A stretch of 64,000 nucleotides of DNA from Chloroflexota bacterium. Lineage in GTDB: Bacteria > Chloroflexota > Dehalococcoidia > JACQUO01. The stretch is taken from positions 3,788 through 67,787 of the forward strand of contig JACQUO010000023.1 of assembly GCA_016210205.1 (NCBI GenBank). Reading direction: 5' to 3'. Under the pieces are notes generated by a model. The model was given only the letters and a program-made list of their open reading frames with translations, made no database searches and was not told the origin of the DNA. Below are positions 1 to 64,000 of the stretch, piece after piece (the stretch's first letter is position 1; the number at the start of each line of letters is the position of its first letter). The position numbers and the translations under genes are program-made.

Positions 1-174
1 GACTCATGCTCCTCATCCGTCGCACCAGCGAGGCCCAGCTCCGCCAGCCCTAGGTCGTCCGGGGTAGGGGCGGCGCTGGTTACCACACGGCAAAACCTCG
101 TGGTTCTCCTTTGAAGAAGCGGGAGACTTGGTGTAGAATACCCCCACAATGCCCCAAAGTGCAAAAACGGTAAC

Positions 175-1611
175 TTGGTAGGGCCTATGGAAGATAAACC
201 CATCGCCCCAGCCCCCGGGGCCCAGGACTTCCTGGAGCAGGAGTGGGCGGGACTCCAGGGCCTCCGGCAAACGCTGGAGGCCTGCTTCCAGCGCCACGGC
301 TATCAGACGGTGGAGACGCCGGTGCTGGAGCACACCGACCTCTTCCTGCGCAAGTCCGGCGGCCAGCTGGCCTCCCAACTCTATGCCTTCACCGACCCGG
401 GCCAGAATCGCCTGAGCCTGCGCCCCGAATATACCGCCTCGGTCATCAGGGCCTTCATCGCCCACCGCCAGGCCGCGCCCCTGCCTCTGCGCTGGCAGTA
501 TGTGGGGCCGGTCTTCCGCTATCAGGCGGGGGAGGCCCTGCGCCAGTTCACCCAGGCGGGGGTGGAGCTCATCGGCGCGCCCGGCCCGCGGGCGGACGCC
601 GAGGTTCTGGCCCTGGCAGCCCAGGGAGTGCGGGCTACGGGCCTGGAGCAGTGCCAGCTGGTAGCAGGCCAGGTGGGGATTACCCTCTGGTGCCTGGGCG
701 AGCTGGGGCTTTCCGAGCGGCTCCGCCATGCCCTGGCGGGGCAGATGGCCCGGCTCCGCGAGGGTGTCAAGGGACAAGAAGCCCTGATGGAGCAGTTCCG
801 TGAGATGGGCCTGGTGGAAGCCCCGGGCGCCAACCTGGGGGAGGCCATGTCCCAGCTGGGGGAACGAGAGCAGGAGGCGCTCATTGAGGGCCTGCTGCGG
901 GAGACCAACGACGACTTTCGGGGGCGACGCAGCCGCGAGGAAATCATCTCGCGCTTTCGCGCCCGGCTCCGGGGGCGGGACCGCCTCGAGGTGGTGGAGC
1001 GCGGCCTGGAGTTCGCCTCGCGCTGGAGCGCGCTCTCCGGCCCGCCCACGGACATCTTGCGGCGCGCCGAGGCCCTGCTGGCGGAGTTCGGCCTGGAAGC
1101 CCGGGCCTTGACGGAGCTTAAGGAGCTGGTGGCCTTGCTGGACGAGGACGCCCTGGGGGGCGTTGACCTGGCTTTGGACTTCGGGCTGGCCCGGGGCCTG
1201 GCCTACTATACCGGCATCGTCTTTGAGGTGCGCCATGGCTTGGGCCCCAACGGCGGGCCCCTGGCCCGGGGCGGCCGCTACGACGGCCTGGTGCGCGCTC
1301 TAGGGGGCATTGATGTGCCGGCCCTGGGCTTCGCCTTCGGGCTGGAGCGCCTCCGGGATGCCCAAGAGGCGGAAGGGCTGGAGGCCGCCCCCAGCGGGGC
1401 GACGCCACAGGTCCTGGTGGCACCCGACTCCGCCGCGGCCTATCCCCACGCCCTGCGCCTGGCCCGCTCCCTGCGGGAGGACGGGGCGATAGTTCAAGTT
1501 GACATAAATATGCGCACCTCCATCGCCAACCGGGAATACGCCAAGCGGTGCGGCATCCCCCAGCTCATCATCGTGGACAAGAAGGGGAAGGCCCACCGGA
1601 GCGAGGTCTAG
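175..1611 (+). CDS. hisZ: HisRS-like paralog, probable ATP phosphoribosyltransferase regulatory subunit HisZ, retaining an anticodon-binding-like C-terminus
   Basis: Class II HisRS fold motifs are present (LRPEYTASVIRAF, GGRYDGL). Motif-2 arginines are degenerate (FRYQAGEALRQF instead of FRHERPQKGRYRQF). A C-terminal HGTP-anticodon-like domain is present. The gene is directly upstream of hisG. A true HisS cannot be excluded. Confidence 0.55.
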   Translation: MVGPMEDKPIAPAPGAQDFLEQEWAGLQGLRQTLEACFQRHGYQTVETPVLEHTDLFLRKSGGQLASQLYAFTDPGQNRLSLRPEYTASVIRAFIAHRQAAPLPLRWQYVGPVFRYQAGEALRQFTQAGVELIGAPGPRADAEVLALAAQGVRATGLEQCQLVAGQVGITLWCLGELGLSERLRHALAGQMARLREGVKGQEALMEQFREMGLVEAPGANLGEAMSQLGEREQEALIEGLLRETNDDFRGRRSREEIISRFRARLRGRDRLEVVERGLEFASRWSALSGPPTDILRRAEALLAEFGLEARALTELKELVALLDEDALGGVDLALDFGLARGLAYYTGIVFEVRHGLGPNGGPLARGGRYDGLVRALGGIDVPALGFAFGLERLRDAQEAEGLEAAPSGATPQVLVAPDSAAAYPHALRLARSLREDGAIVQVDINMRTSIANREYAKRCGIPQLIIVDKKGKAHRSEV

Positions 1612-1617
1612 CTATCT

Positions 1618-2643
1618 GTGAAAGATGTGAAGGATAAGGAAGGGCTGCGCCTGGCCCTCCCCACCAAGGGAGAGCTGGAGGAGCCTACCATGGGCTTCCT
1701 CCAGGCCTGCGGCCTCAAGGTGGAGCGACCCAGCGCCCGCCAGTATGCTGGCACCATCCCCAGCCTCCCCGGGCTGGGGGTGCTCTTCCTGCGCGCCGCC
1801 GACATCGCCGAGAAGGTGATTGAGGGCAGCGCCGACCTGGGCATCACGGGGCTGGACAGCGTCATGGAGTCCGCCCCGGAAGAGAGCCCGCTCACTATTG
1901 TTATGGAGGACCTGGGATACGGCTCCTGCGAGCTGGTCCTAGCCGCCCCCGACTCCTGGGTGGACATCTCCACCGTGGCCGACCTGGCGGACCTGGCGGT
2001 GGAGATGCGGGGCCAGGGCCGCGACTTGCGAGTGGCCACCAAATACCCCCGTCTCACCCGCCGCTTTCTCCTGGACAAAGGGCTTAACTACTTCACCCTG
2101 GTGGAGGCCAGCGGCGCCATGGAGGCCGCACCCGCGGCCGGGTATGCCGACATCATCTCTGACCTCACCTCCAGCGGCGTCACCCTGCGGGAAAATCGGC
2201 TCAAGCCCCTGGGCGGGGGCCGTATCCTGGCCTCGCAGGCCTGCCTCAGCGGAAACAAGGCCTGTCTGGGGGAATCACCTGCCAAGCGCGCCCTGGCCCG
2301 GGCCTTGCTGGAGCTGATGGAAGCCCATCTGGGGGCCGGCCACTACTTCAGCGTCACTGCCAACATCCGGGGCGACTCCCCCGAGGCGGTGGCGGCCCAC
2401 CTCCGGCGCCGTCCCGAGCTGGCGGGGCTTCAGGGCCCCACCGTCGCCCCGGTCTTCAGCCGCCGCGGCGATGGCAACACCTGGTATGAAGTCACCGTGA
2501 TTATCCCCAAAACGATGCTCACCGAGGCCGTGGACTACCTGCGCCTGATTGGGGGCAGCAGCATCGCCGTCGCCGCCCCCGCCTATGTCTTTGAGGCCGA
2601 ATGCCGGGCCTACCGCCGTCTCTTGCAGGAGCTGGGCCGGTGA
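1618..2643 (+). CDS. hisG: ATP phosphoribosyltransferase (long form with C-terminal regulatory domain)
   Basis: N-terminus LRLALPTKGEL...ACGL is typical of HisG. The C-terminal extension fits the long form. Located in the his operon. Confidence 0.85.
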   Translation: MKDVKDKEGLRLALPTKGELEEPTMGFLQACGLKVERPSARQYAGTIPSLPGLGVLFLRAADIAEKVIEGSADLGITGLDSVMESAPEESPLTIVMEDLGYGSCELVLAAPDSWVDISTVADLADLAVEMRGQGRDLRVATKYPRLTRRFLLDKGLNYFTLVEASGAMEAAPAAGYADIISDLTSSGVTLRENRLKPLGGGRILASQACLSGNKACLGESPAKRALARALLELMEAHLGAGHYFSVTANIRGDSPEAVAAHLRRRPELAGLQGPTVAPVFSRRGDGNTWYEVTVIIPKTMLTEAVDYLRLIGGSSIAVAAPAYVFEAECRAYRRLLQELGR

Positions 2644-3956
2644 GGCTTTTCCGCACCGCCTCCGCGGCCCGCCAGTCCCTCCTCCGGCGCCTCCCTCTGG
2701 AGGAGTGGCGGGTCCCTCCCGCCATGCGGCGTCGCCTGCGGGAGGTCTTCGGGCGAGGCGTCAGCCCCCAGGCCGCGGTGGAGCGCATCATCGCCCAGGT
2801 GCGCTCGCAAGGGGATAAGGCCCTTATTGAGCTGGCCCAGAAGCTCGACGGGGTGCGCCTCACCCGCCTGGAGGTGACCCGGGGCGAGATAGCCCTGGCC
2901 TACCGGGAGGTGGATGAGGGCTTGGTGGAAGCCCTGAAGCTGGCCGCCGGACGCATCCGTTCCTTCCACCAGGGCCGACTCCCCCAGTCGTGGGTGGACT
3001 TCACGGAAGGTGGGCTGGGCCAGCTGGTGCGCCCCCTGGACCGGGTGGGCCTCTATGTGCCGGGGGGCACGGCCGCCTATCCCTCCACGGTGCTCATGAC
3101 GGCCATCCCCGCCCGGGCCGCTGGTGTGGGCGAGGTCATCGTCGCCACCCCGCCGGGCCCCGCGGGAGTCGCCGTCCCCGCCGTGCTGGTGGCCGCGGAC
3201 CTGGCGGGCGTGAACCGCATCTTCAAGCTCGGGGGGGCGGCGGCCATCGCCGCCCTGGCCTATGGGACGGAATCGGTGCCTAAAGTGGACAAAATCTGCG
3301 GGCCTGGTAATATCTTCGTGGCCCTGGCCAAGAAGCAGGTCTTCGGCGCCGTGGGGGTGGATGGACTCTACGGCCCCACGGAAACCGTCATCCTGGCCGA
3401 TGGGGCTGCCGACCCGGCCCGGGTGGCCGCCGGCCTCTTGGCCCAGGCGGAGCACGACGAACTGGCCTCGGCCATCCTCATGACGCCGTCTCTGACCCTG
3501 GCCCGCAAGGTGAATAGGGAAGTTGCGGCCCAACTCCGCACTCTGGAACGGCGGGAGACCGCCGCCCGTTCCCTGCGCCGCCGGGGCGGCATCGTCATCC
3601 TCCGCGACCTGGACGAAGGGGTAGAGTTGGTCAACGAGTATGCCCCAGAGCATCTGGAGCTCCTCTGCGCCGACCCCTGGCCCCTGGTGGGTCAGATAAG
3701 GCACGCCGGCGGCATCTTCGTGGGCACGCCCGAGGCCCTGGGCGACTATGTGGCTGGCCCCAGCCATGTCATGCCCACGGTCGGCAGCGCCCGCTGGGCC
3801 GGGGCCTTGACCGCCGCCGACTTCCTCAAGGTCACCAGCCTGGTGGCCCTGGGGCGGGAGACGGCCCGCGCCCTGGCCCCCGCCGCCGCGGCCTTGGCCC
3901 GCGCCGAGGGGCTGACTGCCCACGCCCGGGCGGCGGAGAAAGCCGCCGCGTCGTAA
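2640..3956 (+). CDS. hisD: histidinol dehydrogenase
   Basis: Conserved HisD segments are present (GLYVPGGTAAYPSTVLM, ICGPGNIFVA, AQAEHDELA). A GTG start overlaps the hisG stop (GTGA). The true start could instead be the internal Met near 2724. Confidence 0.85.
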   Translation: MRLFRTASAARQSLLRRLPLEEWRVPPAMRRRLREVFGRGVSPQAAVERIIAQVRSQGDKALIELAQKLDGVRLTRLEVTRGEIALAYREVDEGLVEALKLAAGRIRSFHQGRLPQSWVDFTEGGLGQLVRPLDRVGLYVPGGTAAYPSTVLMTAIPARAAGVGEVIVATPPGPAGVAVPAVLVAADLAGVNRIFKLGGAAAIAALAYGTESVPKVDKICGPGNIFVALAKKQVFGAVGVDGLYGPTETVILADGAADPARVAAGLLAQAEHDELASAILMTPSLTLARKVNREVAAQLRTLERRETAARSLRRRGGIVILRDLDEGVELVNEYAPEHLELLCADPWPLVGQIRHAGGIFVGTPEALGDYVAGPSHVMPTVGSARWAGALTAADFLKVTSLVALGRETARALAPAAAALARAEGLTAHARAAEKAAAS

Positions 3957-4010
3957 CAGGTTTCGTCAAATCGGCCAACGGCTAAGGATTCTCTAAGGGG
4001 AAAAGACGAC

Positions 4011-5168
4011 ATGGAGCAAACCGTCGCCGCCACCAGCGACAAGCCCCAGGACCAGCAGCCCTCGCCCTACATCAAATTCGTGCGCCCCCATCTCCTGGGG
4101 CTGGCGCCCTATGTCGGCGTGGAGCCGCCCGAGGAGCTGGCCCGCAAGGCCGGCCTCCCCGTGGAGCGCATCGTCAAGCTCAACGCCAACGAGAACCCCT
4201 ACGGCCCCTCCCCTAAGGTGGCCCGGGGGTTGGTCGCGGGCAGCAACTATCACATCTACCCCGACCCCGAGCAGCGGGTGGCCCGCCAGGCCCTGGCCGA
4301 GTACGCCGGCACCGATGTGGGGCCGGAGCACATCGTGGTGGGGGCCGGCTCCGACGAGCTCATCGACCTCCTCCTGCGCCTCTTCGTGGGCCCGGGGGAC
4401 ATGGTGGTGGATTGCCCTCCCACCTTCGGCTACTACGCCTTCGCCATCGGGGTGGCCGGGGGCAAGGTGGTGGAAGCCCCCCGGGATGCGGAATTCAACC
4501 TCGACCTGGAAGCCTTCAAGGAGGCGGTGGCCGCCGGAGCCAAGCTGGCTTTCGTGGCCTCCCCCAACAACCCCACGGGCAATGTGCTCTACAAAGACCA
4601 GGTGGAGAAGCTCCTGGAGACGGGCATCATCGTGGTCATGGACGAGGCCTACTACGAGTTCTGCGGCGTCACCATGGTGCACCTCATGCCCAAGCACGAC
4701 AACCTGGTGGTGCTGCGCTCCTTCTCCAAGTGGGCAGGCCTGGCGGGCCTGCGCCTGGGCTACGGCTGCTTCCCCGTCTGGATGGCGGAGCTCATCCGCA
4801 AGATAAAGCCCCCTTACAGCCTCAACGCCGCCGCGCAAGTCGCCCTGCTGGAGTCCCTGGCCGACCGGGAGCACCTCAAGGGCACCGTCCGGGCCATCGT
4901 TGCGGAGCAAGAGCGCCTCATGGCCGCCCTGAAGGAGCTGCCCTTCCTCAAAGTCTATCCCTCCCAGGCCAACTTCATCCTGTGTGCCGTCAAAGATGGG
5001 GAGGCCCTCTCCCTGGTGCAGAGCCTGGAGAAGAAGGGGATTTACCTGCGCTATTACGATACCCCGCGCCTCAAGGACAGCTTCCGCATCTCCGTGGGCA
5101 AGCCCGAGGACAGCGAGACCCTGCTCAAGGCCCTGCGGGACTGGGGCCGGGTGAAAGGGACGCTGTGA
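4011..5168 (+). CDS. hisC: histidinol-phosphate aminotransferase
   Basis: Class II aminotransferase with [11 protein letters not shown] and a PLP-lysine region ([15 protein letters not shown]). Operon context. Confidence 0.85.
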
Positions 5169-5776
5169 CCGCCCGACGCCGCGCCCGCCTGGGGCGGGTG
5201 ACCCGGGAGACGGGGGAGACCCACATCAAGGTAGAGCTGGCCCTGGACGGCTCCGGGAAGGCCCGCGTCAAGACCGGACTGCGGATGCTTGACCACCTCC
5301 TGGAGCAGGTGGCTAAGCACGGCCGCTTCGACCTAGCCGTCGAGGCCACGGGCGACCTGGCCCTGGATGAGCACCACACCGTGGAGGATGTGGGCCTCGC
5401 CCTGGGGAAGGCCCTGGCCGAGGCCCTGGGGGAGCGCCGGGGCATCGTGCGCATGGGGGACGCCACCGTGCCCATGGACGAGGCCCTAGCCCTGGTAGCC
5501 GTGGATTTGAGCGGCCGCGGCTACTATGTGGGGGAGCTGCCCTTCAAGGATAAGAGCATCGGCGGGCTGCCCGCGGACCTCATCGGCCACTTCCTGGAGT
5601 CCTTCGCCCGGGAGGGCCGCCTCAACCTCCAGGCGCGCATCCTGGCGGGGAGCAACGACCATCACCAGGCGGAGGCCGTCTTCAAGGCCCTGGGCCGCGC
5701 CCTGGATGCGGCCACCCGCCCCGACCCTCGCCTGGGCGGGGAGGTTCCCTCCACCAAGGGCACCATCGACACTTAG
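5165..5776 (+). CDS. hisB: imidazoleglycerol-phosphate dehydratase
   Basis: The C-terminal 204 aa of the long frame-2 ORF match IGPD ([12 protein letters not shown]..., [28 protein letters not shown]). A GTG start overlaps the hisC stop. Confidence 0.85.
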
Positions 5777-5848
5777 GGGGGGGCCAGGGGGCTGGACTTC
5801 TGTCTCTCTGCCCTCCGCCTCATCGGGCATCGATTGCCGGCCCGTGTG

Positions 5849-5950
5849 GATGCAGGGCTGCGCCCTGCCGGGGGCTGGGGGTGTCCCCCAGGCCCTTTTT
5901 CGCTTCCCCCTCTCCTGGCAGGAGAGGGGGATACAGGGGGTGAGGTGCCC
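5849..5950. repeat. GC-rich palindromic intergenic repeat, copy A (CTGGGGGTGTCCCCC ... CCCCTCTCC-N-GGAGAGGGG)
   Basis: Shares a ~100-bp multi-hairpin consensus with copies at 18541-18600, 23581-23710, 24965-25074 and 25990-26098. Confidence 0.6.
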
Positions 5951-6199
5951 CTAACCCTCCACCACCTCGAAGCGGTAGTCCTCAATCACGGGGTTGGACA
6001 GGAGCTTCTGGCACATCTCCCGCACCCGGGCCTCGGCGGCGGCCTGGTCCCGCTCCTCCAGGCGCACCTCCAGGTATTTGCCCGCCCGCACCGAGGCCAC
6101 GGAGGTGAACCCCAGCGTCTGGAGGCCGCCCCGGATGGTCAACCCCTGGGGGTCGTTCACCGCCGGCTTCAGCGTCACATAAATTCGAGCTAGGAACAT
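5951..6199 (-). CDS. purS: phosphoribosylformylglycinamidine synthase subunit PurS
   Basis: 82 aa. The sequence MFLARIYVTLKPAVNDPQGLTI...YRFEVVE is characteristic of PurS. Confidence 0.85.
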   Translation of the reverse strand: MFLARIYVTLKPAVNDPQGLTIRGGLQTLGFTSVASVRAGKYLEVRLEERDQAAAEARVREMCQKLLSNPVIEDYRFEVVEG

Positions 6200-6244
6200 G
6201 CGATTGCTCCCGTGGTTTTAGTTGTGGTAGCTTTTTTGATTACT

Positions 6245-6685
6245 TTATTCTTTTGGAGCCAAGAGTTCAAAATCATCTGGCTTGAGTTCAGTCTTTCGCA
6301 AGGGTTTCCTTCCAATCAAGTCTGAGCGTATAGATAACAAGAATTCGCCAGCGGCTTTTCCTCTTTCGTCCTCCTTATATGTGGTACCCTCACGCACTGT
6401 GGCAAGAAAATGGTAAGCTTTGCGGATTACTTCGTCTGGGCAATACATCCAGCACAAATTTAATTGATGAAGAAAATTCGCTCTCATTTGCTTGCTCGTT
6501 TGCGAATCCGCTTTCATGAGAGCCACTGTAAACCCTTGGAGGCTTGCTATCAATTCCGAATATCTTTGCTCCTTGCGCTTGTATTCTTCATCCAGTCGCT
6601 TGCTTCTCTCATTCAAGTACCAAACGCTTAATCCGACAACGGCTGTAAGAATCGCGCCAGCAAGAGGCCACAATGTTGTGTCCAC
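6245..6685 (-). CDS. hypothetical membrane-anchored protein (single N-terminal TM helix), low GC
   Basis: 146-aa ORF sitting in a ~45% GC patch inside an otherwise ~68% GC purC-purS operon. It has an N-terminal hydrophobic helix followed by a charged soluble domain. No recognisable family. Confidence 0.5.
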   Translation of the reverse strand: MDTTLWPLAGAILTAVVGLSVWYLNERSKRLDEEYKRKEQRYSELIASLQGFTVALMKADSQTSKQMRANFLHQLNLCWMYCPDEVIRKAYHFLATVREGTTYKEDERGKAAGEFLLSIRSDLIGRKPLRKTELKPDDFELLAPKE

Positions 6686-6709
6686 AGAAGTTCATTAAGG
6701 TTCCTTTCT

Positions 6710-7660
6710 TCACCCCAGCCCCTGCCCCGTCAGCCGGCGATACACCTCCCGGTAGCGGGCGGAGGTCTGCGCCACCACCTCCGGCGGCAGGGGGGGCGCC
6801 GGCGGCTCCCGGTCCCAGCCCGAGGCCACCAGCCAGTCCCGCACCGGCTGCTTGTCGTAGGAGGGCTGGGAGCGCCCCGGCGCATAGGCCGCCGCCTCCC
6901 AGAAGCGGGAGGAGTCCGGCGTCAGCAGCTCGTCGATGACCGCCATCTCCCCCCCGATGCGCCCGAACTCCAGCTTGGTGTCGGCGATGATGATGCCCTG
7001 CTTCAGGGCGTACTCGTGGGCGTAGGCGTAGAGGCCCAGGCTTTTCGCCTCCAGGGCGTGCGCCGTCGCCTCTCCCACCAGGCCCACAAGCTCCGCCGGG
7101 GTGATAGGCTGGTCGTGGCCGCTGTCGGCCTTGGTGGTGGGAGTGAAGAGGGGCTGGGGCAGCCGCTGGCTCTCCCGCAGCCCCGGCGGCAGGGCCTGGC
7201 CGGACACCGAGCCGCGCTTCCGGTACTCCTCCCAGGCGGAGCCGGCTAAATACCCTCGCACCACGCACTCCACCTCGATGCGCTCGGCCCGGCGCGCCAC
7301 CATGGCCCGGCCCGCCAGCAGCCCCAGCTTCCGCGGACTCAGGCCCGCCGCCGACAGGGCCTCAGCGCGGGCAGCCAGCCAGTCCCGGTCCACCAGGGCC
7401 ACGAAATGATTGGGCATCAGATGGGCTGTCCGCTGGAACCAGAAGGCGGAGAGCTGGGTGAGCACCCCGCCCTTGTGGGGGATGCCCGTGGGCAGGACGG
7501 CGTCGAAGGCGGAGATGCGGTCCGTGGCCACCATGAGGAGCAGGGGCGGGCCGGCGTCCGCGGGCAGCCACCGGCCCAGGTCGTAGATGTCCCGCACCTT
7601 GCCCCGATAGAAGAGGTGGGGCAGGTGGGTGTCCAGGAGGACGGGGGGGCTCGCCGTCAT
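6710..7660 (-). CDS. purC: phosphoribosylaminoimidazole-succinocarboxamide synthase (SAICAR synthetase)
   Basis: The sequence YRGKVRDIYDLG...MVATDRISAFD is typical of PurC. The 29-codon upstream extension in the ORF track is rejected; the likely start is the ATG at 7660. Confidence 0.85.
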   Translation of the reverse strand: MTASPPVLLDTHLPHLFYRGKVRDIYDLGRWLPADAGPPLLLMVATDRISAFDAVLPTGIPHKGGVLTQLSAFWFQRTAHLMPNHFVALVDRDWLAARAEALSAAGLSPRKLGLLAGRAMVARRAERIEVECVVRGYLAGSAWEEYRKRGSVSGQALPPGLRESQRLPQPLFTPTTKADSGHDQPITPAELVGLVGEATAHALEAKSLGLYAYAHEYALKQGIIIADTKLEFGRIGGEMAVIDELLTPDSSRFWEAAAYAPGRSQPSYDKQPVRDWLVASGWDREPPAPPLPPEVVAQTSARYREVYRRLTGQGLG

Positions 7661-7667
7661 GACCTCT

Positions 7668-8285
7668 TCATAGTGCCATGAGGCTCCACTCGCCGGGCCG
7701 CACCTGAACCATGAGGCGCAGGCCCGAGGCCGCCGTGGGGATGTCATAGACCACCCGCATCCGTTTGGTGCTGCTGGCTGCTATCCTCACCGCACCCGTA
7801 AAATAGGAGGGGGCCTCCTCTTTGCCGGGGAAGAAAACTTTATCGATGACGGGGCGATAGCTGTTTCCAGAGGAGTCCTCCAGGAGCACGTCGGCATCCA
7901 CCACGACCCTATCGGCCGTGCCGGGGTTGTCGATGGTCAGGGTGAGGACGGCGTAGTCACCCCGGTTGGGGGAGACGCTTCTCTGGCTGCCGCCGCTCTC
8001 TTCGAGGAGCGAGCCAACCCGGGTGGTGTTATTCACAGTCACCTGGATGGCCTTGGCCGCTGGAGTCGGCGCCACCGTAGCCGCCGCGGCGGGGACGGGA
8101 GTGGAGGTGGCCGCCGGAACAGGTGTGGGCGTGGTGATGGGGGCCGTAGTGGGCATAGGATAGGGGGTGTAGGTCGGATAGGGCGTGTAGGTGGGGTAGG
8201 GAGTGGGAGTGGGCTGGCTCCCGATGCTAAAATTGCAGCCCGCCAGCAGCAAGGGCATCCCCAGGGCCCAGGCCAGCCATCTCAT
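7668..8285 (-). CDS. lipoprotein with Pro/Thr-rich linker (DUF4352-like C-terminal domain)
   Basis: Signal peptide with a lipobox (LLAGC). A PYPTYTPYPTYTPYP repeat linker is followed by a beta-rich domain. Confidence 0.6.
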   Translation of the reverse strand: MRWLAWALGMPLLLAGCNFSIGSQPTPTPYPTYTPYPTYTPYPMPTTAPITTPTPVPAATSTPVPAAAATVAPTPAAKAIQVTVNNTTRVGSLLEESGGSQRSVSPNRGDYAVLTLTIDNPGTADRVVVDADVLLEDSSGNSYRPVIDKVFFPGKEEAPSYFTGAVRIAASSTKRMRVVYDIPTAASGLRLMVQVRPGEWSLMAL

Positions 8286-9643
8286 AGCGTCTTTCTATTA
8301 CCTTTCCGCGCGGCCCTGTTCGGACGCGCCTTTGCCTTTGTCGGGGCCTTCTCTTCCAGCCCCAGGCGGCGGAAGGCCTCTCGGCTATATCTTAGGTAGA
8401 ACCCGTAATCGAAAAGCGCCTCCAGCTCTGATTTAGCCAGGTGGGCAGCAATCTCCCGGTCGGACTTGAGTAGCTCCCGGAAGTCCAGGCCCTCCCGCCA
8501 CGAACGCATGGCGCCCCGCTGCACCAGACCATAGGCCTCCTGGCGGGACAGCCCCTTGTCGATGAGGGCCAAAAGCGCCCGCTGGGAGAAGACCAGCCCC
8601 CGGGTCAGTTCCAGATTCTGGCGCATCCGCTCCCGGTTCACCCGGAGGCCCCGGATGACGAAGGACAGGGTAGCCAGCATGTAGTCCAGGGCCAGGCAGG
8701 AGTCGGGCAGGATGATGCGCTCCGCCGACGAGTGCGATATGTCCCGCTCGTGCCACAGGGCCACATTCTCCATGGCGGTGAGGGCATAGCCCCGCATCAG
8801 GCGGGCCAGGCCGCAGAGCCGCTCGGAGAGCTCCGGGTTGCGCTTGTGGGGCATGGCCGAGGAGCCGGTCTGCCCCTCGGCGAAGGGCTCCTCCACCTCG
8901 GCCACCTCGGTGCGCTGGAGGTTGCGTATCTCCGTGGCGAACTTCTCGAGGGACGAGGCGATGAGGGCCAGGGTGGTGACGAACTGGGCGTGGCGGTCCC
9001 GGGGCACAATCTGTGAGGAGACGGGGGCCGGCTCTAGCCCCAGCCGGGCGCAGGCCCGCTCCTCCACCTCCGGGGGCACGGTGGCGTAGGTTCCCACGGC
9101 CCCGGATATCTTCCCCACGGCGATGGCTTTTCGCGCTGCGGCCAGGCTCTGGGCATGGCGGCGCAGCTCCTCCACCCACAGGGCCAGCTTGAGGCCAAAG
9201 GTGGTGGGCTCGGCGTGCATGCCGTGGGTGCGCCCCATCATAATCGTATCCCGGTGCTCCACGGCCCGGGCCTCCAGGGCCTGGAGTAGCGAGGCCAGCT
9301 CCTGGGCCAGGAGGTCGGCGGCCTCGGCCATCTGGAGGGCCAGGGCCGTGTCCATGACATCGGAGGAGGTGAGGCCCAAGTGGATGAAGCGGCTCTCCTG
9401 GCCCAGGCTCTCCGCCACCGCCTCCAGGAAGGCGGTCATGTCGTGACGGGTGCGCGCCAGGATTTGCCCCATGCGGGCGTGGTCGAGCTTGGCGCGGCGC
9501 AGCCTGGGCAGGGCCGATTTGGGGATTTGGCCCAGCTCGGCCCAGGCCTCGCAGACGGCCAACTCCACCTGGAGCCACCGGGCGAACTTGTTCTCTTCAG
9601 ACCAGACCCGCTTCATGGCGGGCCGGGAGTAGCGCTCAATCAC
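8282..9643 (-). CDS. purB: adenylosuccinate lyase
   Basis: The N-terminus [20 protein letters not shown]..., [13 protein letters not shown] and a fumarate-lyase signature are present. The likely GTG start is 23 codons downstream of the ORF-track start. Confidence 0.85.
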
Positions 9644-9656
9644 CTGATTAGCCCTC

Positions 9657-10118
9657 TCATTCCCCCGCCTGCCGGAGCCGGAAGTCCTCGAAGGCGCGGC
9701 GGATGGCCTCATGCTTCAGGCCCAAAATCTGGGCGGCCAGATAGGCCGCGTTCTTGGCCCCCGCCTTGCCCACGGCCATGGCCGCCACAGGCACCCCCGC
9801 GGGCATCTGGACGATGGCCAGGAGGGCATCCTGGCCCCCTCCCAGGGCGCTAGTGGGCAGGGGCACGCCAATGACGGGCAGCTCCGTCCAGGAGGCCAGC
9901 ACCCCGGGCAGATGCGCCGCCCCCCCGGCCCCGGCGATGAGCACCTCCAGCCCCCGCTCCCGGGCCGCGCGGCCATACTCCCGGGCCCGCTCCGGCGTGC
10001 GGTGGGCGGAGATGACCGAGACCTCGAAGTCGATGCCCAGCTCCTTCAGTGTATCCAGGGCCGGCTGCATGAGCTCGGCGTCGGACTGGCTCCCCATGAC
10101 CACGCCCACTAAAGGCAT
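9657..10118 (-). CDS. purE: N5-carboxyaminoimidazole ribonucleotide mutase
   Basis: [10 protein letters not shown]...VIGVPLP motifs are present. Confidence 0.9.
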
Positions 10119-10119
10119 A

Positions 10120-11385
10120 TCATCTCTCCTCGGCGGCGATGTCGGTGCGGTAGTGACGGCCTCGGAACTGGATGCGGGGGATATTCCGATATACCTTCTC
10201 TCGGGCCAGGGCTAGGTCTGGCCCCAGGGCAGCCACGGTAAGCACCCGCCCACCCGCGGTCTCCACCCGGCCCCCCTCTCCCGTGCGGGTGCCGGCGTGG
10301 AAGAGGAGGACGCCCTCCTCCACATCGTCGAGGCCGAAGATGGGGTAGCCGGTCTCGTATTGGCTCGGGTAGCCCCCCGAGGCCAGCACCACCCCCACGC
10401 AGGCCTCCTGCCGCCAGCGAAGCTGCACCTTGTCTAAAGTCCTATCCACAACGGCCATCATTATATCAAAGAGGTCGGCCTCCAGGCGAGGGATTAGCAC
10501 CTGGGTTTCGGGGTCGCCGAAGCGGCAGTTGAACTCCAGGGCCTTGGGGCCTTCGGAGGTCATCATCAGGCCGGCGTAGAGCACCCCCTGGTAGGGATGG
10601 CCCTCCTTCGCCAGGGCCCGCACCGCAGGCAGGAGGATGCTCTCCTTCACTTGCTGGGTCAGCTCCGGGGTGAAGCGGGCCGGCGGGCTGAAGCTGCCCA
10701 TGCCGCCGGTGTTGGGCCCCCGGTCGCCGTCCCGGGCGCGCTTGTAGTCGCAGGCAGGGGCCAGGGGCAGCACCGTCTCCCCGTCGCAGAGGGCCAGGAG
10801 ACTGGCCTCCCAGCCGAAGAGGCACTCCTCCACCAGCACCCGACTGCCCGCCGCCCCGAAAACATGCTCCTCCATGATGGCGTGGAGGGCGGCCACAGCC
10901 TCCTCTTTCGTCTGGGCCACGGTGACCCCCTTGCCCGCGGCCAGGCCGTCGGCCTTGACCACCATGGGCACGGGCTGAGACTCGACATAGCCCTTGGCCT
11001 CGGCGAAGTCGCTGAAGGTGCGGGAGCGGGCGCAGGGGATGCCTGCCCTCTGCATCAAGTCCTTGGCGAAGACCTTGCTGGACTCCAGGCGGGCGGCGGA
11101 CTGGGTGGGCCCGAAGGCGACCAGCCCTAGGCGGACGAAGAAGTCCACCAGGCCCGCGGCCAGGGGGGCCTCCGGCCCCACCACCGTGAGGTCGATGCGC
11201 TCGATGCGGGCGGCGTGGGCCAGGGTGGGTAGGTCCGTGGGCTGAATGTCCAGGTTGGTGGCCATGGCCGCGGTGCCGGCGTTGCCGGGGGCCACATAGA
11301 GCCGCCCCACCTGGGGGCTTTGCCGGAGCTTCCAGGCCAGGGCGTGCTCCCGCCCCCCAGCGCCCACGATGAGGATGTTGGCCAA
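10120..11385 (-). CDS. purD: phosphoribosylamine--glycine ligase
   Basis: The N-terminus [20 protein letters not shown] and an ATP-grasp domain are present. Confidence 0.9.
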
Positions 11386-11430
11386 GTTGTTGACTCTCTA
11401 TCTTTGTGGGTGTTGATGGGTTGCTGCGGT

Positions 11431-12585
11431 CTAGTCGGTGCGAACCGCTGCTTTAAGGTTGATGGTTTGTCCGGTGGTGATTTCACCGTAGAGCATATAC
11501 CAGCGGCCATCGGTGGCCTGGTAAACATCCGGGTCCACCAAGCCTGGGACCCCGGCTGGCGGGACTAGCAAATCTTCCTGGTCAATAGTAAAGGTCAGCC
11601 CATCCGGGGAGTGAGCTAGACGGAAACGCTGGCAGCCGAGGCCGCCGCACCGAGGTTCGAATTCGCTGTAGGCCAGGTACATCAGTAAGGAACCATCGGG
11701 CTGCAGCACCGCATCGGGGTCCACATAGGCGCTCCGTCCATTCACGCCCGCAAGGCGATAGCCGGCCTCGGGCATCCAGGTCAGGCCGCCATCGGCGCTC
11801 CTCATGCTGGCGGTGGATACGCCGCCAGCCACATAGTAGAGGCGGAAAGAGCCATCTGCCAGCCTTATGAGGTCCGGCACCGATTGGAAGATTCCCCCAT
11901 TAAGGCTCCGGTCTAAGGCTGAGTCGGGCAAGCGAACCGCTGAACCAAAGGTAATCCCATCATCGGAGACCCGCGCATACAATCTTCTGTCCCGCTGGTT
12001 CGGCGGTGATTCAGCACTGGACTCGTAGACCATGAGGAGCTTGCCGTCATCCCGCTGGAGCACCGCCGGGTTGGACACAAAAGCGTCCGCGCTCCCCGGG
12101 GTCCGGGTGCCCCGGATGTTGGTGGAGGTCGTCCTGGAGAGGTCCCGCCCATCGGCGCTCTCGGCGAAGACGATGTCGCCGAAGTCCATGAAGTAAGTCC
12201 TCACTCGGTCCCTGATGCGGATGGAGGAGCTGGAAGTGACATTTTGCCTCATCACCCCTGGCAGAGCGCTCCAGTGCTCGGCCGGCACCGGCGTGGGGGT
12301 AGGCGGAGCATGGGTTGGAGTGGACGTGGACGTCGCCGTGGGCGCTACTGTAGGTGCAAGCGTGGCGGTGGGGACAGGCGTAGGTGGCCGTGCTATGGGG
12401 GATGGGATGACGGTGGCAGCAGCGGTGGGGTTGGGTGGAGCTGCCGTGGCGGTGGCCGCAGGGGGCTGCCCCTGGCAGGCCGCCAACATTGCTGGGGCGA
12501 AGAGCGCCGTAGCAAAAGCTCCACTAACTATAAGACTGTGTCTCACCACTTTATAGCGCAAGAGGGTAAATATTTCTGTCCGCAT
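11431..12585 (-). CDS. secreted lipoprotein, BNR/Asp-box repeat (sialidase-like beta-propeller) protein
   Basis: Signal peptide with a lipobox (LAAC) and a P/T/A-rich linker. Asp-box motifs are present (SADGGLTW, SDDGITF, SPDGLTF). The start is ambiguous (12609 or 12585). Confidence 0.6.
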   Translation of the reverse strand: MRTEIFTLLRYKVVRHSLIVSGAFATALFAPAMLAACQGQPPAATATAAPPNPTAAATVIPSPIARPPTPVPTATLAPTVAPTATSTSTPTHAPPTPTPVPAEHWSALPGVMRQNVTSSSSIRIRDRVRTYFMDFGDIVFAESADGRDLSRTTSTNIRGTRTPGSADAFVSNPAVLQRDDGKLLMVYESSAESPPNQRDRRLYARVSDDGITFGSAVRLPDSALDRSLNGGIFQSVPDLIRLADGSFRLYYVAGGVSTASMRSADGGLTWMPEAGYRLAGVNGRSAYVDPDAVLQPDGSLLMYLAYSEFEPRCGGLGCQRFRLAHSPDGLTFTIDQEDLLVPPAGVPGLVDPDVYQATDGRWYMLYGEITTGQTINLKAAVRTD

Positions 12586-12599
12586 CCCATGAATTATTT

Positions 12600-14279
<1,680 letters not shown>

Positions 14280-14368
14280 AAGTGAGAGGTTTTGAGGGGG
14301 CCTTTTGCTGTTAGCTTATCATCAAGGCTAGGTTTTGTAAATCGCCTTAGGGAGGCTGGGTAAACTGT

Positions 14369-14397
14369 TTGACCTCGGCTTGCCAATTGTGTAGCAT
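14369..14397 (+). promoter_or_regulatory. sigma70-like promoter (TTGACC-17-TAGCAT) upstream of the PAC2 gene
   Basis: Hexamers read directly, with a 17-nt spacer. An AGGAGGAGG RBS follows. Confidence 0.4.
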
Positions 14398-14418
14398 ACA
14401 GGAGGAGGTGGCGCGCGC

Positions 14419-15312
14419 GTGGCAGAAATCCAATACACCGAAAAACCAGAGCTCCACAAGCCCAATATGGTCTTGGGTTTCAGCGGCTGGCTCAACGGCG
14501 GCGAGGCCTCCACCGGCGTCTTGGTCTATCTGGTCAACAAACTCAAGGCCACCAAGTTCGCGGAGCTGGACGCCGAGGACTACCACATCTACCAGGTTCC
14601 AGGGGTGGAGATGCTGCGCCCCCATATGCGCTCCTTCATGGGGGTGCCCCAGGAGATACTTTTCCCCACCAACGAGTTCTACTACTGGAAGAACGAGAAG
14701 GGCGAGGGCGACCTGGTCCTGTTCCTGGGCTCTGAGCCCAACCTGAAGTGGCGGAGCTTCGGCAACAAAATCATGGATGTGGCCCAGGAGTACGGAGTGA
14801 AGCGGCTTCACTCCGTGGGGGGCGTGCTGGACCGTAGCCCCCATACCCGCGAGCCCAGGCTGTTCGCCTCCATGAGCGAGCCCCACCTGCGGGAGGAGAT
14901 GAGCAAGCATGTGATGGGATTCGGCACCTATGAGGGGCCTAGCAGCTTCACCTCGATGCTCCACTACCTGGCCCGGGAAAGGCACCTCGAGGCGGTCAGC
15001 CTCTCCGTGCGTTCGCCCATCTACATCCAGGGTCGCAACCCCCGGGCCTGGCTGGCGGTGTTGGAACGCCTGATCAAGCTCCTGGACCTGAAACTGGACC
15101 TGGATGACCTGCGCCTGGAGTGCGCCATCATGGACCGGCGCCTGGACCGCATCGCCAAGGAGAACCCCGAGGTGATGACCAGGCTCAAGGAGTGGGAACA
15201 GGCCTACGACACCGCCACGCAGGAGGACCAGGCCCCCGCCGAGCTCACCGCTGAGGACGCCGTCCGCGAGGCGGAAGACCTGCTGCGCCACCTGGGCGAG
15301 GAGAGCAGCTGA
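14419..15312 (+). CDS. PAC2 (proteasome assembly chaperone-like) family protein
   Basis: ~297 aa with an N-terminal NMVLGFSGWLNGGEASTGVLVYL pattern typical of the PAC2 family. GTG start. Confidence 0.5.
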   Translation: MAEIQYTEKPELHKPNMVLGFSGWLNGGEASTGVLVYLVNKLKATKFAELDAEDYHIYQVPGVEMLRPHMRSFMGVPQEILFPTNEFYYWKNEKGEGDLVLFLGSEPNLKWRSFGNKIMDVAQEYGVKRLHSVGGVLDRSPHTREPRLFASMSEPHLREEMSKHVMGFGTYEGPSSFTSMLHYLARERHLEAVSLSVRSPIYIQGRNPRAWLAVLERLIKLLDLKLDLDDLRLECAIMDRRLDRIAKENPEVMTRLKEWEQAYDTATQEDQAPAELTAEDAVREAEDLLRHLGEESS

Positions 15313-15347
15313 TTCCCCCGCTCTGCGGCGCTCGGCGAGCTTAGCGC

Positions 15348-16031
15348 ATGACATCCCTATCCCAAGCCGTGAATGACGCTGCCAGTCCAGAGCGCCTGGC
15401 CCAGGCCCTGGAAGCGCTGAAAAAGGGGGGAGTTATCGCCTTTCCCACCGACACGGTTTACGGCCTGGGCGCCCTGGCCACGGATGACCAGGCCGTGGGC
15501 AAGCTCTTCCGCCTCAAGGGCCGCTCTGCGGGCCACCCCCTGCCCATCCTGGTGGCCGACTTGGGCATGGCGGAGCAGACGGCGCGGCTGTCCCCAGCGG
15601 CCCGGGCGCTGGCGCGGGCCTGCTGGCCCGGCCCTCTGACCCTGGTACTGCCCCGCCAGCCGGCCTTCCGTAGCCTGGCTCTGGCGGGCGGGGAGACCGT
15701 CGCCGTGCGCCAGCCCGCCCACCGGGTACCACTGGCTTTGATGCAGGCCCTGAGTGCGCCTATCACCGGCACCAGTGCCAACCGGAGCGGCCACCCTAGC
15801 CCCAAGACGGCGGACGAGGTGCGCCGACAACTGGGGCAGGCGGTGGACCTAATTTGGGACGCTGGCCCCTGTCCTGGCGGCCAAGAGTCCACTATAATAG
15901 ACCTGAGCGGTCCCAGGCCGGTGGTCCTTCGAGTTGGGCCGCTGTCCCTGGAGACCATTGCGCAGGTATTAGGACGAAAAGTCCTCCTGGCTGAGGCCTA
16001 TGGGTCAGCAACCGCAAGGGAGGTCAACTGA
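15348..16031 (+). CDS. tsaC: L-threonylcarbamoyladenylate synthase (YrdC/TsaC type)
   Basis: The YrdC-domain signature VIAFPTDTVYGLG is present. Confidence 0.85.
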   Translation: MTSLSQAVNDAASPERLAQALEALKKGGVIAFPTDTVYGLGALATDDQAVGKLFRLKGRSAGHPLPILVADLGMAEQTARLSPAARALARACWPGPLTLVLPRQPAFRSLALAGGETVAVRQPAHRVPLALMQALSAPITGTSANRSGHPSPKTADEVRRQLGQAVDLIWDAGPCPGGQESTIIDLSGPRPVVLRVGPLSLETIAQVLGRKVLLAEAYGSATAREVN

Positions 16032-16507
16032 TGCTCATCGCCTTAGGATGTGACCACGCCGGATTGCACCTGAAGAACCTGGTGGCCAGCACCCTTCAAG
16101 AGTTGGGCCACACCTATGAGGACTTCGGCTGTTTCAGCACCACCTCGGTGGACTACCCGGACATCGCCATCCCGGTGGCCCAGGCCGTGGCCGAAGGCAA
16201 GTTCCAGATGGGCATCCTGGTGTGCAGCACCGGCATCGGCATGGCCCTGGCGGCCAACAAAATCCCAGGCGTCCGGGCGGCCGTCTGCCACGACACCTTC
16301 TGCGCTCAGCGGGCCCGGGAGCACAACGACGCCAATGTCCTCTGCTTGGGAGAAGGGGTCATCGGCACGGGCGTGGCTCGAGAGGTGCTGCGAGCTTTCC
16401 TGGGCGGCCAGTTCGTGGGCGGACGGCACGCCCGCCGCCTGGAGAAAATCCGGAGCGTGGAAAACGCTCCCCGAACCCAAGAGGCCGTCCCTCCCGCAAA
16501 GTCTTGA
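16031..16507 (+). CDS. rpiB: ribose-5-phosphate isomerase B
   Basis: MLIALGCDHAGLHLK...GILVCSTGIGMALAANK is typical of RpiB/LacAB. Confidence 0.85.
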   Translation: MLIALGCDHAGLHLKNLVASTLQELGHTYEDFGCFSTTSVDYPDIAIPVAQAVAEGKFQMGILVCSTGIGMALAANKIPGVRAAVCHDTFCAQRAREHNDANVLCLGEGVIGTGVAREVLRAFLGGQFVGGRHARRLEKIRSVENAPRTQEAVPPAKS

Positions 16508-16559
16508 CTGCCCCCAAAGCCAAGGCTGACTTTCCCCCGAAGTTGAACCAGGAGGCATT

Positions 16560-18440
16560 GTGGCCTCGGTCTTAGACAGGATTAGCGGCCCCCAAGACCT
16601 GAAGGGCCTGACTTCCCCAGAGCTGGCCCAGTTGGCCCGAGAGGTCCGGGAGCGCCTAGTGAGCACCGTCAGCGCCAACGGGGGCCATCTGGCCTCCAAC
16701 CTCGGCGGCGTCGAGCTCACCATCGCCCTCCACCGGGCCTTCCGCAGCCCGGAGGACAAAATTCTCTGGGACGTGGGGCACCAGTGCTATGTCCACAAGC
16801 TCCTGACGGGCCGAAACCAGAGCTTTGCCTCGCTCCGCCAGTGGGGGGGCATCTCCGGCTTCCCGGAGCCCCAGGAAAGCCCCCACGATATCGTCGCCGT
16901 GGGGCATGCCAGCACCTCCATCTCCTCCGCCCTGGGGCTGGCCCTAGCGCGGGACCTGGCCGGGGCGAAACACCATGTGGTGGCCGTCATCGGCGACGGC
17001 GCCCTCACCGGAGGCCAGGCTTTCGAGGCCTTGAACCACGCCGGGCATCTGGGCACACGCCTCATCGTCGTGCTCAACGATAACGCTATGGCCATCTCCC
17101 CCAGCGTGGGGGCCCTGGCGCATTCTTTGAACCGCATCCGCCTGAGCCCCAGTTACCACGAGGCCAAAGAGGGCCTGGGGAAGCTCCTGCCCCGTCTCCC
17201 CCTGGGAGGGCCTTTCTGGAGCCTGTCCAAGCGCCTGAAGAAAGGGGTCAAGGGGCTTATTGTCCCCACCATGCTCTTCGAGGAGCTGGGCTTTGACTAC
17301 ATCGGCCCTATCGATGGCCATGACATCGATGAGGTAGAGGAGGCGCTGCTCCAGGCCCAGCGCCTGGTGCGGCGGCCTGCCCTGGTCCATGTCCTCACGC
17401 AAAAAGGTAAGGGCTATACCCAGGCGGAGCGGGACCCGGTGGCCTACCACGGGCTGTCCCCGACCCGTCCGGCCCAGGCGACCGAGCCTGACTCGCCCAC
17501 CTACACCCAGGTCTTCGCCCAAACAATGGCGCGGCTCATGGCGGCGGAGCCCAAGGTGGTAGCCATCACCGCGGCCATGCCCGAGGGCACGGGCCTCAGC
17601 CAGGTCATCACCCGCTTCCCCAGCCGGGTCTTCGACGTGGGCATCTGCGAGCCGCACGCGGTGACTCTGGCCGCCGGCCTGGCCAGCCAGGGCCTCATCC
17701 CCGTGGTGGCCATCTACTCCACCTTCCTCCAGCGCGCCTTCGACCAAATCCTCCAGGATGTCTGTCTGCAGGAGCTCCCGGTGGTCTTCGCCATCGACCG
17801 GGGCGGCCTAGTGGGCGAGGACGGCAAGACCCATCAGGGCAGCTTCGACCTCTCCTATCTGGGCTTGGCCCCCAACCTGGTGGTGGCAGCTCCCGCCGAC
17901 GAGAACGAGCTTCAGCACCTGCTTTATACCGCCGTCAAGGCCGGAAAGCCCATGGCGGTGCGCTACCCCCGGGGCCGCGGGCCGGGCCGAGCCCGGGAGC
18001 CAGCCTTCCGGGAACTGCCCATCGGGCAAGGGGTGATGGTCAAGCCGGGGCCGGACGCCACCATCGTGGCCCTCGGCTCGGCAGTGGCACCATCCCTGGA
18101 GGCGAGCCGCCTCCTGGAGGGGCGGGGACTGCGCTGCGGCGTCATCAACGCCCGCTATGTGAAACCTTTGGATACGGAACTAATCCTGCGTGAGGGCGCG
18201 GTCAGCCGGCGGGTGCTCACCGTGGAGGAGAATGTCCTGCTCGGCGGCTTCGGGAGCGTGGTGCGGGCTGCCCTGGCGGTCTGTCCCGGGATACGGGTGG
18301 AGTGCCTGGGCCTTCCCGACAAGTTCATCGAGCATGGCCCTCAGGGGCTACTCCGGGCCAAGTATAGCCTGGATGGGCCGGGCATCGCTCGGCGGCTGCT
18401 GGTGGGCTTCCCGGAACTGGAGCGCTTGCCCCTTTCTTAG
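16560..18440 (+). CDS. dxs: 1-deoxy-D-xylulose-5-phosphate synthase
   Basis: A TPP/transketolase-like region (GHLASNLGGVELTIALH, GDGALTGGQAFEALNHAG) is present. 626 aa. GTG start. Confidence 0.9.
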   Translation: MASVLDRISGPQDLKGLTSPELAQLAREVRERLVSTVSANGGHLASNLGGVELTIALHRAFRSPEDKILWDVGHQCYVHKLLTGRNQSFASLRQWGGISGFPEPQESPHDIVAVGHASTSISSALGLALARDLAGAKHHVVAVIGDGALTGGQAFEALNHAGHLGTRLIVVLNDNAMAISPSVGALAHSLNRIRLSPSYHEAKEGLGKLLPRLPLGGPFWSLSKRLKKGVKGLIVPTMLFEELGFDYIGPIDGHDIDEVEEALLQAQRLVRRPALVHVLTQKGKGYTQAERDPVAYHGLSPTRPAQATEPDSPTYTQVFAQTMARLMAAEPKVVAITAAMPEGTGLSQVITRFPSRVFDVGICEPHAVTLAAGLASQGLIPVVAIYSTFLQRAFDQILQDVCLQELPVVFAIDRGGLVGEDGKTHQGSFDLSYLGLAPNLVVAAPADENELQHLLYTAVKAGKPMAVRYPRGRGPGRAREPAFRELPIGQGVMVKPGPDATIVALGSAVAPSLEASRLLEGRGLRCGVINARYVKPLDTELILREGAVSRRVLTVEENVLLGGFGSVVRAALAVCPGIRVECLGLPDKFIEHGPQGLLRAKYSLDGPGIARRLLVGFPELERLPLS

Positions 18441-18464
18441 GGTGAAGCGCCTATGTCCTGGCTG

Positions 18465-18492
18465 GGAGCCGGTGCGGTGCCGCTCCTTTTTT
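18465..18492 (+). terminator. candidate intrinsic terminator after dxs
   Basis: A GGAGC...GCTCC stem is followed by TTTTTT. Confidence 0.4.
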
Positions 18493-18540
18493 CTTAATCT
18501 CACGGGCCACCGGAGCCCGCCGAAAAAGAGGCGCAGGATA

Positions 18541-18600
18541 TTTCCCGCCGGCGGTCTGGGGTGTCCCCCAAGATGGGGGGATAGAGGGGACTGATACAGA
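18541..18600. repeat. GC-rich palindromic intergenic repeat, partial copy B
   Basis: A CTGGGGTGTCCCCC core is shared with the other copies. Confidence 0.4.
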
Positions 18601-18630
18601 CTATTTTAGCACTCTGTATAGGGGGAGACC

Positions 18631-19650
18631 TTGCTTGAGCCAGCCAGCCTCTCGCGCCACCGGACGTCGGTGGAGGAGGAAATGCGGCGCGTGGTGGGGG
18701 AGTCGTCTCTGCCCCTCTACCGCATGATGCGGTATCACCTGGGGTGGGAGGATGAAGAGGGGAACACGGCTCGCAGCGGGGGCAAAGGGCTGCGCTCCGC
18801 CCTCTGTCTCCTGGCCTGCGAGGCGGTAGGAGGGGCGGCCCCACGAGCCTTGCCCGCGGCCGCCGCCGTAGAGCTGGTGCATAATTTCTCCCTCATCCAC
18901 GACGATATCGAGGACGGCAGCGCCCACCGCCGGGGGAGGCCCACGGTGTGGAAGCTCTGGGGGGTGCCCCACGCGGTGAACGCCGGGGACGCCATGCTCG
19001 TGCTGGCGCAGCGCGCCCTGCTGGCGCTGTCGTCGCGGGGGCTAGCGCTGCAGCGAGTGCATCGGGCTGCGGAGGCGCTGGAGGAAACCTGCCTGCGTCT
19101 CTGCCAGGGGCAGTTCCTGGACCTGGACTTTGAAGGCCGTCCCCAAGTCTCCCTGGAAGAGTACCTGGAGATGATTGAAGGCAAGAGCGGCGCCCTCATG
19201 GGCTGCGCCCTGGAGCTGGGGGCACTGGCCGGGGACGCTCCAGCGGAGACCTCCCGAAGCCTGGGGGCTTGGGGGCGCCGGCTGGGCTGCGCCTTCCAAA
19301 TGCAGGACGATTTTCTGGGCCTGTGGGGAAATGAGCAGGAGACAGGAAAATCGGCCCGGGATGACCTCATGCGCAAGAAAAAGAGCCTGCCGGTGGTGTT
19401 GGCTCTGGGGCAGCCAGGCGACATTGGGGCCAGGCTGCGGGCCTTATACCGCCAGGAGTCCTTGACCCCCGAGGAGGCGGAGATGGCTCGCGGCCTCATG
19501 GAGCGCCTGGGCGCCCGCAGCCTGGCCCAGGCCAAAACGCAGGAGTCCCTGGAGCAGGCCCTGGCCGGCCTCCCGGCCCTGCCCCTGCAGCACGGGCCGG
19601 CGGCAGAGCTACGGGAAGTAGCCCTTTTCCTGGTGAACCGGAAATCCTAG
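18631..19650 (+). CDS. polyprenyl diphosphate synthase (IspA/GGPPS family)
   Basis: First (LIHDDIED) and second (FQMQDDFLG) aspartate-rich motifs are present. TTG start. Confidence 0.8.
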   Translation: MLEPASLSRHRTSVEEEMRRVVGESSLPLYRMMRYHLGWEDEEGNTARSGGKGLRSALCLLACEAVGGAAPRALPAAAAVELVHNFSLIHDDIEDGSAHRRGRPTVWKLWGVPHAVNAGDAMLVLAQRALLALSSRGLALQRVHRAAEALEETCLRLCQGQFLDLDFEGRPQVSLEEYLEMIEGKSGALMGCALELGALAGDAPAETSRSLGAWGRRLGCAFQMQDDFLGLWGNEQETGKSARDDLMRKKKSLPVVLALGQPGDIGARLRALYRQESLTPEEAEMARGLMERLGARSLAQAKTQESLEQALAGLPALPLQHGPAAELREVALFLVNRKS

Positions 19651-19677
19651 CGCATTGAACTAGAAAGAGCGAAGAAC

Positions 19678-21297
19678 ATGAGCGGTGGCGACCTCCTGGT
19701 CAGCGCCCTGGCGACGGAAGGGGTGAAATATATCTTCTCCCTGAGCGGAGCGGAAACCCATTCCATCTTCGACGCCTGTTTGGACCGGGGCATCGAAATC
19801 ATGGACTCCCGGCACGAGCAGGCCGCCGTCCACATGGCCGACGGCTGGGCTCGGGCCACGGGGCAGCCCGGGGTGGCGGTGCTGGCGGCCGGGCCGGGCG
19901 TCACCAACGGCATCACCGCCGTGGCGGCCGCTTTGCAGGCCCACAGCCCCATCCTGGTCATCGGCGGGCGCAGCCCCCTGGCCCAGGCGGAGCGGGGCGC
20001 CGCCCGGGAGCTGGATCAAATCGCCCTCATGCGCCCCATCACCAAATGGGCCCAGACCATCTATGACACCAGCCGCATCCCCGACATGATGGCCACGGCC
20101 TTCCGCCACGCCCTGACGGGGCGCCCCGGCCCCGTTTTCCTGGACATCCCCCGAGATGTCCTGGAGGCAGAGGTGTCCCCGCCACCGCCGGCGCCGCAGG
20201 GCTCCCGTCCGCACGGGGGCGTGCACGGCGACCCCGCCTCAGTCCGGGCGGCGGTGGAGTTGATGGCTAAAGCCCGGCGCCCCGTCATCCTGGCGGGGAC
20301 CGGCCTGCGGCTTTCTGGGGCTGGTCATCAGCTCCTGCATCTGGCGGAGGAGACAGAGGTGCCGGTGGTCCTGGCCAAGGGGGGAGCCAGGGGATGCCTG
20401 CCGGAGGACCACCCCCTCTGCTTCCTGCGTCGCCAGTTGCCCACCCAGGAAGCGGACCTGGTGCTAGTCCTGGGGACACGCCTGGACGCCGCCCTCTCCT
20501 TCGGCGGCCCTCCCACCTTCGGGGAGAAGGCTAAAGTGATTCAAGTGGACATCGAGCCCCGGGAGATAGGGCGCAACCGGCCCGTGGCGGTGGGCATCGC
20601 GGGGGACCTCAAGGCAGTGCTGGGCCAGATGCTCCAGGAGCTGAAGGGGCTTCCCAAGCCCAAACGTGGCTCCTGGCTGGAAACGTGCCATGCCTCGCGG
20701 CGGGCCTGGCAGCAGCGTCTGGAGCCCGACCTGAACTCCGCGCAGGTCCCCATCCACCCCCTGCGACTCTGCCGGGAGCTGCGGGACTTTCTTCAGCCCG
20801 ATGCCACCATCGCCCCCGATGGCGGCGACACCTCGGTGTTTGGCTCGTCCGTGCTCAGAGCCTTTCACCCGGGCCACTGGCTGGACAACGGCCTCTGGAC
20901 CCTGGGCACGGGCATCCCCTTCGCCATGGCGGCCAAGCTGGCTCGCCCGGACCAGCAGGCAGTGGTCTTGACCGGCGATGGCTCCTTCGGCTTCAACGCC
21001 ATGGAGTTCCACACCATGGTGCGGCGCAAGCTTCCCGTGGTGGTGGTCATCAACAACGACGGGGCCTGGGGCATGATTAAGCATATCCAGACGGGCCGGT
21101 ACGGCGCGGCGCGGGTGGTGGCCACGGAGCTGGGGCTTACCAGATATGATAAGATGGTAGAGGCCCTGGGAGGCCACGGCGAGTATGTGGAGCAGCCCCA
21201 GGACATCCGCCCGGCCCTGGAGCGGGCTTTCGCCTCGGGCCTGCCCGCTTGTGTCAATGTGAAGGTGGACGATTCCGTCTCCAGCTCCTACCTGTGA
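19678..21297 (+). CDS. thiamine-diphosphate-dependent enzyme (acetolactate synthase / benzoylformate decarboxylase family)
   Basis: Three-domain TPP-enzyme architecture with a C-terminal TPP-binding GDGSFGFNAMEF...NN motif. Confidence 0.75.
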   Translation: MSGGDLLVSALATEGVKYIFSLSGAETHSIFDACLDRGIEIMDSRHEQAAVHMADGWARATGQPGVAVLAAGPGVTNGITAVAAALQAHSPILVIGGRSPLAQAERGAARELDQIALMRPITKWAQTIYDTSRIPDMMATAFRHALTGRPGPVFLDIPRDVLEAEVSPPPPAPQGSRPHGGVHGDPASVRAAVELMAKARRPVILAGTGLRLSGAGHQLLHLAEETEVPVVLAKGGARGCLPEDHPLCFLRRQLPTQEADLVLVLGTRLDAALSFGGPPTFGEKAKVIQVDIEPREIGRNRPVAVGIAGDLKAVLGQMLQELKGLPKPKRGSWLETCHASRRAWQQRLEPDLNSAQVPIHPLRLCRELRDFLQPDATIAPDGGDTSVFGSSVLRAFHPGHWLDNGLWTLGTGIPFAMAAKLARPDQQAVVLTGDGSFGFNAMEFHTMVRRKLPVVVVINNDGAWGMIKHIQTGRYGAARVVATELGLTRYDKMVEALGGHGEYVEQPQDIRPALERAFASGLPACVNVKVDDSVSSSYL

Positions 21298-21338
21298 TAG
21301 CTCGCGGGTTTTATTCCAAACCATAAAGGGGCGACGCC

Positions 21339-22118
21339 ATGAAGATAGCCATCGCCGGCAAAGGGGGCGTGGGGAAGACCACCCTGGCCAGCCTTCTGGC
21401 CCGGCTTTACGCTCAGCGGGGGCATAAGGTGCTGGCCATCGATGTGGACCCCGACTCCAACCTGGCCGGAGCCCTGGGCATCGCTCCGGAGATAGCCCAG
21501 AAGATAGTCCCCATCGCAGAGATGAAGGAGCTCATCGAGGAGCGCACCGGGGCCAAGCCCGGCACCACCGGGGGCATGTTCCGTCTCAACCCCCGCGTGG
21601 ATGACATCCCCGATAGATTTTCCGCCAGCATCGACGGGGTGCGGCTCCTGGTGCTGGGCACGGTGAAGCACGCCCTCTCCGGCTGCATCTGCCCGGAAAG
21701 CGCCCTCATTGATGCCCTGGTGCGCCACCTGGTCCTGGGCCGGAAAGAGGTGGTCATCCTGGACATGTACGCGGGCATCGAACACCTGGGCCGGGGCACC
21801 GCCGGGGGCGTTGACGCCTTCATCATCGTGGTGGAGCCGGGAAGGCGCAGCCTCCAGACCGCGGAGAGCATCCGGCATCTCGCCGGCGGCCTGGGCATCA
21901 AACACACTTTTGTGGTGGGCTGCAAGACCCGAAGCGAGGCCGAGCGCCAGTTCATTCGAGACAACATGAAGGACTTCCCCATCCTGGGGTTCATCAACTA
22001 CAATACCGGCATCATCGACGCCGACCTGCAGGGACGCAGCCCCTACGAAGTTGATACTACAGCGGTGGCAGAAGCGCGGGCCATCATGGCTCGCCTCGAG
22101 GAGGCCGTCAAGGCCTGA
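21339..22118 (+). CDS. CooC/MinD-family P-loop ATPase (CO-dehydrogenase maturation factor-like)
   Basis: A deviant Walker A (IAIAGKGGVGKTT) and a CxC motif (SGCICPESA) typical of CooC-type nickel-insertion ATPases are present. Confidence 0.7.
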   Translation: MKIAIAGKGGVGKTTLASLLARLYAQRGHKVLAIDVDPDSNLAGALGIAPEIAQKIVPIAEMKELIEERTGAKPGTTGGMFRLNPRVDDIPDRFSASIDGVRLLVLGTVKHALSGCICPESALIDALVRHLVLGRKEVVILDMYAGIEHLGRGTAGGVDAFIIVVEPGRRSLQTAESIRHLAGGLGIKHTFVVGCKTRSEAERQFIRDNMKDFPILGFINYNTGIIDADLQGRSPYEVDTTAVAEARAIMARLEEAVKA

Positions 22119-22180
22119 AGGGTGAAGAGGGCTCGGGGACTGGAGGCCAGGCCTTTAATACCATATTGAGGAGGGCCCCC

Positions 22181-23386
22181 ATGGCGAAAAAGACCATCCG
22201 AGACGAGCGCATCCGGGGCAAAAGGGCCCTGGTGAGGGTGGATTTCAATGTCCCTCTGGAACCTCAAACGGGCGCCATCCTCGAGGACCTCCGCATCAGG
22301 GCCTGTCTCCCCACCATTAAATACCTCACCCAGCGGGACTGCAAGGTAATCCTCTGCTCCCACCTGGGCCGCCCCGGAGGGAAGGTGGTCGAGAGCCTCC
22401 GCCTGGCCCCTATCGCCGACCGCCTCAAGGACCTGCTGGGCCACCCCGTGGTCTATGTCAAAGAGACCGTCGGCCCAGAGGTTGAGCGCAACCTGGAGCA
22501 CCTGGGGGCGGGCGGGGTCATGCTGCTGGAGAACCTCCGCTTCCACGCCGAGGAGGAGAAGAACGACTCCACCTTCGCTTTCCAGCTAGCCCGCCTCTGC
22601 GATGTCTTCGTCAACGACGCCTTCGCTACGGCCCACCGCGCCCATGCCTCCACCGCCGGCGTGGCCGCCTACCGCCCGGCCCTGGCCGGGCTCCTCATGG
22701 ACAAGGAGCTGACGGCGCTGGGGGCCCTGCTGGGCAACCCCACCCGCCCCTTTGGCCTTCTGCTGGGGGGGATTAAGGTCAGCGACAAAATCGCCCTTTT
22801 GGAGAACCTCCTCCCCAAAATCGACATCCTGCTCATCGGTGGGGGGATGGCGGCTACCTTCCTAAAGGCCAAGAATCTCGGCGTGGGCTACACCCCCGTG
22901 GAGTCAGACCGACTGGACTTCGCCCGTCAGCTCCTCAGCCGCGCGGCCCAAGGGGGCGTCCACATCGAGATGTCGCGAGATGTGCTGGTGGCCTATGGGC
23001 CCCCTCCCGGGGCTGACCACCAGAAGGTCTCCGTGCTGCGGATTCCGCCCGGGAGCCAAATCATGGACATCGGCCCCCGGACTATCACCACATTCCAGCA
23101 GCAGCTCCACAAGTGCAGCACCGTCCTCTGGAACGGGCCCGTGGGGGCGTTTGAGTACCCCGCCTTCAGCGTGGGCACCCGGGCCATGGCGGAATGCATT
23201 GCTAACCTAACCTCCCTGACGGGAGCGACAACGGTAGTCGGCGGCGGCGAGACCACCGCTGCCGTCGAGCGCATGGGCCTTGCCTCCAAGATGACCCATA
23301 TCTCCACCGGAGGCGGGGCCACCCTGGAGTTCCTCGAAGGCAAGACCCTGCCCGGGGTGGCCGCGCTCCAGGACAAGCGGCCCTAG
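22181..23386 (+). CDS. pgk: phosphoglycerate kinase
   Basis: RVDFNVP and CSHLGRPGG PGK signatures are present. An RBS (GAGGAGGG) precedes the ATG at 22181. Confidence 0.9.
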   Translation: MAKKTIRDERIRGKRALVRVDFNVPLEPQTGAILEDLRIRACLPTIKYLTQRDCKVILCSHLGRPGGKVVESLRLAPIADRLKDLLGHPVVYVKETVGPEVERNLEHLGAGGVMLLENLRFHAEEEKNDSTFAFQLARLCDVFVNDAFATAHRAHASTAGVAAYRPALAGLLMDKELTALGALLGNPTRPFGLLLGGIKVSDKIALLENLLPKIDILLIGGGMAATFLKAKNLGVGYTPVESDRLDFARQLLSRAAQGGVHIEMSRDVLVAYGPPPGADHQKVSVLRIPPGSQIMDIGPRTITTFQQQLHKCSTVLWNGPVGAFEYPAFSVGTRAMAECIANLTSLTGATTVVGGGETTAAVERMGLASKMTHISTGGGATLEFLEGKTLPGVAALQDKRP

Positions 23387-23580
23387 CGGGCTACGGAAAA
23401 AGGGGTGTCCAGAGGAGCGAAGCCCCCTTTGCTGGGCGGTCTAGGGACAGGAGCCGAAGGAGAAGAGGATAGACACACATGAAGTCGTCCCGAAATTCCC
23501 TCGGGGGTATCCCCAGTCCGCTGCCAGCGGGAGAAAGGGGCATCCCTCAAACATCTTCTCTCCCCTCCCGTAAGGATGGA

Positions 23581-23710
23581 GTGCAGGATAGGCAAGGGCT
23601 GCAGAGGCATAGCCCCTGCCGGGGGTATGGGGGGTCCCCCCATGCTGCTTCTTTCCCCCGCTCCCTTGGCAAGGGCGCGGGGGACACAGGGGAGAGGGTT
23701 TTGAGATGAG
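23581..23710. repeat. GC-rich palindromic intergenic repeat, copy C (divergent)
   Basis: CCCCTGCCGGGGGTATGGGGGGTCCCCC ... GGGGAGAGGG hairpins of the same architecture as copies A, D and E. Confidence 0.5.
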
Positions 23711-23736
23711 TTCGTTGTGAGAGGAAACCTGCTTCC

Positions 23737-24936
23737 GTGATGACCCTGGAGGAGCTGACCAGGCTGGCCAAGCCCACCCCTTCGAAAATCCTCGTCCTCC
23801 TCATCGACGGCCTGGGCGGGCTGCCCCATCCCCGCACCGGCCAGACGGAGCTGGAGACCGCCTTCACCCCCAACCTGGACCGCCTGGCCCAGGGCGGCAT
23901 CTGCGGCCTCACGGAGCCGGTGAGCCCCGGCATCACCCCCGGGAGCGCCCCCGGCCACCTGGCCCTCTTCGGCTACGACCCCCTGAAGTTCCCCATCGGG
24001 CGGGGCATCATGGAGGCCCTGGGCATCGATATGGAGGTGGGGCCAGAGGATGTGGTGGCTCGGGGCAACTTCTGCACCGTGGATGCTCAGGGCATCGTCC
24101 GCGACCGCCGCGCCGGGCGCATCAGCACCCAGGAGTGCGCTCGCCTCTGCGGACTTCTGGGCGGGCTGGGCCTGGAGGGCGTCACCGTAGTCCCCGCCGC
24201 CGAGCACCGCTTTGTCCTCCGCCTTCGGGGCCGTGGCCTCTCGGCGGAGTTGGCCGACACCGACCCGCGCCAGGAGGGCCTGCACCCCAAGGAAACCCTG
24301 GCCCTCTCCCCCCCAGCGGCCCGCACGGCTACCCTGGCCAACGAGTTCGTGCGGCGGGCTCGGGAGGCCCTGGCGGGGGAGCACCCCGCCAACATGGTGC
24401 TGCTGCGGGGCTTCTCTCAGCTGGCCCACCTGCCCTCCATGCGCGATGTCTTCAAGCTCAACCCCGCCATCGTCGCCGGCTACCCCATGTACCGGGGGCT
24501 GGGGAAGCTGGTGGGCATGAAGGCGGTGGCCACCGGAGGGAGCCCGGCTGAAGTCGTGTCGGCGCTGGAAGGCCTCTACCAAGACCATGACTATATGCTG
24601 ATTCACATCAAGGGTGCCGACCTGGCCGGGGAGGACGGCGATTTTGAGGCTAAAGTGCATATCTTAGAGGTGGTGGACTCTCTGGTGCCACGCCTCACGG
24701 CCCTCAAGCCCGAGGTTCTGGCGGTCACCGGCGACCACTCCACCCCGGCCTTGCTCAAGGGCCACTCCTGGCATCCCGTCCCCTTCCTGCTGTCATCGCC
24801 TTGGTGCCGCCCCGACGGCGTGGCCCAGTTCGGAGAGAAGGCTTGCGCCCTGGGAGGCCTGGGGCGATTCCCGGCCCTCGAGGTCATGCCCCTGGTCCTG
24901 GCCCATGCCCTCAAACTGGACAAATACGGAGCCTAG
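23737..24936 (+). CDS. apgM: 2,3-bisphosphoglycerate-independent phosphoglycerate mutase, archaeal type
   Basis: ~400 aa with the ApgM family N-terminus (ILVLLIDGLGG) and a metal-binding phosphopentomutase-like fold. Located between pgk and tpiA. Confidence 0.8.
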   Translation: MMTLEELTRLAKPTPSKILVLLIDGLGGLPHPRTGQTELETAFTPNLDRLAQGGICGLTEPVSPGITPGSAPGHLALFGYDPLKFPIGRGIMEALGIDMEVGPEDVVARGNFCTVDAQGIVRDRRAGRISTQECARLCGLLGGLGLEGVTVVPAAEHRFVLRLRGRGLSAELADTDPRQEGLHPKETLALSPPAARTATLANEFVRRAREALAGEHPANMVLLRGFSQLAHLPSMRDVFKLNPAIVAGYPMYRGLGKLVGMKAVATGGSPAEVVSALEGLYQDHDYMLIHIKGADLAGEDGDFEAKVHILEVVDSLVPRLTALKPEVLAVTGDHSTPALLKGHSWHPVPFLLSSPWCRPDGVAQFGEKACALGGLGRFPALEVMPLVLAHALKLDKYGA

Positions 24937-24964
24937 TTTCCTTTCATGTCATCAGGATGCCATA

Positions 24965-25074
24965 CAGGGGTGCAGGGGGCAGCGCCCCCGCCAGGGGCCT
25001 GGGGGTGTCTCCCAGTCATCCTCTTCCTCCCCCCTCTCTTGCAGGAGAGGGGGCCAGGGGATGAGGCATCCCCT
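24965..25074. repeat. GC-rich palindromic intergenic repeat, copy D
   Basis: Roughly 85% identical to copy E over ~110 bp. Made of three hairpin modules. Confidence 0.7.
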
Positions 25075-25133
25075 TGGGAGAGAACAAGGGTAATGTAGCC
25101 TCATTTGGGTGACGCGACACTAGGAGGCAGAGC

Positions 25134-25892
25134 GTGCGTATCCCCATCATCGCCGGCAACTGGAAGATGAACACCACCGTAGCCGAGGCGGAGAGCCTGG
25201 TGCGGGAGATGAAACCTCGCCTGGAGGCCGTCGCCGGGGTGGAGCGTGTGCTCTGCCCCCCCTTCGTCTCCTTGGCCTCCGTGGCGGCCCTCCTGCGAGG
25301 CTCCAGCGTCAAGCTCGGCGCCCAGAACCTCTACCATGAGGACAAGGGCGCCTTCACCGGGGAGATTTCCCCCCTGATGCTGGCGGGCCTCTGCCAGTAT
25401 GTCATCGTGGGCCATTCCGAGCGGCGCAAATACTTCGGCGAGGACAACGCCGCCGTCAACCGCAAGGCCCAGGCCGCCCGCCGCGCCGGGCTGGTGCCCA
25501 TCGTCTGCGTGGGGGAGACCCTGGCGGAGAACGAGGCCGGGCGCACTCGTGAGGTTATCGTGGGGCAAGTGCAGGGGAGCCTGGCGGGCCTGGAGGGGCC
25601 CCTGGTGGTGGCCTACGAGCCGGTCTGGGCCATCGGCACGGGGCGGGCGGCCACCGCGGCGCAGGCCAACGCCACCATCGGCCTCATCCGCCGCACCCTG
25701 GCGGCCCTCTTCGGGGCGGCTCGCGCCCAGGAGCTCCCCATCCAGTATGGCGGCAGCGTCACCGGGGCCAACATCGCCGAGTTCATCGCCCAGCCGGAAA
25801 TCGATGGCGCCCTCGTGGGCGGCGCCAGCCTCAGGGCGGGGGACTTCATCGCCATCGTGGAGCAGACCGCTCGCCTCAAGGGGGTACGCTAG
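25134..25892 (+). CDS. tpiA: triosephosphate isomerase
   Basis: IIAGNWKMN, VIVGHSERR and AYEPVWAIGTG signatures are present. GTG start. Confidence 0.9.
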   Translation: MRIPIIAGNWKMNTTVAEAESLVREMKPRLEAVAGVERVLCPPFVSLASVAALLRGSSVKLGAQNLYHEDKGAFTGEISPLMLAGLCQYVIVGHSERRKYFGEDNAAVNRKAQAARRAGLVPIVCVGETLAENEAGRTREVIVGQVQGSLAGLEGPLVVAYEPVWAIGTGRAATAAQANATIGLIRRTLAALFGAARAQELPIQYGGSVTGANIAEFIAQPEIDGALVGGASLRAGDFIAIVEQTARLKGVR

Positions 25893-25989
25893 AGGCGGTT
25901 CGGAAATCTCCTTGGGAAGTGCCGTGGGGCCACCACCCTCTGGCAAGGGCTTGAGACCCCTCGCTCTGCTCAGGGTGACATGCGGTCAC

Positions 25990-26098
25990 CAGGGGTGCAG
26001 GGGACGGCGTCCCCTGCCGGGGGTTCTGGGGGTGTCCCCCTAGTAGCTTTCAACTCTTCCCCCTCTCCCCCAGGGAGAGGGGGCCAGAGGGTGAAGGC
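25990..26098. repeat. GC-rich palindromic intergenic repeat, copy E
   Basis: Direct-repeat partner of copy D on the other side of tpiA. Confidence 0.7.
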
Positions 26099-26181
26099 CA
26101 GCGAGGGACGGCAGTGGCCGTGCCTGTGCCGCCCTCATGACGGCGTTTGAAGTGCCCAGGGGCCTTGCCCCGGGGAGGACT

Positions 26182-27111
26182 ATGCCCCCCCTCATCGCCA
26201 TCGTCGGCCCCACGGGCGTGGGCAAGAGCGCCCTGGCCCTGGCCCTGGCCCAGCGCCTGGGAGGCGAGATTATCGGGGCCGACAGCCGCCAGGTCTACAA
26301 GCACCTGGACATCGGCACCGCCAAGCCCACTCCCGCCGAGCGCGCCGTCGTCCCCCATCACCTCATCGACCTGGTGGAGCCAGACCAGGAGTTCACCCTG
26401 GCCCACTACCTGGAGCGGGCGCGCCAAGCCCTCGCCGCCGTCCACTCCCGGGGCGCCCTGCCCCTGCTGGTGGGGGGCACAGGACTTTACATAAAGGCTA
26501 TCCTGGAGGGCTGGAGCGTCCCCCTGGTGGCCCCGGACTGGGGGCTGCGCCGCTCCCTGGAGCAACGGGCGGAGGCCCAGGGCCGCCTGGCCCTCTGGGA
26601 GGAGCTTCAGCGCCAGGACCCCCAGGCGGCGGCGTCCATCGACCCCCGCAACCTCCGGCGGGTCATCCGGGCCCTGGAGGTGCGCGCCGCCACCGGCCGC
26701 CCCTTCTCGGAGCAGACCGGCCGGGAGCCGCCGCCCTTTCGCGCCTTGACCCTGGGGCTCACCGCAGCCCGTCCCCTCCTCTACCAGCGCATCGACCAGC
26801 GGGTGGAGGCCATGCTGGCGGCGGGCTGGCTGGAGGAGGTGCGCGTGCTCCTGGCGCGGGGCTATGACCCCTCCCTGCCCGCACTCTCCGGCCTGGGCTA
26901 CCGCGAGCTCGCGGCCCACCTGCGCGGGGAGCTAACCCTGCCCGAGGCGGTAGAGCGCATCAAGTTCCGCACCCACCGCTTCGCCCGCAGCCAGTATGCC
27001 TGGTTCCGCCTCGCCGACAAGGATATACGCTGGTTCAATCTTGAGGACAGACCAGGGGACAAAATGATAGAATTAGCCGAAGGGTTCATCAGGGAGGTGC
27101 GCGATGAATAG
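26182..27111 (+). CDS. miaA: tRNA dimethylallyltransferase
   Basis: A P-loop (IVGPTGVGKSALAL) and a DSRQVYK motif are present. An RBS (GGAGGA) precedes the ATG at 26182. Confidence 0.9.
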   Translation: MPPLIAIVGPTGVGKSALALALAQRLGGEIIGADSRQVYKHLDIGTAKPTPAERAVVPHHLIDLVEPDQEFTLAHYLERARQALAAVHSRGALPLLVGGTGLYIKAILEGWSVPLVAPDWGLRRSLEQRAEAQGRLALWEELQRQDPQAAASIDPRNLRRVIRALEVRAATGRPFSEQTGREPPPFRALTLGLTAARPLLYQRIDQRVEAMLAAGWLEEVRVLLARGYDPSLPALSGLGYRELAAHLRGELTLPEAVERIKFRTHRFARSQYAWFRLADKDIRWFNLEDRPGDKMIELAEGFIREVRDE

Positions 27112-27253
27112 ATTTCTCCTCGGAATCTTCTTCGGCTTGCTTCTAGCGAAATACGGGCCCAAGCTCGTGGAGCAGCTCCGGGAGCGCTGCCAGGAGGCCA
27201 TGGAGGCCCACCGACAGCCCCTGGCTCCCGCGAAAGAGGAGGCACGGCCATAG
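27104..27253 (+). CDS. small hypothetical membrane protein (49 aa)
   Basis: The ATG overlaps the miaA stop codon. The N-terminal hydrophobic helix is MNRFLLGIFFGLLLAKYG. Below the ORF-track length cutoff; unverified. Confidence 0.3.
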   Translation: MNRFLLGIFFGLLLAKYGPKLVEQLRERCQEAMEAHRQPLAPAKEEARP

Positions 27254-27279
27254 CCAGCGCCGGGCTGGACTTCGTCAAG

Positions 27280-28122
27280 ATGCAGGGCGCAGGGAATGAC
27301 TTCGTGGTCATCGACGCCCGCGCCCGTGAGGAGGACTGGCCCCGCCTGGCCAAGGCCCTCTCCGACCGCCACTTCGGCGTGGGGGCCGACGGCCTCCTCT
27401 TGGTGTTGCCATCAGACAAGGCCGGCTTCCGCATGCGCATCTTCAACCCCGACGGCTCCGAGGCGGAGACCTGCGGCAACGGCCTGCGCTGCTTCGCCAA
27501 GTTCCTGGCAGACCGCGCCCTGGCCGGCGACGAGCAGACTATCGAGACTATCGCGGGCGTCGTCGCCGCCCGCATCCTGGACCGCCAGGGGAGCTACGCC
27601 CGCGTCCGCGTGAGCATGGGCGCACCGGAGCTGGCCATGGCCGTGCCCCGGCCCGGCTTCGGCGCTCGCGCGGGGGACGACCCCGGCGAGGCCAAGCCCC
27701 TGATTGACTACCCCCTGCGCACCACCGACTGGGAGTTCCCCGTCACCTGCCTGTCCGTGGGCAACCCCCACGCCGTCCTCTTCCTGGACGAGCCGGTGCA
27801 GTCCTTCCCGCTGGCGGAGATAGGCCCCGTGGTGGAGAACCACCCCTTCTTCCTGCCCGCCCGCACCAACTTTGAGGTGGTGAACCTGCTGGGCCCGGCC
27901 CAGCTCCAGGGGCGGGTGTGGGAGCGGGGCGCGGGCGAGACCCTGGCCTGCGGCAGCGGGGCTTGCGCCATGATGGCGGCGGCCCGCCTCCACGGCTATG
28001 TGGGCGACCGCGCCGATGTGCAGCTCCCCGGCGGCCTCCTCACGGTGGAGTGGGACGGCGCCGGCGAAATCTATCTCACCGGCCCCGCGGTGACGGTCTT
28101 CGAGGGACGATGGGTGGGGTAG
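27280..28122 (+). CDS. dapF: diaminopimelate epimerase
   Basis: GAGNDFVV and two catalytic Cys regions (ETCGNGLRC, ACGSGACA) are present. Confidence 0.9.
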   Translation: MQGAGNDFVVIDARAREEDWPRLAKALSDRHFGVGADGLLLVLPSDKAGFRMRIFNPDGSEAETCGNGLRCFAKFLADRALAGDEQTIETIAGVVAARILDRQGSYARVRVSMGAPELAMAVPRPGFGARAGDDPGEAKPLIDYPLRTTDWEFPVTCLSVGNPHAVLFLDEPVQSFPLAEIGPVVENHPFFLPARTNFEVVNLLGPAQLQGRVWERGAGETLACGSGACAMMAAARLHGYVGDRADVQLPGGLLTVEWDGAGEIYLTGPAVTVFEGRWVG

Positions 28123-28189
28123 GGGTGCAAATTTAAAGGAGCGCTTTACATATAGAAGCGGAGGGTTGTGTCTTAGAGGGAGGAATAGA

Positions 28190-29548
28190 ATGCCACAGCG
28201 AGAGGACAAATACGAGCAATGGGGGGAGTCCGAAGAAGAGGATAACATCATACTAAGTGTACCGCTAGAATATCGCGAGATCAAAGCACAGGAGACCAAA
28301 TTAACGGTAGAAGACTTATGGAACAAATACAAACAACGTTTATTAAACTTGGAGCCAGACTTTCAACGCCATTACGTTTGGGATTCAACTAGAGCGAGTA
28401 GATACATAGAGTCTTTATTATTACAATTCCCTACGCCACCAATTTTCCTGGCCGAGGAAAAAGATGGGACATTAATCGTCGTTGATGGGCACCAACGTCT
28501 GGAGACGCTATTCCGCTTTATGAAGCCTCTACTCAGCGGTCCCTCAACATCAAGTGGAGTACAACTTCCTTATGGCTCCTTATCTCCGCTCAATCTGACA
28601 GGTCTCGGAGTTTTAGGAGAGATGGAAGGCAAGGGGGTTGTGTCGCTTTCGGACGCTAACAGGAAGAAATTGTGGGATACGAAACTTACTGCTCTTATAC
28701 TTCCTCAGTCATTGCATCCCGAGGTGAAATATGCGCTATTCACGCGATTGAACCAAGGTTCAATGAGCCTAAATAACCAAGAGATCCGGAACTGTCTCTA
28801 TCGGGGAGCATACAACCAGTTAATCGCTCGACTTAGTGAAGGCACGCAGTTTCTGTCTCTCTGGGGCAAAAGCTACCCAGATAAAAGGATGAGGCATCGT
28901 GAACTGGTGCTACGTTTCTTTGCGTTCCTGCATCGGATAGGCAAGTATAAGACGCCGTTCAGAGCCTTTCTAGACCAGGAAATGGAAGATAATCGAGATC
29001 TAAGCCCAGAAGAACAGCAGCGATTTCAGCAGCAAATGGATGTTGCCATGCGCTGGGTCAGAAGGGTTTTCGGGGGGCAGGTGTTCAAGCAATTTCTGGT
29101 CGGGAATGCAGATGCTCCCGCTGGGCGCTGGGTAAACCGACGCTACGACCTTATCTATGATGTGGAAATGGTCGGGTTTGCTAACTATGGAGACTCGCTC
29201 GACAAATGGTGGGGCCAGGCTAGTGCAGAAGAGCAGACCCTATTAACCCGTGTCCTTAACCGCAATTTAGCAGGGATAATGACGGATCAAGGCTTCGTAG
29301 GCAGTATTAATCAGGGCACAACCCTACCAAGGACTGTCGAACTTCGGTTCGATATGTGGCTCAGAGAAGTGCGCCGTATCACTCGTGAACCGGAGAGAGC
29401 GCTTGAAGAAGGAAAGGAATTACTTCAAAGCTTAAGCCAATCTAATATCTGTCCTAGTTGTGGGCACCCCATTATGTTTGAAGATGCAACTCGGCGATAT
29501 ATTAGAGGAGGCCTCAAGGTGACCCATCGATTCTGTGGTAGAACATAA
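28190..29548 (+). CDS. DUF262 (GmrSD N-terminal / ParB-like NTPase) domain protein with C-terminal zinc ribbon
   Basis: DUF262 motifs are present: DFQRHYVWD, VVDGHQRLETL and LNQGSMSLNNQEIRN. The C-terminus carries CPSCGH...THRFCG. The gene sits in a ~45% GC patch with a GGGAGG RBS 7 nt upstream of the ATG at 28190. Confidence 0.75.
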   Translation: MPQREDKYEQWGESEEEDNIILSVPLEYREIKAQETKLTVEDLWNKYKQRLLNLEPDFQRHYVWDSTRASRYIESLLLQFPTPPIFLAEEKDGTLIVVDGHQRLETLFRFMKPLLSGPSTSSGVQLPYGSLSPLNLTGLGVLGEMEGKGVVSLSDANRKKLWDTKLTALILPQSLHPEVKYALFTRLNQGSMSLNNQEIRNCLYRGAYNQLIARLSEGTQFLSLWGKSYPDKRMRHRELVLRFFAFLHRIGKYKTPFRAFLDQEMEDNRDLSPEEQQRFQQQMDVAMRWVRRVFGGQVFKQFLVGNADAPAGRWVNRRYDLIYDVEMVGFANYGDSLDKWWGQASAEEQTLLTRVLNRNLAGIMTDQGFVGSINQGTTLPRTVELRFDMWLREVRRITREPERALEEGKELLQSLSQSNICPSCGHPIMFEDATRRYIRGGLKVTHRFCGRT

Positions 29549-29571
29549 CCAACTCATAGGAGCAAAGCCCC

Positions 29572-30753
29572 ATGCGCCTGGCCAAACGGATTGAGAAGCT
29601 GCCGCCCTACCTCTTCGTGGAGATAACCAAGAAGATAGCCCAAAAGCGCGCCCAGGGCATCGATGTCATCACCTTCGCCATCGGCGACCCGGACCTCCCT
29701 ACGCCGGCTCATGTCATCGCCCGCCTCACCGCGGCCGCCCGCGACCCCGCCAACCACCGCTACCCCGAGTCCGACGGCCTCCCCGAGCTGCGGCGCGCCG
29801 TGGCCGGGTGGTACCAGCGGCGCTTCGGCCTGGCCTTCGACCCCGACAAGGAGGTGCTGCCCCTGATTGGCTCCAAGGAGGGCATCGGCCACATGGCCCT
29901 CTGCTTCATCGACCCCGGGGACATCGCCCTGGTGCCCGACCCGGGCTACCCCGTTTACTCCATCGGCACCATGTTCGCCGGCGGCGAGTCCCACTACCTG
30001 CCCTTGCGGGAGGAGAACGGCTTCCTCCCCGACCTGGACGCCATCCCCGCGGAGGTGGCGCGGCGGGCCAAGCTGCTCTGGCTCAACTACCCCAACAACC
30101 CTACCGCCGCCGTGGCGGACCTGGACTTCTTCCGGCGCGTGGTGGCCTTCGCCAAACGCTATGGCATCGCCGTATGCCACGACGGCCCCTACAGCGAGGT
30201 GGCCTATGACGGCTATAAGCCCGTGTCCTTCCTCCAGGCCGAGGGCGCTCGCGAGGTGGGGGTGGAGTTCCACTCCTGCTCCAAGTCCTTCAACATGACG
30301 GGGTGGCGCATCGGGTTTGTGGTGGGCAACGAGAAGATGGTCAACGCCCTGATGCGGGTCAAGTCCAACCTGGACTCGGGCATCCCCCAGGCCCTCCAGC
30401 AGGCCGCCATCGCGGCCCTGGAGGGGCCCCAGGACTGCATCCCGGAGCACAACGCCATCTACCAGCGGCGCCGGGACAAGGTGCAGGCGGCCCTGGCCAA
30501 GCTGGGTCTCAAGGTCTATCCCTCCAAGGCCAGCCTCTATGTCTGGGCCAGGGTGCCGGAGGGCTGCACCTCGGCGGAGTTCTGCGCCCAGCTCATCGAG
30601 GAGACGGCGGTGGTGGTGACCCCGGGGTCGGGCTACGGCCCGTCCGGCGAGGGCTACATCCGCCTGTCCCTGACCACCCCCGACGAGCGGGTGGAGGAGG
30701 GCCTCTCCCGTCTGGCGCAGTGGCGCCGCGGGGAGAAACTTCACATAAAGTAG
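29572..30753 (+). CDS. class I aminotransferase, LL-diaminopimelate aminotransferase (DapL)-like
   Basis: A fold-type I PLP enzyme with KLPPYLF at the N-terminus and a PLP lysine (SCSKSFNMTGWRIG). Adjacent to dapF. DapL cannot be distinguished from a general alanine/aspartate aminotransferase without a search. Confidence 0.6.
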   Translation: MRLAKRIEKLPPYLFVEITKKIAQKRAQGIDVITFAIGDPDLPTPAHVIARLTAAARDPANHRYPESDGLPELRRAVAGWYQRRFGLAFDPDKEVLPLIGSKEGIGHMALCFIDPGDIALVPDPGYPVYSIGTMFAGGESHYLPLREENGFLPDLDAIPAEVARRAKLLWLNYPNNPTAAVADLDFFRRVVAFAKRYGIAVCHDGPYSEVAYDGYKPVSFLQAEGAREVGVEFHSCSKSFNMTGWRIGFVVGNEKMVNALMRVKSNLDSGIPQALQQAAIAALEGPQDCIPEHNAIYQRRRDKVQAALAKLGLKVYPSKASLYVWARVPEGCTSAEFCAQLIEETAVVVTPGSGYGPSGEGYIRLSLTTPDERVEEGLSRLAQWRRGEKLHIK

Positions 30754-30757
30754 GAGT

Positions 30758-32032
30758 ATGCGACATAAAACATATGATGTTGACATAAACAACACTCTGA
30801 AGAGAGCTGCGCCACGGCCGGTGGCCTACCCTACCAGACAGCCCTCTGAGCGAGCGACGCTGGTGTCTGTGGCCCAAAAGGGCCAGGGCGCCTGGAAGAC
30901 TAAGGATTCGCTTCAGGAGCTTGCCCAGTTGACCGCTACGGCAGGAGCCACAGTCTTAGAGGTAGTCGTCCAAGTGCGGGAGAGCCCTCATGTGGCCACC
31001 TACCTGGGGAAGGGGAAGCTGGAGGAGCTGGCCGGGCTGAAAGGGGAGACGGACTACGACCTGGTCATCTGCGACGACGAGCTTTCTCCCACCCAGCAGC
31101 AGAATTTGGAGCGCGCCCTGGGGGTCAAGGTCATCGACCGCACCGCCCTCATCCTGGACATCTTCGCCCGGCATGCCCGCACCCAGGAAGGCCGCCTCCA
31201 GGTGGAGCTGGCCCAGGCCAAATATCTCATGCCCCGTCTGGCGGGCCAGTGGAGCCATCTGGAGCGCCTCGGGGGTGGCATCGGGACGCGAGGTCCAGGG
31301 GAGACCCAGCTGGAGACAGACCGGCGATTGGTGCGCCGCCGCATCCAGCGCCTGGAGCGGGAGCTGGAGGAGGTGCGCCGCCATCGGGCCTTGCACCGCC
31401 AGCACCGCGCTCGCCAGGGGCTCAAGCTGGTGGCCCTGGTGGGCTACACCAACGCCGGCAAGAGCACCCTCTTCAACGCCTTGAGCCACGCCCAGGCTAC
31501 CGTAGCCGACAAGCTCTTCACCACCCTGGATCCCACCACCCGTCGCCTCATCCTACCAGGCGGCCCCGGCGCCCTCCTCTCCGATACCGTGGGCTTCATC
31601 CAGAAGCTTCCCCCCGCCCTGGTGGCCGCCTTCCGGGCCACCCTGGAGGAGCTGGAAAGGGCAGACCTCCTGCTCCATGTCCTGGACATCAGCCACCCCA
31701 ACGCCGCCGCCCAGGCCGGGACCGTGGAGTTGGTCTTAGAAGAACTTGGGTTGGGGATGAAACCCAGGGTCTTGGCCTTGAATAAGGCTGACCTGCTCCT
31801 GGGGCAAGGCTCTTGGGAGCACTTGGAGCCTTTTAGCGCTTTTCTCGAGGACAGTGGCCATGGGGCAGCGCTAGTCTCCGCCACCAGGGGCTGGGGCCTA
31901 GAGCCGCTTAAGGCGTCCATCGCTGGAGGTCTCGCCTTGCCAGCCTCTGATGAGAAACTACGCATTTCGCCGGAGCCGGCGACTTCGCTGGTGAAATCAC
32001 TCCAGGCCCTCCTCTTGACAGACAAGGCCTGA
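30758..32032 (+). CDS. hflX: GTPase HflX
   Basis: An HflX N-domain and a GTPase domain (VALVGYTNAGKSTLFNAL, DTVGF, NKAD) are present. Confidence 0.85.
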   Translation: MRHKTYDVDINNTLKRAAPRPVAYPTRQPSERATLVSVAQKGQGAWKTKDSLQELAQLTATAGATVLEVVVQVRESPHVATYLGKGKLEELAGLKGETDYDLVICDDELSPTQQQNLERALGVKVIDRTALILDIFARHARTQEGRLQVELAQAKYLMPRLAGQWSHLERLGGGIGTRGPGETQLETDRRLVRRRIQRLERELEEVRRHRALHRQHRARQGLKLVALVGYTNAGKSTLFNALSHAQATVADKLFTTLDPTTRRLILPGGPGALLSDTVGFIQKLPPALVAAFRATLEELERADLLLHVLDISHPNAAAQAGTVELVLEELGLGMKPRVLALNKADLLLGQGSWEHLEPFSAFLEDSGHGAALVSATRGWGLEPLKASIAGGLALPASDEKLRISPEPATSLVKSLQALLLTDKA

Positions 32033-32054
32033 TATTGTAGTCTTATTTCGTCTA

Positions 32055-33041
32055 ATGAACCTTAGGCGAAACGCAGCCTGGAGGTTGCCCATGACCGCCC
32101 CGGATATAAACGCCCTGGCGGAGGATTACCTGGTTTATTTAGAGATAGACCGGGGCTACTCGCAACGCACTTGCCACAACTACCGCCTGTACCTGGGGAG
32201 GTTCCTGGACTGGGCCGCCCAATACGCCCCCCAGTCCACCCCCCAGACCCTGACCGCGGAGCTGCTCCGGCGCTATCGGCTACACCTTGCCCGCCTGAAG
32301 AGCCCCCAGGGAAAACCCCTCGGCAAGACCACCCAGAACTACGCTTTGATTGTGCTCAGGCAGTTCCTGCGCTATCTCCTGGTGAAAAGGGACCTGTCAA
32401 CCCTCTCGCCAGACAAGTTGGACCTGGCCAAAACTGATGAGCATTATGTCAACTTTCTCCGAGAGGATGAGCTGGAGCGCCTGCTGGCGGCCCCTGATGT
32501 CGCCACCCGCCAGGGGCTGCGGGACCGGGCCATCCTGGAGACCCTCTTCTCCACCGGGCTCCGGGTCTCGGAGCTAGCGGCCCTCAACCGGGAGCACGTC
32601 TGGGAGCGGCGGGAGTTCTCGGTGGTAGGCAAAGGCGGCAAGGCCCGCCTGGTCTTCCTCTCCCCAGAGGCGGCAGGATGGCTGGTTCGCTACTTGGCCA
32701 GCCGCCACGATGACTTCCGCCCCCTCTTCATCCGCTACAGCCGCGGCCAGTCCCCCCAGAAGGGTGGCGAAGGGATGCGGCTCACCCCCCGCTCCATCCA
32801 GAACATCGTGAGCAAATATTCCCTCAAGGCAAGCCTGCCCTTTAAGGCCAGCCCCCACACCCTGCGCCACTCCTTCGCCACGGACCTCCTCCAGGGCGGG
32901 GCGGACCTCCGCTCCGTGCAGGAGATGCTGGGGCATGCCAGCATCAAGACTACCCAGGTCTATACCCATGTCACCGATGGTCGCCTCAGGGCCACCCACC
33001 AGGAGGCCCACCGGCGCCATAGGGACAAGGGGCCAAAGTGA
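32055..33041 (+). CDS. xerD: tyrosine recombinase XerC/XerD family
   Basis: The R..HxxR..Y catalytic tetrad context is present (HTLRHSFATDLL...LGHASIKTTQVYTHV). No flanking island is seen. Confidence 0.75.
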   Translation: MNLRRNAAWRLPMTAPDINALAEDYLVYLEIDRGYSQRTCHNYRLYLGRFLDWAAQYAPQSTPQTLTAELLRRYRLHLARLKSPQGKPLGKTTQNYALIVLRQFLRYLLVKRDLSTLSPDKLDLAKTDEHYVNFLREDELERLLAAPDVATRQGLRDRAILETLFSTGLRVSELAALNREHVWERREFSVVGKGGKARLVFLSPEAAGWLVRYLASRHDDFRPLFIRYSRGQSPQKGGEGMRLTPRSIQNIVSKYSLKASLPFKASPHTLRHSFATDLLQGGADLRSVQEMLGHASIKTTQVYTHVTDGRLRATHQEAHRRHRDKGPK

Positions 33042-33058
33042 CACCGTTATGTAATGCA

Positions 33059-33090
33059 AACAGAGCCTGGGGCGTGCCCCAGGCTCTGTT
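33059..33090. terminator. bidirectional hairpin terminator between xerD (+) and the thiolase gene (-)
   Basis: Perfect 14-bp stem AACAGAGCCTGGGG-CGTG-CCCCAGGCTCTGTT with T/A runs on both sides. Confidence 0.55.
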
Positions 33091-33120
33091 ATTGATGAAA
33101 CTCAGGGCTTTTGGCCGAGC

Positions 33121-34290
33121 TTAAAGCCCTACGATATTGACCGCGGTGTTGCACCCGCCCGGGCCACCGCCCAGGTTGTGCACTACGGCGTATCCATCCT
33201 TCTTCCGCTGCCGCGGGCCCGCCTTGCCCTGGAGCTGCTTGTAGCACTCGTACAGCATACGCAGCCCGCTGGCCCCGATGGGATGTCCGTAGGACTTGAG
33301 GCCGCCGTCGGGGTTCACCGCCAGCTCGCCCTCCAGCTCGAAGACGCCGCCTTCGATGAACTCCTTCATCTTGCCCCGGGGCGCCCAGGCCATGTCCTCA
33401 CATATCACCAGCTCGGTGATGGTGAAGCAGTCGTGGACCTCGGCCAGGGTGATTTCCTTGAGGGGATTCTTGATGCCCGCCTCCCGGTAGGCCATCTGGG
33501 CCGCCCGGGTGTTCTCCTCAAAGTGGGTGTAGTCGTAGTCCGTGCGAATCTGCCCCTCCCCAGGCCCAGAGACCAGGGCACAGGCCTTGACGAAGATGGG
33601 GTCGGGCCGGAACTTCTTGGCCATATCCGCCCGGCAGATGACCGCCGCCGCCGCGCCGTCGGAGACGCCGCAGCAGTCAAACAGCCCCAGATAGGGCGCG
33701 GCCACCAGGGGAGCCTTGATGGCCTGCTCCAGGGTGATTTCCCGCTGGAACATGGCCTTGGGGTTCAGGGAGCCGTTGTGATGGTTCTTCACCGCGATGC
33801 GGCCCAACAGCTCCTTGCCCTTGGCCTGGTCGATGCCATAGCGATGGAAATACCGGGGCGCCAGCCGAGAGAAGCTCCCGGGGGGCGTGCCCCGGGGCTC
33901 CACGCCGGAGTTGGGATAGCCGCCGCCGCCCAGGCCCGAGATGCCGGCGTCCTTGAGCTTCTCGAACCCCAGGGCCAGCACCACATCGTAAATCCCTGCC
34001 GCCACCGCATAGCAGGCGTTGCGGAAGGTGTCCGACCCCGTGGCGCACATGTTCTCCACGCGGGTCACCGGGATATACTGGAGCTTTAAAGGCCGGGCCA
34101 GGCTCATCCCCGTGGTGCCCTGGGTGGTGCCCACCCAGGCCGCCTGGATATCCTTGGGCTCAATGCCGGCGTCTTCAAAGGCCTCGAACGCCGCCTCTAC
34201 GATGAGGTCGTCGGCGTCTTTGTTGAAGTGCTCTTTGAAAGTGGTGCAGCCCATCCCCACGATAGCCACGCGATTCTTAATCGTTTCCAT
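33121..34290 (-). CDS. thiolase (archaeal-type acetyl-CoA C-acetyltransferase, SCP-x-like)
   Basis: Thiolase fold with active-site Cys regions (VENMCATGS and DCCGVSDGAAA near the C-terminus). 389 aa. Confidence 0.75.
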   Translation of the reverse strand: METIKNRVAIVGMGCTTFKEHFNKDADDLIVEAAFEAFEDAGIEPKDIQAAWVGTTQGTTGMSLARPLKLQYIPVTRVENMCATGSDTFRNACYAVAAGIYDVVLALGFEKLKDAGISGLGGGGYPNSGVEPRGTPPGSFSRLAPRYFHRYGIDQAKGKELLGRIAVKNHHNGSLNPKAMFQREITLEQAIKAPLVAAPYLGLFDCCGVSDGAAAAVICRADMAKKFRPDPIFVKACALVSGPGEGQIRTDYDYTHFEENTRAAQMAYREAGIKNPLKEITLAEVHDCFTITELVICEDMAWAPRGKMKEFIEGGVFELEGELAVNPDGGLKSYGHPIGASGLRMLYECYKQLQGKAGPRQRKKDGYAVVHNLGGGPGGCNTAVNIVGL

Positions 34291-34387
34291 GTCAGTGGTT
34301 CCCTCCTTGATTCAGGCCAGCCGTTCCTATTCCATTGGGGTCGATAACCCCCCACCTCGCTCCCGATAACGCCGGGGAAAGTCAACC

Positions 34388-35806
34388 TTACCGTACAGGC
34401 CTGGTCTTCCAGTAGTAGTTATGGATGCCCAGGAGATGGGAGACCTTGCGGAAGGTCATCTCCACCGGGGTGTCTATCTTTATTTCTGCGATGTCTCTAT
34501 CGGCGCACTCGAAGGCACCCCGTCCGCCGCCCTCGAAATCCACCACCGTCACCGTGGTGGGCGGGTCGATGGAGGCTGCCAGGTAGTCGTGAGTGAAGGT
34601 GAAGACCTTGGCCTGCTTCTCGGCCATGCGCACGTCCTCGAACTTCATCCCCTTGTCCTGACAATAGACGCAGAGGACCTGAGGCGGGAACTGGAGTTTG
34701 CCGCAAGCCATGCACTTGGCGCCGTAGAGGCTGAGGTTCTTCTTCTGCTCCCGCCACATGGCGGTCACGGAAGGTGGGATGGGAGCGGGTCGGCGGGCCG
34801 ATTCAGTGGGAATCATGCCCCGCCACTTGAGGTATTTCTGGTAGCTGGGCATCACCTTCTTGTTGTTGATGTACCCCTTGACGCCCCGATGGTCGCGGGC
34901 CTTCTCAATCTCGGGGGTCACCTTGAAGAGGATGACATCGCTGCCGTCTCCATAGCCCGAGAAGAGGATGGTGTCCCCCGCCTTGGCCTCCTCCAGGGCT
35001 GCCACCAGCATCAGGAGGGCCTCGGCGGCGCCGCTGTTGCCCACTGCATTAATGAGGGTGTCCTGGGTCTGGGCCGGCTCAAAGCCCAGGCTCTTGGCCA
35101 AGCCCTGGTGGGTCCGCAAATCCGGGCCGTAGGCCACGAACTTGGTGATGGCCTTGGGGGTAAGCTTGTGCTTAGACATGAACTGCTTCACCGCTGCGGA
35201 CACAGTGGCGGTGTAGCCTTCCCCTAAGATGAACCGGTCCTCCCAGGAGCGGACATAGCCGTCCTCAGCCGAGCGCCAGAGGTCGATGAACTCGTTGGTG
35301 ACGGTGTAGGTGTCCTCGACAGTGGCGATGACGTTCTTGTTGCCGATGAGGACGGCAGCGGCGGCGTCGCCCAGGAGCTGCTCGAACTCGCCCTGGGCAG
35401 CCCCCATGCGGCTGTCAGCGGCGGTCACCAGCACGCTGCGAGCCGAGCCGCTCTTGACCCCATCCAGGGCCAGGGTGATACCCGTGGAGGCGCCCCGGAG
35501 CGAGCCGTCCAAGTCCACACAGCGCGCCTCCCGGCGCAGGTCCGTAGCCAGGGCGATGGTGGAGGCTGCCTGCTTCTCCCGGTAGGGGGAAGAGGTGGTG
35601 GCGAAGAAGAGCCCGTCCACGGCGGAGCGGTCGACGCCCTTAAGGCAGTCCAGGGCGGCAGCCACAGCCATGGTGAGGCTGTCCTCGTCCCAGTTGGCGA
35701 TGGCTTTTTCCCCCTGGGCTGCGAAGCCCCCCCACGCCTTGGCAATATCGGCCCTGCTCAACCGGTTCCAGGGGATATACGCCCCATACGAAGTGATGCC
35801 TGCCAT
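34388..35806 (-). CDS. HMG-CoA synthase-like condensing enzyme fused to a C-terminal DUF35 (OB-fold / zinc-ribbon) domain
   Basis: The N-terminus MAGITSYGAYIPWNRL resembles archaeal HMGCS. The C-terminus has a CMACGKLQFPPQVLCVYCQ zinc ribbon and an OB fold typical of DUF35. Confidence 0.7.
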   Translation of the reverse strand: MAGITSYGAYIPWNRLSRADIAKAWGGFAAQGEKAIANWDEDSLTMAVAAALDCLKGVDRSAVDGLFFATTSSPYREKQAASTIALATDLRREARCVDLDGSLRGASTGITLALDGVKSGSARSVLVTAADSRMGAAQGEFEQLLGDAAAAVLIGNKNVIATVEDTYTVTNEFIDLWRSAEDGYVRSWEDRFILGEGYTATVSAAVKQFMSKHKLTPKAITKFVAYGPDLRTHQGLAKSLGFEPAQTQDTLINAVGNSGAAEALLMLVAALEEAKAGDTILFSGYGDGSDVILFKVTPEIEKARDHRGVKGYINNKKVMPSYQKYLKWRGMIPTESARRPAPIPPSVTAMWREQKKNLSLYGAKCMACGKLQFPPQVLCVYCQDKGMKFEDVRMAEKQAKVFTFTHDYLAASIDPPTTVTVVDFEGGGRGAFECADRDIAEIKIDTPVEMTFRKVSHLLGIHNYYWKTRPVR

Positions 35807-36240
35807 GATTACCTCCTCTAGCTCGAGTTTTACTGGGAATACCGGCGGTCTCAGCCAGAAGGCATCAATCTGCCCTCAAAAGACCTTGGGTAATCTTTGT
35901 CTCCCGGGCTCCACCGGGAGCCTTGCCAGTGGGCCGGGGAAAAAAGGGGCAAACGCGATGTTTAGGCGCCACGGAGATTAAGGTATGGGCCACTTCCTCA
36001 AGCAGGGAAGCCCTACTTGCTCGGCCAGGCTCCAGTTGGAGAGACGCTTTCTAGTCCCTTTGTGCAAGGGATATAAAAGGGTATGGGAAAAATAACATTT
36101 TTCCCCCCTTTTGTCAAGCTTGAGCCCGTATCAGTGGACTTTCACGTAAAGGTAAGCTTTCGCAAAATACCCTGAGTCCTGCTATGTTCAGTTGCCCGCC
36201 ATTTCCAAATATGATAGGCTTAAACACTAGATAGACCGAA

Positions 36241-37449
36241 ATGAGTCGCCTTAGGTATCTTTTCACTATGCTGAAGTCCAAAAAGCTCCTCTTTTTGACC
36301 CTAGCCCTGGTTCTGGCGGTGACCATCAGCTCCTTTGGGGCTGGCTTTCTCTTCGCCCGAGGCCAGAGCCCGCAGCCCAATATCCCCATCCCGCCAGAAC
36401 TGCGCAGCGTGGCGGAAATCTGGAACGTCATCCGAGAGGAGCATGTTGACCGCAAGACCTTGGATCCAGAAAAGCTGCGCCAGGGAGCGATTAAAGGCCT
36501 CCTCGATACCCTTAATGACCCGCATACCTCTTACTTGAACGCCCAGCAATACCGTCTTCAGACCAGCGAGTTGCAAGGCTCTTTCTTCGGCATTGGGGCG
36601 GAGCTGGGCCTCAGGGACTCGCAGTTGATTGTAGTCGCGCCCTTCCCGAACTCGCCGGCGGAGCGGTCTGGTGTCAGGCCAGGGGACAAAATTCTCTCCG
36701 TGGACGGCCTTGCCACCAAAGGCGTGAGCCTCCCCGAGGCTGTGCTGAAAATCCGGGGCCCCAAGGGAGCCAAGGTGGTCCTAACTGTCCTCCATGATGG
36801 CGACGAGACCCCGGTTGATATCGCCGTCATCAGAGATGAAATCCGCACTCGTAGCGTCATCCTTACCTGGCGCGGCGATAACATCGCCCACATCCGTTTG
36901 ACCACCTTCGCCCAGCGTACTGAAGAGGAACTCAAGGCAGCCCTAGAGGAGATCCGCAGCAAGGGCGGCAAGGGAATAATCCTGGATCTGCGCAACAACG
37001 GCGGCGGGCTCCTGACGGCGGCTGTGGGTGTTTCCAGCCAGTTCCTATCCGGGGGCCTCGTCCTAACGGAAGAAGACTACACCGGGCGGCGGAGCAGCCA
37101 GCGGGTTATCCCAGGCGGCTTGGCCTTGGAGACGCCCCTGGTGGTTTTGGTGAACAACTTTTCCGCCAGCGCCAGCGAGATTGTGGCCGGCGCCTTGCAG
37201 GACCAGGGCCGGGCCACGGTCATCGGGACCGTCACCTTCGGCAAAGGCACCATCAACCATGTGAGGGAGCTCCAGGACGGCTCCGCCCTCTATATCAGCA
37301 TCGCCCGCTGGTTCACCCCCAAGGGCCGGAAGATTGAGGGCGCGGGCATCACGCCGGATATGGTCGTCGCCATAAGCGAGGAGGACCGGGCCCAGGGCGC
37401 TGACCCCCAGCTCCAGCGAGGCCTGGACTATTTGGCCGGCCTGCATTAG
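36241..37449 (+). CDS. ctpA: carboxyl-terminal processing protease (S41 family)
   Basis: A PDZ domain plus an S41 catalytic region (LDLRNNGGGLL...FSASASEIVAGAL) are present. Confidence 0.85.
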   Translation: MSRLRYLFTMLKSKKLLFLTLALVLAVTISSFGAGFLFARGQSPQPNIPIPPELRSVAEIWNVIREEHVDRKTLDPEKLRQGAIKGLLDTLNDPHTSYLNAQQYRLQTSELQGSFFGIGAELGLRDSQLIVVAPFPNSPAERSGVRPGDKILSVDGLATKGVSLPEAVLKIRGPKGAKVVLTVLHDGDETPVDIAVIRDEIRTRSVILTWRGDNIAHIRLTTFAQRTEEELKAALEEIRSKGGKGIILDLRNNGGGLLTAAVGVSSQFLSGGLVLTEEDYTGRRSSQRVIPGGLALETPLVVLVNNFSASASEIVAGALQDQGRATVIGTVTFGKGTINHVRELQDGSALYISIARWFTPKGRKIEGAGITPDMVVAISEEDRAQGADPQLQRGLDYLAGLH

Positions 37450-37454
37450 GCAGC

Positions 37455-37475
37455 GGGCTTTCAGCCCTCGTTTTG
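37455..37475 (+). terminator. candidate intrinsic terminator after ctpA
   Basis: A GGGCTTTCAGCCC hairpin is followed by TCGTTTTG. Confidence 0.4.
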
Positions 37476-37510
37476 CCGCAACTCACCACTGAGTTGGCCC
37501 TTCTTCTCCC

Positions 37511-37539
37511 TTGAAGGCCCCTTCATATTTCGCTATAAT
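37511..37539 (+). promoter_or_regulatory. sigma70-like promoter (TTGAAG-17-TATAAT) for smpB-ssrA
   Basis: Hexamers read directly. Confidence 0.45.
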
Positions 37540-37551
37540 CTATCGTTGAGC

Positions 37552-38004
37552 ATGAATCCTAAAACTATCGCTATAAACCGCAAAGCCCACCACGACTACC
37601 ATCTCCAGGGGAGTTGGGAGGCGGGCTTGGTGCTCACGGGGACGGAGATTAAGTCCATCCGGTCCGCCAAGGTGAACATCCGGGATGCCTATGCCCAGGC
37701 GCAGGGCGGGGAGATGTGGCTGCATCAGGCCCACATCGCCCCATATGAAAAGGGCAACATCTATAACCACGCGCCGCTGCGACCGCGCAAGCTCCTTCTG
37801 CATAAGGCAGAGATTAGGGCCATGACCCAAAAGGCTGCCGAAAAGGGCCTGACCCTGGTGCCGAAAAGACTTTATGTAAAGAATGGCTATGCCAAGGTGG
37901 AGCTGGCTCTGGCCAAGGGCAAAAAGGCTTATGACCACCGCGAGGACATCGCCAAACGGGACGCCCGACGCTCCCTGGAGCGGGAGCTGGCGAGCCGGCG
38001 CTGA
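37552..38004 (+). CDS. smpB: SsrA-binding protein
   Basis: HHDYHLQGSWEAGLVLTGTEIKS is a SmpB signature. The ATG at 37552 is preferred over the upstream TTG. Confidence 0.9.
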   Translation: MNPKTIAINRKAHHDYHLQGSWEAGLVLTGTEIKSIRSAKVNIRDAYAQAQGGEMWLHQAHIAPYEKGNIYNHAPLRPRKLLLHKAEIRAMTQKAAEKGLTLVPKRLYVKNGYAKVELALAKGKKAYDHREDIAKRDARRSLERELASRR

Positions 38005-38019
38005 CCCTGCGGGATTGAG

Positions 38020-38378
38020 TTGAGCGTGGGGACGAGGGGTTCGACAGGGAAGGAGGTTACGAGATTGCAGGCCGAGGTGCCGTCACCCTCGATAATCAGG
38101 CGGCAAAATATAACTGGCGAACGTGAATTCGCACTAGCGGCCTAAAAGGCTGCTACGTCTGCCCCCGCCTCTCCTCCATGGGCAGGGAGCGGGCGACGTA
38201 ATGTGGAGGTGCTGTGGCCTTTACGCCCTTAAGGGCCGCCTAAGACCCAGGGGCTGGCCTCGGGAAGACTCGGCCGGTTGAGTCCCCCGGGGTGAGAGCT
38301 AAAAGCCGGAAAAGCCTGTAGCATATCTCGGACGGCCTTCTGCTGGACGGGGAGTTCGACTCTCCCCCGTCTCCACCA
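38020..38378 (+). ncRNA. ssrA: tmRNA (transfer-messenger RNA)
   Basis: The 5' GGGGACG pairs with the 3' CGUCUCC-ACCA to form the acceptor stem. A T-arm-like GGAGTTCGACTCTCC is present. The in-frame tag reading frame ...GGC GAA CGT GAA TTC GCA CTA GCG GCC TAA encodes GEREFALAA*. The gene lies 15 nt downstream of smpB. Confidence 0.85.
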
Positions 38379-38502
38379 CAACAAATCCGGGGCGATTAAG
38401 GTATGGTCGCCTCGAACTCCCGCCTTGGCGCAAATAATGCTATACTTAAGGGCGGCGGCTGGCCCCTCAGGGGCCAATTTTTGCGCTCCGCTTAAGGTGA
38501 CG

Positions 38503-40335
38503 ATGCCACAAGACCTCAGGAATATCGCCATTATCGCCCACGTGGACCACGGCAAGACCACCCTGGTGGATGCCTTGCTCAAGCAGAGCCATGTCTTCCG
38601 CGCCAATCAACAGGTGGGGGAATTCATCATGGACAGCAATCCCCTGGAGAGAGAGCGCGGCATTACTATCCTGGCCAAGAACACCGCCATCACCTATAAG
38701 GGCGTTAAAATCAATATCATAGACACCCCGGGCCATGCTGACTTCAGCGGAGAAGTGGAGCGCGTTCTCAACATGGCCGATGGCTGTCTCCTGGTGGTGG
38801 ACGCCGTAGACGGGCCGATGCCGCAGACGCGCTATGTGTTGAAGAAGGCCCTGGCCACCGGGCTCAAGCCAGTGGTGGTCATCAACAAAGTGGATAGGCC
38901 CAGCGCCCGAGCCAAGGAAGTAGTGAGCCTGGTCCAGGACCTGTTCCTCGAGCTGGCCACAGATGCCGAACAGCTGAATTTTCCCATCCTTTATGCCTCG
39001 GCGCGCCTGGGGTATGCCGTGACCGACCTCAGCGCCGAGCCGCGGGACATGGAGCCCCTCTTCGAGGCCATCCTGCACCAAGTGCCCCCACCATCCGGCG
39101 ATGGAGCAGCACCACTTCAGCTCCTGGTCACTGCCCTGGATTACGATAACCACCTAGGCCAAATTGCCATTGGGCGCATTTCCCGCGGTTCTCTTGCCTC
39201 TGGCGAGCCCGTGGTGCGCATAAATCGGGAGGGGCAGCAATCTCCCTACAAAGTCGAGCGCCTCTATGTCTTTCAAGGCTTGGAGCGACAGGAAGTGCCG
39301 CAGGCGCCGGCCGGGGAGATAGTGGCCATAGCCGGGGTTGAGCAGGTGTCCATTGGCGACACCATCGCCTCCGCGCAATATCCCGAGGCTCTGCCCCCTA
39401 TTATTATCGATGAGCCGACCGTCAGGATTACCCTGGGGGTCAACACCTCGCCCTTTGCAGGGCGTGAGGGTCAGTCCAGCATGTCCCGGCAGCTTTACGC
39501 CCGGCTGGTGCGGGAGCTCCAGACCAACGTCAGCCTCCGCGTCCAGCAGACAGACTCCCCGGACGAGTTCCAGGTGTCTGGCCGCGGCGAGCTCCATCTG
39601 GCCATCCTTATCGAGACCATGCGGCGGGAAGGTTACGAGTTCCAGGTGTCCAAACCAGAGGCGGTGCTCAAAGAGAGGGCTGGCGTCATCCTGGAGCCCT
39701 ACGAGATGCTCATGATGGACACACGGGAGGACTTTGTCGGCCCCCTTACAGAGAATCTGGCGCCGCGCCTGGCCAAAATGACGGACATGCGGTATGACGG
39801 CCGGGGGAGCGTCCATCTGGAGTTCCAACTCCCTACCCGAGGGCTCATTGGGTTCAACAGCTACTTTTTACGCGTTACTCGCGGCAACGGGGTGATGAAC
39901 AGCCAGCTCCTGGACTATGCGCCCTTTCAGGGGGAGGTCCGCTCAACCCGTAACGGCGCCCTGGTAGCCTCTGAGACAGGAGTGGCCGTAACCTACGGCC
40001 TGAATAACGCTCAGGGCCGTGGCGACACCTTTGTGGAGCCAGGGACACCAGTCTACGAGGGGATGATTGTGGGTCTCCACGCTCGCGACGATGACTTGGT
40101 GGTCAACATCTGTAAAGAGAAAAAACAGACCAACACGCGGTCATCCACGGCGGACATAGCCATCCGTCTAACCCCTGCCGTCGTCATGAGTCTGGAGGAG
40201 TGCCTGGACTTCATCAACCCCGATGAGATGGTAGAGGTCACCCCCAAGAGCCTGCGCCTGCGCAAGAAGGTCCTCACCAGCGACGAGCGGCATCGGCTCA
40301 ACCGAGAACAAGCCCGGGCCCTGGCAGGACGGTAG
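38503..40335 (+). CDS. typA: translational GTPase TypA/BipA
   Basis: The sequence [19 protein letters not shown]...DTPGHADF and EF-G-like domains are present. The ATG at 38503 is preferred. Confidence 0.9.
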
Positions 40336-40511
40336 AGATAGGTTAGCTTCGCTGCCGGTATGGACAAAGACAGGGCTTGCGCTTACGACGATTTTGTAGT
40401 AATATTCTAAGGAGTGTCAAGCGTCTCGTGTCCCCCAGCAAGAGCGTCAGAGTGTCCTTAGCCACGGCGACCGAACCTTAGACAACTACTTTTGAAGAAA
40501 GGAGGTCGCCA

Positions 40512-40832
40512 ATGAGCTATCAGGACAGAAATCTGACCTGCCAGGAATGTGGAAAGCAGTTTGTGTATTCGGCCGATGACCAGTCGTTCCACGCCCTTAA
40601 GGGTTACACAAACGAGCCCAAGCGATGCCCCTCTTGCCGCCAAGCTCGGCGCGAGGGAAGCGGAAGCTCCTCGCGGGGAAGTTACCCCCGCACAGAGCAG
40701 CGCGAGATGTTTCCAGCGGTATGCGCTTCATGTGGCAAAGAAACCACAGTGCCCTTCCGGCCCAAGGGTGACCGGCCGGTGTACTGCAGCGATTGCTTCA
40801 GACGCCAGCCCGCCCGCTCTGGCCGGTACTAA
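40512..40832 (+). CDS. zinc-ribbon protein with two CxxCGK...(Y/R)CxxC modules
   Basis: Two CxxCGK...CxxC modules are present. An AAGGAGGT RBS precedes the gene. Confidence 0.6.
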   Translation: MSYQDRNLTCQECGKQFVYSADDQSFHALKGYTNEPKRCPSCRQARREGSGSSSRGSYPRTEQREMFPAVCASCGKETTVPFRPKGDRPVYCSDCFRRQPARSGRY

Positions 40833-40851
40833 CCGGTACTAACGGGAACTG

Positions 40852-40885
40852 CGAGGGGGCGCCATTTCGCCCCCTCAAGGTTTTT
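40852..40885 (+). terminator. intrinsic terminator after the zinc-ribbon gene
   Basis: A GAGGGGGCG-CCATTT-CGCCCCCTC hairpin is followed by AAGGTTTTT. Confidence 0.6.
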
Positions 40886-41076
40886 CACCCGCTGAACCCC
40901 ACAAACAAGGGCCTTCGGGCGACGGTAGCTATGTCGTCTTCACCCCCGTCAAAATATGCTAGCCAGACAACACAACCGACAACAGCAACCAGTGTTTCTG
41001 CCAGCAATGTGCCTCCCCAGCTTTCCTATTTCTCCCTTTATCGCCCCTGCTACATCCGCGCTTTTCAAGTAAGGCT

Positions 41077-41104
41077 TTGCACTTTGTAAATAGAGGAGTA
41101 TAAT
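41077..41104 (+). promoter_or_regulatory. strong sigma70-like promoter (TTGCAC-16-TATAAT) in a low-GC non-coding region
   Basis: Near-consensus hexamers. It precedes a ~150-nt leader and a small ORF. Confidence 0.5.
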
Positions 41105-41266
41105 AGCTGTGTCTCGGATTGCTCCTTAACAACTACATAGAGACAGCCTGAACCACGAGGCCGCGCCCGGGAACCCAGAACCGGGGGTGGCTCTTGTGTG
41201 GGAAGGTCACCCCAAATGTCCGCAACTTTAGGGCCGGCATGAGCGGAGAGGCCAGGCCGAGAGGAG

Positions 41267-41437
41267 ATGTTCAACTTGGGAATCCCCATTTACGTGTTTA
41301 TATTCGTCGGACTGTGGCTGTTTTCAGCCACCTGCGGCGTGCTAATCCTGCGGAGCCAGGCCAAGAAGAGGAAGGCGGCCCAGCAGCAGCAAAAGAGCTC
41401 CACCCCCGGCGAGGGCCCTACTCCCTCCACCCATTAA
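41267..41437 (+). CDS. small hydrophobic peptide (56 aa: one TM helix plus a KKRK-rich tail), type I toxin-like
   Basis: MFNLGIPIYVFIFVGLWLFSATCGVLILRSQAKKRK... The RBS is poorly spaced, so this may be non-coding. It lies downstream of the strong promoter and upstream of a terminator-like hairpin at ~41608-41644. Confidence 0.25.
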   Translation: MFNLGIPIYVFIFVGLWLFSATCGVLILRSQAKKRKAAQQQQKSSTPGEGPTPSTH

Positions 41438-41738
41438 GAGCCTCCCCGTCAATCTCACCAGGAAGGACCAAGCCAACAACCCCACAACCCCACCGCAAGC
41501 CAGAAGCAACGCCCGACACCCTAACGCTCATGCCCTCCCCTGAAGCTGCAGACCACAGCGCTCCATTATGCCCCTGGCAACAGCCAGCTTAGACAAATCT
41601 TCTTCAAACACCTAAAGCTGGAAGATACTAGGGGTGTTTTTTTCTTTTCAGCTTGTCCTTGCCCTGAAGATGTCCCCACAAAAACCATAATGTGGTATAT
41701 TTCTACTCACAAGCATTGGGAGCAAGGGGACATCAGAG

Positions 41739-43130
41739 ATGAGCACAAAGACAAGGATAGAGAAGGACGCCCTGGGCGCCCGGGAGGTGCCCGCTGAGGC
41801 CTACTACGGCATCCAGACGCTCCGGGCCAGGGAGAACTTCCCCATCAGCGGCCTCCACCCTCACCCCGAGCTCATCCGCGCCTCGGCCCTGATAAAGCTG
41901 GCCGCGGCCCAGGCCAACCAGTCCCTGGGAAAGTTGGACAGCCGCATAGCCCATGCCATCACCCAGGCAGCCCGCGAGGTCAGCGCGGGCCAGTGGCGAG
42001 ACCACTTCATCGTCGACCCCTTCCAGGCAGGTGCCGGCACCTCACATAACATGAACACCAACGAGGTCCTGGCCAACCGGGCCGCGGAGCTCCTGGGGGG
42101 TCAGAAGGGGGACTACCGCATAGTCCACCCCAACGACCATGTCAACCTCTCCCAATCCAGCAACGACTTCTTCCCCACCGTCATCCGCCTGACCTGCCTC
42201 GCCCTCCTGGAGCCTTTCTTGAAATCGCTGCGGGCGCTGGAAGTTGCCCTTCAGGACAAGGCCAGGGAGTTCGACGGCATCCTCAAGACGGGCCGAACCC
42301 ATCTGGAGGACGCCGTCCCGATGCGGCTGGGCCAGGAGTTCGGAGGGTATGCGGCGGCCCTGGCCCGGGCGGCCGCCCGCCTGGAGGCCACCAAGCTTAA
42401 CCTGGGGGAGATGAACCTGGGGGCCACCGCCGCCGGCACAGGCGTGGGCAGCCCGGCGGCCTACCGCCAGGCAGTGGTGGCCCGGCTCCAGGAGCTCACC
42501 GGCTACCAGCTGCGCCCTGCCTCCAACTACTTTGAAGTGACCCAGAGCGCTGCGGCCTTCGCCGAGCTCTCCGGCGACTTAAAGCTCCTGGCCCTGGAGC
42601 TCATCCGCATCGCCAACGACCTGCGCCTCCTCTCCTCGGGCCCCAGGACCGGCCTCGGTGAGATAAACTTGCCCGCGGTTCAGCCCGGCTCCTCCATCAT
42701 GCCCGGGAAGGTGAACCCATCCATCCCCGAGGCCCTGAATATGATAGCCTTCCAGGTGGTGGGGAACGACCAGGCGGTGGCCCTGGCCACCCAGGCGGGG
42801 CAGATGGAGCTAAATGTCATGACGCCGGTCATCGCCTTCAACCTCACCTTCTCGCTGGACATCCTGAGAGCCGGCCTTGACACTTTCACCACCAGGTGCG
42901 TCAGGGGCATCACAGTGAACCCGGAGCGGTGCCGGGAGCTGGCCGAGGCCAGCCTGGGCCTGGCCACGGCCCTGAGCCCCTATCTGGGGTACGAGCGAGC
43001 CGCCGCAGTGGCCCAGGAGGCCCAGCGCCGCCGACTCACCGTCCGCGAGGTGGTCCTGGAGCAGAAGCTGCTCACCCCAGAGCAAATGGCCCAGGCCTTC
43101 GACCTGCGGCGCCTCACCGAGCCCGAATGA
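41739..43130 (+). CDS. aspA: aspartate ammonia-lyase
   Basis: The fumarate-lyase signature GSSIMPGKVNP is present. The N-terminal region RIEKDALGAREVPAEAYYGIQTLRA...QAGAGTSHNMNTNEVLAN is closer to AspA than to FumC. Confidence 0.75.
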   Translation: MSTKTRIEKDALGAREVPAEAYYGIQTLRARENFPISGLHPHPELIRASALIKLAAAQANQSLGKLDSRIAHAITQAAREVSAGQWRDHFIVDPFQAGAGTSHNMNTNEVLANRAAELLGGQKGDYRIVHPNDHVNLSQSSNDFFPTVIRLTCLALLEPFLKSLRALEVALQDKAREFDGILKTGRTHLEDAVPMRLGQEFGGYAAALARAAARLEATKLNLGEMNLGATAAGTGVGSPAAYRQAVVARLQELTGYQLRPASNYFEVTQSAAAFAELSGDLKLLALELIRIANDLRLLSSGPRTGLGEINLPAVQPGSSIMPGKVNPSIPEALNMIAFQVVGNDQAVALATQAGQMELNVMTPVIAFNLTFSLDILRAGLDTFTTRCVRGITVNPERCRELAEASLGLATALSPYLGYERAAAVAQEAQRRRLTVREVVLEQKLLTPEQMAQAFDLRRLTEPE

Positions 43131-43157
43131 GAGAGGCCTCCCTTCAGGAGACCGTCC

Positions 43158-43985
43158 ATGCCTTCTAAAATCAACTTCGCGCTCCTGGACCAGCCCCACA
43201 TCCTGGCCTCCGCTTTCTACCCCCGGCGGGAGTGGAGCGACCCACCCCCGGGAACAAGTGACTATATGATTCCCGTGGCTGGGGGTTCCCCAGATATCGC
43301 CGTCCATGCCCGCCTCTACCCCGCCGAGGCCGGCGGCAGCGCCCCCACCATCCTCTACTTTCATGGCAATGGCGAGGTGGTCAGCGACTACGACTTCGTC
43401 TCCCCTTTTTACAGCGGCCTGGGCCTCAACCTCTGCGTGGCGGACTTCCGCGGCTACGGCAAGAGCGGCGGCGGCCCCTCCTTCTCCGCCCTCAACGGGG
43501 ATGCCCATCCCATCTTCCGCTATCTGATGGCAAAGCGCCGGGAGTGGGGGCACACCGGCCTCCTCTTCGTCATGGGGCGCTCTATGGGAGCCCAGCCCGC
43601 CCTGGAGCTGGCCTCCAGCTACCCCGATGAGCTGAAGGGCCTTATCGTGGAGAGCGGCCTCTCCGACCCCTCCCGCATGGCCACCCGCCTCGCCCCTTAC
43701 ACCGACACGGCGGCCCTGGAGGAGTTCGTTCGGGCCAGCCAGGAGCGCCTCCGCTCCGTGCGGCTGCCGCTGCTGGCCATCCACGGCGACTGGGATGAAA
43801 TCATCCCCTACGATAGGGCAGTGCAGTTCTTCTCCCAGGTAGGCTCGGAGGACAAGCGCTTCGTCACCATCCACGGGGCGGGCCACAATGACTTGTTGCT
43901 GCGGGGCCTGGATGAATACCTGGGGGCCATCCGGGAATTCGTCTTTGGAGGCAGTGGGAAGCTCCCTTCAGGGCAGAGAGGTTAG
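43158..43985 (+). CDS. alpha/beta hydrolase
   Basis: A nucleophile elbow (GRSMG) with later HG and D residues. 275 aa. Confidence 0.65.
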   Translation: MPSKINFALLDQPHILASAFYPRREWSDPPPGTSDYMIPVAGGSPDIAVHARLYPAEAGGSAPTILYFHGNGEVVSDYDFVSPFYSGLGLNLCVADFRGYGKSGGGPSFSALNGDAHPIFRYLMAKRREWGHTGLLFVMGRSMGAQPALELASSYPDELKGLIVESGLSDPSRMATRLAPYTDTAALEEFVRASQERLRSVRLPLLAIHGDWDEIIPYDRAVQFFSQVGSEDKRFVTIHGAGHNDLLLRGLDEYLGAIREFVFGGSGKLPSGQRG

Positions 43986-43991
43986 CGGGCT

Positions 43992-45236
43992 TTGATTCGC
44001 CTGCTCCACCTGGCCGACCTGCACCTGGGCCTTGAGACCCACGGCCATCCCGACCCGGCCACCGGCCTCTCCACCCGCTTGGTGGACTTTCTAGCCGCCC
44101 TTGACCAGGTGGTGGAGTATGCTCTGGCCCAAGATGTCCACCTCTGCCTCTTCTGCGGCGACGCCTACAAGGGCCGCGACCCCAGCCAGACCCAGCAGCG
44201 GGAGTTCGCCCGTCGCGTCCAGCGCCTGGCCGCCGGCGGCGTGGCCGTTTTCCTGGTGGCCGGCAACCACGACCTGCCCCACGCCTTCGGGCGGGCCACC
44301 GCGGTGGAGATTTTCCAGACCCTGACCATCCCCGGGGTGACCGTGGCCAACAAGCCAGGCGTCCATCGGCTGGAGACCAGGGGCGGCGCCCTGCAAATCA
44401 TCGCCCTCCCCTGGGCCCGGCGCAGCCACTACCTCACCCGGGACGAGAGCAAGGGTCTCACCCCCCAGGAAATCGACCGGCGGATGGAGTCAGTCCTGAC
44501 CAAATGGTTCGAGGAGGAGCGAGACCGCCTGGACCCGGCCCTGCCCTCGGTGCTAGCGGCCCACCTGTGGGTGAACACCGCCAGGGCCGGCTCGGAGGGG
44601 GCCATCATGGAGGGACAGGGCCCTGTGTTTCTCCAGAGCGTCTTGGCCCGGCCACCCCTCGACTACGGGGCCTTGGGGCATATCCACCGCCAGCAGGTCT
44701 TGTCCTTAGCGCCGCCCCTGGTCTATGCAGGGAGCCTCCAGGCCCTGGACTTCAGCGATGAGGGCCAAGAGAAGGGCTTCTATGTGGTGGAGCTAGACGC
44801 CTCTCGCCCCCCTGGGCTGCGGGCGGCCTCCCTGGAGTTCCACCGGCTCGAGACCCGCCCCTTCCTGACCATCGAGGTTGACGCCACCGCCAGCCCCGAC
44901 CCCACGCAAACCGCCCTGGAAGCCATAAGCCGACACCCTGTCAGCGGGGCCATCGTCCGTCTCAAGGTGAAGGTGACTGCCCCCCAGAGGCGCTCCCTCC
45001 GGGAGGTGGAGCTCCGCCGGGCCCTGCAAGAGGCCCACCATGTGGCGGCTATGGCGGTGGAGGTGACGGGCCAAAAGCGTGGCCGCCTCCCCCTGCTCCC
45101 GGGCCTGGCCCCCACAGAGGCCCTGCGCCGCTATCTAGAGGCCAAGCGGCCTCCCCTGCAGCCCGAGGAGCTGGCACGGCTGATGGAATATGGGGAGCGC
45201 CTCATCGCCGACACCCTCACCACCCCTAATCCTTGA
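43992..45236 (+). CDS. sbcD: DNA repair exonuclease SbcD (Mre11 family)
   Basis: Calcineurin-like phosphoesterase motifs are present (LHLADLHLG, GDAYKG, GNHD). TTG start. Confidence 0.85.
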   Translation: MIRLLHLADLHLGLETHGHPDPATGLSTRLVDFLAALDQVVEYALAQDVHLCLFCGDAYKGRDPSQTQQREFARRVQRLAAGGVAVFLVAGNHDLPHAFGRATAVEIFQTLTIPGVTVANKPGVHRLETRGGALQIIALPWARRSHYLTRDESKGLTPQEIDRRMESVLTKWFEEERDRLDPALPSVLAAHLWVNTARAGSEGAIMEGQGPVFLQSVLARPPLDYGALGHIHRQQVLSLAPPLVYAGSLQALDFSDEGQEKGFYVVELDASRPPGLRAASLEFHRLETRPFLTIEVDATASPDPTQTALEAISRHPVSGAIVRLKVKVTAPQRRSLREVELRRALQEAHHVAAMAVEVTGQKRGRLPLLPGLAPTEALRRYLEAKRPPLQPEELARLMEYGERLIADTLTTPNP

Positions 45237-45237
45237 T

Positions 45238-46812
45238 ATGATAGCTCTGACCTGCTATGGGGGTGTGGGCGAAATCGGGGGCAACAAGCTGCTCCTGGAG
45301 GACGGCGAGAGCCGTCTCTTCTTCGACTTCGGCACGAGCTACGGGCAGCGCTACCGCTACTTCGAGGAGTATCTCAAGCCCCGCACCGGCGCCGGCCTCC
45401 TGGACTATCTGGAGATGGGCTTGCTGCCTCCCCTGCGCGGCCTCTATCGAGAAGACCTCATCCCCAGCGGCCAGCGCGGCCTTCCAGGCGAGGCCGCCTT
45501 TTGGCAGACTTTCTCGGCCTCGCCTGCCTACCGGGACCTCCAGGGTCAAGAAATCCACGGGGTGCTCCTCTCTCACGCCCACCTGGACCACAGCGGAGCC
45601 ATCTCCTTCCTGCGGGGCGACATCCCTGTTTACACCACCCTCACCACCGCCTTCACCGCCAAGGCCATCCAGGACACAGGCAAGTCCTCCGACCTGGACG
45701 GCGAGATATGCTACTTCAGCCGCCGCTCTCTGGAAGGGGATTACCTGTCCCCAGAGCGAGGCTCCGGCTACCAGGGACGGCCGTTCGTCATCGTCGGTGG
45801 CCAGGCGCCCAGCCCTGAGGCCGCTCTGTTCTGGAGACAGTCCCCCTCCACCAAGGCGCTGCACCTCGACCGCGCCCAGCTTCCCGCGAATCAGATAGGT
45901 CGCCTGCCCCTGCGGGCCTTCCCCCTGGACCATTCCGTCCTGGGGGCGGCGGGCTACGCCGTGGAGACCAGCCAGGGGTGGGTGGCCTACAGCGGCGACC
46001 TCCGTCTCCACGGGGCCCGGGGCCAGCGCTCGCGGGACTTCGCCGCCGGCCTAGCGGCGCTGCGGCCCCTGGCCTTCCTCTGCGAGGGCACGCGGGCCGG
46101 GGAAGGCCCCGGCGTCACCGAGGAGGAGGCCTTCCGCAGCTGCCTGGCCGCGGCCAGGGAAGCCAAAGGCATGGTAGTGGCCGACTTCGGCGCCCGCAAT
46201 GTAGAGCGCCTCTTCTCCTTTGCGGCCATCGCGGCGGAGACCAAGCGCCGGCTGGTCATCACCCCCCGGGATGCCTATCTGCTGGAGGCCCTCTACCTCG
46301 CGGAGCCGGAGCTGCCCGGCTTGTGGGGGGATGTCCTCATCTACCAGGAGCGCCGCGGCAAGCGGGACAAGTGGGAGAAAGGGCTTTGGGAGCGTCACGC
46401 GGGACGGGCCATCAGGGCGGAGGACATGAGGGGTGACCTGGGCCGCTTCATCCTCTGCTTCTCCTTCTGGGATGTGAACGAGCTCATCGACCTGGCCCCC
46501 CGCGGCGGCGCCTACATCTACTCCTCCACCGAGGCCCACAACGAGGAGCAAGCGCTGGACCTGAGGCGGCTGGAGAACTGGGTGGGGCACTTCGGCCTGG
46601 CGCTCCGGGGCCATCCGGAGCGGGAGCGGGGCTTCCACGCCTCCGGCCATGCCAGCGGCGAGGAGCTTCTGGCCCTTATACGACAGGTGCGGCCCCACTA
46701 CCTGGTGCCTATCCACACCGAGCATCCCGAATACTTCGCCGCCGGGCTTGCGGGCACGGGGATAGAGGTGTCGCCGCCGGAGTATGGACGGCGGCTGGCG
46801 TTTGGGGGATAA
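45238..46812 (+). CDS. metallo-beta-lactamase fold beta-CASP nuclease, RNase J-like
   Basis: An RNase J-like N-terminus (YGGVGEIGGNKLLLE), an HxHxDH motif (HAHLDHSGA), beta-CASP motif B (FPLDHS) and a C-terminal HASGHA...PIHTEH are present. The start is 1 nt after the sbcD stop. Confidence 0.75.
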   Translation: MIALTCYGGVGEIGGNKLLLEDGESRLFFDFGTSYGQRYRYFEEYLKPRTGAGLLDYLEMGLLPPLRGLYREDLIPSGQRGLPGEAAFWQTFSASPAYRDLQGQEIHGVLLSHAHLDHSGAISFLRGDIPVYTTLTTAFTAKAIQDTGKSSDLDGEICYFSRRSLEGDYLSPERGSGYQGRPFVIVGGQAPSPEAALFWRQSPSTKALHLDRAQLPANQIGRLPLRAFPLDHSVLGAAGYAVETSQGWVAYSGDLRLHGARGQRSRDFAAGLAALRPLAFLCEGTRAGEGPGVTEEEAFRSCLAAAREAKGMVVADFGARNVERLFSFAAIAAETKRRLVITPRDAYLLEALYLAEPELPGLWGDVLIYQERRGKRDKWEKGLWERHAGRAIRAEDMRGDLGRFILCFSFWDVNELIDLAPRGGAYIYSSTEAHNEEQALDLRRLENWVGHFGLALRGHPERERGFHASGHASGEELLALIRQVRPHYLVPIHTEHPEYFAAGLAGTGIEVSPPEYGRRLAFGG

Positions 46813-46910
46813 TGGGCGAAAGTCTGGGAGGAAGCGAGGTCATCTTATGAGCTTGCCCAAGCAACGGCTTTTGCCCACAAGCTAACCTCTAGCCTGCATA
46901 GGTCCGCTCT

Positions 46911-49475
46911 GTGCTGCCTCTGAAGCTCACCCTCCACAACTTCATGTGCTACGGGGAGGATGTCCCCCCCCTCTCCTTCGAGGGCATCCCCCTGGCCTGC
47001 CTCTGCGGGGACAACGGCCACGGCAAGTCCGCCCTCCTGGACGCCATCACCTGGGCCCTGTGGGGCCGCGCCCGCGCCCCGGACGACGCCCTGGTCAACT
47101 ACGGCCGCCAGGAGATGACCGTGGCCCTGGAGTTCGCCGTGGGCCCTAACCGCTACCGAGCGCTGCGGGGCCACCAGCGTCCCCGAGGGGCCAAAGGCTC
47201 CGGCAAGTCCTGGCTGGAGCTCCAGGCCCGGGCCGACGGCGACTACCGGGCCCTCTCCGGCGCCAGCCTCCGAGAGACCCAGGAGCAGATAAACCGCCTC
47301 CTCCACCTGGACTACGAGACCTTCGTCAACAGCGCCTTCCTGCGCCAGGGGCGAGCCGACGCCTTCTCCACCAAGACCCCGGGGGAGCGCAAGGCTCTCT
47401 TGGGGGAGATACTGGGGCTTTCTTCCTACGATGAGCTGGAGCAGCAAGCCCGGGGGCTGTCCCGGGAGCGGGAGGCGGAGGCGGCAAGCTTGACGAAAGC
47501 CCTGGAGGCCCTGGAGACCGAGGTGTCCCAGGAAGAGACGCTGACCGAGGAGCAGCGCCAAATCCGCACAGCCCTGGCGGAGGTGGAGGCCTACATCGAG
47601 ATGCAGGAGTTGGCCATGGAGGACCTGCGCGAGCACATCCAGGACCACCTGCACCAGCAGTCCCTCCTGCAGGAGTCCCGACGCCGGCTCACTCAGGCGG
47701 AAAACGAGATGAAGCGGCTCCAGGCCCAGATAGAGGACTGGCAGAGGCAAATCGCCACTTTTCAGGCCGCCCTGGCCGCCCGAGACGAGGTGGAGGCCGG
47801 ATATAGCCGCCTCCTGGCCCTCCGGCAGGAGAACGAGGCGCAAAACCGGGCCCTGGCCCAACTGCGCCGCTGGGAGCTCCAGCGGGGCGAGCTGGAGCTG
47901 GCCCTGGCCCAGGCCCGGGCCGCGCTGGACAAAGAGCAGGCGGTGCTTGAGGCCAACCTGAGGCGCCTCCAGGCCCAGGCGGGGCGGCGCCCTCAACTGG
48001 AGCAAGACCTGGCCCAGGCCAGGGAACGCGAGCAGGGGCTCCTGACCCTTGAAGGCCACCTGCAAGAACGCCGCCAGGCTTTAGCAACCATGGAGGCCAG
48101 CGTCCAGGGGCTGCGCCTCACTAACGCCCAACTCAAGGAGGAGATGCTCGGACTGAAGCAAAAAGTGGACATGCTCAAGGACGGCGATGCCCTCTGCCCC
48201 CTCTGCGGCACCGAGCTGGGCCTCTCCGGTCAAGAGCACATCCGCCGCGAGTACCAGTCCCAGGGAGAGGGGAAAAGAGACCTCTTCCGCGCCAACGAAG
48301 GCGAGTTGACCCGCCTGGAGAAAGAGGCCGTAGACAACACCCGCCTGCTCCAGGCCGAGCAGGCTCGCTTCCTCCAGGAGAGCGCCGGGGGCCAGGCCCA
48401 AGTCCAAACCCTGCAGCGCCAGTTGGAGGAAGCGCATACGGCTGATGAAGAGGCCCAACAGGCCCAAGAGCGAATGGCCAAACTCCAGAGCACCATCGCA
48501 GGAGAGGACTTTGCCCACCAGCAACGGGCTGAACTGGCGCAAGTGCGCGGAGAGATGGCCCGCCTGGCCTACCACCCCGAGGCCCACCAACGGCTGGGCC
48601 AAGACCTGGCCGCCCACGAGGCCTTCGAGCCGCGGCGCCAGGAGCTGGCCCAGGCCGAGGCCTCTCTGGAGCGGAGAATTGAAGGGCTGGAGCAAGCCCA
48701 GACCGCCCTCAGGCAGTGGGAGGAAATCCAGCGGGCCGAGTCCCAGCGCATCACGACCATTGAGCCCGTGCTGGCCGTCATCCCCACCCTCCAGGCGGAC
48801 CTGGAGGGCGCCCAGGGCGCCCTGCGCCAGATGCAGGAGCAGCGCGGCCTCGGACAGAGGGACCTGGGGGCCGTCCAGGAGAAGATGGCTCGCCTCGCTG
48901 CGGCCAAGGAGGATAAGGCCCAAAAAGCCGCTGCTTTAGCCCAGGCGCGTGAGGAAGGGCAGGCCTACCAGGAACTGGCCCGAGCCTTCGGCAAGGACGG
49001 CATCCAGGCCCTCATCATCGAGGCGGCCCTGCCCGAGCTAGAGGAGGAGGCCAACAGGCTCCTGGCTCGCCTGACCGACAACCGCATGCACCTCAAGCTG
49101 GAGACGCAGCGCCTCACCCGCAAGGGAGAGGCTGCCGAGACCCTTCAGATACACATCTCCGACGAGCTGGGCACCCGCCCCTATGAGACCTTCAGCGGCG
49201 GCGAGGCCTTCCGCATCAACTTCGCCCTCCGGGTGGCCCTCTCCCGGCTCCTGGCCCGGCGGGCCGGGGCCCCCCTGCCCACGCTGTTCATCGACGAAGG
49301 GTTCGGCACCCAGGACGCCGCCGGCCGCGAGCGCCTCGTCGAGGCCATCAACGCCATCGCCCCGGACTTCGAGCGCATCATCGTCATCACCCATATGGAG
49401 GAAATAAAGGAGGCCTTCCCCGTCCGTATTGAGGTGTTCAAGGACGAGAAAGGCTGCCGGGTGACGATCACCTAA
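46911..49475 (+). CDS. sbcC: DNA repair ATPase SbcC (Rad50/SMC family)
   Basis: An N-terminal Walker A (GDNGHGKSALLDAITWALWG), a coiled coil with a zinc hook (CPLCG), and a C-terminal signature/Walker B (FSGGEAFRINFALRVAL...LFIDEGFG) are present. GTG start. Confidence 0.85.
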   Translation: MLPLKLTLHNFMCYGEDVPPLSFEGIPLACLCGDNGHGKSALLDAITWALWGRARAPDDALVNYGRQEMTVALEFAVGPNRYRALRGHQRPRGAKGSGKSWLELQARADGDYRALSGASLRETQEQINRLLHLDYETFVNSAFLRQGRADAFSTKTPGERKALLGEILGLSSYDELEQQARGLSREREAEAASLTKALEALETEVSQEETLTEEQRQIRTALAEVEAYIEMQELAMEDLREHIQDHLHQQSLLQESRRRLTQAENEMKRLQAQIEDWQRQIATFQAALAARDEVEAGYSRLLALRQENEAQNRALAQLRRWELQRGELELALAQARAALDKEQAVLEANLRRLQAQAGRRPQLEQDLAQAREREQGLLTLEGHLQERRQALATMEASVQGLRLTNAQLKEEMLGLKQKVDMLKDGDALCPLCGTELGLSGQEHIRREYQSQGEGKRDLFRANEGELTRLEKEAVDNTRLLQAEQARFLQESAGGQAQVQTLQRQLEEAHTADEEAQQAQERMAKLQSTIAGEDFAHQQRAELAQVRGEMARLAYHPEAHQRLGQDLAAHEAFEPRRQELAQAEASLERRIEGLEQAQTALRQWEEIQRAESQRITTIEPVLAVIPTLQADLEGAQGALRQMQEQRGLGQRDLGAVQEKMARLAAAKEDKAQKAAALAQAREEGQAYQELARAFGKDGIQALIIEAALPELEEEANRLLARLTDNRMHLKLETQRLTRKGEAAETLQIHISDELGTRPYETFSGGEAFRINFALRVALSRLLARRAGAPLPTLFIDEGFGTQDAAGRERLVEAINAIAPDFERIIVITHMEEIKEAFPVRIEVFKDEKGCRVTIT

Positions 49476-50026
49476 AGGCCCAGGTCCCCGCCGATGCCCT
49501 GCATGGCAGCCAGCCCCAGGGCGACGAACTCCTCCAGGTCCAGGCCCAGCACCGAGCAGAGGGCGATTTGCTCGCGGCTGGCCCCGGCGGCGAAGCGCTT
49601 TTCCTTGAATCGCTTGAGCACCGACTGGGCCTCCACCCCCGCCAGCCTTTTGTCGGGCCGCACCAGAGCGGCGGCAGTGATGAGCCCGGTGAGGGGGTCG
49701 GCGCAGAAGAGGGCCTGGTCCAGGAGGGTCTCCCGTCCGTGTCCGTGGGTCTCATTGTGGCGCAGGATGGCGGCGGCCATCTCCGCGGTGGCCCCCATCT
49801 CCCGGGCCAGGGCGGCGCCCTCACGGCTGTGGCGCGTCATGTCCCCTCCCGTGGCCTCCACATCAATGTCGTGGAGCAGGCCCACCAGGCCCCAGGTAGC
49901 CTCATCCTGGCCCAGACGGCGGGCCAGGCCCCTCATAATCGCCTCGGTAGCCAGCATATGCTTCACCAAGTTGTCGTTCTGCACCCTCGCCCGGATGGCG
50001 GCCAGGGCCGCGGCGCGGTCAATCAT
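49472..50026 (-). CDS. HD-domain phosphohydrolase
   Basis: An HD motif (LLHDID) and a downstream His/Asp are present. 184 aa. Confidence 0.7.
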   Translation of the reverse strand: MIDRAAALAAIRARVQNDNLVKHMLATEAIMRGLARRLGQDEATWGLVGLLHDIDVEATGGDMTRHSREGAALAREMGATAEMAAAILRHNETHGHGRETLLDQALFCADPLTGLITAAALVRPDKRLAGVEAQSVLKRFKEKRFAAGASREQIALCSVLGLDLEEFVALGLAAMQGIGGDLGL

Positions 50027-50142
50027 AGCATCACCCCTTTCTCTGATCGAGCTTGCCCTAAGGCAGGTTAAATAGTAACAAAAGGCCCAGTCTTATGCTA
50101 TCATGCAGGCAAAAGCGCGTAGTGAAGTGATGGGAGGTCACC

Positions 50143-50460
50143 ATGCCGTATCTTCCCGCCCAGTACCGCCGGTTCCAAAAGCGCTACCCGAAGCTGGCCA
50201 GGGCCTATGGAAGGTTCGCTGTCCAGGTGCACGAGGCCGGGCCCCTCTCGGAGCGAGAGCGGCGACTGGTGAAGCTGGGTATGGCCATCGGCGTTTCTTC
50301 CCAAGGGGCCGTCAAGTCCCATGCCCGGCGCGCCCTGGAGGTTGGAGTCACGGCGGAAGAGGTGCGCCATGCCGTGGTCTTGGCGCTGACCACCGTGGGC
50401 TTCCCCACCATGATTGCCGCCTCCGAGTGGTTGGAGGACGTGCTGGCAGCTCACAAGTAA
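50143..50460 (+). CDS. carboxymuconolactone decarboxylase (AhpD-like) family protein
   Basis: ~105-aa CMD-fold pattern (LVKLGMAIGVSSQGAVKSH...). Confidence 0.6.
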   Translation: MPYLPAQYRRFQKRYPKLARAYGRFAVQVHEAGPLSERERRLVKLGMAIGVSSQGAVKSHARRALEVGVTAEEVRHAVVLALTTVGFPTMIAASEWLEDVLAAHK

Positions 50461-50512
50461 GGCCGGGATACTGAAGTTGTCCGCCGCAGAGAACCTCAGG
50501 AAGCAAAGGGAA

Positions 50513-51505
50513 ATGGCAGAATCCCCCAAGCAGCGCCGCCCGAGAAAGGTTCCCAAAGGGCCGCGGGAGAGCCCCCGGGCGGCCTCGCCTGAGGAGAAGC
50601 CTAAGCCTGAGGCAGGCAGCTCCGGCCTGCCCCACTTCGCCCATGCCAGCGAGGAGGAGTTCGCCCACATTCTGGACTTCTACCGCATCCCCTGGCAATA
50701 TGAGCCCCGTTCCTTCCCCCTGGCCTGGGATGGCGACCATGTTACGGAGATGTTCACCCCGGATTTCTATCTGCCTGAGCAAGACCTCTACCTTGAACTC
50801 ACCACCCTAAAACAGAGCCTGGTCACCGAGAAGAACCGCAAGCTCCGCCGCATGGGGGAGCTCTATCCTGACATCAAGGTCAAGCTCCTCTACCGCAAGG
50901 ACTACCATCGCTTCCTGGCCAAGTTCGGCGCCGGGCCCCTGGCGGACCTGCGCCTGGAGGGCACGGGGAGGGTGCTCCTCTCCGAGTCCCAAATCCAGCG
51001 GCGGGTGAAGGAGCTTGCGGCCCAAATCTCCCAGGACTATCAGGGGCGGCATCCCATCCTGGTGGGGGTGCTGAAAGGGGTGGTGTGCTTCATGGCGGAC
51101 CTGATGCGGGCCGTCTCCATACCCCTCTCCATCGAGTTCATGGCCATCTCCTACTATCACGGCCACCCCTCAGAGGCGGTGCGCATCGTCAAGGATTTGG
51201 AGCAGAACATCGGCGGCCGCCATGTGCTCCTGGTGGAAGACATCGTGGACACGGGCCTCACCCTGAACTATATCCTGCGCCTGCTGGAGAGCCGCGGGCC
51301 CGCCAGCCTGGAGGTCTGCACCCTGCTGGACAAGCGCTCCCGGAGAATAGCTCCCCTTTCCCTTAAATATGTGGGCTTTGAAATCCCCGATGAGTTTGTG
51401 GTGGGCTACGGCTTGGACTACGGGGAGGAGTACCGCAATCTTCCCTTCATCGCCGTCCTCAAGGCCGAGGCTCAGGGCCAGCGCAGGCCCGCAGCAGATA
51501 GCTAA
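50513..51505 (+). CDS. hpt: hypoxanthine-guanine phosphoribosyltransferase with ~170-aa N-terminal extension of unknown function
   Basis: The C-terminal 180 aa are canonical Hpt (VLLVEDIVDTGLTLNYI PRPP motif, FVVGYGLDYGEEYRNLPFI). The N-terminal half has a coding-like codon bias but no recognised family. An RBS-like GGAAG..GGGAA precedes the ATG at 50513. Confidence 0.75.
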   Translation: MAESPKQRRPRKVPKGPRESPRAASPEEKPKPEAGSSGLPHFAHASEEEFAHILDFYRIPWQYEPRSFPLAWDGDHVTEMFTPDFYLPEQDLYLELTTLKQSLVTEKNRKLRRMGELYPDIKVKLLYRKDYHRFLAKFGAGPLADLRLEGTGRVLLSESQIQRRVKELAAQISQDYQGRHPILVGVLKGVVCFMADLMRAVSIPLSIEFMAISYYHGHPSEAVRIVKDLEQNIGGRHVLLVEDIVDTGLTLNYILRLLESRGPASLEVCTLLDKRSRRIAPLSLKYVGFEIPDEFVVGYGLDYGEEYRNLPFIAVLKAEAQGQRRPAADS

Positions 51506-51555
51506 AAACCGAGCCGTCCTCTCGCCCTTCACCATCCCCTCGTCCTCGGGTCAGG

Positions 51556-51820
51556 ACAAAACAAAAAGGGCCTTTTCGGCCCTAAAAAGCAAAGACCCAA
51601 GTAACCTTGCGCTTTGGTGGCTCTCGGCCCCCTCTTTCCTTTCGGATTGCCCTACTCGGATAGGCTGCCCACTTCCACCAGTTTCTCTGGGGTGTCTCTC
51701 GGTGGCTCACTCCCTGGGGCGCCTTGCCCGCTTGGCTTCTGCCACCTCGACCTTCGGGGCCTTCCCCGCCCGGTCTTGGTCTCCGCGACTCCCGAGAGCC
51801 CTCGCTCAATTACTTGGGTC
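51556..51820 (-). ncRNA. unidentified structured ncRNA candidate (~265 nt) with its own promoter and intrinsic terminator
   Basis: Minus-strand TTGACA (51855-51850), a 17-nt spacer, then TAAATT (51832-51827). The first 10 transcript nt (ACCCAAGUAA) pair perfectly with UUACUUGGGU, which closes a ~225-nt domain. An additional 9-bp perfect helix GGCUCUCGG/CCGAGAGCC is present. A GGGCCGAAAAGGCCC-UUUUUGUUUUG terminator is at 51582-51556. Confidence 0.45.
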
Positions 51821-51925
51821 ATCTATAATTTACCACCGACCATGCCTATTGTCAATACCCTTTTAATTCGTTCGGAAATTCCCAAAGGGCTAGGCCACGC
51901 CGGGCAAAACCTTTATACTTGAGCC

Positions 51926-53521
51926 ATGAGCCGGCAATTTGCGCAGCGGCTGAAAGTCCTCTCCCGCGAGAGGGGCGCTATCCACAAGGACTGGGGCGGC
52001 CGAGTACCCATCGTCCTGGTCTTCCCCAACTCCTATCACTTGGGCATGTCCAGCCTGGGCTTTCAGACCATCTATGGCCTGTGGAACTCCTTCAGGGATT
52101 TCGTCTGCGAGCGGGCCTTTTGGGAACCTCAGCGCGACCATAAGGGCCTGGGTGAGCCCCCCCTGAGCCTGGAGTCGGGCCGCCCCCTGACCGACTTCGC
52201 CCTGGTAGCCTTCTCCGCCTCCTTCGAGCTGGACTACCCTCATATCGTGCAGGTCCTGCGGACCAGCGGCATCCCCGCCCTGGCATCCCAACGAGACCAG
52301 CGGCACCCCTTAGTCCTGGTGGGCGGCCCGGCGGTGAGCGCCAACCCGGAGCCCCTGGCCTCCATAATCGACGCCTTTGTCATAGGTGAGGCCGAGCCGG
52401 TGCTCCCCAGGCTGGCCCAGGTCATGGTCAAAGAGGTGGGGGCGGACCGGGAACACCTGCTCCAGACGCTGGTGGAGGTGCCGGGGGTGTATGTGCCCCG
52501 GATGACCGGCCAGGAGAGGCCGGTGGCCCGCCAGCAGGCCCAGAGCCTGGAAGGCTTCGCCACCACCTCGGTGGTCCTGACCCCCGACACCGAGCTGGGG
52601 GAGCGCTATCTCATGGAAATTGGGCGGGGCTGCGCCTGGGCCTGCGGCTTCTGCCTGGCGGGCCATATCTTCCGCCCCCTGCGAACCCGCACCGTGGCAT
52701 CCCTGGTGGCCCAGGCCCAGGAGGGCCTGAAGCTGAGCCCCCGGCTGGGCCTGGTGAGCGCCGCCATCTCCGACTACCCCCACCTGGGCGAGCTGGCGAC
52801 GGCCCTCTCGTCCCTGGGGGCGCAGCTCTCCGTCTCCTCCCTGCGCCCCCGGCCACTGCCGGAATCCCTGCTGGCGGCCCTGGCCGCGGGCGGCGCTCAC
52901 ACCCTTACCATGGCCCCGGAGGCCGGGCCGGCCCTGCGTCTTGCCGTGGGGAAGAGGCTAAGGGACGAGGACTTCCTGGAAGCGGCTGAGCGGGCCTCCG
53001 CCTACCCCTTCCGACACCTCAAGCTCTACTTCATGGTGGGGCTCCCCGAGGAGACGGAGAGCGACCTGGCGGAGATTGTCCGGCTGACCCTGGAGATGAA
53101 AGCCAGCCTGGAAAGACGGGGGAGTCTTTGTCAGCTCAGCCTAAATGTCAGCCCCTTTGTGCCCAAGGCCCAGACACCCTTCGAGCGCGAGCCCCTGGCT
53201 CCGGCTCAAGTCTTGGAGGAGCGCTTGCGCTTCCTGAGCCGGGAGCTCCGCCATAAGGGGATAAAGGTGTCGGGAGAAGGGGTAGGATGGAGCGTAATCC
53301 AGGGCCTCCTGTCTCGGGGCGACTCCTCCCTGGGTCGGGTCCTGGTGGAGATGGAGGAGAACACCCTGTCGGGGTGGCGCCGGGCTCTGGCCGCGGCCGG
53401 CGTCGAACGGGAAGCCATCCACCGGCCTCTGCCACCCCACGCCGCCCTCCCCTGGGACCACCTGCGCCAAGTGGAGACAGCCCCTGTAGAGCTGGCCCAA
53501 CTCGCCGGAGAGTCAGCCTAG
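51926..53521 (+). CDS. B12-binding-domain-containing radical SAM protein
   Basis: CxxxCxxC (GCAWACGFC) in a radical-SAM core, with an N-terminal Rossmann-like B12-binding-type domain. 531 aa. Confidence 0.7.
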   Translation: MSRQFAQRLKVLSRERGAIHKDWGGRVPIVLVFPNSYHLGMSSLGFQTIYGLWNSFRDFVCERAFWEPQRDHKGLGEPPLSLESGRPLTDFALVAFSASFELDYPHIVQVLRTSGIPALASQRDQRHPLVLVGGPAVSANPEPLASIIDAFVIGEAEPVLPRLAQVMVKEVGADREHLLQTLVEVPGVYVPRMTGQERPVARQQAQSLEGFATTSVVLTPDTELGERYLMEIGRGCAWACGFCLAGHIFRPLRTRTVASLVAQAQEGLKLSPRLGLVSAAISDYPHLGELATALSSLGAQLSVSSLRPRPLPESLLAALAAGGAHTLTMAPEAGPALRLAVGKRLRDEDFLEAAERASAYPFRHLKLYFMVGLPEETESDLAEIVRLTLEMKASLERRGSLCQLSLNVSPFVPKAQTPFEREPLAPAQVLEERLRFLSRELRHKGIKVSGEGVGWSVIQGLLSRGDSSLGRVLVEMEENTLSGWRRALAAAGVEREAIHRPLPPHAALPWDHLRQVETAPVELAQLAGESA

Positions 53522-53639
53522 ATGGATGGGCCATCGACACCGCCGGAATGAGGGGGCGGCTTGTCCCGGCTGCCGCAGGAGAGGGACAGAGGCCGGAGGA
53601 CTAACCAGCGCCACAAGTGACGCAGGCCCTGTCCCTCTT

Positions 53640-53649
53640 TGCTATAATA
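53640..53649 (+). promoter_or_regulatory. extended -10 promoter element (TGcTATAAT)
   Basis: Read directly. Upstream of an AGGAGGAGG RBS and the TTG start of the following gene. Preceded by a long hairpin (GAGAGGGACAG...CTGTCCCTCTT). Confidence 0.35.
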
Positions 53650-53748
53650 CAGAGCATCGACCGCCTGCCCCCGGCCCAGACGCTGGCGGACGGCTAAGGG
53701 GAGCTCTACGACGGCGACACGACCTTATTAAGCAGGAGGAGGCCAACC

Positions 53749-54252
53749 TTGGAGCAGTTTCTGATGAAGGGTGAGCACATCACGGCCACCTGCCAGACCG
53801 GCCGGGGACAATACATCACCACCAACAAGCGCATCCTTCTCCACCACCGCACCCTGACCCACGAGAGCCTCTTGGACCTCTCCTACCACGCCGTGACCAC
53901 CATCGCCTGCCATCGAGTAGTGGGCCAAACGCGGCTCTCCTCTGGTATCGTCCTCATAGTTTTTGGCCTTTTGGTTGTGGCCGTAGGTTCTCTCTTCAGT
54001 TTCAGCCTGGCCTCAGCTATCGGCGCGGTCCTGGCCCTGCTGGGCGTGGCCTTCCTGGTGCTGGCCTTCCTCCTCAGGCATAACTATTGCCAGCTGGGCG
54101 GCACTGGCCCCCTGTCTGACCCCAAGGAGCGCCTTCTCTGGCGGGTGGAGGGGATGCGGTGGACCGACCTTCTGGCCTTCGCCCAGGAGGTGCGTCGACA
54201 CCTGGACAGCGAGCTTGAGCCGAAGGCCGAGGGTCCTGACAAAGCGTCATGA
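53749..54252 (+). CDS. hypothetical membrane protein (bacterial PH-like N-terminal domain plus 2 TM helices)
   Basis: 167 aa with two hydrophobic helices in the middle. TTG start with a strong RBS. Confidence 0.5.
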   Translation: MEQFLMKGEHITATCQTGRGQYITTNKRILLHHRTLTHESLLDLSYHAVTTIACHRVVGQTRLSSGIVLIVFGLLVVAVGSLFSFSLASAIGAVLALLGVAFLVLAFLLRHNYCQLGGTGPLSDPKERLLWRVEGMRWTDLLAFAQEVRRHLDSELEPKAEGPDKAS

Positions 54253-54275
54253 AGCGGAGTGCTCGTGCTTGCGCC

Positions 54276-54304
54276 TTGACGCCTGAGCGCCCCAGGCTTA
54301 AGAT
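54276..54304 (+). promoter_or_regulatory. sigma70-like promoter (TTGACG-17-TAAGAT) upstream of proC
   Basis: Hexamers read directly. Confidence 0.4.
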
Positions 54305-54349
54305 TCACCCATTGTGCTGGCTGTAACTTACATCTAAGGCAGGTTCGAG

Positions 54350-55168
54350 ATGAGACTAGCCTTCATCGGCGGCGGGGTCATGGCCGAGGCCATGATAAAA
54401 GCGGTGCTAGACAAGGGCCTGGCGACGCCCAAAGAGGTCGCCGCCAGCGATGTGGTGGCCGCCCGCCGGGAGGCCCTCTCCGCGCGCTATGGCATCGCGA
54501 CGGTGGTGGAAAATCGCGCCGCCCTGCGGAGGGCCGCGGTGGTGGTGTTAGCCATCAAGCCCCAGAACCTGGATGAGGTCGCTCAGGACCTGAAGGGGCG
54601 CCTGGGCGAGGGCCAAGTGGTGCTTTCCATCGTCGCCGGTGCCAACCTGGGCCGGCTCACCTCTGGCCTGGGCCACCGGGCTGTGGTGCGGGCCATGCCC
54701 AACACCCCAGCCCAGGTAGGCGAAGGCATCACCCTCTGGACCGCCACCGCCGAAGTCACCGCCGTCCAGGCGGAGGCCTGCCGCAGCATCCTCTCGGCCC
54801 TGGGCCGCCAGGTGCAGGTGCCCCAGGAGAAGTATGTGGACATGGCCACGGCGGTAAGCGGCAGCGGCCCCGGCTATATCTTCATGGTGGCCGAGGCCCT
54901 GGTGGACGGAGCAGTGCACCTGGGGCTGCCCCGCGACCTGGCCCAGGAGATGGTACTGCAGACCCTGGTGGGCTCGGGAAAATTCGCCCAAGTCTCCGGG
55001 AAGCATCTGGCGGAGCTAAAGAACCTGGTGACCTCCCCCGGCGGGACCACCGCGGAGGGCCTCCTGGCCCTGGAAGAGGGAGGGGTGCGAGCCGCCTTCA
55101 TCCAGGCCGTCATCGCCGCCTATGAGAAGACCCTGCAGCTGAGCGGCGAAGGAGATGAGAAGCATTGA
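54350..55168 (+). CDS. proC: pyrroline-5-carboxylate reductase
   Basis: An N-terminal Rossmann motif (IAFIGGGVMAEAM) and a C-terminal P5CR dimerisation domain (SPGGTTAEGL) are present. Confidence 0.9.
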   Translation: MRLAFIGGGVMAEAMIKAVLDKGLATPKEVAASDVVAARREALSARYGIATVVENRAALRRAAVVVLAIKPQNLDEVAQDLKGRLGEGQVVLSIVAGANLGRLTSGLGHRAVVRAMPNTPAQVGEGITLWTATAEVTAVQAEACRSILSALGRQVQVPQEKYVDMATAVSGSGPGYIFMVAEALVDGAVHLGLPRDLAQEMVLQTLVGSGKFAQVSGKHLAELKNLVTSPGGTTAEGLLALEEGGVRAAFIQAVIAAYEKTLQLSGEGDEKH

Positions 55169-55422
55169 GCCTGGCCCTTCTCTCTACCTTCGTCTTCTAT
55201 CTAACCCAGGTGCTCACCTTCGCCATCTTCCTCCGGGTGCTCTTCTCCTGGGCGCCCCTTTCTCCCCGCAATCCTTTCATAATGATTCTTCACCAGGTAA
55301 CAGAACCCCTCCTGGCCCCCATCCGGAGAGTCTTGCCTCAACTGGGCGTCCTGGACCTGTCCCCGGTGGTGGCCATCCTCATCCTCCAGGTCATCGGCCG
55401 GATTGTCGCTCAGGGGCGGTGA
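55165..55422 (+). CDS. yggT: YggT family membrane protein
   Basis: 85 aa with two TM helices. The YggT pattern (FLRVLFSW...P..R) is present and the gene is co-located with proC. Confidence 0.75.
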   Translation: MSLALLSTFVFYLTQVLTFAIFLRVLFSWAPLSPRNPFIMILHQVTEPLLAPIRRVLPQLGVLDLSPVVAILILQVIGRIVAQGR

Positions 55423-55678
55423 GGCGGGCCGCCGCTTCCTCGCTGGTCAGTCCCTCAATCTCCAGAGTCTTGATGCGGCTCCTTAGGCCGGAGGCCACCC
55501 TTACTTGAGACCTCCTGACCTTTAGACACTCGGCCATGAAGTCCTCCAGGGCGTCATTAGCCCTCCCCTCCAGGGGAGGCGAGGCGATTTTCACCCGCCA
55601 GGCCCCCTGGCGGAAGCCCAGAAGCTCGTTCCGGGAGGCCCCAGCGGTCACTCGCACCGTGATGCGGGCCATGGTCAT
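55391..55678 (-). CDS. DUF167 (YggU/UPF0235) family protein
   Basis: ASPPLEGRANDAL...VASGLRSRIKTLEI matches the DUF167 signature. The 3' end overlaps yggT in a convergent arrangement. Confidence 0.7.
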   Translation of the reverse strand: MTMARITVRVTAGASRNELLGFRQGAWRVKIASPPLEGRANDALEDFMAECLKVRRSQVRVASGLRSRIKTLEIEGLTSEEAAARLTAPERQSGR

Positions 55679-55693
55679 CTGACGATATCCCCT

Positions 55694-56395
55694 CTATTGG
55701 GCCCCCTCGAGCATCTGCTCCAGGCGACGCACTATCGGATGCCGATAGGTCAAGCTGGGCCATAACCGTGATGCCGCGACGGCTCCCAGCTTGCCCTTGG
55801 GGTTCACGGCCACGGGGTGGCCCACGGCTGCCAACACCGGCAGGTCTTGCTCCGTATCGCCGAAGGCGAAAGAGCGGGCCAGGTCAAACTCCCTGGCCAG
55901 GTCTTGCATCACCTTGGCCTTGGAAACCCCCAAAGCCATGTTGCGCTCCACCTCCCCGATGTAGCGGCCAGCGCGTCCCAACGCCAGGGTAGTGCCACAG
56001 ACCCGGGCCAAGCCCAAATCCGCCGCTAAGACCTCCAGCAACTCCTGGAAGGAGCCAGATATGCTGATGGTCACAAAACCCCTTCGGTTGAACAGATCCA
56101 CCAGGTCGTGGGCATACCAGAAGGGCTTGACCTTCACCTGGGCCCATTCCTCCCGGAGGAGCCGCTGCACCTCAGCCTGGCTCTGCCCTTCCATCTCCCG
56201 CGCGAAGTCGGCCACACTCTCCTCGACGAAACGGGCGTAGGGGATTTCCCCGCGACGCACCGCGGCCACATCCCTTATAGCCTTGTCCCACCACCCTGAG
56301 GAGACTCGGCCCTCCTTCCCCAGGAACCGCCCCAGGTCTAGACGCGTGAATCCCCGCACCAGCACCCCATCCAAATCGAAAATAGCGGCCCGCAA
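55694..56395 (-). CDS. HAD-superfamily hydrolase (subfamily IB, phosphoserine phosphatase-like)
   Basis: Motif I (FDLDGVL) and downstream HAD motifs (FAFGDTEQD) are present. Confidence 0.7.
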   Translation of the reverse strand: MRAAIFDLDGVLVRGFTRLDLGRFLGKEGRVSSGWWDKAIRDVAAVRRGEIPYARFVEESVADFAREMEGQSQAEVQRLLREEWAQVKVKPFWYAHDLVDLFNRRGFVTISISGSFQELLEVLAADLGLARVCGTTLALGRAGRYIGEVERNMALGVSKAKVMQDLAREFDLARSFAFGDTEQDLPVLAAVGHPVAVNPKGKLGAVAASRLWPSLTYRHPIVRRLEQMLEGAQ

Positions 56396-56544
56396 AGGAT
56401 GCCTCCCAGCCTAAAGTTCCCCCAATTCTACCAGCAAAAAAGGTGGGGAAAAAGCCGGGCCCTCGTCTCAAGAGACTTTAGTCACATACAGCCCTGACCG
56501 TCAGTGGTATTTTAGGGTTGTCAATCTTGAAGGAGGTGTTTCCT

Positions 56545-56787
56545 ATGGCTGAGACCAAGACCGTAAATCTGGATGTTCGCCCCTTGCCGCCGTGGGAGAG
56601 ACATAGCAAGATATTCTCCCTCTTCGATTCTCTGTCGGTAGGCGAAAGCCTCGTCATCACCAATGACCACGACCCCAGGCCGCTACACTATCAGTTCATG
56701 CATGAGCGCACAGGAAAGTTCGAGTGGGACTCCCAGGAGCTAAAGCCCTATGAGTGGCAGGCCACCATAAAGCGCATCGCCCCATGA
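56545..56787 (+). CDS. DUF2249 domain protein (copy 1)
   Basis: NDHDPRPL and ERTGKFEWD motifs are present. An RBS (GAAGGAGGTG) precedes the ATG at 56545. Confidence 0.7.
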   Translation: MAETKTVNLDVRPLPPWERHSKIFSLFDSLSVGESLVITNDHDPRPLHYQFMHERTGKFEWDSQELKPYEWQATIKRIAP

Positions 56788-56866
56788 TGAGACCGAGATT
56801 GGATGCTGACATCGCCGTGCCATCCGTGGTAGTTTAAGCTCAGCAGTTTTGTATGAGGCGTGCCCT

Positions 56867-57112
56867 ATGGCTGACCCCAAGTCCATAACCCTGGATGTGC
56901 GCACTTTGCCTCCCCAGGAGCACCGCAGCAGCACAGTCTTCGCCCTCTGCGATTCCCTGGCAGTGGGCCAGAGCCTGATTATCCTCAATGACCATGACCC
57001 CCGGCCCCTGTACTACCGGCTCGCGCACGAGCGCACCGGGAAGTTCGAGTGGGACTCTCGGGAGCTGAAGCCCGATGAGTGGCAGGCCACCATAAAGCGC
57101 ATCGCCCCATGA
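56867..57112 (+). CDS. DUF2249 domain protein (copy 2, tandem paralog)
   Basis: ~70% identical to copy 1. The start is ambiguous (56849 or 56867). Confidence 0.7.
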   Translation: MADPKSITLDVRTLPPQEHRSSTVFALCDSLAVGQSLIILNDHDPRPLYYRLAHERTGKFEWDSRELKPDEWQATIKRIAP

Positions 57113-57636
57113 TGAGACCGAGACCGGAGGCTGAAATCGCCGCCCCGTACCTGAGGCCCCTGGCGTTGCTTTCGGAGGCCCATGTCAAAGGCCAGGCCAA
57201 GCTAAGCGCCCTGGAGGCAGCTATGAAAGCCCTCCAAAATGGAGAACGGGCCTCAGGGGTAAAGGGCCTTGAGGAGGCGCTGGGGTTCTTTGACACCGAC
57301 CTAGCGCGCCACTTCAAGCACGAGGAAAATGCCCTCTTCCCGCCACTCATCCGGGCCGTGGGCCGGGGTGGGCCAGTGGGAGCCATGATGGAAGAACACC
57401 AGAGCTTGTGGCGGAGCATCGACCGCCTGACGGAGCAGGTAGAGGCCATGGCGATGTCCGAGTCTGGCCCCAGTCCCAAAGAGCTGACCCTTCTGAAACA
57501 GGTGGTGGAGCACATACTCTGGCTCCTCCGCTCACACATCCAGAAGGAGGACACCATGCTCTTCCCCCTAGCGCTCCAGCACCTCTCGTCCTCCGATTGG
57601 CGGGAGGTGGAAGCTGAGATGGAGCGGCCGGGTTAG
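57109..57636 (+). CDS. hemerythrin-like (HHE cation-binding) domain protein
   Basis: Two H...E..LFP motifs are present (HFKHEENALFP and HIQKEDTMLFP). The ATG overlaps the DUF2249 stop (ATGA). Confidence 0.7.
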   Translation: MMRPRPEAEIAAPYLRPLALLSEAHVKGQAKLSALEAAMKALQNGERASGVKGLEEALGFFDTDLARHFKHEENALFPPLIRAVGRGGPVGAMMEEHQSLWRSIDRLTEQVEAMAMSESGPSPKELTLLKQVVEHILWLLRSHIQKEDTMLFPLALQHLSSSDWREVEAEMERPG

Positions 57637-57706
57637 GCGGCGGGTGTTGGCATTATGTCAATGAAGAACCTCCTGTAATACAGAACGGAGAAAAAGGGGT
57701 GCGGAG

Positions 57707-57901
57707 ATGAGCCGAAGCAAACGGACGAAGGTCACAAGCCAGACAACCACGACGCCAGGTGAGAAGGCCAAAAAGTTAGACCCACAGGCCATAGAGTGCG
57801 AAATCAAGGGCCCCGATGAGGACTCTCCTCACTTCGATGAGGTGGAATGGGACCTGGCACGCCACGAGTATGCGGCCACCATGGACGACCGCCTCTACTA
57901 G
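57707..57901 (+). CDS. small hypothetical protein (64 aa)
   Basis: The ORF has a GGAG immediately upstream. GC3 is lower than in neighbouring genes and no family is recognised. Confidence 0.3.
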   Translation: MSRSKRTKVTSQTTTTPGEKAKKLDPQAIECEIKGPDEDSPHFDEVEWDLARHEYAATMDDRLY

Positions 57902-57973
57902 GCCTTAGGCTGAGGGCGAGAAATAGTTTTTCGAGCCATGGGGGCTGGGGAATCTAGAAAAAGGAGGGGGAGG

Positions 57974-58408
57974 ATGCACGAGAAAACTATCTTGGGGCTT
58001 AACGAAATCCTGGCGGCGGAGCGGGCCGGCGTGGAAACGATGGCCAAGCTCTTGCCCGGGGCCAGGGAAGGCTATCTGCGCCATGGCATGGAGAAAATCC
58101 ACAAGGATGAGGGCTGGTCCTGCACTCTGCTCCACCAGGCCATCGAGGCCCTGGGGGGCAAAGCCACCGCGGACAAGGGCGACTTCGCTCAGAAGGTGAT
58201 GGCCCTGCCCACCCTCACGGAGCGCCTGGAACTGCTGGGCAAAGGCCAGCGCTGGGTGGTGAAGCGCCTGGATGCTATCCTGGAAGGGGATGTCCCTGGC
58301 CCCGTCCGGGAGACCCTCAAGGATGTCCGCCGGGAGCACGAGGGCAATATCCAGTGGTGCCTGGAGCAGCTGGAGGCCCTCAAGGCGGCGGCCGCCTCAC
58401 CCCACTGA
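57974..58408 (+). CDS. ferritin-like / four-helix-bundle domain protein (hypothetical)
   Basis: A strong RBS (AAGGAGGGGGAGG) precedes the ATG at 57974. The helical E/H-rich pattern is compatible with a ferritin-like di-iron fold. No family is recognised with confidence. Confidence 0.45.
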   Translation: MHEKTILGLNEILAAERAGVETMAKLLPGAREGYLRHGMEKIHKDEGWSCTLLHQAIEALGGKATADKGDFAQKVMALPTLTERLELLGKGQRWVVKRLDAILEGDVPGPVRETLKDVRREHEGNIQWCLEQLEALKAAAASPH

Positions 58409-58432
58409 CCAGTTGTCCACACACCGAATCTC

Positions 58433-58464
58433 AGGGGACAGACATCTGTCCCCTGTCTCTTTTG
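58433..58464 (+). terminator. intrinsic terminator
   Basis: A perfect AGGGGACAGA-CAT-CTGTCCCCT hairpin is followed by GTCTCTTTTG. Confidence 0.6.
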
Positions 58465-58501
58465 CCGAAGACAATGGATTCATCCCGCTCCCCTGCCATA
58501 G

Positions 58502-59593
58502 CTACGCTCCCTTTGACGGCACCCCTTCGCCGCCCCGCACCTGGTCGAAGAAATCGAATAGCCCCCCGAGACGAGAGAAGGGGTAGGTATGGCCCCATTT
58601 GGGATGCTCGTGATAGCTCACGCGATAGCCGAAATGCGCCAGGATATCCCGGGACTGGCGCGCCATCTGCACCGGCACCTGGTTGTCCAGGGCGCCGTGC
58701 AGAATATAGACAGGCATCCGGCAGCCGACGTTCAGGTCCCGCCAGGGCCAGGGCACCAGCGCTCCCGCAATGGGGCCGATGGCCGCGAAGACCTCCGGGT
58801 TCCCCAGCCCAAACTCATAGGTGAAAGTGCCGCCGTCGGAGAACCCGGTGAGGAATACCGCCCGCTTCTCCACCCGATAGAGGGCCTGAACCTCCTTCAC
58901 CGCCAGGAGCACCGCCCGGAGGTCGCTGAAGGACCAGGTGAAGTCCTGGGATTTGGGGACTAAGAGCAGATAGCCGCGGCTCTTGGCCTGGCGGAGCCAG
59001 AGCCAGAGGAAGTCCCGGTCATCGCCCCCGGCCCCGTGGAGGGCAACCACCAGGGGCCAAACCCGAGCCGGGTCATAGTCCTCGGGCACATAGAGGGAGT
59101 AGCGCGGGGATAGCTCTCTCCAATCCTTATAGAGGACACCCACGGGCCGGTGATGGGGACTGACGGGCGGCTGGCTTCCGGCGTGGGCCCGGGACGCCGC
59201 CTCTGGGGTCAGCCAGTGGGTCTCCAGGCCGATGTCGTGACGAATAGGATACAAAAAGGCCTGGGCGCGGCAGAGCTCCCCGTAGGCGGCCCGGAACCCG
59301 CCGGGGACACCCTGGGACGCTTGCAGGGCGGCGGCCATGAGCTCCCAGCCCTGCCGCAAGTGAAAGAAGCCCTGGGCCAGGCACGCGCCTTTCTCGCCAG
59401 CGAGGAGCGGGCGGGGGCCAGCTATCTCGGCGAGGGCCGCAGATAGCCTGACCCCCAGCTCCCCCAGCGCCGCCTCCCGCTGGGGCGAGGCCTGGCGCAG
59501 GCGCGGGTCCTCCAGGAGGGCCTCGCCCGCCTCCAGCGTCTGTCTAGCCAGGACTCCCAGGTCAGCCATCCCGGCGACGTGCCTCCCTGTCAT
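58502..59593 (-). CDS. alpha/beta hydrolase (esterase / PHB-depolymerase-like) with N-terminal helical domain
   Basis: The C-terminal half has LHGAGGD...GFSDGG (nucleophile elbow)...ILHGALD. Confidence 0.6.
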   Translation of the reverse strand: MTGRHVAGMADLGVLARQTLEAGEALLEDPRLRQASPQREAALGELGVRLSAALAEIAGPRPLLAGEKGACLAQGFFHLRQGWELMAAALQASQGVPGGFRAAYGELCRAQAFLYPIRHDIGLETHWLTPEAASRAHAGSQPPVSPHHRPVGVLYKDWRELSPRYSLYVPEDYDPARVWPLVVALHGAGGDDRDFLWLWLRQAKSRGYLLLVPKSQDFTWSFSDLRAVLLAVKEVQALYRVEKRAVFLTGFSDGGTFTYEFGLGNPEVFAAIGPIAGALVPWPWRDLNVGCRMPVYILHGALDNQVPVQMARQSRDILAHFGYRVSYHEHPKWGHTYPFSRLGGLFDFFDQVRGGEGVPSKGA

Positions 59594-59615
59594 CTACCAT
59601 CAGTCAGTAGTCCCC

Positions 59616-61238
59616 TCAGAGCCAAGGTAGCACGGGCGCAGAGGGAGGCCAAAGGCTCTCCCAGACCACGCGCCCCCCCAGCACTGTCATGGCGACCTTG
59701 AGGTCTTTTATAGCTCCAGGGGCGGCGGCGGTGGGGTCAGCGGAGAGCAAGGCCATATCCGCCAGCTGCCCCGGCCAGAGTCGGCCCAAACGGGCCTCCT
59801 GGCCCGCCGCCCTGGCGCCCCCGACGGTATAGGCAAAGACCGCTTGCCGCGCCGTGATACCCTCCTCACGGTGAAAGGCGACCCCCGAGGCCGCCCGGCG
59901 GGCTACCGCCGCATAGAGGCCAATCAGCGGATTGGGGGGCGTCACCGGGGCGTCGGAGGAGAAGGCCAGGGGGACATGGGCCTTAAGCAGGGAGCGGAAA
60001 CGGTAGAGATAGGGCTGCATCTCAGGAGCCACCTCGGCCAGGTAGCGCTCGCCGCTGTAGTAGATGAAGGCCGGCTGAGAGACCACCATGGCCCCCGAGC
60101 GGGCCACGCGCTCCAGGACCCAGGGCGGGCACTCCGAGGCGTGCTCAATCCGGTGCTGGAGGCTAGCTTCGGGGCTCGGGGCCGCGCCGTTGCCCTGGCG
60201 GTGGCGACGGCGCTGGGCCTCGATGGCGGAGGCAACCCGCTCCACCACCGGTGCCTCCACTGCATGCACGGCCAGCGGGAAACCCGCCGCCTCGGACGCG
60301 CCGAGGATGCCCTCCAGCTCGCGCGGGGTCGGGGCGGCGTCCAGGCTAGGGAGCATGAGCTTGGCGTGGCCCAAGGCCATAGCGCCCGCCCCAGAGCCAA
60401 AGGCCAGGCCCCGCGCCGTGAACTCCTCCAGAAAATCGAAGCCTGGCATGAAGGTTATTCGGGGCAAGAGTAGCCCTTCTTCCCGCACGCGGCCCAGCAG
60501 CTCCCACTGGGCGATGGTGTTGCGGGGGCTGGCATCCTGGACCGAGGTGACGCCGTAGGAGAGCAGCCACTGGCCCGCCAGGCGCAGGTTCTGGGCCAGC
60601 TCCGCCGCGGTGGGCGCGGGGACAATCTTCTCTGAAAGCCAGCCGTCCATCTCCAGGAGCAAGCCTGTAGGCTCCCCATCCTCCCCACGCTCAATGTATC
60701 CCCCCGGAGGGTCCGGCGTCTGGGGGCCGATGCCGGCCAAACGCAGGGCCAGGGAGTTGAGGACGCAGGCGTGGAGGCTCCGGTGCCGCAGGCGCACGGG
60801 ATGGCGAGGGGTGGCAACATCCAGGTCGCGGCGGGTGGGATGCCGTCGCTCTGCCAGATGAAACTCGTTATAGCCCCAGCCCTGAAGCCAGGCACCTGGA
60901 GGGGTCGCCTGGGCCCGCTCCACCAAAAGGTTCACGAGGCTCGCGATGGAGGAGACCGCCTCGGGGCCGCAGTCCAGGGAACCCAGGCTGGAGGCATAGG
61001 CCATGAGGTGGCAGTGGGCATCGTGGAAGCCAGGGATGAGGGTTCGCCCCCCGCCCGCGACGACCCGGGTCCCAGGCCCCCGCAAAGATTCCAGCAGGCC
61101 TTCGTCCCCTACGGCCAGGATGCGCTCGCCCTTCGCCGCCACCAGGCCGGCTCGGGGGCGCCGAGGGTGCATGGTCAGGGCCCGGACATCATGGATGATG
61201 AGGTCAGCGGGGCCGCGCGCCTCAGGCGAGGACATGCC
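59616..61238 (-). CDS. amidohydrolase family protein (Amidohydro_3 / YtcJ-like metal-dependent hydrolase)
   Basis: ADLIIHDV...GFHDAHCHL (HxH metal site) and a C-terminal DAP...H are present. The start is likely MSSPEARGP at 61238. Confidence 0.7.
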
Positions 61239-63159
61239 GGCGCCTCTCCAGATGCACCAGAAGCACCGCCACATCGGCGGGGGTGACCCCGGGGATGCGA
61301 GAGGCCTGTCCGATAGTGGCGGGCAGGAAACGCCCCAAGCGCTCCCGGGCCTCGGTCCGAAGACCGCTCATCGCGTCGTAGTCGAAGTCGGCGGGGATGG
61401 CTTGTCCCTCCAGCCTGGCCCGGCGAGCCACCTGCTCCTCCTGCTGCCGGATGTAGCCCTGGTACTTCACCAGCACCTCCACCTGCTCCCCCGTCCCATC
61501 CCCAAGCTCCGGCAGGCCCAATCCCAAACCCAGCAAATCGCCGTAGGCCACCCCAGGACGGCGCAGATACTCTAGAGAGGACTGGTCGTGGCTGGGAAAG
61601 GGCAGCCCAGCAGCCGCAAGGGCCGGGCGCAGGCGAGCGCTTGGCCCGAGATGTGTCTCCTCCATACGCTCCAAAGCCCAGGCGATGACCCCCCGCTTCT
61701 CTTCAACGGCTTGGTAGCGTTCCTCGCCCACCAGACCCACGGCATGGCCGAACGGGGTGAGGCGGAGGTCGGCGTTGTCCTGTCGGAGCAGGAGACGGAA
61801 CTCAGCCCGAGAGGTGAAGAGCCGGTAAGGCTCGGTGTGCTCCTGGGTCACTAGGTCGTCAATCATCACCCCAATATAGGCCTGGTCGCGGCCCAAGATT
61901 AGTGGTGGATTGCCCTTCACCTTCAGGGCAGCATTGAGGCCCGCCATCAACCCCTGGGCCGCCGCCTCTTCGTAGCCGGAGGTGCCGTTTATCTGCCCGG
62001 CCAGGAACAGCCCGGGGACGGCCTTAGCCTCCAGGGTGGCGCGGGTCTGGACTGGAGGGACATAATCGTACTCGATGGCATAGCCCACCCGGGTCATCTC
62101 CGCTTGGGCCAGGGCGGGGATAGTGCGGAGCAGTCCCAACTGGACATCCTCCGGCAAGGAAGTGTTGGCCCCCTGGACATAAACCTCCCCCGTCTCCCAG
62201 CCCTCCGGCTCCAGGAAGAGGCCGTGGGACTCCTTGTGGGCGAACCGCACCACCTTGTCCTCAATCGAAGGACAGTAGCGGGGCCCGACGCCCTTGATGA
62301 GACCGTTGAAGAGGGGCGCCCGATGCAAGTTGGCCCGGATGAGCGCGTGGGTGCGAGGGTTGGTGTGCACCAAATAGCAGGGGAGCTGAAGGCGCCAGGG
62401 CGTGGGTGGGCCAACGGGATACAGGGGATTGGGGGGGGGAAAAGACCAGTCCTCTTCCGGCGGATGGAAGGAGAAATAGAGAGGGCGGCCGCTCCCAGGC
62501 TGAAGCGCCGTCCGGGAGAAATCGATGCTGGCGGCGGCCACCCGGGGCGGGGTCCCGGTCTTGAGCCGGCCCAAAGCGAAGCCCATACGTCTCAGGCTGT
62601 CCGATAGACCCACCGCGGCCGCTTCCCCCGCCCGCCCTCCAGTATAGCTCACATCTCCCACGATGATGCGGCCCGCCAAGGAAGTGCCTGTAGTCAGCAC
62701 CACGGACTTGCCCCAGAAGGCCTGTCCTGTCTGGGCCTGGAGCCGGAAGGGCCAGGGCCCCCCCGCTACCTGAGACAGCTCCTCCACCAGGGCCTGCTTG
62801 AGGTCAAGGCCAGGCTGGGACTCCAAGGCCCGCTTCATGGCCCGACAGTAGGCCTCCTTGTCCGCCTGGGCCCGCAGCGCCTGCACCGCCGGCCCCTTGC
62901 CGGTGTTGAGCATCCGTATCTGGATGAAGGTGCGGTCTATGGCCTGAGCCATCTCGCCTCCCAGGGCGTCAATCTCACGCACCAGGTGGCCCTTGGCCGG
63001 CCCCCCGAGAGAAGGATTGCAGGGCATGAGGGCCACATGGTCCAAGTTCATGGTGAGAAGAAGGGTGCGGCAGCCCAGGCGGGCGGAGGCCAGGGCCGCC
63101 TCGCAGCCGGCATGCCCCGCCCCCACCACCACCACCTCATAGCCAGGGACACCAGACAT
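61222..63159 (-). CDS. mnmG: tRNA uridine 5-carboxymethylaminomethyl modification enzyme MnmG (GidA)
   Basis: A FAD-binding N-terminus ([23 protein letters not shown]) and the MnmG family over 645 aa are present. Confidence 0.9.
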
Positions 63160-63164
63160 TGAGG

Positions 63165-63995
63165 TCAGGCCTCGGGATAGGCAGCCTGGCGGGCCGCATG
63201 GTAGGAGGAACGCACCAGGGGGCCGGATTCCACATGGCGGAACCCCAACTCTCGGCCCACCTTGGCCAGGTCGGCGAACTCCTCGGGCTCGTAGAAGCGG
63301 GCCACAGGAAGGTGGCTCGCCGAAGGCGCAAGATACTGGCCGATGGTCAGGAGGTCGCAGCCCGCCCGCCGCAGGTCCACCATGACTTGCGCCATCTCCG
63401 TCATCCGCTCTCCCAGGCCCACCATCAAGCCCGATTTGGTGACCAGGCCCGGGGACAACTCTTTGGCCCGGCGCAAGAGGGCCAGGGAGCGGGTATAGAC
63501 AGCCTGGGGACGCACCTTGGGGTACAGACGAGGCACCGTCTCCACATTGTGGTTCAGCACCTCGGGCGAGGCCGCCACCACCGTCGCCAGGGCCGCCTCA
63601 TTGCCCTTGAAGTCTGGGATGAGCACCTCCAGCCGACAGTCGGGGCTGCGCTCCCTAACCTTGGCGATGGTCTGGGCGTAGTGCCCCGCGCCGCCATCGG
63701 GCAGGTCATCCCGGGTCACCGAGGTCACCACCGCGTAACGCAGGCCTAACTGGGCCACAGTGCGGGCCACCCGCTCCGGTTCCTGGGGGTCCGGCGGGGC
63801 CGGACGCCCAGGAGCGACAGCACAAAAACGACAGTCCCGGGTGCAGACATCTCCCAGAATAAGAAAAGTAGCTGTCCCCTCCTCGAAGCATTGGCCGATG
63901 TTAGGGCAGCGGGCCTCCTGGCAGACTGTATGCAGGTCAGCCTGGTCCAAAAGGCCCTTGACCCTGAGGTAGTTGGGCCCGCCAGGGAAGCGCAC
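63165..63995 (-). CDS. lipA: lipoyl synthase
   Basis: A radical SAM CxxxCxxC (CTRDCRFC) and an N-terminal cluster ([12 protein letters not shown]) are present. The 5' end may extend beyond the window edge. Confidence 0.85.
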
Positions 63996-64000
63996 CTTGA

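Follow-up and report, generated by a model that had tools for sequence, protein, structure and literature searches.

An RNase J-like beta-CASP nuclease gene between sbcD and sbcC in Chloroflexota and its possible role beside SbcCD

We analyzed a 64,000-nt stretch of DNA from a Chloroflexota bacterium (contig JACQUO010000023.1; hereafter the window) and found a gene for an RNase J-like metallo-beta-lactamase (MBL)/beta-CASP nuclease lying between sbcD and sbcC. Since the gene holds this position between the two genes of the DNA-break nuclease SbcCD, and its relatives in other genomes often sit beside SbcC, SbcD or the recombination nuclease RmuC, the MBL nuclease may take part in DNA-end processing as a third partner. 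Our tentative preference, to which we give a little less than an even chance, is for an RNase J-like, 5'-end-dependent nuclease that is co-produced with SbcCD and acts on nucleic-acid ends. The direct basis of this reading is the gene order, the tight spacing, the motif conservation, the fold and the recurrent linkage to sbcD, sbcC or RmuC.

Results

The three genes are arranged head to tail on the plus strand. The first, sbcD (43992..45236), encodes a 414-aa Mre11-type phosphoesterase that scored 139.8 bits against TIGR00619 (cutoff 77.65) and matched Pfam Metallophos (1.1e-10). Its ORF has a TTG start, the N-terminus LIRLLHLADLHLG and a TGA stop at 45234-45236; the nuclease motifs DLH, GDAYK, GNHD and GHIH are all intact, and the protein is 100% identical to NCBI MBI4216564.1, 'exonuclease SbcCD subunit D [Chloroflexi bacterium]'. 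The MBL gene (45238..46812; 524 aa plus stop) begins with an ATG 1 nt past the sbcD TGA, and its product matched Pfam Lactamase_B_2 and RMMBL and equals NCBI MBI4216565.1, annotated as 'exonuclease'. An upstream ATG at 45190 was rejected as the start because the homologue consensus begins with MxxITCYGGV. After a 98-nt spacer (46813..46910, plus strand) comes sbcC (46911..49475), which has a GTG start and encodes an 854-aa Rad50-type ATPase (AAA_23, 2e-20; SbcC_Walker_B; Rad50_zn_hook; TIGR00618, 297.9 bits) with Walker A GDNGHGKS, signature SGGEAF and Walker B LFIDEGF; its zinc hook CPLC is encoded at nt 48195-48206. The sequence-only reading that preceded this work had given the same layout, both intergenic distances and the same family labels, and our ORFs, translations and profile matches upheld them.

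The 1-nt spacing between sbcD and the MBL gene is tight and consistent with coupling, and no terminator-like site was found in the MBL-sbcC spacer. These observations support an operon of the MBL gene with both neighbors, and the three genes are predicted to form one transcription unit. An alpha/beta-hydrolase gene upstream (43158..43985, plus strand; Pfam Hydrolase_4, 9.4e-21), whose stop lies 6 nt 5' of the sbcD start, may be co-transcribed with the cluster. It is not a conserved neighbor, however: of 80 related loci a single one has it, at a distance of ~5 kb. A convergent HD-domain gene (49472..50026, minus strand; Pfam HD, 8.6e-10) overlaps the sbcC stop by 4 nt and marks the 3' limit of the unit. 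This gene is a conserved sbcC neighbor in Chloroflexota: 37 of 80 metagenomic sbcC loci have a homologous gene of ~183 aa, convergent and downstream of sbcC (+1 to +3 among the called ORFs), and it is present in locus L171 too. The latter locus has the same gene order and an MBL protein 96% identical to that of the window, with an MBL-sbcC spacer of 30 nt. Alignment of the two spacers placed a 68-nt insertion at ~46834-46901, which occurs once in the window, and the 98-nt length is strain-specific. A weak sigma-70-like promoter match (46785-46813; 9 of 12 positions) overlaps the MBL stop. The fold of the spacer was not significant (z-score -1.4).

The cluster could also be viewed as an anti-phage system of the Lamassu or Gabija type, in which an SMC/Rad50-like sensor works with nuclease effectors, an account that we find barely credible. 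PADLOC gave a generic LmuB match for SbcC (93 bits), some single loci have the MBL gene beside DrmD-like or type III Res-like helicases, and defence systems are reported to co-opt RmuC domains (PMC10270631). However, SbcC fits the SbcC model far better (298 bits), the gene order around the cluster is conserved and of housekeeping type, its G+C of 0.67-0.69 is native, and no PADLOC anti-phage model matched SbcD or the MBL protein, a result that we counted in favor of an accessory nuclease of SbcCD.

The MBL protein contains every motif that had been quoted for it: GGVGEIGGN (aa 8-16), HAHLDHSGA (113-121), FPLDHS (228-233), HASGHA (467-472) and PIHTEH (491-496). All seven MBL/beta-CASP catalytic motifs were invariant in a 27-sequence family alignment, including H113, H115, D117, H118, H232, D254, E283, H467, S469, G470, H471 and H493. 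The first four of these lie in MBL motif 2, HAHLDH (aa 113-118; 45574..45591, plus strand), a metal-ligand motif. The beta-CASP domain was placed at aa ~262-460 (46021..46617, plus strand) from AF2 secondary structure and superposition on RNase J and 2az4. Its motif A is E283 in CEGT, with G284 and T285 also invariant, and motifs B (H467) and C (H493) are encoded at 46636..46725 (plus strand), a segment that HMMER aligned with RNase J 'HVSGHA...PVHGE'. The MBL domain also carries a conserved, family-specific insert (aa 33-105; 45334..45552, plus strand; YFEEYLKPRxGAGLLDxLExGLLPPLxGxYRxDL) with E44, P48, R49, G53, L54, D56, P64 and G68 invariant; part of it is common to EF2904 (profile alignment to EF2904 residues 8-123) and it is not in RNase J. 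With these residues in place, the protein is predicted to be a catalytically competent two-metal phosphodiesterase.

The AF2 model (pLDDT 88, pTM 0.91) matched both 2az4 and RNase J, in agreement with the earlier assignment to the RNase J-like branch of beta-CASP nucleases. A PDB profile search ranked 2az4 first (130.8 bits, E 5.7e-37), followed by RNase J (80 bits) and then IntS11 and CPSF73; Foldseek gave target-normalised TM-scores of 0.80 for 2az4 and 0.53-0.73 for archaeal and bacterial RNase J. We place the family, as a beta-CASP subfamily, between RNase J and EF2904. The protein itself falls outside canonical RNase J: with TIGR00649 it scored 64 bits against a 400-bit cutoff, and the RNase J C-terminal domain is missing. 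Callebaut is said to have described in 2002 a motif C His as the RNA-type state and a Val as that of the DNA-specific branch. The His of our protein and its C-terminal match to RMMBL ('RNA specificity domain') are RNA-type states, which count against the reading that we favor.

An Artemis/SNM1-like nuclease for hairpin opening or crosslink repair, in a machine of the MRN-plus-Artemis type, had been the framing of the sequence-only reading, and we consider it very improbable. The beta-CASP superfamily and the catalytic motifs are indeed common to both, and the gene adjoins SbcCD, a hairpin processor. Nevertheless, no SNM1, Apollo or Artemis chain occurred among the PDB profile matches (E<=1e-3) or the Foldseek top 50, and motif C is His, not Val; for these two reasons the analogy is unsupported as kinship. 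Moreover, SbcCD alone already opens hairpins (PMC4787754). The DNase activity reported for Deinococcus RNase J, also invoked earlier, is contested (PMC6300522).

The best PDB match by both profile and fold, EF2904, is an Enterococcus faecalis structural-genomics protein without assigned function. E. faecalis has RNase J1/J2 besides EF2904, which suggests that EF2904 is an RNase J paralogue rather than a replacement. In Enterococcus, Erysipelothrix and Romboutsia the EF2904-like gene is part of an ABC-transporter operon, and in two cases a 5'-nucleotidase gene follows it; that these relatives lie in such operons and not in repair loci speaks against the favored reading. By this context the MBL protein might be a phosphodiesterase for small or oligomeric phosphodiesters in nucleotide or oligonucleotide scavenging, and its neighbors include thymidine kinase (3 loci) and dCTP deaminase (4 loci). 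We consider this unlikely, as the structural alignment gives just ~20% identity to EF2904, an ABC-transporter context was found in none of the Chloroflexota loci examined, and the protein keeps RNase J-type segments at its N-terminus and at motif B.

The MBL family is almost wholly restricted to Chloroflexota, and at least 398 species genomes contain a relative. A survey that started from the MBL genes showed that the arrangement recurs: of 80 species-level loci, 16 had the order sbcD-MBL-sbcC, sbcD-MBL or MBL-sbcC and 7 more had MBL-RmuC. In all, sbcD, sbcC or RmuC adjoined the MBL gene in 23/80 loci, at gaps from -4 to +55 nt. Among 73 evaluable loci, sbcC lay no more than 600 bp downstream in 12 (gap -4 to +55 nt when it followed immediately), and RmuC came directly after the MBL gene in 7 (gaps 6-29 nt); for sbcD, 59 loci could be evaluated and 7 of these had it no more than 1 kb upstream. 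A DUF2130 gene followed directly in 3 loci. Among 132 immediate neighbors in a Pfam census, SbcC (AAA_23) ranked first, RmuC third and SbcD (Metallophos) joint fourth. The sbcCD-linked loci fell into at least three deep clades of the family NJ tree, whose MBL proteins are only ~45-55% identical to that of the window. In split operons the MBL gene remains beside sbcD (L002, L003, L005) or beside sbcC (e.g. L019, L074).

The gene had been described as inserted into a normally adjacent sbcD-sbcC pair. This fails in Chloroflexota, where the two are often apart: sbcD was near sbcC in only 1 of 55 evaluable Chloroflexota-type sbcC loci, and 4 of 8 sbcD loci had sbcD solitary. With splitting so common, and with an unrelated GT87 gene between the two in locus L161, the notion of insertion into an otherwise obligate pair is unsupported.

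The main rival to our reading is that the protein is a housekeeping nuclease of RNA decay or maturation, the functional RNase J of Chloroflexota, and that the gene lies between sbcD and sbcC only as a relic of an ancestral order, without functional meaning. We regard this as a serious possibility, though short of probable. His493 in motif C, the RMMBL match and the RNase J-like N-terminus all fit it, as do the JGI and some NCBI records that already call family members 'ribonuclease J', the frequent separation of sbcD from sbcC, the GT87 gene between these two in L161, and the phylum-wide spread of the family, mostly among housekeeping genes. About 70% of the family loci lack sbcD, sbcC and RmuC and have neighbors such as H+-PPase, tRNA synthetase and TtuA; from the partner side, an MBL gene was linked at 2 of the 55 sbcC loci that could be evaluated and at 2 of the 8 sbcD loci, a weak association that, like the ~70%, weighs against the favored reading. 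So does the prospect that a conserved block of H+-PPase, tRNA synthetase and sbcD-MBL-sbcC decayed differently in each lineage, since the recurrence could then reflect descent and not selection. No second RNase J-like gene was found in the window or in ~1.6 Mb of Chloroflexota DNA, which is uninformative because it amounts to less than one genome-equivalent. On the other hand, the housekeeping role is opposed by the low RNase J score, by the missing C-terminal domain and by the apparent paralogy of EF2904. The operon-like spacing of SbcC, SbcD and RmuC neighbors across different clades, together with DUF2130 as a further neighbor, is also more than drift alone would be expected to give.

Discussion

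The predicted transcription unit would yield SbcD, the nuclease and SbcC together. In the accessory role that we favor, SbcCD would open hairpins or clip blocked ends, and the beta-CASP enzyme would next degrade the strand 5'->3' from its 5'-phosphorylated end, or trim flaps, supplying a polarity that SbcCD itself lacks. We infer that the substrate is DNA, or DNA and RNA, that the polarity is 5'->3', and that the nuclease may contact SbcCD physically. SbcCD deals with hairpin or inverted-repeat DNA (PMC4787754), and so does RmuC (PMC1189080). Against this proposal, no fusion of the MBL protein to SbcC or SbcD was seen in the family loci examined. Our literature search found no publication on an sbcD-MBL-sbcC operon.

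RNase J (bacterial RnjA/RnjB and archaeal aRNase J), a beta-CASP 5'->3' exo/endoribonuclease, has the same MBL plus beta-CASP architecture, seven catalytic motifs, GGxGEIGGN N-terminus and motif C His as the MBL protein. It also has the same HxSGHA segment, which in RNase J is the 5'-phosphate pocket, and Foldseek E-values were ~1e-21 to 1e-19; archaeal RNase J likewise lacks the C-terminal domain. In contrast, identity is approximately 14-18% in the structural alignment, and the MBL protein has the 70-aa insert (aa 33-105) and insertions at aa ~140-215. The MBL gene is also recurrently operonic with sbcD, sbcC or rmuC, and we know of no such case for rnj. EF2904 resembles the MBL protein in having part of the N-terminal insert (LxxxxLxPxLxxLY) and in lacking a C-terminal domain; however, it is ~95 aa shorter, has SGILTIGGT in place of GGVGEIGGN, and its orthologues have no DNA-repair genes in their operon. 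SNM1/PSO2/Artemis enzymes belong to the same superfamily, with the same two-metal mechanism and the same logic of a 5'-phosphate pocket conferring exonuclease activity (PMC8450094), whereas no specific sequence or fold affinity to them was detected.

As a working analogy, the archaeal Mre11-Rad50-NurA-HerA operon likewise combines an Mre11/Rad50 pair with an extra nuclease of another fold and possible 5'->3' polarity, and bacteria and eukaryotes, where Mre11-Rad50 is paired with a resection nuclease of its own 5'->3' polarity, offer a similar case. Here, however, the extra nuclease is a beta-CASP enzyme and not NurA, there is no HerA-like helicase, and the linkage is facultative (16/80 loci). 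The RecJ3/4-aRNase J complex of Haloferax volcanii differs in that its partners are RecJ-like and not SbcCD, its association is biochemical and not deduced from an operon, and its aRNase J is the essential canonical enzyme. It nevertheless offers a precedent for an RNase J-family enzyme associated with dedicated DNA-repair-type nucleases, as the complex acts on RNA and ssDNA and matters in DNA-damage survival (PMC10470531).

Results

The sequence-only reading had placed a metallo-beta-lactamase (MBL) gene between sbcD and sbcC, and the ORF table and the translations agreed on this three-gene layout. All three genes lie co-directionally on the + strand: the sbcD-like gene occupies 43992-45236 (TTG start, TGA stop at 45234-45236), the MBL/beta-CASP gene (45238-46812, 524 aa) opens with an ATG one nucleotide past the sbcD stop, and the sbcC-like gene (46911-49475, GTG start) follows after a 98-nt spacer between 46812 and 46911. 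Two genes mark the limits of the unit: on the 5' side an alpha/beta-hydrolase gene ends 6 nt before sbcD, and on the 3' side the stop of sbcC is overlapped by a convergent HD-domain gene (49472-50026, - strand). The MBL gene is thus tightly spaced with sbcD, no terminator-like site was found between the three genes, and the order recurs elsewhere; a weak match resembling a promoter lies across the 3' end of the MBL gene. The same order, sbcD-MBL-sbcC-HD, is found in a relative (L171) whose MBL protein is 96% identical to that of the window. Relative to the 30-nt spacer of this locus, the MBL-sbcC spacer of the window carries a 68-nt insertion (~46834-46901), which is present in a single copy within the window. 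When the 98-nt spacer was checked for a structured element or repeat, its fold was not significant (z -1.4) and no repeat was found in the window. Both proteins are in NCBI as products of a Chloroflexi MAG: SbcD under MBI4216564.1, and the MBL protein under MBI4216565.1 with the name 'exonuclease'.

The flanking proteins were assessed against family profiles. SbcD scored 139.8 bits with TIGR00619, above the cutoff of 77.65, and the motifs DLH, GD, GNHD and GHIH were readable in its translation. SbcC matched Pfam AAA_23, SbcC_Walker_B and Rad50_zn_hook, and scored 297.9 bits with TIGR00618, under the cutoff of 478.5. GDNGHGKS, the zinc hook CPLC, SGGEAF and LFIDEGF were all readable in its translation. 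These hits and motifs match the make-up expected of an SbcC (Walker A and B, an ABC signature, and a long coiled coil with a CxxC zinc hook).

Each motif string that had been quoted for the middle protein was present in its translation. In an alignment of 27 family members, the MBL residues H113, H115, D117, H118, H232 and D254 were invariant and D30 of MBL motif 1 was at least 90% conserved. The possibility that profile alignment would fail to recover the beta-CASP motifs was excluded, since E283 (motif A), H467 (motif B) and H493 (motif C) were invariant as well. Also invariant were S469, G470 and H471; in RNase J the matching segment lines the 5'-phosphate pocket. The protein scored above both cutoffs for Pfam Lactamase_B_2 and Lactamase_B, and its C-terminus matched RMMBL at 34.8 bits (cutoff 21.6). 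An AlphaFold2 model built from the family alignment (pLDDT 88.1, pTM 0.91) superposed on RNase J, CPSF73 and 2az4 with a Foldseek probability of 1.00. Against the PDB, Foldseek placed 2az4, the Enterococcus faecalis structural-genomics protein EF2904, at the top (target-normalised TM-score 0.79-0.80), followed by RNase J structures from bacteria and archaea (E about 1e-21 to 1e-19), with CPSF73 and IntS11 below RNase J. The PDB profile search gave 130.8 bits for 2az4 (E 5.7e-37), 80 bits for the best RNase J and 45 bits for IntS11. With an intact active site and a fold resembling that of RNase J, the middle protein falls in the RNase J-like branch of the beta-CASP nucleases, which bears out the earlier family assignment.

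The protein is not a canonical RNase J, as it scored 64 bits with TIGR00649 against a cutoff of 400 and 53 bits with NF047419 (RnjA) against 820. It shares with RNase J the GGxGEIGxN N-terminus (GGVGEIGGN) and the HxSGH segment (HASGHA) in HMMER alignments, but whereas bacterial RNase J carries a C-terminal dimerisation domain, the AlphaFold2 model contains MBL and beta-CASP domains only. The chain ends 31 residues past motif C, so the RNase J C-terminal domain is absent. Query-normalised TM-scores to the ~550-aa RNase J chains were only 0.56-0.61. In the beta-CASP family, a histidine at motif C and an RMMBL C-terminus are RNA-type states, and the middle protein has both. These two states favour a housekeeping ribonuclease, the main rival to the reading we prefer and only somewhat less probable than it; against this rival stand the family scores under the cutoffs and the missing C-terminal domain. 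No canonical rnj or other RNase J-like gene was detected by family HMM in the window and ~1.6 Mb of Chloroflexota loci, which amounts to less than one genome-equivalent and is therefore uninformative.

The kinship with Artemis that had been drawn from the sequence was not supported. No SNM1, Apollo or Artemis chain was among the top 50 Foldseek matches in the PDB, no SNM1-family chain appeared at E<=1e-3 in the PDB profile search, and SNM1/PSO2/Artemis enzymes differ from the middle protein in that their motif C is not a histidine. From the alignment, the fold and profile rankings and the low RNase J score, we place the protein within the RNase J-like branch but outside both the canonical RNase J enzymes and the Artemis/SNM1 group. 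An Artemis-like hairpin opener keeps a small share of the probability.

Among PDB structures, EF2904 is the closest relative of the middle protein in both sequence and fold, and it partly shares the conserved insert (aa 33-105) that marks the middle-protein family. In all three Firmicutes loci retrieved, from Enterococcus, Erysipelothrix and Romboutsia (L168-L170), EF2904-like genes lie in an ABC-transporter operon. The order there is ABC_tran, two BPD_transp_1 genes, the MBL gene and SBP_bac_1, and in two of the three a Metallophos/5'-nucleotidase gene then follows. This context suggests that EF2904 helps the cell to take up or scavenge a phosphodiester substrate, and the Firmicutes clade lends no support to a DNA-repair role there. 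An ABC-transporter context was found neither in the Chloroflexota neighbourhood clustering nor among the families listed in a census of 73 loci. Because of the transporter context of the EF2904 clade, function can be transferred in neither direction, and that the middle protein is an oligonucleotide or small-substrate phosphodiesterase is a further minor alternative.

Of the 8,000 candidates scored in a protein search, at least 2,591 were relatives (E<=1e-5), and those carrying names were from Chloroflexota, Dehalococcoidia or Anaerolineae. Scanning one genome per GTDB species, we found at least 398 stretches with relatives, nearly all of them Chloroflexota; 80 loci were kept from the 398 and searched with HMMs for SbcD, SbcC and RmuC. 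On the 3' side of the MBL gene, 12 of 73 evaluable loci had sbcC within 600 bp and 7 of 73 had RmuC (identity backed by PF02646 at 174.6 bits) as the next gene; on the 5' side, 7 of 59 evaluable loci had sbcD within 1 kb. Overall, 23 of the 80 loci had one or more of the three partners. Spacing was operon-like, with gaps of -4 to +55 nt where sbcC was the very next gene and of 6-29 nt for RmuC. When the 132 genes flanking the MBL gene most closely in 73 Chloroflexota loci were counted by Pfam family in an unbiased way, SbcC (AAA_23; 8 loci) ranked first, ahead of H+-PPase (7), RmuC (6), and SbcD (Metallophos) and TtuA (5 each). A neighbour-joining tree of the family spread the sbcCD-linked loci over at least three deep clades, with unlinked loci interspersed among them, and grouped the loci linked to RmuC in a further clade. 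Where the trio was broken, the MBL gene was kept with sbcD (L002, L003, L005) or with sbcC (L019, L020, L043, L074 and others). About 70% of family members had housekeeping neighbours only. A DrmD-like SNF2 helicase, a type III Res-like helicase and a YhcG nuclease each neighboured the gene at a single locus and were set aside as probable defence-island coincidences. PADLOC gave SbcD and the MBL protein no match and SbcC only a generic LmuB match (93 bits); on these results a defence system was rejected as the explanation, and it receives little of the remaining probability.

In three further loci the gene directly 3' of the MBL gene encodes a DUF2130 protein (L007 7601-8848, L021 7586-8848, L022 7228-8421), occupying the slot that SbcC or RmuC holds in other clades. 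These proteins consist of a coiled coil and a C-terminal domain, and the two scored individually gave 231-247 bits. An RmuC-DUF2130 profile comparison was not significant (probability 0.7%), and therefore gave no proof that the downstream nucleases are related and interchangeable; the weak alignment takes in residues that, on our reading, resemble a PD-(D/E)XK core. Seven loci also carry, upstream of the MBL gene (directly in six), a conserved ~215-aa protein that matches no Pfam family and bears an N-terminal transmembrane helix (L006 1786-2424, L010 2116-2754, L007 5337-5984 and four other loci). In L006 and L010 its gene sits between sbcD and the MBL gene, and the protein is a possible fourth component specific to certain lineages.

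When sbcC or sbcD is taken as the starting point, the link is weak. Among 80 metagenomic Chloroflexota-type sbcC loci, 55 were evaluable; only two had an MBL gene upstream of sbcC and only one had sbcD nearby. The metagenomic sbcC was usually solitary, often with dnaG-rpoD upstream, and in 37 of the 80 loci it was followed by a conserved, convergent ~183-aa HD-domain gene. Often uvrA lay further downstream; the HD gene at 49472-50026 (-) of the window is the same neighbour. Eight sbcD loci comprised two with sbcD-MBL-sbcC, one with sbcD-sbcC, one with a GT87 gene between the two, and four with solitary sbcD. The locus survey called for by the sequence-only reading thus found the MBL gene recurring (2/55 sbcC loci, 2/8 sbcD loci) and most loci without it. 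This scarcity, where many MBL-sbcC pairs had been expected, and the mostly solitary sbcC weaken the idea of an obligate partner, and the premise that sbcD and sbcC themselves form an obligate pair fails in Chloroflexota, given how often each stands alone. Several loci show a larger ancestral block, H+-PPase and a class II tRNA synthetase followed by sbcD-MBL-sbcC, which decays differently lineage by lineage; part of the recurrence may therefore reflect inheritance rather than selection. In one Chloroflexota contig (L161), a GT87 glycosyltransferase gene (6292-7725) takes the slot of the MBL gene within this block.

Other features of the window were also recorded. A 460-aa ORF at 28166-29548 (+) has a low local G+C of 0.535 against about 0.66-0.70 in its flanks, and lies between genes that we take to be dapF (27280-28122) and an aminotransferase gene (29572-30753). 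It matched Pfam GmrSD_N (86.7 bits) and PADLOC NsnA (249.9 bits), and probably entered by horizontal transfer as a defence or restriction gene. The smpB gene (37546-38004, +; Pfam SmpB 195 bits) is directly followed by the tmRNA gene (38028-38378, +; Rfam 142 bits; tag peptide GEREFALAA), the sole RNA gene found in the window. A 106-aa protein with two treble-clef zinc-finger domains (zf_Tbcl, zf_Tbcl_2) is encoded at 40512-40832 (+), after the TypA/BipA GTPase gene (38425-40335).

Discussion

The middle protein represents a subfamily that is RNase J-like and uncharacterised; its genomic association with SbcCD and RmuC recurs but is not obligatory. Our literature search found no paper on a beta-CASP gene within sbcDC or on this subfamily, no biochemical study of any of its members, and, for EF2904/2AZ4 and for RNase J of Chloroflexi/Dehalococcoides, nothing on the operon or family; databases give generic names only. 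Bacterial SbcCD is usually viewed as a self-contained two-subunit nuclease, and 5'->3' resection after SbcCD is assigned to RecBCD, AddAB or RecJ.

Two different systems found repeatedly beside the MBL gene both handle DNA hairpins or inverted repeats. SbcCD cuts cruciform and hairpin DNA (PMC4787754, PMC6265447), and RmuC, a predicted PD-(D/E)XK nuclease, limits inversions at short inverted repeats (PMC1189080). We infer that the MBL enzyme would act on ends generated or held by SbcCD or RmuC. Most plausibly it would remove the 5'-phosphorylated strand in the 5'->3' direction by means of an RNase J-type phosphate pocket, a polarity absent from SbcCD. An RNase J-like, end-acting nuclease partnered with SbcCD/RmuC, with putative 5'->3' strand removal, is the interpretation we tentatively prefer, at a little short of even confidence. 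Precedents for RNase J-type enzymes in DNA metabolism are mixed. The Haloferax RecJ3/4-aRNase J complex acts on RNA and ssDNA and matters for DNA-damage recovery (PMC10470531); the DNase activity of Deinococcus RNase J, which the sequence-only reading had invoked, has indeed been reported, but the report is disputed (PMC6300522).

If the preferred interpretation is true, a large and poorly studied phylum would have an unrecognised partner for resection or hairpin clean-up, and the RNase J branch of beta-CASP would have taken on DNA as a substrate separately from the SNM1/Artemis branch of eukaryotes. If the link is inherited gene order only, the outcome is an ordinary refinement of annotation. 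The family comprises thousands of proteins labelled 'exonuclease', 'MBL fold ... RNA specificity domain-containing protein' or 'ribonuclease J', to which the neighbourhood data supply a concrete, testable functional hypothesis. In its fullest form, which we regard as less likely than not, SbcD, the beta-CASP enzyme and SbcC would make up a three-component DNA-end resection machine in Chloroflexota; the beta-CASP enzyme, a DNA-directed offshoot of the RNase J lineage, would contribute 5'-phosphate-dependent 5'->3' degradation and pair with RmuC or DUF2130 in other lineages. We offer this as a reasonable, testable hypothesis rather than a finding; such a machine would be a bacterial counterpart of Mre11-Rad50-NurA/HerA or MRN-Exo1.

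Follow-up and report, generated by a model that had tools for sequence, protein, structure and literature searches.

An independently transcribed, structured small RNA of a previously unclassified family is predicted beside hpt in Chloroflexota

Results

Organization of the locus

The window analyzed here is a stretch of 64,000 nucleotides from a Chloroflexota bacterium. Between its hpt gene and a radical-SAM gene, the minus strand carries the elements of a putative RNA gene. A promoter, two helices, and an intrinsic terminator had been read there in an earlier note made from the sequence, and all of these were found on the minus strand (51855..51556). They are listed below with the neighboring hpt gene and, where relevant, with the state in a genus-level relative (L038), whose hpt product is 91% identical in amino acids to that of the window.

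50513..51505, plus strand: hpt in its long form (HPRT preceded by a nuclease-fold-like N-terminal domain), convergently oriented to the RNA
51850..51855, minus strand: −35 hexamer TTGACA, identical in L038
51827..51835, minus strand: extended −10 element TGgTAAATT (hexamer TAAATT at 51832..51827; TAGATT in L038)
51808..51820, minus strand: 5′ strand of closing helix P1, GACCCAAGUAAUU; family covariation, end-HMM match
51801..51807, minus strand: 5′ side of the junction above P1, GAGCGAG; GA/AA 2×2 purine loop, then GCG pairing with CGC at 51611..51609
51792..51800, minus strand: 5′ strand of helix P2, GGCUCUCGG; unchanged in L038
51628..51791, minus strand: variable interior domain with several predicted hairpins; lineage-specific expansion
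51638..51659, minus strand: apex module CCGAGUAGG-GCAA-UCCGAAAGG; short GNRA-capped stem between the two sides of an AGUA/GAAA motif
51619..51627, minus strand: 3′ strand of P2, CCGAGAGCC; exact complement of GGCUCUCGG
51607..51614, minus strand: 3′ side of the junction above P1, AAAGCGCAA, opposite the GAGCGAG side
51594..51606, minus strand: 3′ strand of P1, GGUUACUUGGGUC; family covariation, end-HMM match, strand-specific G·U pairs
51584..51593, minus strand: U-rich tract UUUGCUUUUU, directly 3′ of P1
51556..51583, minus strand: second intrinsic terminator, composed of hairpin AGGGCCGAAAAGGCCCU and, 3′ of it, UUUUGUUUUG; from a terminator scan

The near-consensus TTGACA-17-TAAATT promoter described earlier is present on the minus strand and possesses an extended −10 element besides. 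With its 17-nt spacer between −35 and −10, it scores 10/12 in a promoter scan and is the best promoter-like site (51855..51827) within positions 50000–54000. The transcription start is predicted at ∼51822–51820, where the closing helix of 13 bp has its first base. In the family described below, the gap between the promoter end and the closing helix is ∼6–8 nt, which the window copy fits; the spacing between TTGAC(A) and the closing helix is constant among the aligned members (47/47), and the TGnTAnnnT pattern is kept across the family. At the other end, the terminator scan recovered the stem (51583..51567) and a U-run reaching ∼51556, in line with the intrinsic terminator of the earlier note. 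The predicted RNA is thus delimited to ∼235–268 nt, and its branched core comprises 227 nt.

Helices and predicted fold

P1 pairs 51820–51808 with 51606–51594 over 13 bp, the last two of which are U·G pairs. The 10-nt closing complementarity noted earlier (ACCCAAGUAA, 51819..51810, with UUACUUGGGU, 51604..51595) is part of this longer helix, and the distance of 225 nt given for it holds if measured between the outermost paired bases but not as the gap between the two arms. The second, perfect 9-bp helix was exact as described (GGCUCUCGG, 51800..51792, with CCGAGAGCC, 51627..51619). The same P2 helix (CUCUCGG/CCGAGAG) is carried by the homologous locus L040, and in L039, another homologue, one G-C pair of the GCG/CGC junction stem is replaced by C-G.

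The minimum free energy of the 271-nt transcript is −114 kcal/mol, compared with −95.8 ± 5.2 kcal/mol for dinucleotide shuffles (z = −3.5), none of which matched it (0/200). This single-sequence structure pairs CUCUCGG with an internal CCGAGAG and not with the 3′ partner proposed earlier. However, the internal competitor is mutated in L038 (G51698 to U), whereas the 3′ partner is intact there, so P2 as originally proposed is better supported. The apical GCAA loop of the window is GGAA in L038, both being GNRA loops, and the AGUA/GAAA motif that flanks the apical stem appears loop-E or sarcin-ricin-like. For the interior of the window copy, the structure is drawn from two informative relatives, L038 and L039.

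A family of hpt-adjacent RNAs

Homologues were all found by searching beside hpt, which covered 86 metagenome hpt loci. With a profile built from the window and L038, L039 was found to contain a homologue over the full length (E = 5e-4), and ∼15 loci gave partial matches immediately after hpt. Paired matches to end-HMMs were obtained in 63 of the 86 loci, usually just downstream of hpt and convergent with it; the other 23, several of which are truncated contigs, have no detectable RNA. Comparable end-HMM matches were absent from 593 kb of control loci, and end-HMMs trained without the window or L038 placed their top window matches exactly at the two P1 arms (E = 0.1 and 0.023).

The RNA is single-copy in the 64-kb window, where no paralogue was found, and no matches were obtained in phages and plasmids by BLAST or in viral contigs by a pattern scan. 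Neither an adjacent hpt nor the RNA was present at 37 genome loci reached via the radical-SAM neighbor; a search for the exact record of the radical-SAM protein of the window found none. The long contigs examined, which are not from Dehalococcoides, contain other RNA subtypes or no RNA.

Family members, which come from dozens of uncultured Chloroflexota, range from 110 to 265 nt (66% purine), many of them falling at 110–131 nt. Most would form unbranched rods with an AGUA/GAAA hairpin near the apex. Interior length (∼80 to 240 nt) and architecture differ between the subtypes; type-A members, for example, have ∼156 nt plus a tail, and a metagenome-assembled Dehalococcoidales genome (MAG) contains a 112-nt form. 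We read the window copy as an expanded, branched version of an ancestral unbranched rod. The earlier impression of a rod-like RNA reminiscent of SRP or 6S RNA therefore suits the short relatives of 110–130 nt and suits the expanded and branched window copy less well.

Covariation and shared motifs

In the alignment of the 47 family members, 96.5% of P1 cells are paired, and 10 of the 14 pairs are changed on both sides. The covariation score of P1 was reached by none of 500 shuffles, and slid controls attained at most 56%. On the complement strand, P1 pairing drops to 80.3%, since 106 of the 656 helix cells are G·U; because P1 pairs worse on the opposite strand, the transcribed strand is fixed. 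The earlier note had named covariation among homologues as the feature that separates an RNA from a REP-like DNA palindrome. Both the compensatory changes across the 47 homologues and the G·U cells, which worsen the helix on the other strand, favor the RNA over such a palindrome.

The P1 consensus is GYCCCAAGURRY/RYYACUUGGGRC followed by a U-tract, to which the window copy (GACCCAAGUAAUU/GGUUACUUGGGUC followed by UUUGCUUUUU) conforms. The U-tract immediately 3′ of P1 is found in 47/47 members and represents the sole terminator-like signal in many. Above P1, the junction YGA(A/G)C…(A/G)AGG is conserved in the family, with pair 19–323 being paired in 91.5%, and a short hairpin flanked by AGUA…GAAA is present in most members. 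The window shows both motifs, with UGAGC…GCAAGG at the junction and CCGAGUAGGGCAAUCCGAAAGG as the hairpin. In type-A members, P2, P4, and the small hairpins covary, the small hairpin being 100% paired, and the CCGCC segment has two alternative partners that score equally.

Conservation and coding potential

Compared with L038, the RNA core of the window (228 columns) shows 93.4% identity (P = 1.5e-5 if neutral divergence is 16%). For comparison, identity amounts to 82–85% at four-fold sites in four flanking genes and to 83% and 59% in the flanking spacers. All 15 differences in the core lie at 51649–51774, where they either fall into loops or convert G-C to G·U. The terminator segment (51556–51595) is identical in 40/40 columns, whereas the next 51 columns toward hpt are only 59% identical. 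These comparisons support purifying selection on the RNA core.

Two ORFs exist on the RNA strand, one starting with ATG (51822..51652, 56 aa) and one starting with TTG (51809..51582, 75 aa). In L038, a stop codon and a deletion of 1 nt disrupt the 56-aa ORF. No in-frame ORF is conserved in the family, in which the median longest ORF has 27 codons. These two ORFs correct the earlier statement that the strand holds no ORF with coding bias. A small protein gene was rejected on account of the frameshift and premature stop in L038 and the lack of a conserved family ORF.

Spurious ORF calls cover the element, for example a 78-aa “gene” in L039 and a 165-aa plus-strand ORF in the window.

Comparison with known RNAs

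When the whole window was searched with Rfam 15 at the gathering threshold, only a tmRNA was obtained (142 bits), and nothing at the RNA locus. Covariance models at E < 10 gave no relevant match in window positions 51450–51950 or L056 positions 3440–3700 (segments of 261–501 nt), and 16 homologous loci gave no match at E < 1 to E < 5. The models for 6S, SRP (small and large bacterial), RNase P, Y RNA, and YrlA all failed to match the locus. The Rfam scan suggested in the earlier note thus returned no family for the locus, SRP, 6S, and RNase P included, and supports its reading of a possibly unclassified RNA. We found no published description of the family, and a full-text search for the helix sequence yielded irrelevant primer matches only. 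The family is hence considered previously unclassified, being absent from Rfam 15 and from the literature found.

The short relatives resemble bacterial SRP (4.5S) RNA in being rods of ∼110–130 nt with a GNRA/GGAA-type apical loop, purine-rich internal loops, and paired ends. However, the apex of the family is AGUA…GAAA and not the GGAA/AGCA of helix 8, and a GGAA/AGCAGC motif had not been seen in the earlier note either. SRP RNA is universal and normally recovered by Rfam, whose SRP models gave no match here at E < 10. Like Y RNA and YrlA, the family combines a terminal stem conserved in sequence with a freely varying interior, a short 3′ U-tail, and a fixed protein-gene neighbor, and GUCCCAAGUA may loosely resemble the lower stem of Y RNA, GGUCCGAAGGUA. 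In contrast to these RNAs, its neighbor is hpt instead of rsr, no tRNA-like domain was recognized, and no model matched.

The family also resembles orphan structured sRNA motifs that comparative genomics has found restricted to one phylum, such as Chlorobi-1 (PMC2864571) and raiA, which were likewise defined by conservation, covariation, and promoter/terminator signals. Unlike these, it is not in Rfam 15, is tied to one neighbor gene, and has an unusually wide size range (110–265 nt) that arises by insertion of whole hairpins.

For Dehalococcoides mccartyi, an RNA-seq study describes three abundant sRNAs without an Rfam match (PMC12961961). As described there, sRNA1–3 of strain CBDB1 share with the family their occurrence in Dehalococcoidia, monocistronic organization, σ70 promoters, and lack of an Rfam match. 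sRNA1, at 188 nt (PMC12961961), comes near the predicted full length of type-A members (∼156 nt plus tail). In the text of the Breaker-lab survey of 50 genomes, which includes D. mccartyi 195, only the rdhA motif is mentioned for that genome.

The neighboring hpt gene encodes a fusion protein

The RNA of the window is flanked by hpt and the radical-SAM gene. In the hpt product, the HPRT domain occupies residues 147–319, and the N-terminal domain has no sequence match. This domain is highly conserved, with ∼35 invariant residues, and its AlphaFold model has a pLDDT of 88.7. Its best PDB matches, which are weak (best Foldseek E = 6e-3, TM-score 0.4–0.55), belong to PD-(D/E)xK-fold nucleases and include RNA endonucleases. 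The long-form hpt is present at all loci that carry the RNA: its matches begin at query residues 5–54 and thus take in the N-terminal domain. No family or solved structure was found that matches a fusion of HPRT with a nuclease-fold-like domain.

Discussion

Covariation, the promoter geometry in 47/47 members, and the lack of an Rfam match support the earlier proposal of an independently transcribed, structured, and possibly unclassified non-coding RNA. We consider it probable (roughly 60%) that the locus is such an sRNA gene, belonging to an unclassified “hpt-adjacent RNA” family of Chloroflexota, and that its product is, as a best guess, a stable RNA that binds protein and acts in trans. What is said here of its expression, ends, and abundance derives from sequence signals only. 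A σ70 promoter would start the RNA at P1, and the 3′ strand of P1 followed by the U-tract, in the window also by a hairpin terminator, would form its end. A strong conserved promoter, sealed ends, and two conserved modules around a varying middle suggest that the RNA is abundant and nuclease-resistant; judging from this architecture, it may bind proteins in trans, as a scaffold or as a decoy. Its two recognition sites could be the GA-junction closing helix and the hairpin that appears loop-E-like.

Two other functions were rejected. The RNA is rich in purines and in GGA triplets, but a CsrA sponge does not agree with the number of these triplets, which by hand count is not above the expectation from composition (6 versus ∼9 expected in the window copy and 9 versus ∼7 in a type-A member). 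A riboswitch or 5′ leader is inconsistent with the region downstream on the same strand, which consists of two terminator signals and then hpt in antisense, and with an interior that varies between subtypes.

It is unlikely that the family is the divergent 6S RNA of the lineage, which would mimic an open promoter to bind the σ70 RNA polymerase holoenzyme and would leave it upon synthesis of product RNA (pRNA). Genes for 6S RNA frequently neighbor nucleotide or folate genes (ygfA in proteobacteria, purK in cyanobacteria), and the family shares with them a nucleotide-metabolism neighbor, a free-standing gene with a strong σ70 promoter, ends paired in a long closing stem, and, in most members, the shape of an irregular rod whose internal loops are purine-rich; the sealed ends and strong promoter would also suggest a comparably high stability. 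For type-A members, a drawing is possible in which an asymmetric, purine-rich internal region of ∼14/25 nt separates a closing from a terminal arm, and in D. mccartyi a very abundant 188-nt sRNA that has a central asymmetric loop and no Rfam match was proposed as 6S RNA (PMC12961961). Yet the Dehalococcoidales MAG carries a form of 112 nt, not 188 nt, and many members, at 110–131 nt and down to 110 nt, fall below the 6S range of 153–237 nt (PMC7726162). The internal loops of these short forms are small, symmetric, and purine-purine, and are therefore probably structured rather than an open bubble. Moreover, the sequence of the closing stem is conserved, which is untypical of 6S RNA, the window copy is branched, and no 6S model matched even at E < 10.

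The tight linkage to hpt could point instead to a cis, antisense, or hpt-specific role. In a cis module, convergent read-through past P1 and its U-tract would produce hpt antisense RNA, the amount of which would be set by P1 formation, possibly under the control of a ligand or protein; the element may also serve as a bidirectional terminator. Riboswitch-driven antisense RNAs have precedents in AspocR and EutX, which are controlled by B12 riboswitches. Such a module would agree with the mostly convergent position of the RNA beside hpt in 63/86 loci, with a 3′ end that, in many loci, overlaps the stop codon of hpt or comes within 0–10 nt of it, and with P1 and the U-tract as the only terminator of many members. 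In L055 and L054, a second copy is located upstream and points into hpt, so that two copies flank hpt in L055. In the window, however, the U-tract is followed by another strong terminator, which L038 conserves at 100% and which 50 nt separate from hpt; this disfavors programmed read-through. In addition, type-D RNAs lie ∼320–370 nt away from hpt, the RNAs of L083 and L091 follow hpt and are oriented as it is, the interior varies far too much to be the core of a ligand-binding aptamer, and the near-consensus promoters of all members suggest a constitutively high output. We therefore regard a cis module as decidedly unlikely.

Alternatively, the RNA might be a dedicated partner or regulator of the nuclease-fold-like-HPRT fusion, which would bind P1 or the loop-E hairpin. 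The PRT-fold protein PyrR binds a specific RNA hairpin, and RNA genes commonly lie beside the gene of their partner protein, as in rsr-Y RNA and smpB-tmRNA. The long-form hpt at every RNA-bearing locus, the highly conserved and confidently modeled N-terminal domain with its PD-(D/E)xK nuclease matches, and a P1 sequence unusually conserved for a purely structural helix are all consistent with a partnership. Because adjacency to hpt was the search criterion, however, the co-occurrence of RNA and hpt is not an independent test; 23/86 loci, several of them truncated contigs, have no detectable RNA, and the two genes are convergent and not co-transcribed. The Foldseek matches are weak, and RNA binding by the domain is conjecture. 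A dedicated partnership is accordingly a long shot, and we would give equally poor odds to the idea that the RNA and the fusion protein form a new ribonucleoprotein, in which the RNA would either bind and control the purine-salvage enzyme or be a substrate that the enzyme processes.

Finally, the suggestion that the locus is a DNA palindrome, REP-like element, terminator region, or small protein gene, or else an SRP, RNase P, or Y RNA missed by Rfam, is largely refuted: P1 is indeed an inverted repeat in DNA, the 56-aa ORF begins at the predicted transcription start, and the short relatives, with their GGAA-type loop, have the size and shape of 4.5S RNA, but the G·U cells leave only 80% pairing on the complement, the element occurs once in 64 kb behind a promoter at fixed distance in every aligned member, the ORF is neither intact in L038 nor conserved, and at E < 10 the models for SRP, RNase P, Y RNA, and 6S all gave no match in a window whose tmRNA was found easily.

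A stable, trans-acting RNA thus remains our preferred reading. To our knowledge, very few non-coding RNAs are known from Chloroflexota, and the family would add a covarying structured RNA to this large, mostly uncultured phylum, which includes the bioremediation genus Dehalococcoides. For annotation, the element is a place where gene callers put spurious ORFs. Its modular build, a conserved helix and hairpin around an interior of ∼80 to 240 nt, suits the study of RNA expansion. The linkage also draws attention to an uncharacterized HPRT fusion and a possible connection between RNA and enzyme; a ribonucleoprotein of the two, if it exists, would link nucleotide pools to RNA metabolism, the RNA being recognized at its sequence-conserved GA-junction helix or at the sarcin-ricin-like hairpin. 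The family is, moreover, a candidate for the unassigned abundant sRNAs of D. mccartyi transcriptomes and may bear on the 6S RNA of this lineage.

An RNA Gene between hpt and the Radical-SAM Gene

The 420-nt gap between the end of hpt (51505, +) and the start of the radical-SAM gene (51926, +) is occupied by a minus-strand element that we firmly consider a conserved, non-coding, structured RNA gene, the family of which is absent from Rfam 15. Reading of the minus strand across 51300–52100 located the promoter, closing helix, second helix, and terminator that an earlier note had each proposed, and the gene is organized as follows.

51855..51850, −: −35 element TTGACA (sequence reading)
51832..51827, −: −10 element TAAATT, preceded by TGg, with a 17-nt spacer from the −35 element
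51820..51808, −: 5′ arm of the closing helix, GACCCAAGUAAUU, starting 6 or 7 bases past the −10 element
51800..51792 and 51627..51619, −: second helix, 9 bp, GGCUCUCGG / CCGAGAGCC (sequence reading)
51606..51594, −: 3′ arm of the closing helix, GGUUACUUGGGUC, complementary to GACCCAAGUAAUU
directly 3′ of the closing helix and before the hairpin terminator, −: UUUGCUUUUU (sequence reading)
51583..51567, −: hairpin terminator with U-run (terminator scan)

The candidate promoter scores 10/12 in a promoter scan and is the top promoter-like site within 50000–54000. A 2 × 2 purine loop and then a GCG/CGC triplet lie between the closing and second helices, and the predicted fold energy of the transcript is 3.5 standard deviations better than that of dinucleotide shuffles. 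The separate hairpin terminator (51593–51556 (−) region) is an extra feature of the window lineage; in most family members, the only terminator-like signal is the long-range closing helix with its immediate U-tract. In type-A members (a subgroup of the family), the GGGG of the closing-helix 3′ strand has an alternative partner in a CCCC farther downstream, with which it can make a local terminator hairpin.

At gathering thresholds, Rfam 15 identified only a full-length tmRNA gene in the whole window (RF00023; 38028..38378, +; 142 bits, E = 1e-55). A permissive scan of 51450–51950 (E up to 10) returned noise only, 6S, SRP, RNase P, and Y RNA not being among the hits, and Rfam scans of homologous loci likewise matched no known RNA family, which bears out the label "unclassified."

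Conservation and Coding Potential

L038, a Logan contig from a genus-level relative, shares the gene order of the window and encodes an hpt protein 91% identical to the one there. Over 228 aligned columns, 15 differences separate the two RNA cores (93.4% identity), and the U-tract and terminator are identical (40/40). Four flanking genes are 82–85% identical at their four-fold degenerate sites, and the spacers are 83% identical on the radical-SAM side and 59% identical on the hpt side. All 15 differences are confined to the interior (51649–51774), where they fall in loops, convert G-C to G·U, or swap the GNRA loop GCAA for GGAA. One of them destroys an internal CCGAGAG that pairs with CUCUCGG in the single-sequence fold, which makes the 9-bp helix the conserved alternative. 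The order common to the window (46911–50026) and L038 (1092–5812) is SbcC-like ATPase (854 aa), HD-domain protein, hpt, RNA, and radical-SAM gene; in L038, a metallo-β-lactamase/RMMBL gene precedes this block.

A 56-aa ORF starting at the predicted transcription start is broken in L038 by a 1-nt deletion and a stop codon. No conserved ORF was found across family members, which average 66% purine. Two further ORFs share sequence with the RNA gene, namely a predicted 78-aa "gene" on the ENA contig L039 (4160–4396, −) and a 165-aa window ORF (51369–51866, +), the frame of which is not conserved in L038; both are almost certainly spurious.

A Family of RNAs beside hpt

The hpt protein was used as the query for locating relatives and proved more productive than the radical-SAM protein, whose nearest match apart from the copy in the source Chloroflexota MAG itself is ∼52% identical; neither hpt nor the RNA was present at 37 genome loci around radical-SAM homologues. 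A two-sequence profile (window and L038) retrieved one homologue over its full length, from L039 (E = 5e-4), and weaker matches to the 3′ part in ∼15 more loci, which always lay on the strand opposite to hpt and immediately downstream of that gene. The loci inspected contain complete genes with a TTGACA-17-TAnnnT promoter, a closing helix closely alike in sequence, and a U-tract. Of 86 hpt loci, 63 gave correctly spaced paired matches to profiles of the two RNA ends (end-HMMs); several of the other 23 are contigs that end too early, and one additional member lies on a 3.26-Mb contig. The family spans at least 64 loci and shows strong covariation. When the end-HMMs were rebuilt without the window and L038, their single top match on both strands of the whole window fell on the candidate's two arms (E = 0.1 and 0.023), and control loci totaling 593 kb yielded nothing comparable.

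At 227–265 nt, the copies in the window, L038, and L039 are enlarged through additional hairpins; a Dehalococcoidales MAG carries a 112-nt form. No further copy was found within the 64-kb window, nor was DNA similar to the RNA locus found in phage, plasmid, and viral-contig collections.

The RNA is mostly convergent with hpt, and its 3′ end often overlaps the stop codon of that gene or lies 0–10 nt away. The distance is ∼320–370 nt in soil loci of the type-D subgroup (e.g. L100 1797–1927), and in two loci the RNA follows hpt and is codirectional with it (L083 1161–1266, +; L091 3573–3685, +). L055 (1359–1472, +, and 3400–3514, −) and L054 (204–315, +) possess a second copy upstream of hpt, so that the copies flank (GAF-)hpt and are both directed toward it; the paired copies are ∼85% identical, promoters included. 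At several type-A loci (L056, L067, and L073), an apparent transposase/integrase-like C terminus (EYNFNRPHQS-type, by eye) lies ∼100–250 nt upstream of the RNA promoter, suggesting insertion-sequence activity beside the RNA gene.

Covariation and Strand

Relatives show compensatory covariation, the property on which the earlier note had staked its proposal. In a 47-member alignment, the closing helix is 96.5% paired, with changes on both sides at 10 of 14 pairs (e.g. four positions where G-C replaces A-U in 8–17 sequences each). This covariation was reached by none of 500 shuffles, and slid controls paired at most 56% of cells. G·U occurs in 106 of 656 closing-helix cells, so the complementary strand would pair only 80.3% of cells; together with the conserved promoter, this asymmetry establishes which strand is transcribed and rules out a symmetric palindrome at the DNA level.

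Support within type A (n = 16) extends to the second helix (P2), an 8-bp apical hairpin, and a pair of small GNRA hairpins; in this subgroup, the pairing partner of a CCGCC segment is ambiguous between two equally scoring alternatives. Short members (110–131 nt) are predicted to fold without branches into rods whose internal loops are small, symmetric, and rich in purines. Most members share the module R-GUA-RG [short stem, GNRA-type loop] CC-GAAA-GG (51659..51638, −, in the window, by family motif comparison), which carries an AGUA/GAA signature, as in loop-E or sarcin–ricin motifs.

The hpt Fusion Protein

The window hpt (50513–51505, +) is a fusion gene in which HPRT (residues 147–319) is preceded by a highly conserved N-terminal domain of ∼100 aa (residues ∼42–140) without a match in Pfam, NCBIfam, or PDB sequences. 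Its AlphaFold model (pLDDT 88.7) has an α-β4-α-β-α topology. The best PDB matches of the model are weak (best Foldseek E = 6e-3) and nearly all PD-(D/E)xK nucleases, R2 RLE, Bax1, I-Bth0305I, PspGI, and influenza PA-N among them, so that the predicted domain weakly resembles this fold. Many hpt homologues have added N-terminal GAF domains.

Possible Modes of Action

The original interpretation as a structured, possibly unclassified RNA with its own promoter stands. We favor a stable, trans-acting RNA that would bind protein, as suggested by the near-consensus promoter in every member, the long helix sealing the RNA ends, and the two modules conserved around a freely varying middle. A divergent 6S RNA ranks first among the alternatives and is unlikely, given the lack of a covariance-model match, the existence of 110-nt members, and the symmetry of the internal loops. 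A module acting on hpt in cis or by antisense, ranked second and quite unlikely, would account for the tight linkage and the overlap of the RNA 3′ end with hpt, but the additional conserved terminator in the window and the differing spacing or orientation at some loci argue against it. PyrR is an RNA-binding protein of the PRT fold and could serve as a precedent for a third, doubtful reading, suggested by adjacency, in which the RNA is the dedicated partner of the nuclease-fold–HPRT fusion. Even taken together, the remaining alternatives (a palindrome in the DNA, a gene for a small protein, or a known RNA that escaped detection) are highly improbable.

No description of the hpt-adjacent RNA was found in the searchable literature. 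The nearest published lead is a D. mccartyi transcriptome (2026), which reports three abundant sRNAs without an Rfam match, one of them (188 nt) proposed to be 6S (PMC12961961). The hpt-adjacent RNA represents a new family within a well-known category, the free-standing structured bacterial sRNA; its link to an uncharacterized enzyme fusion is unusual.
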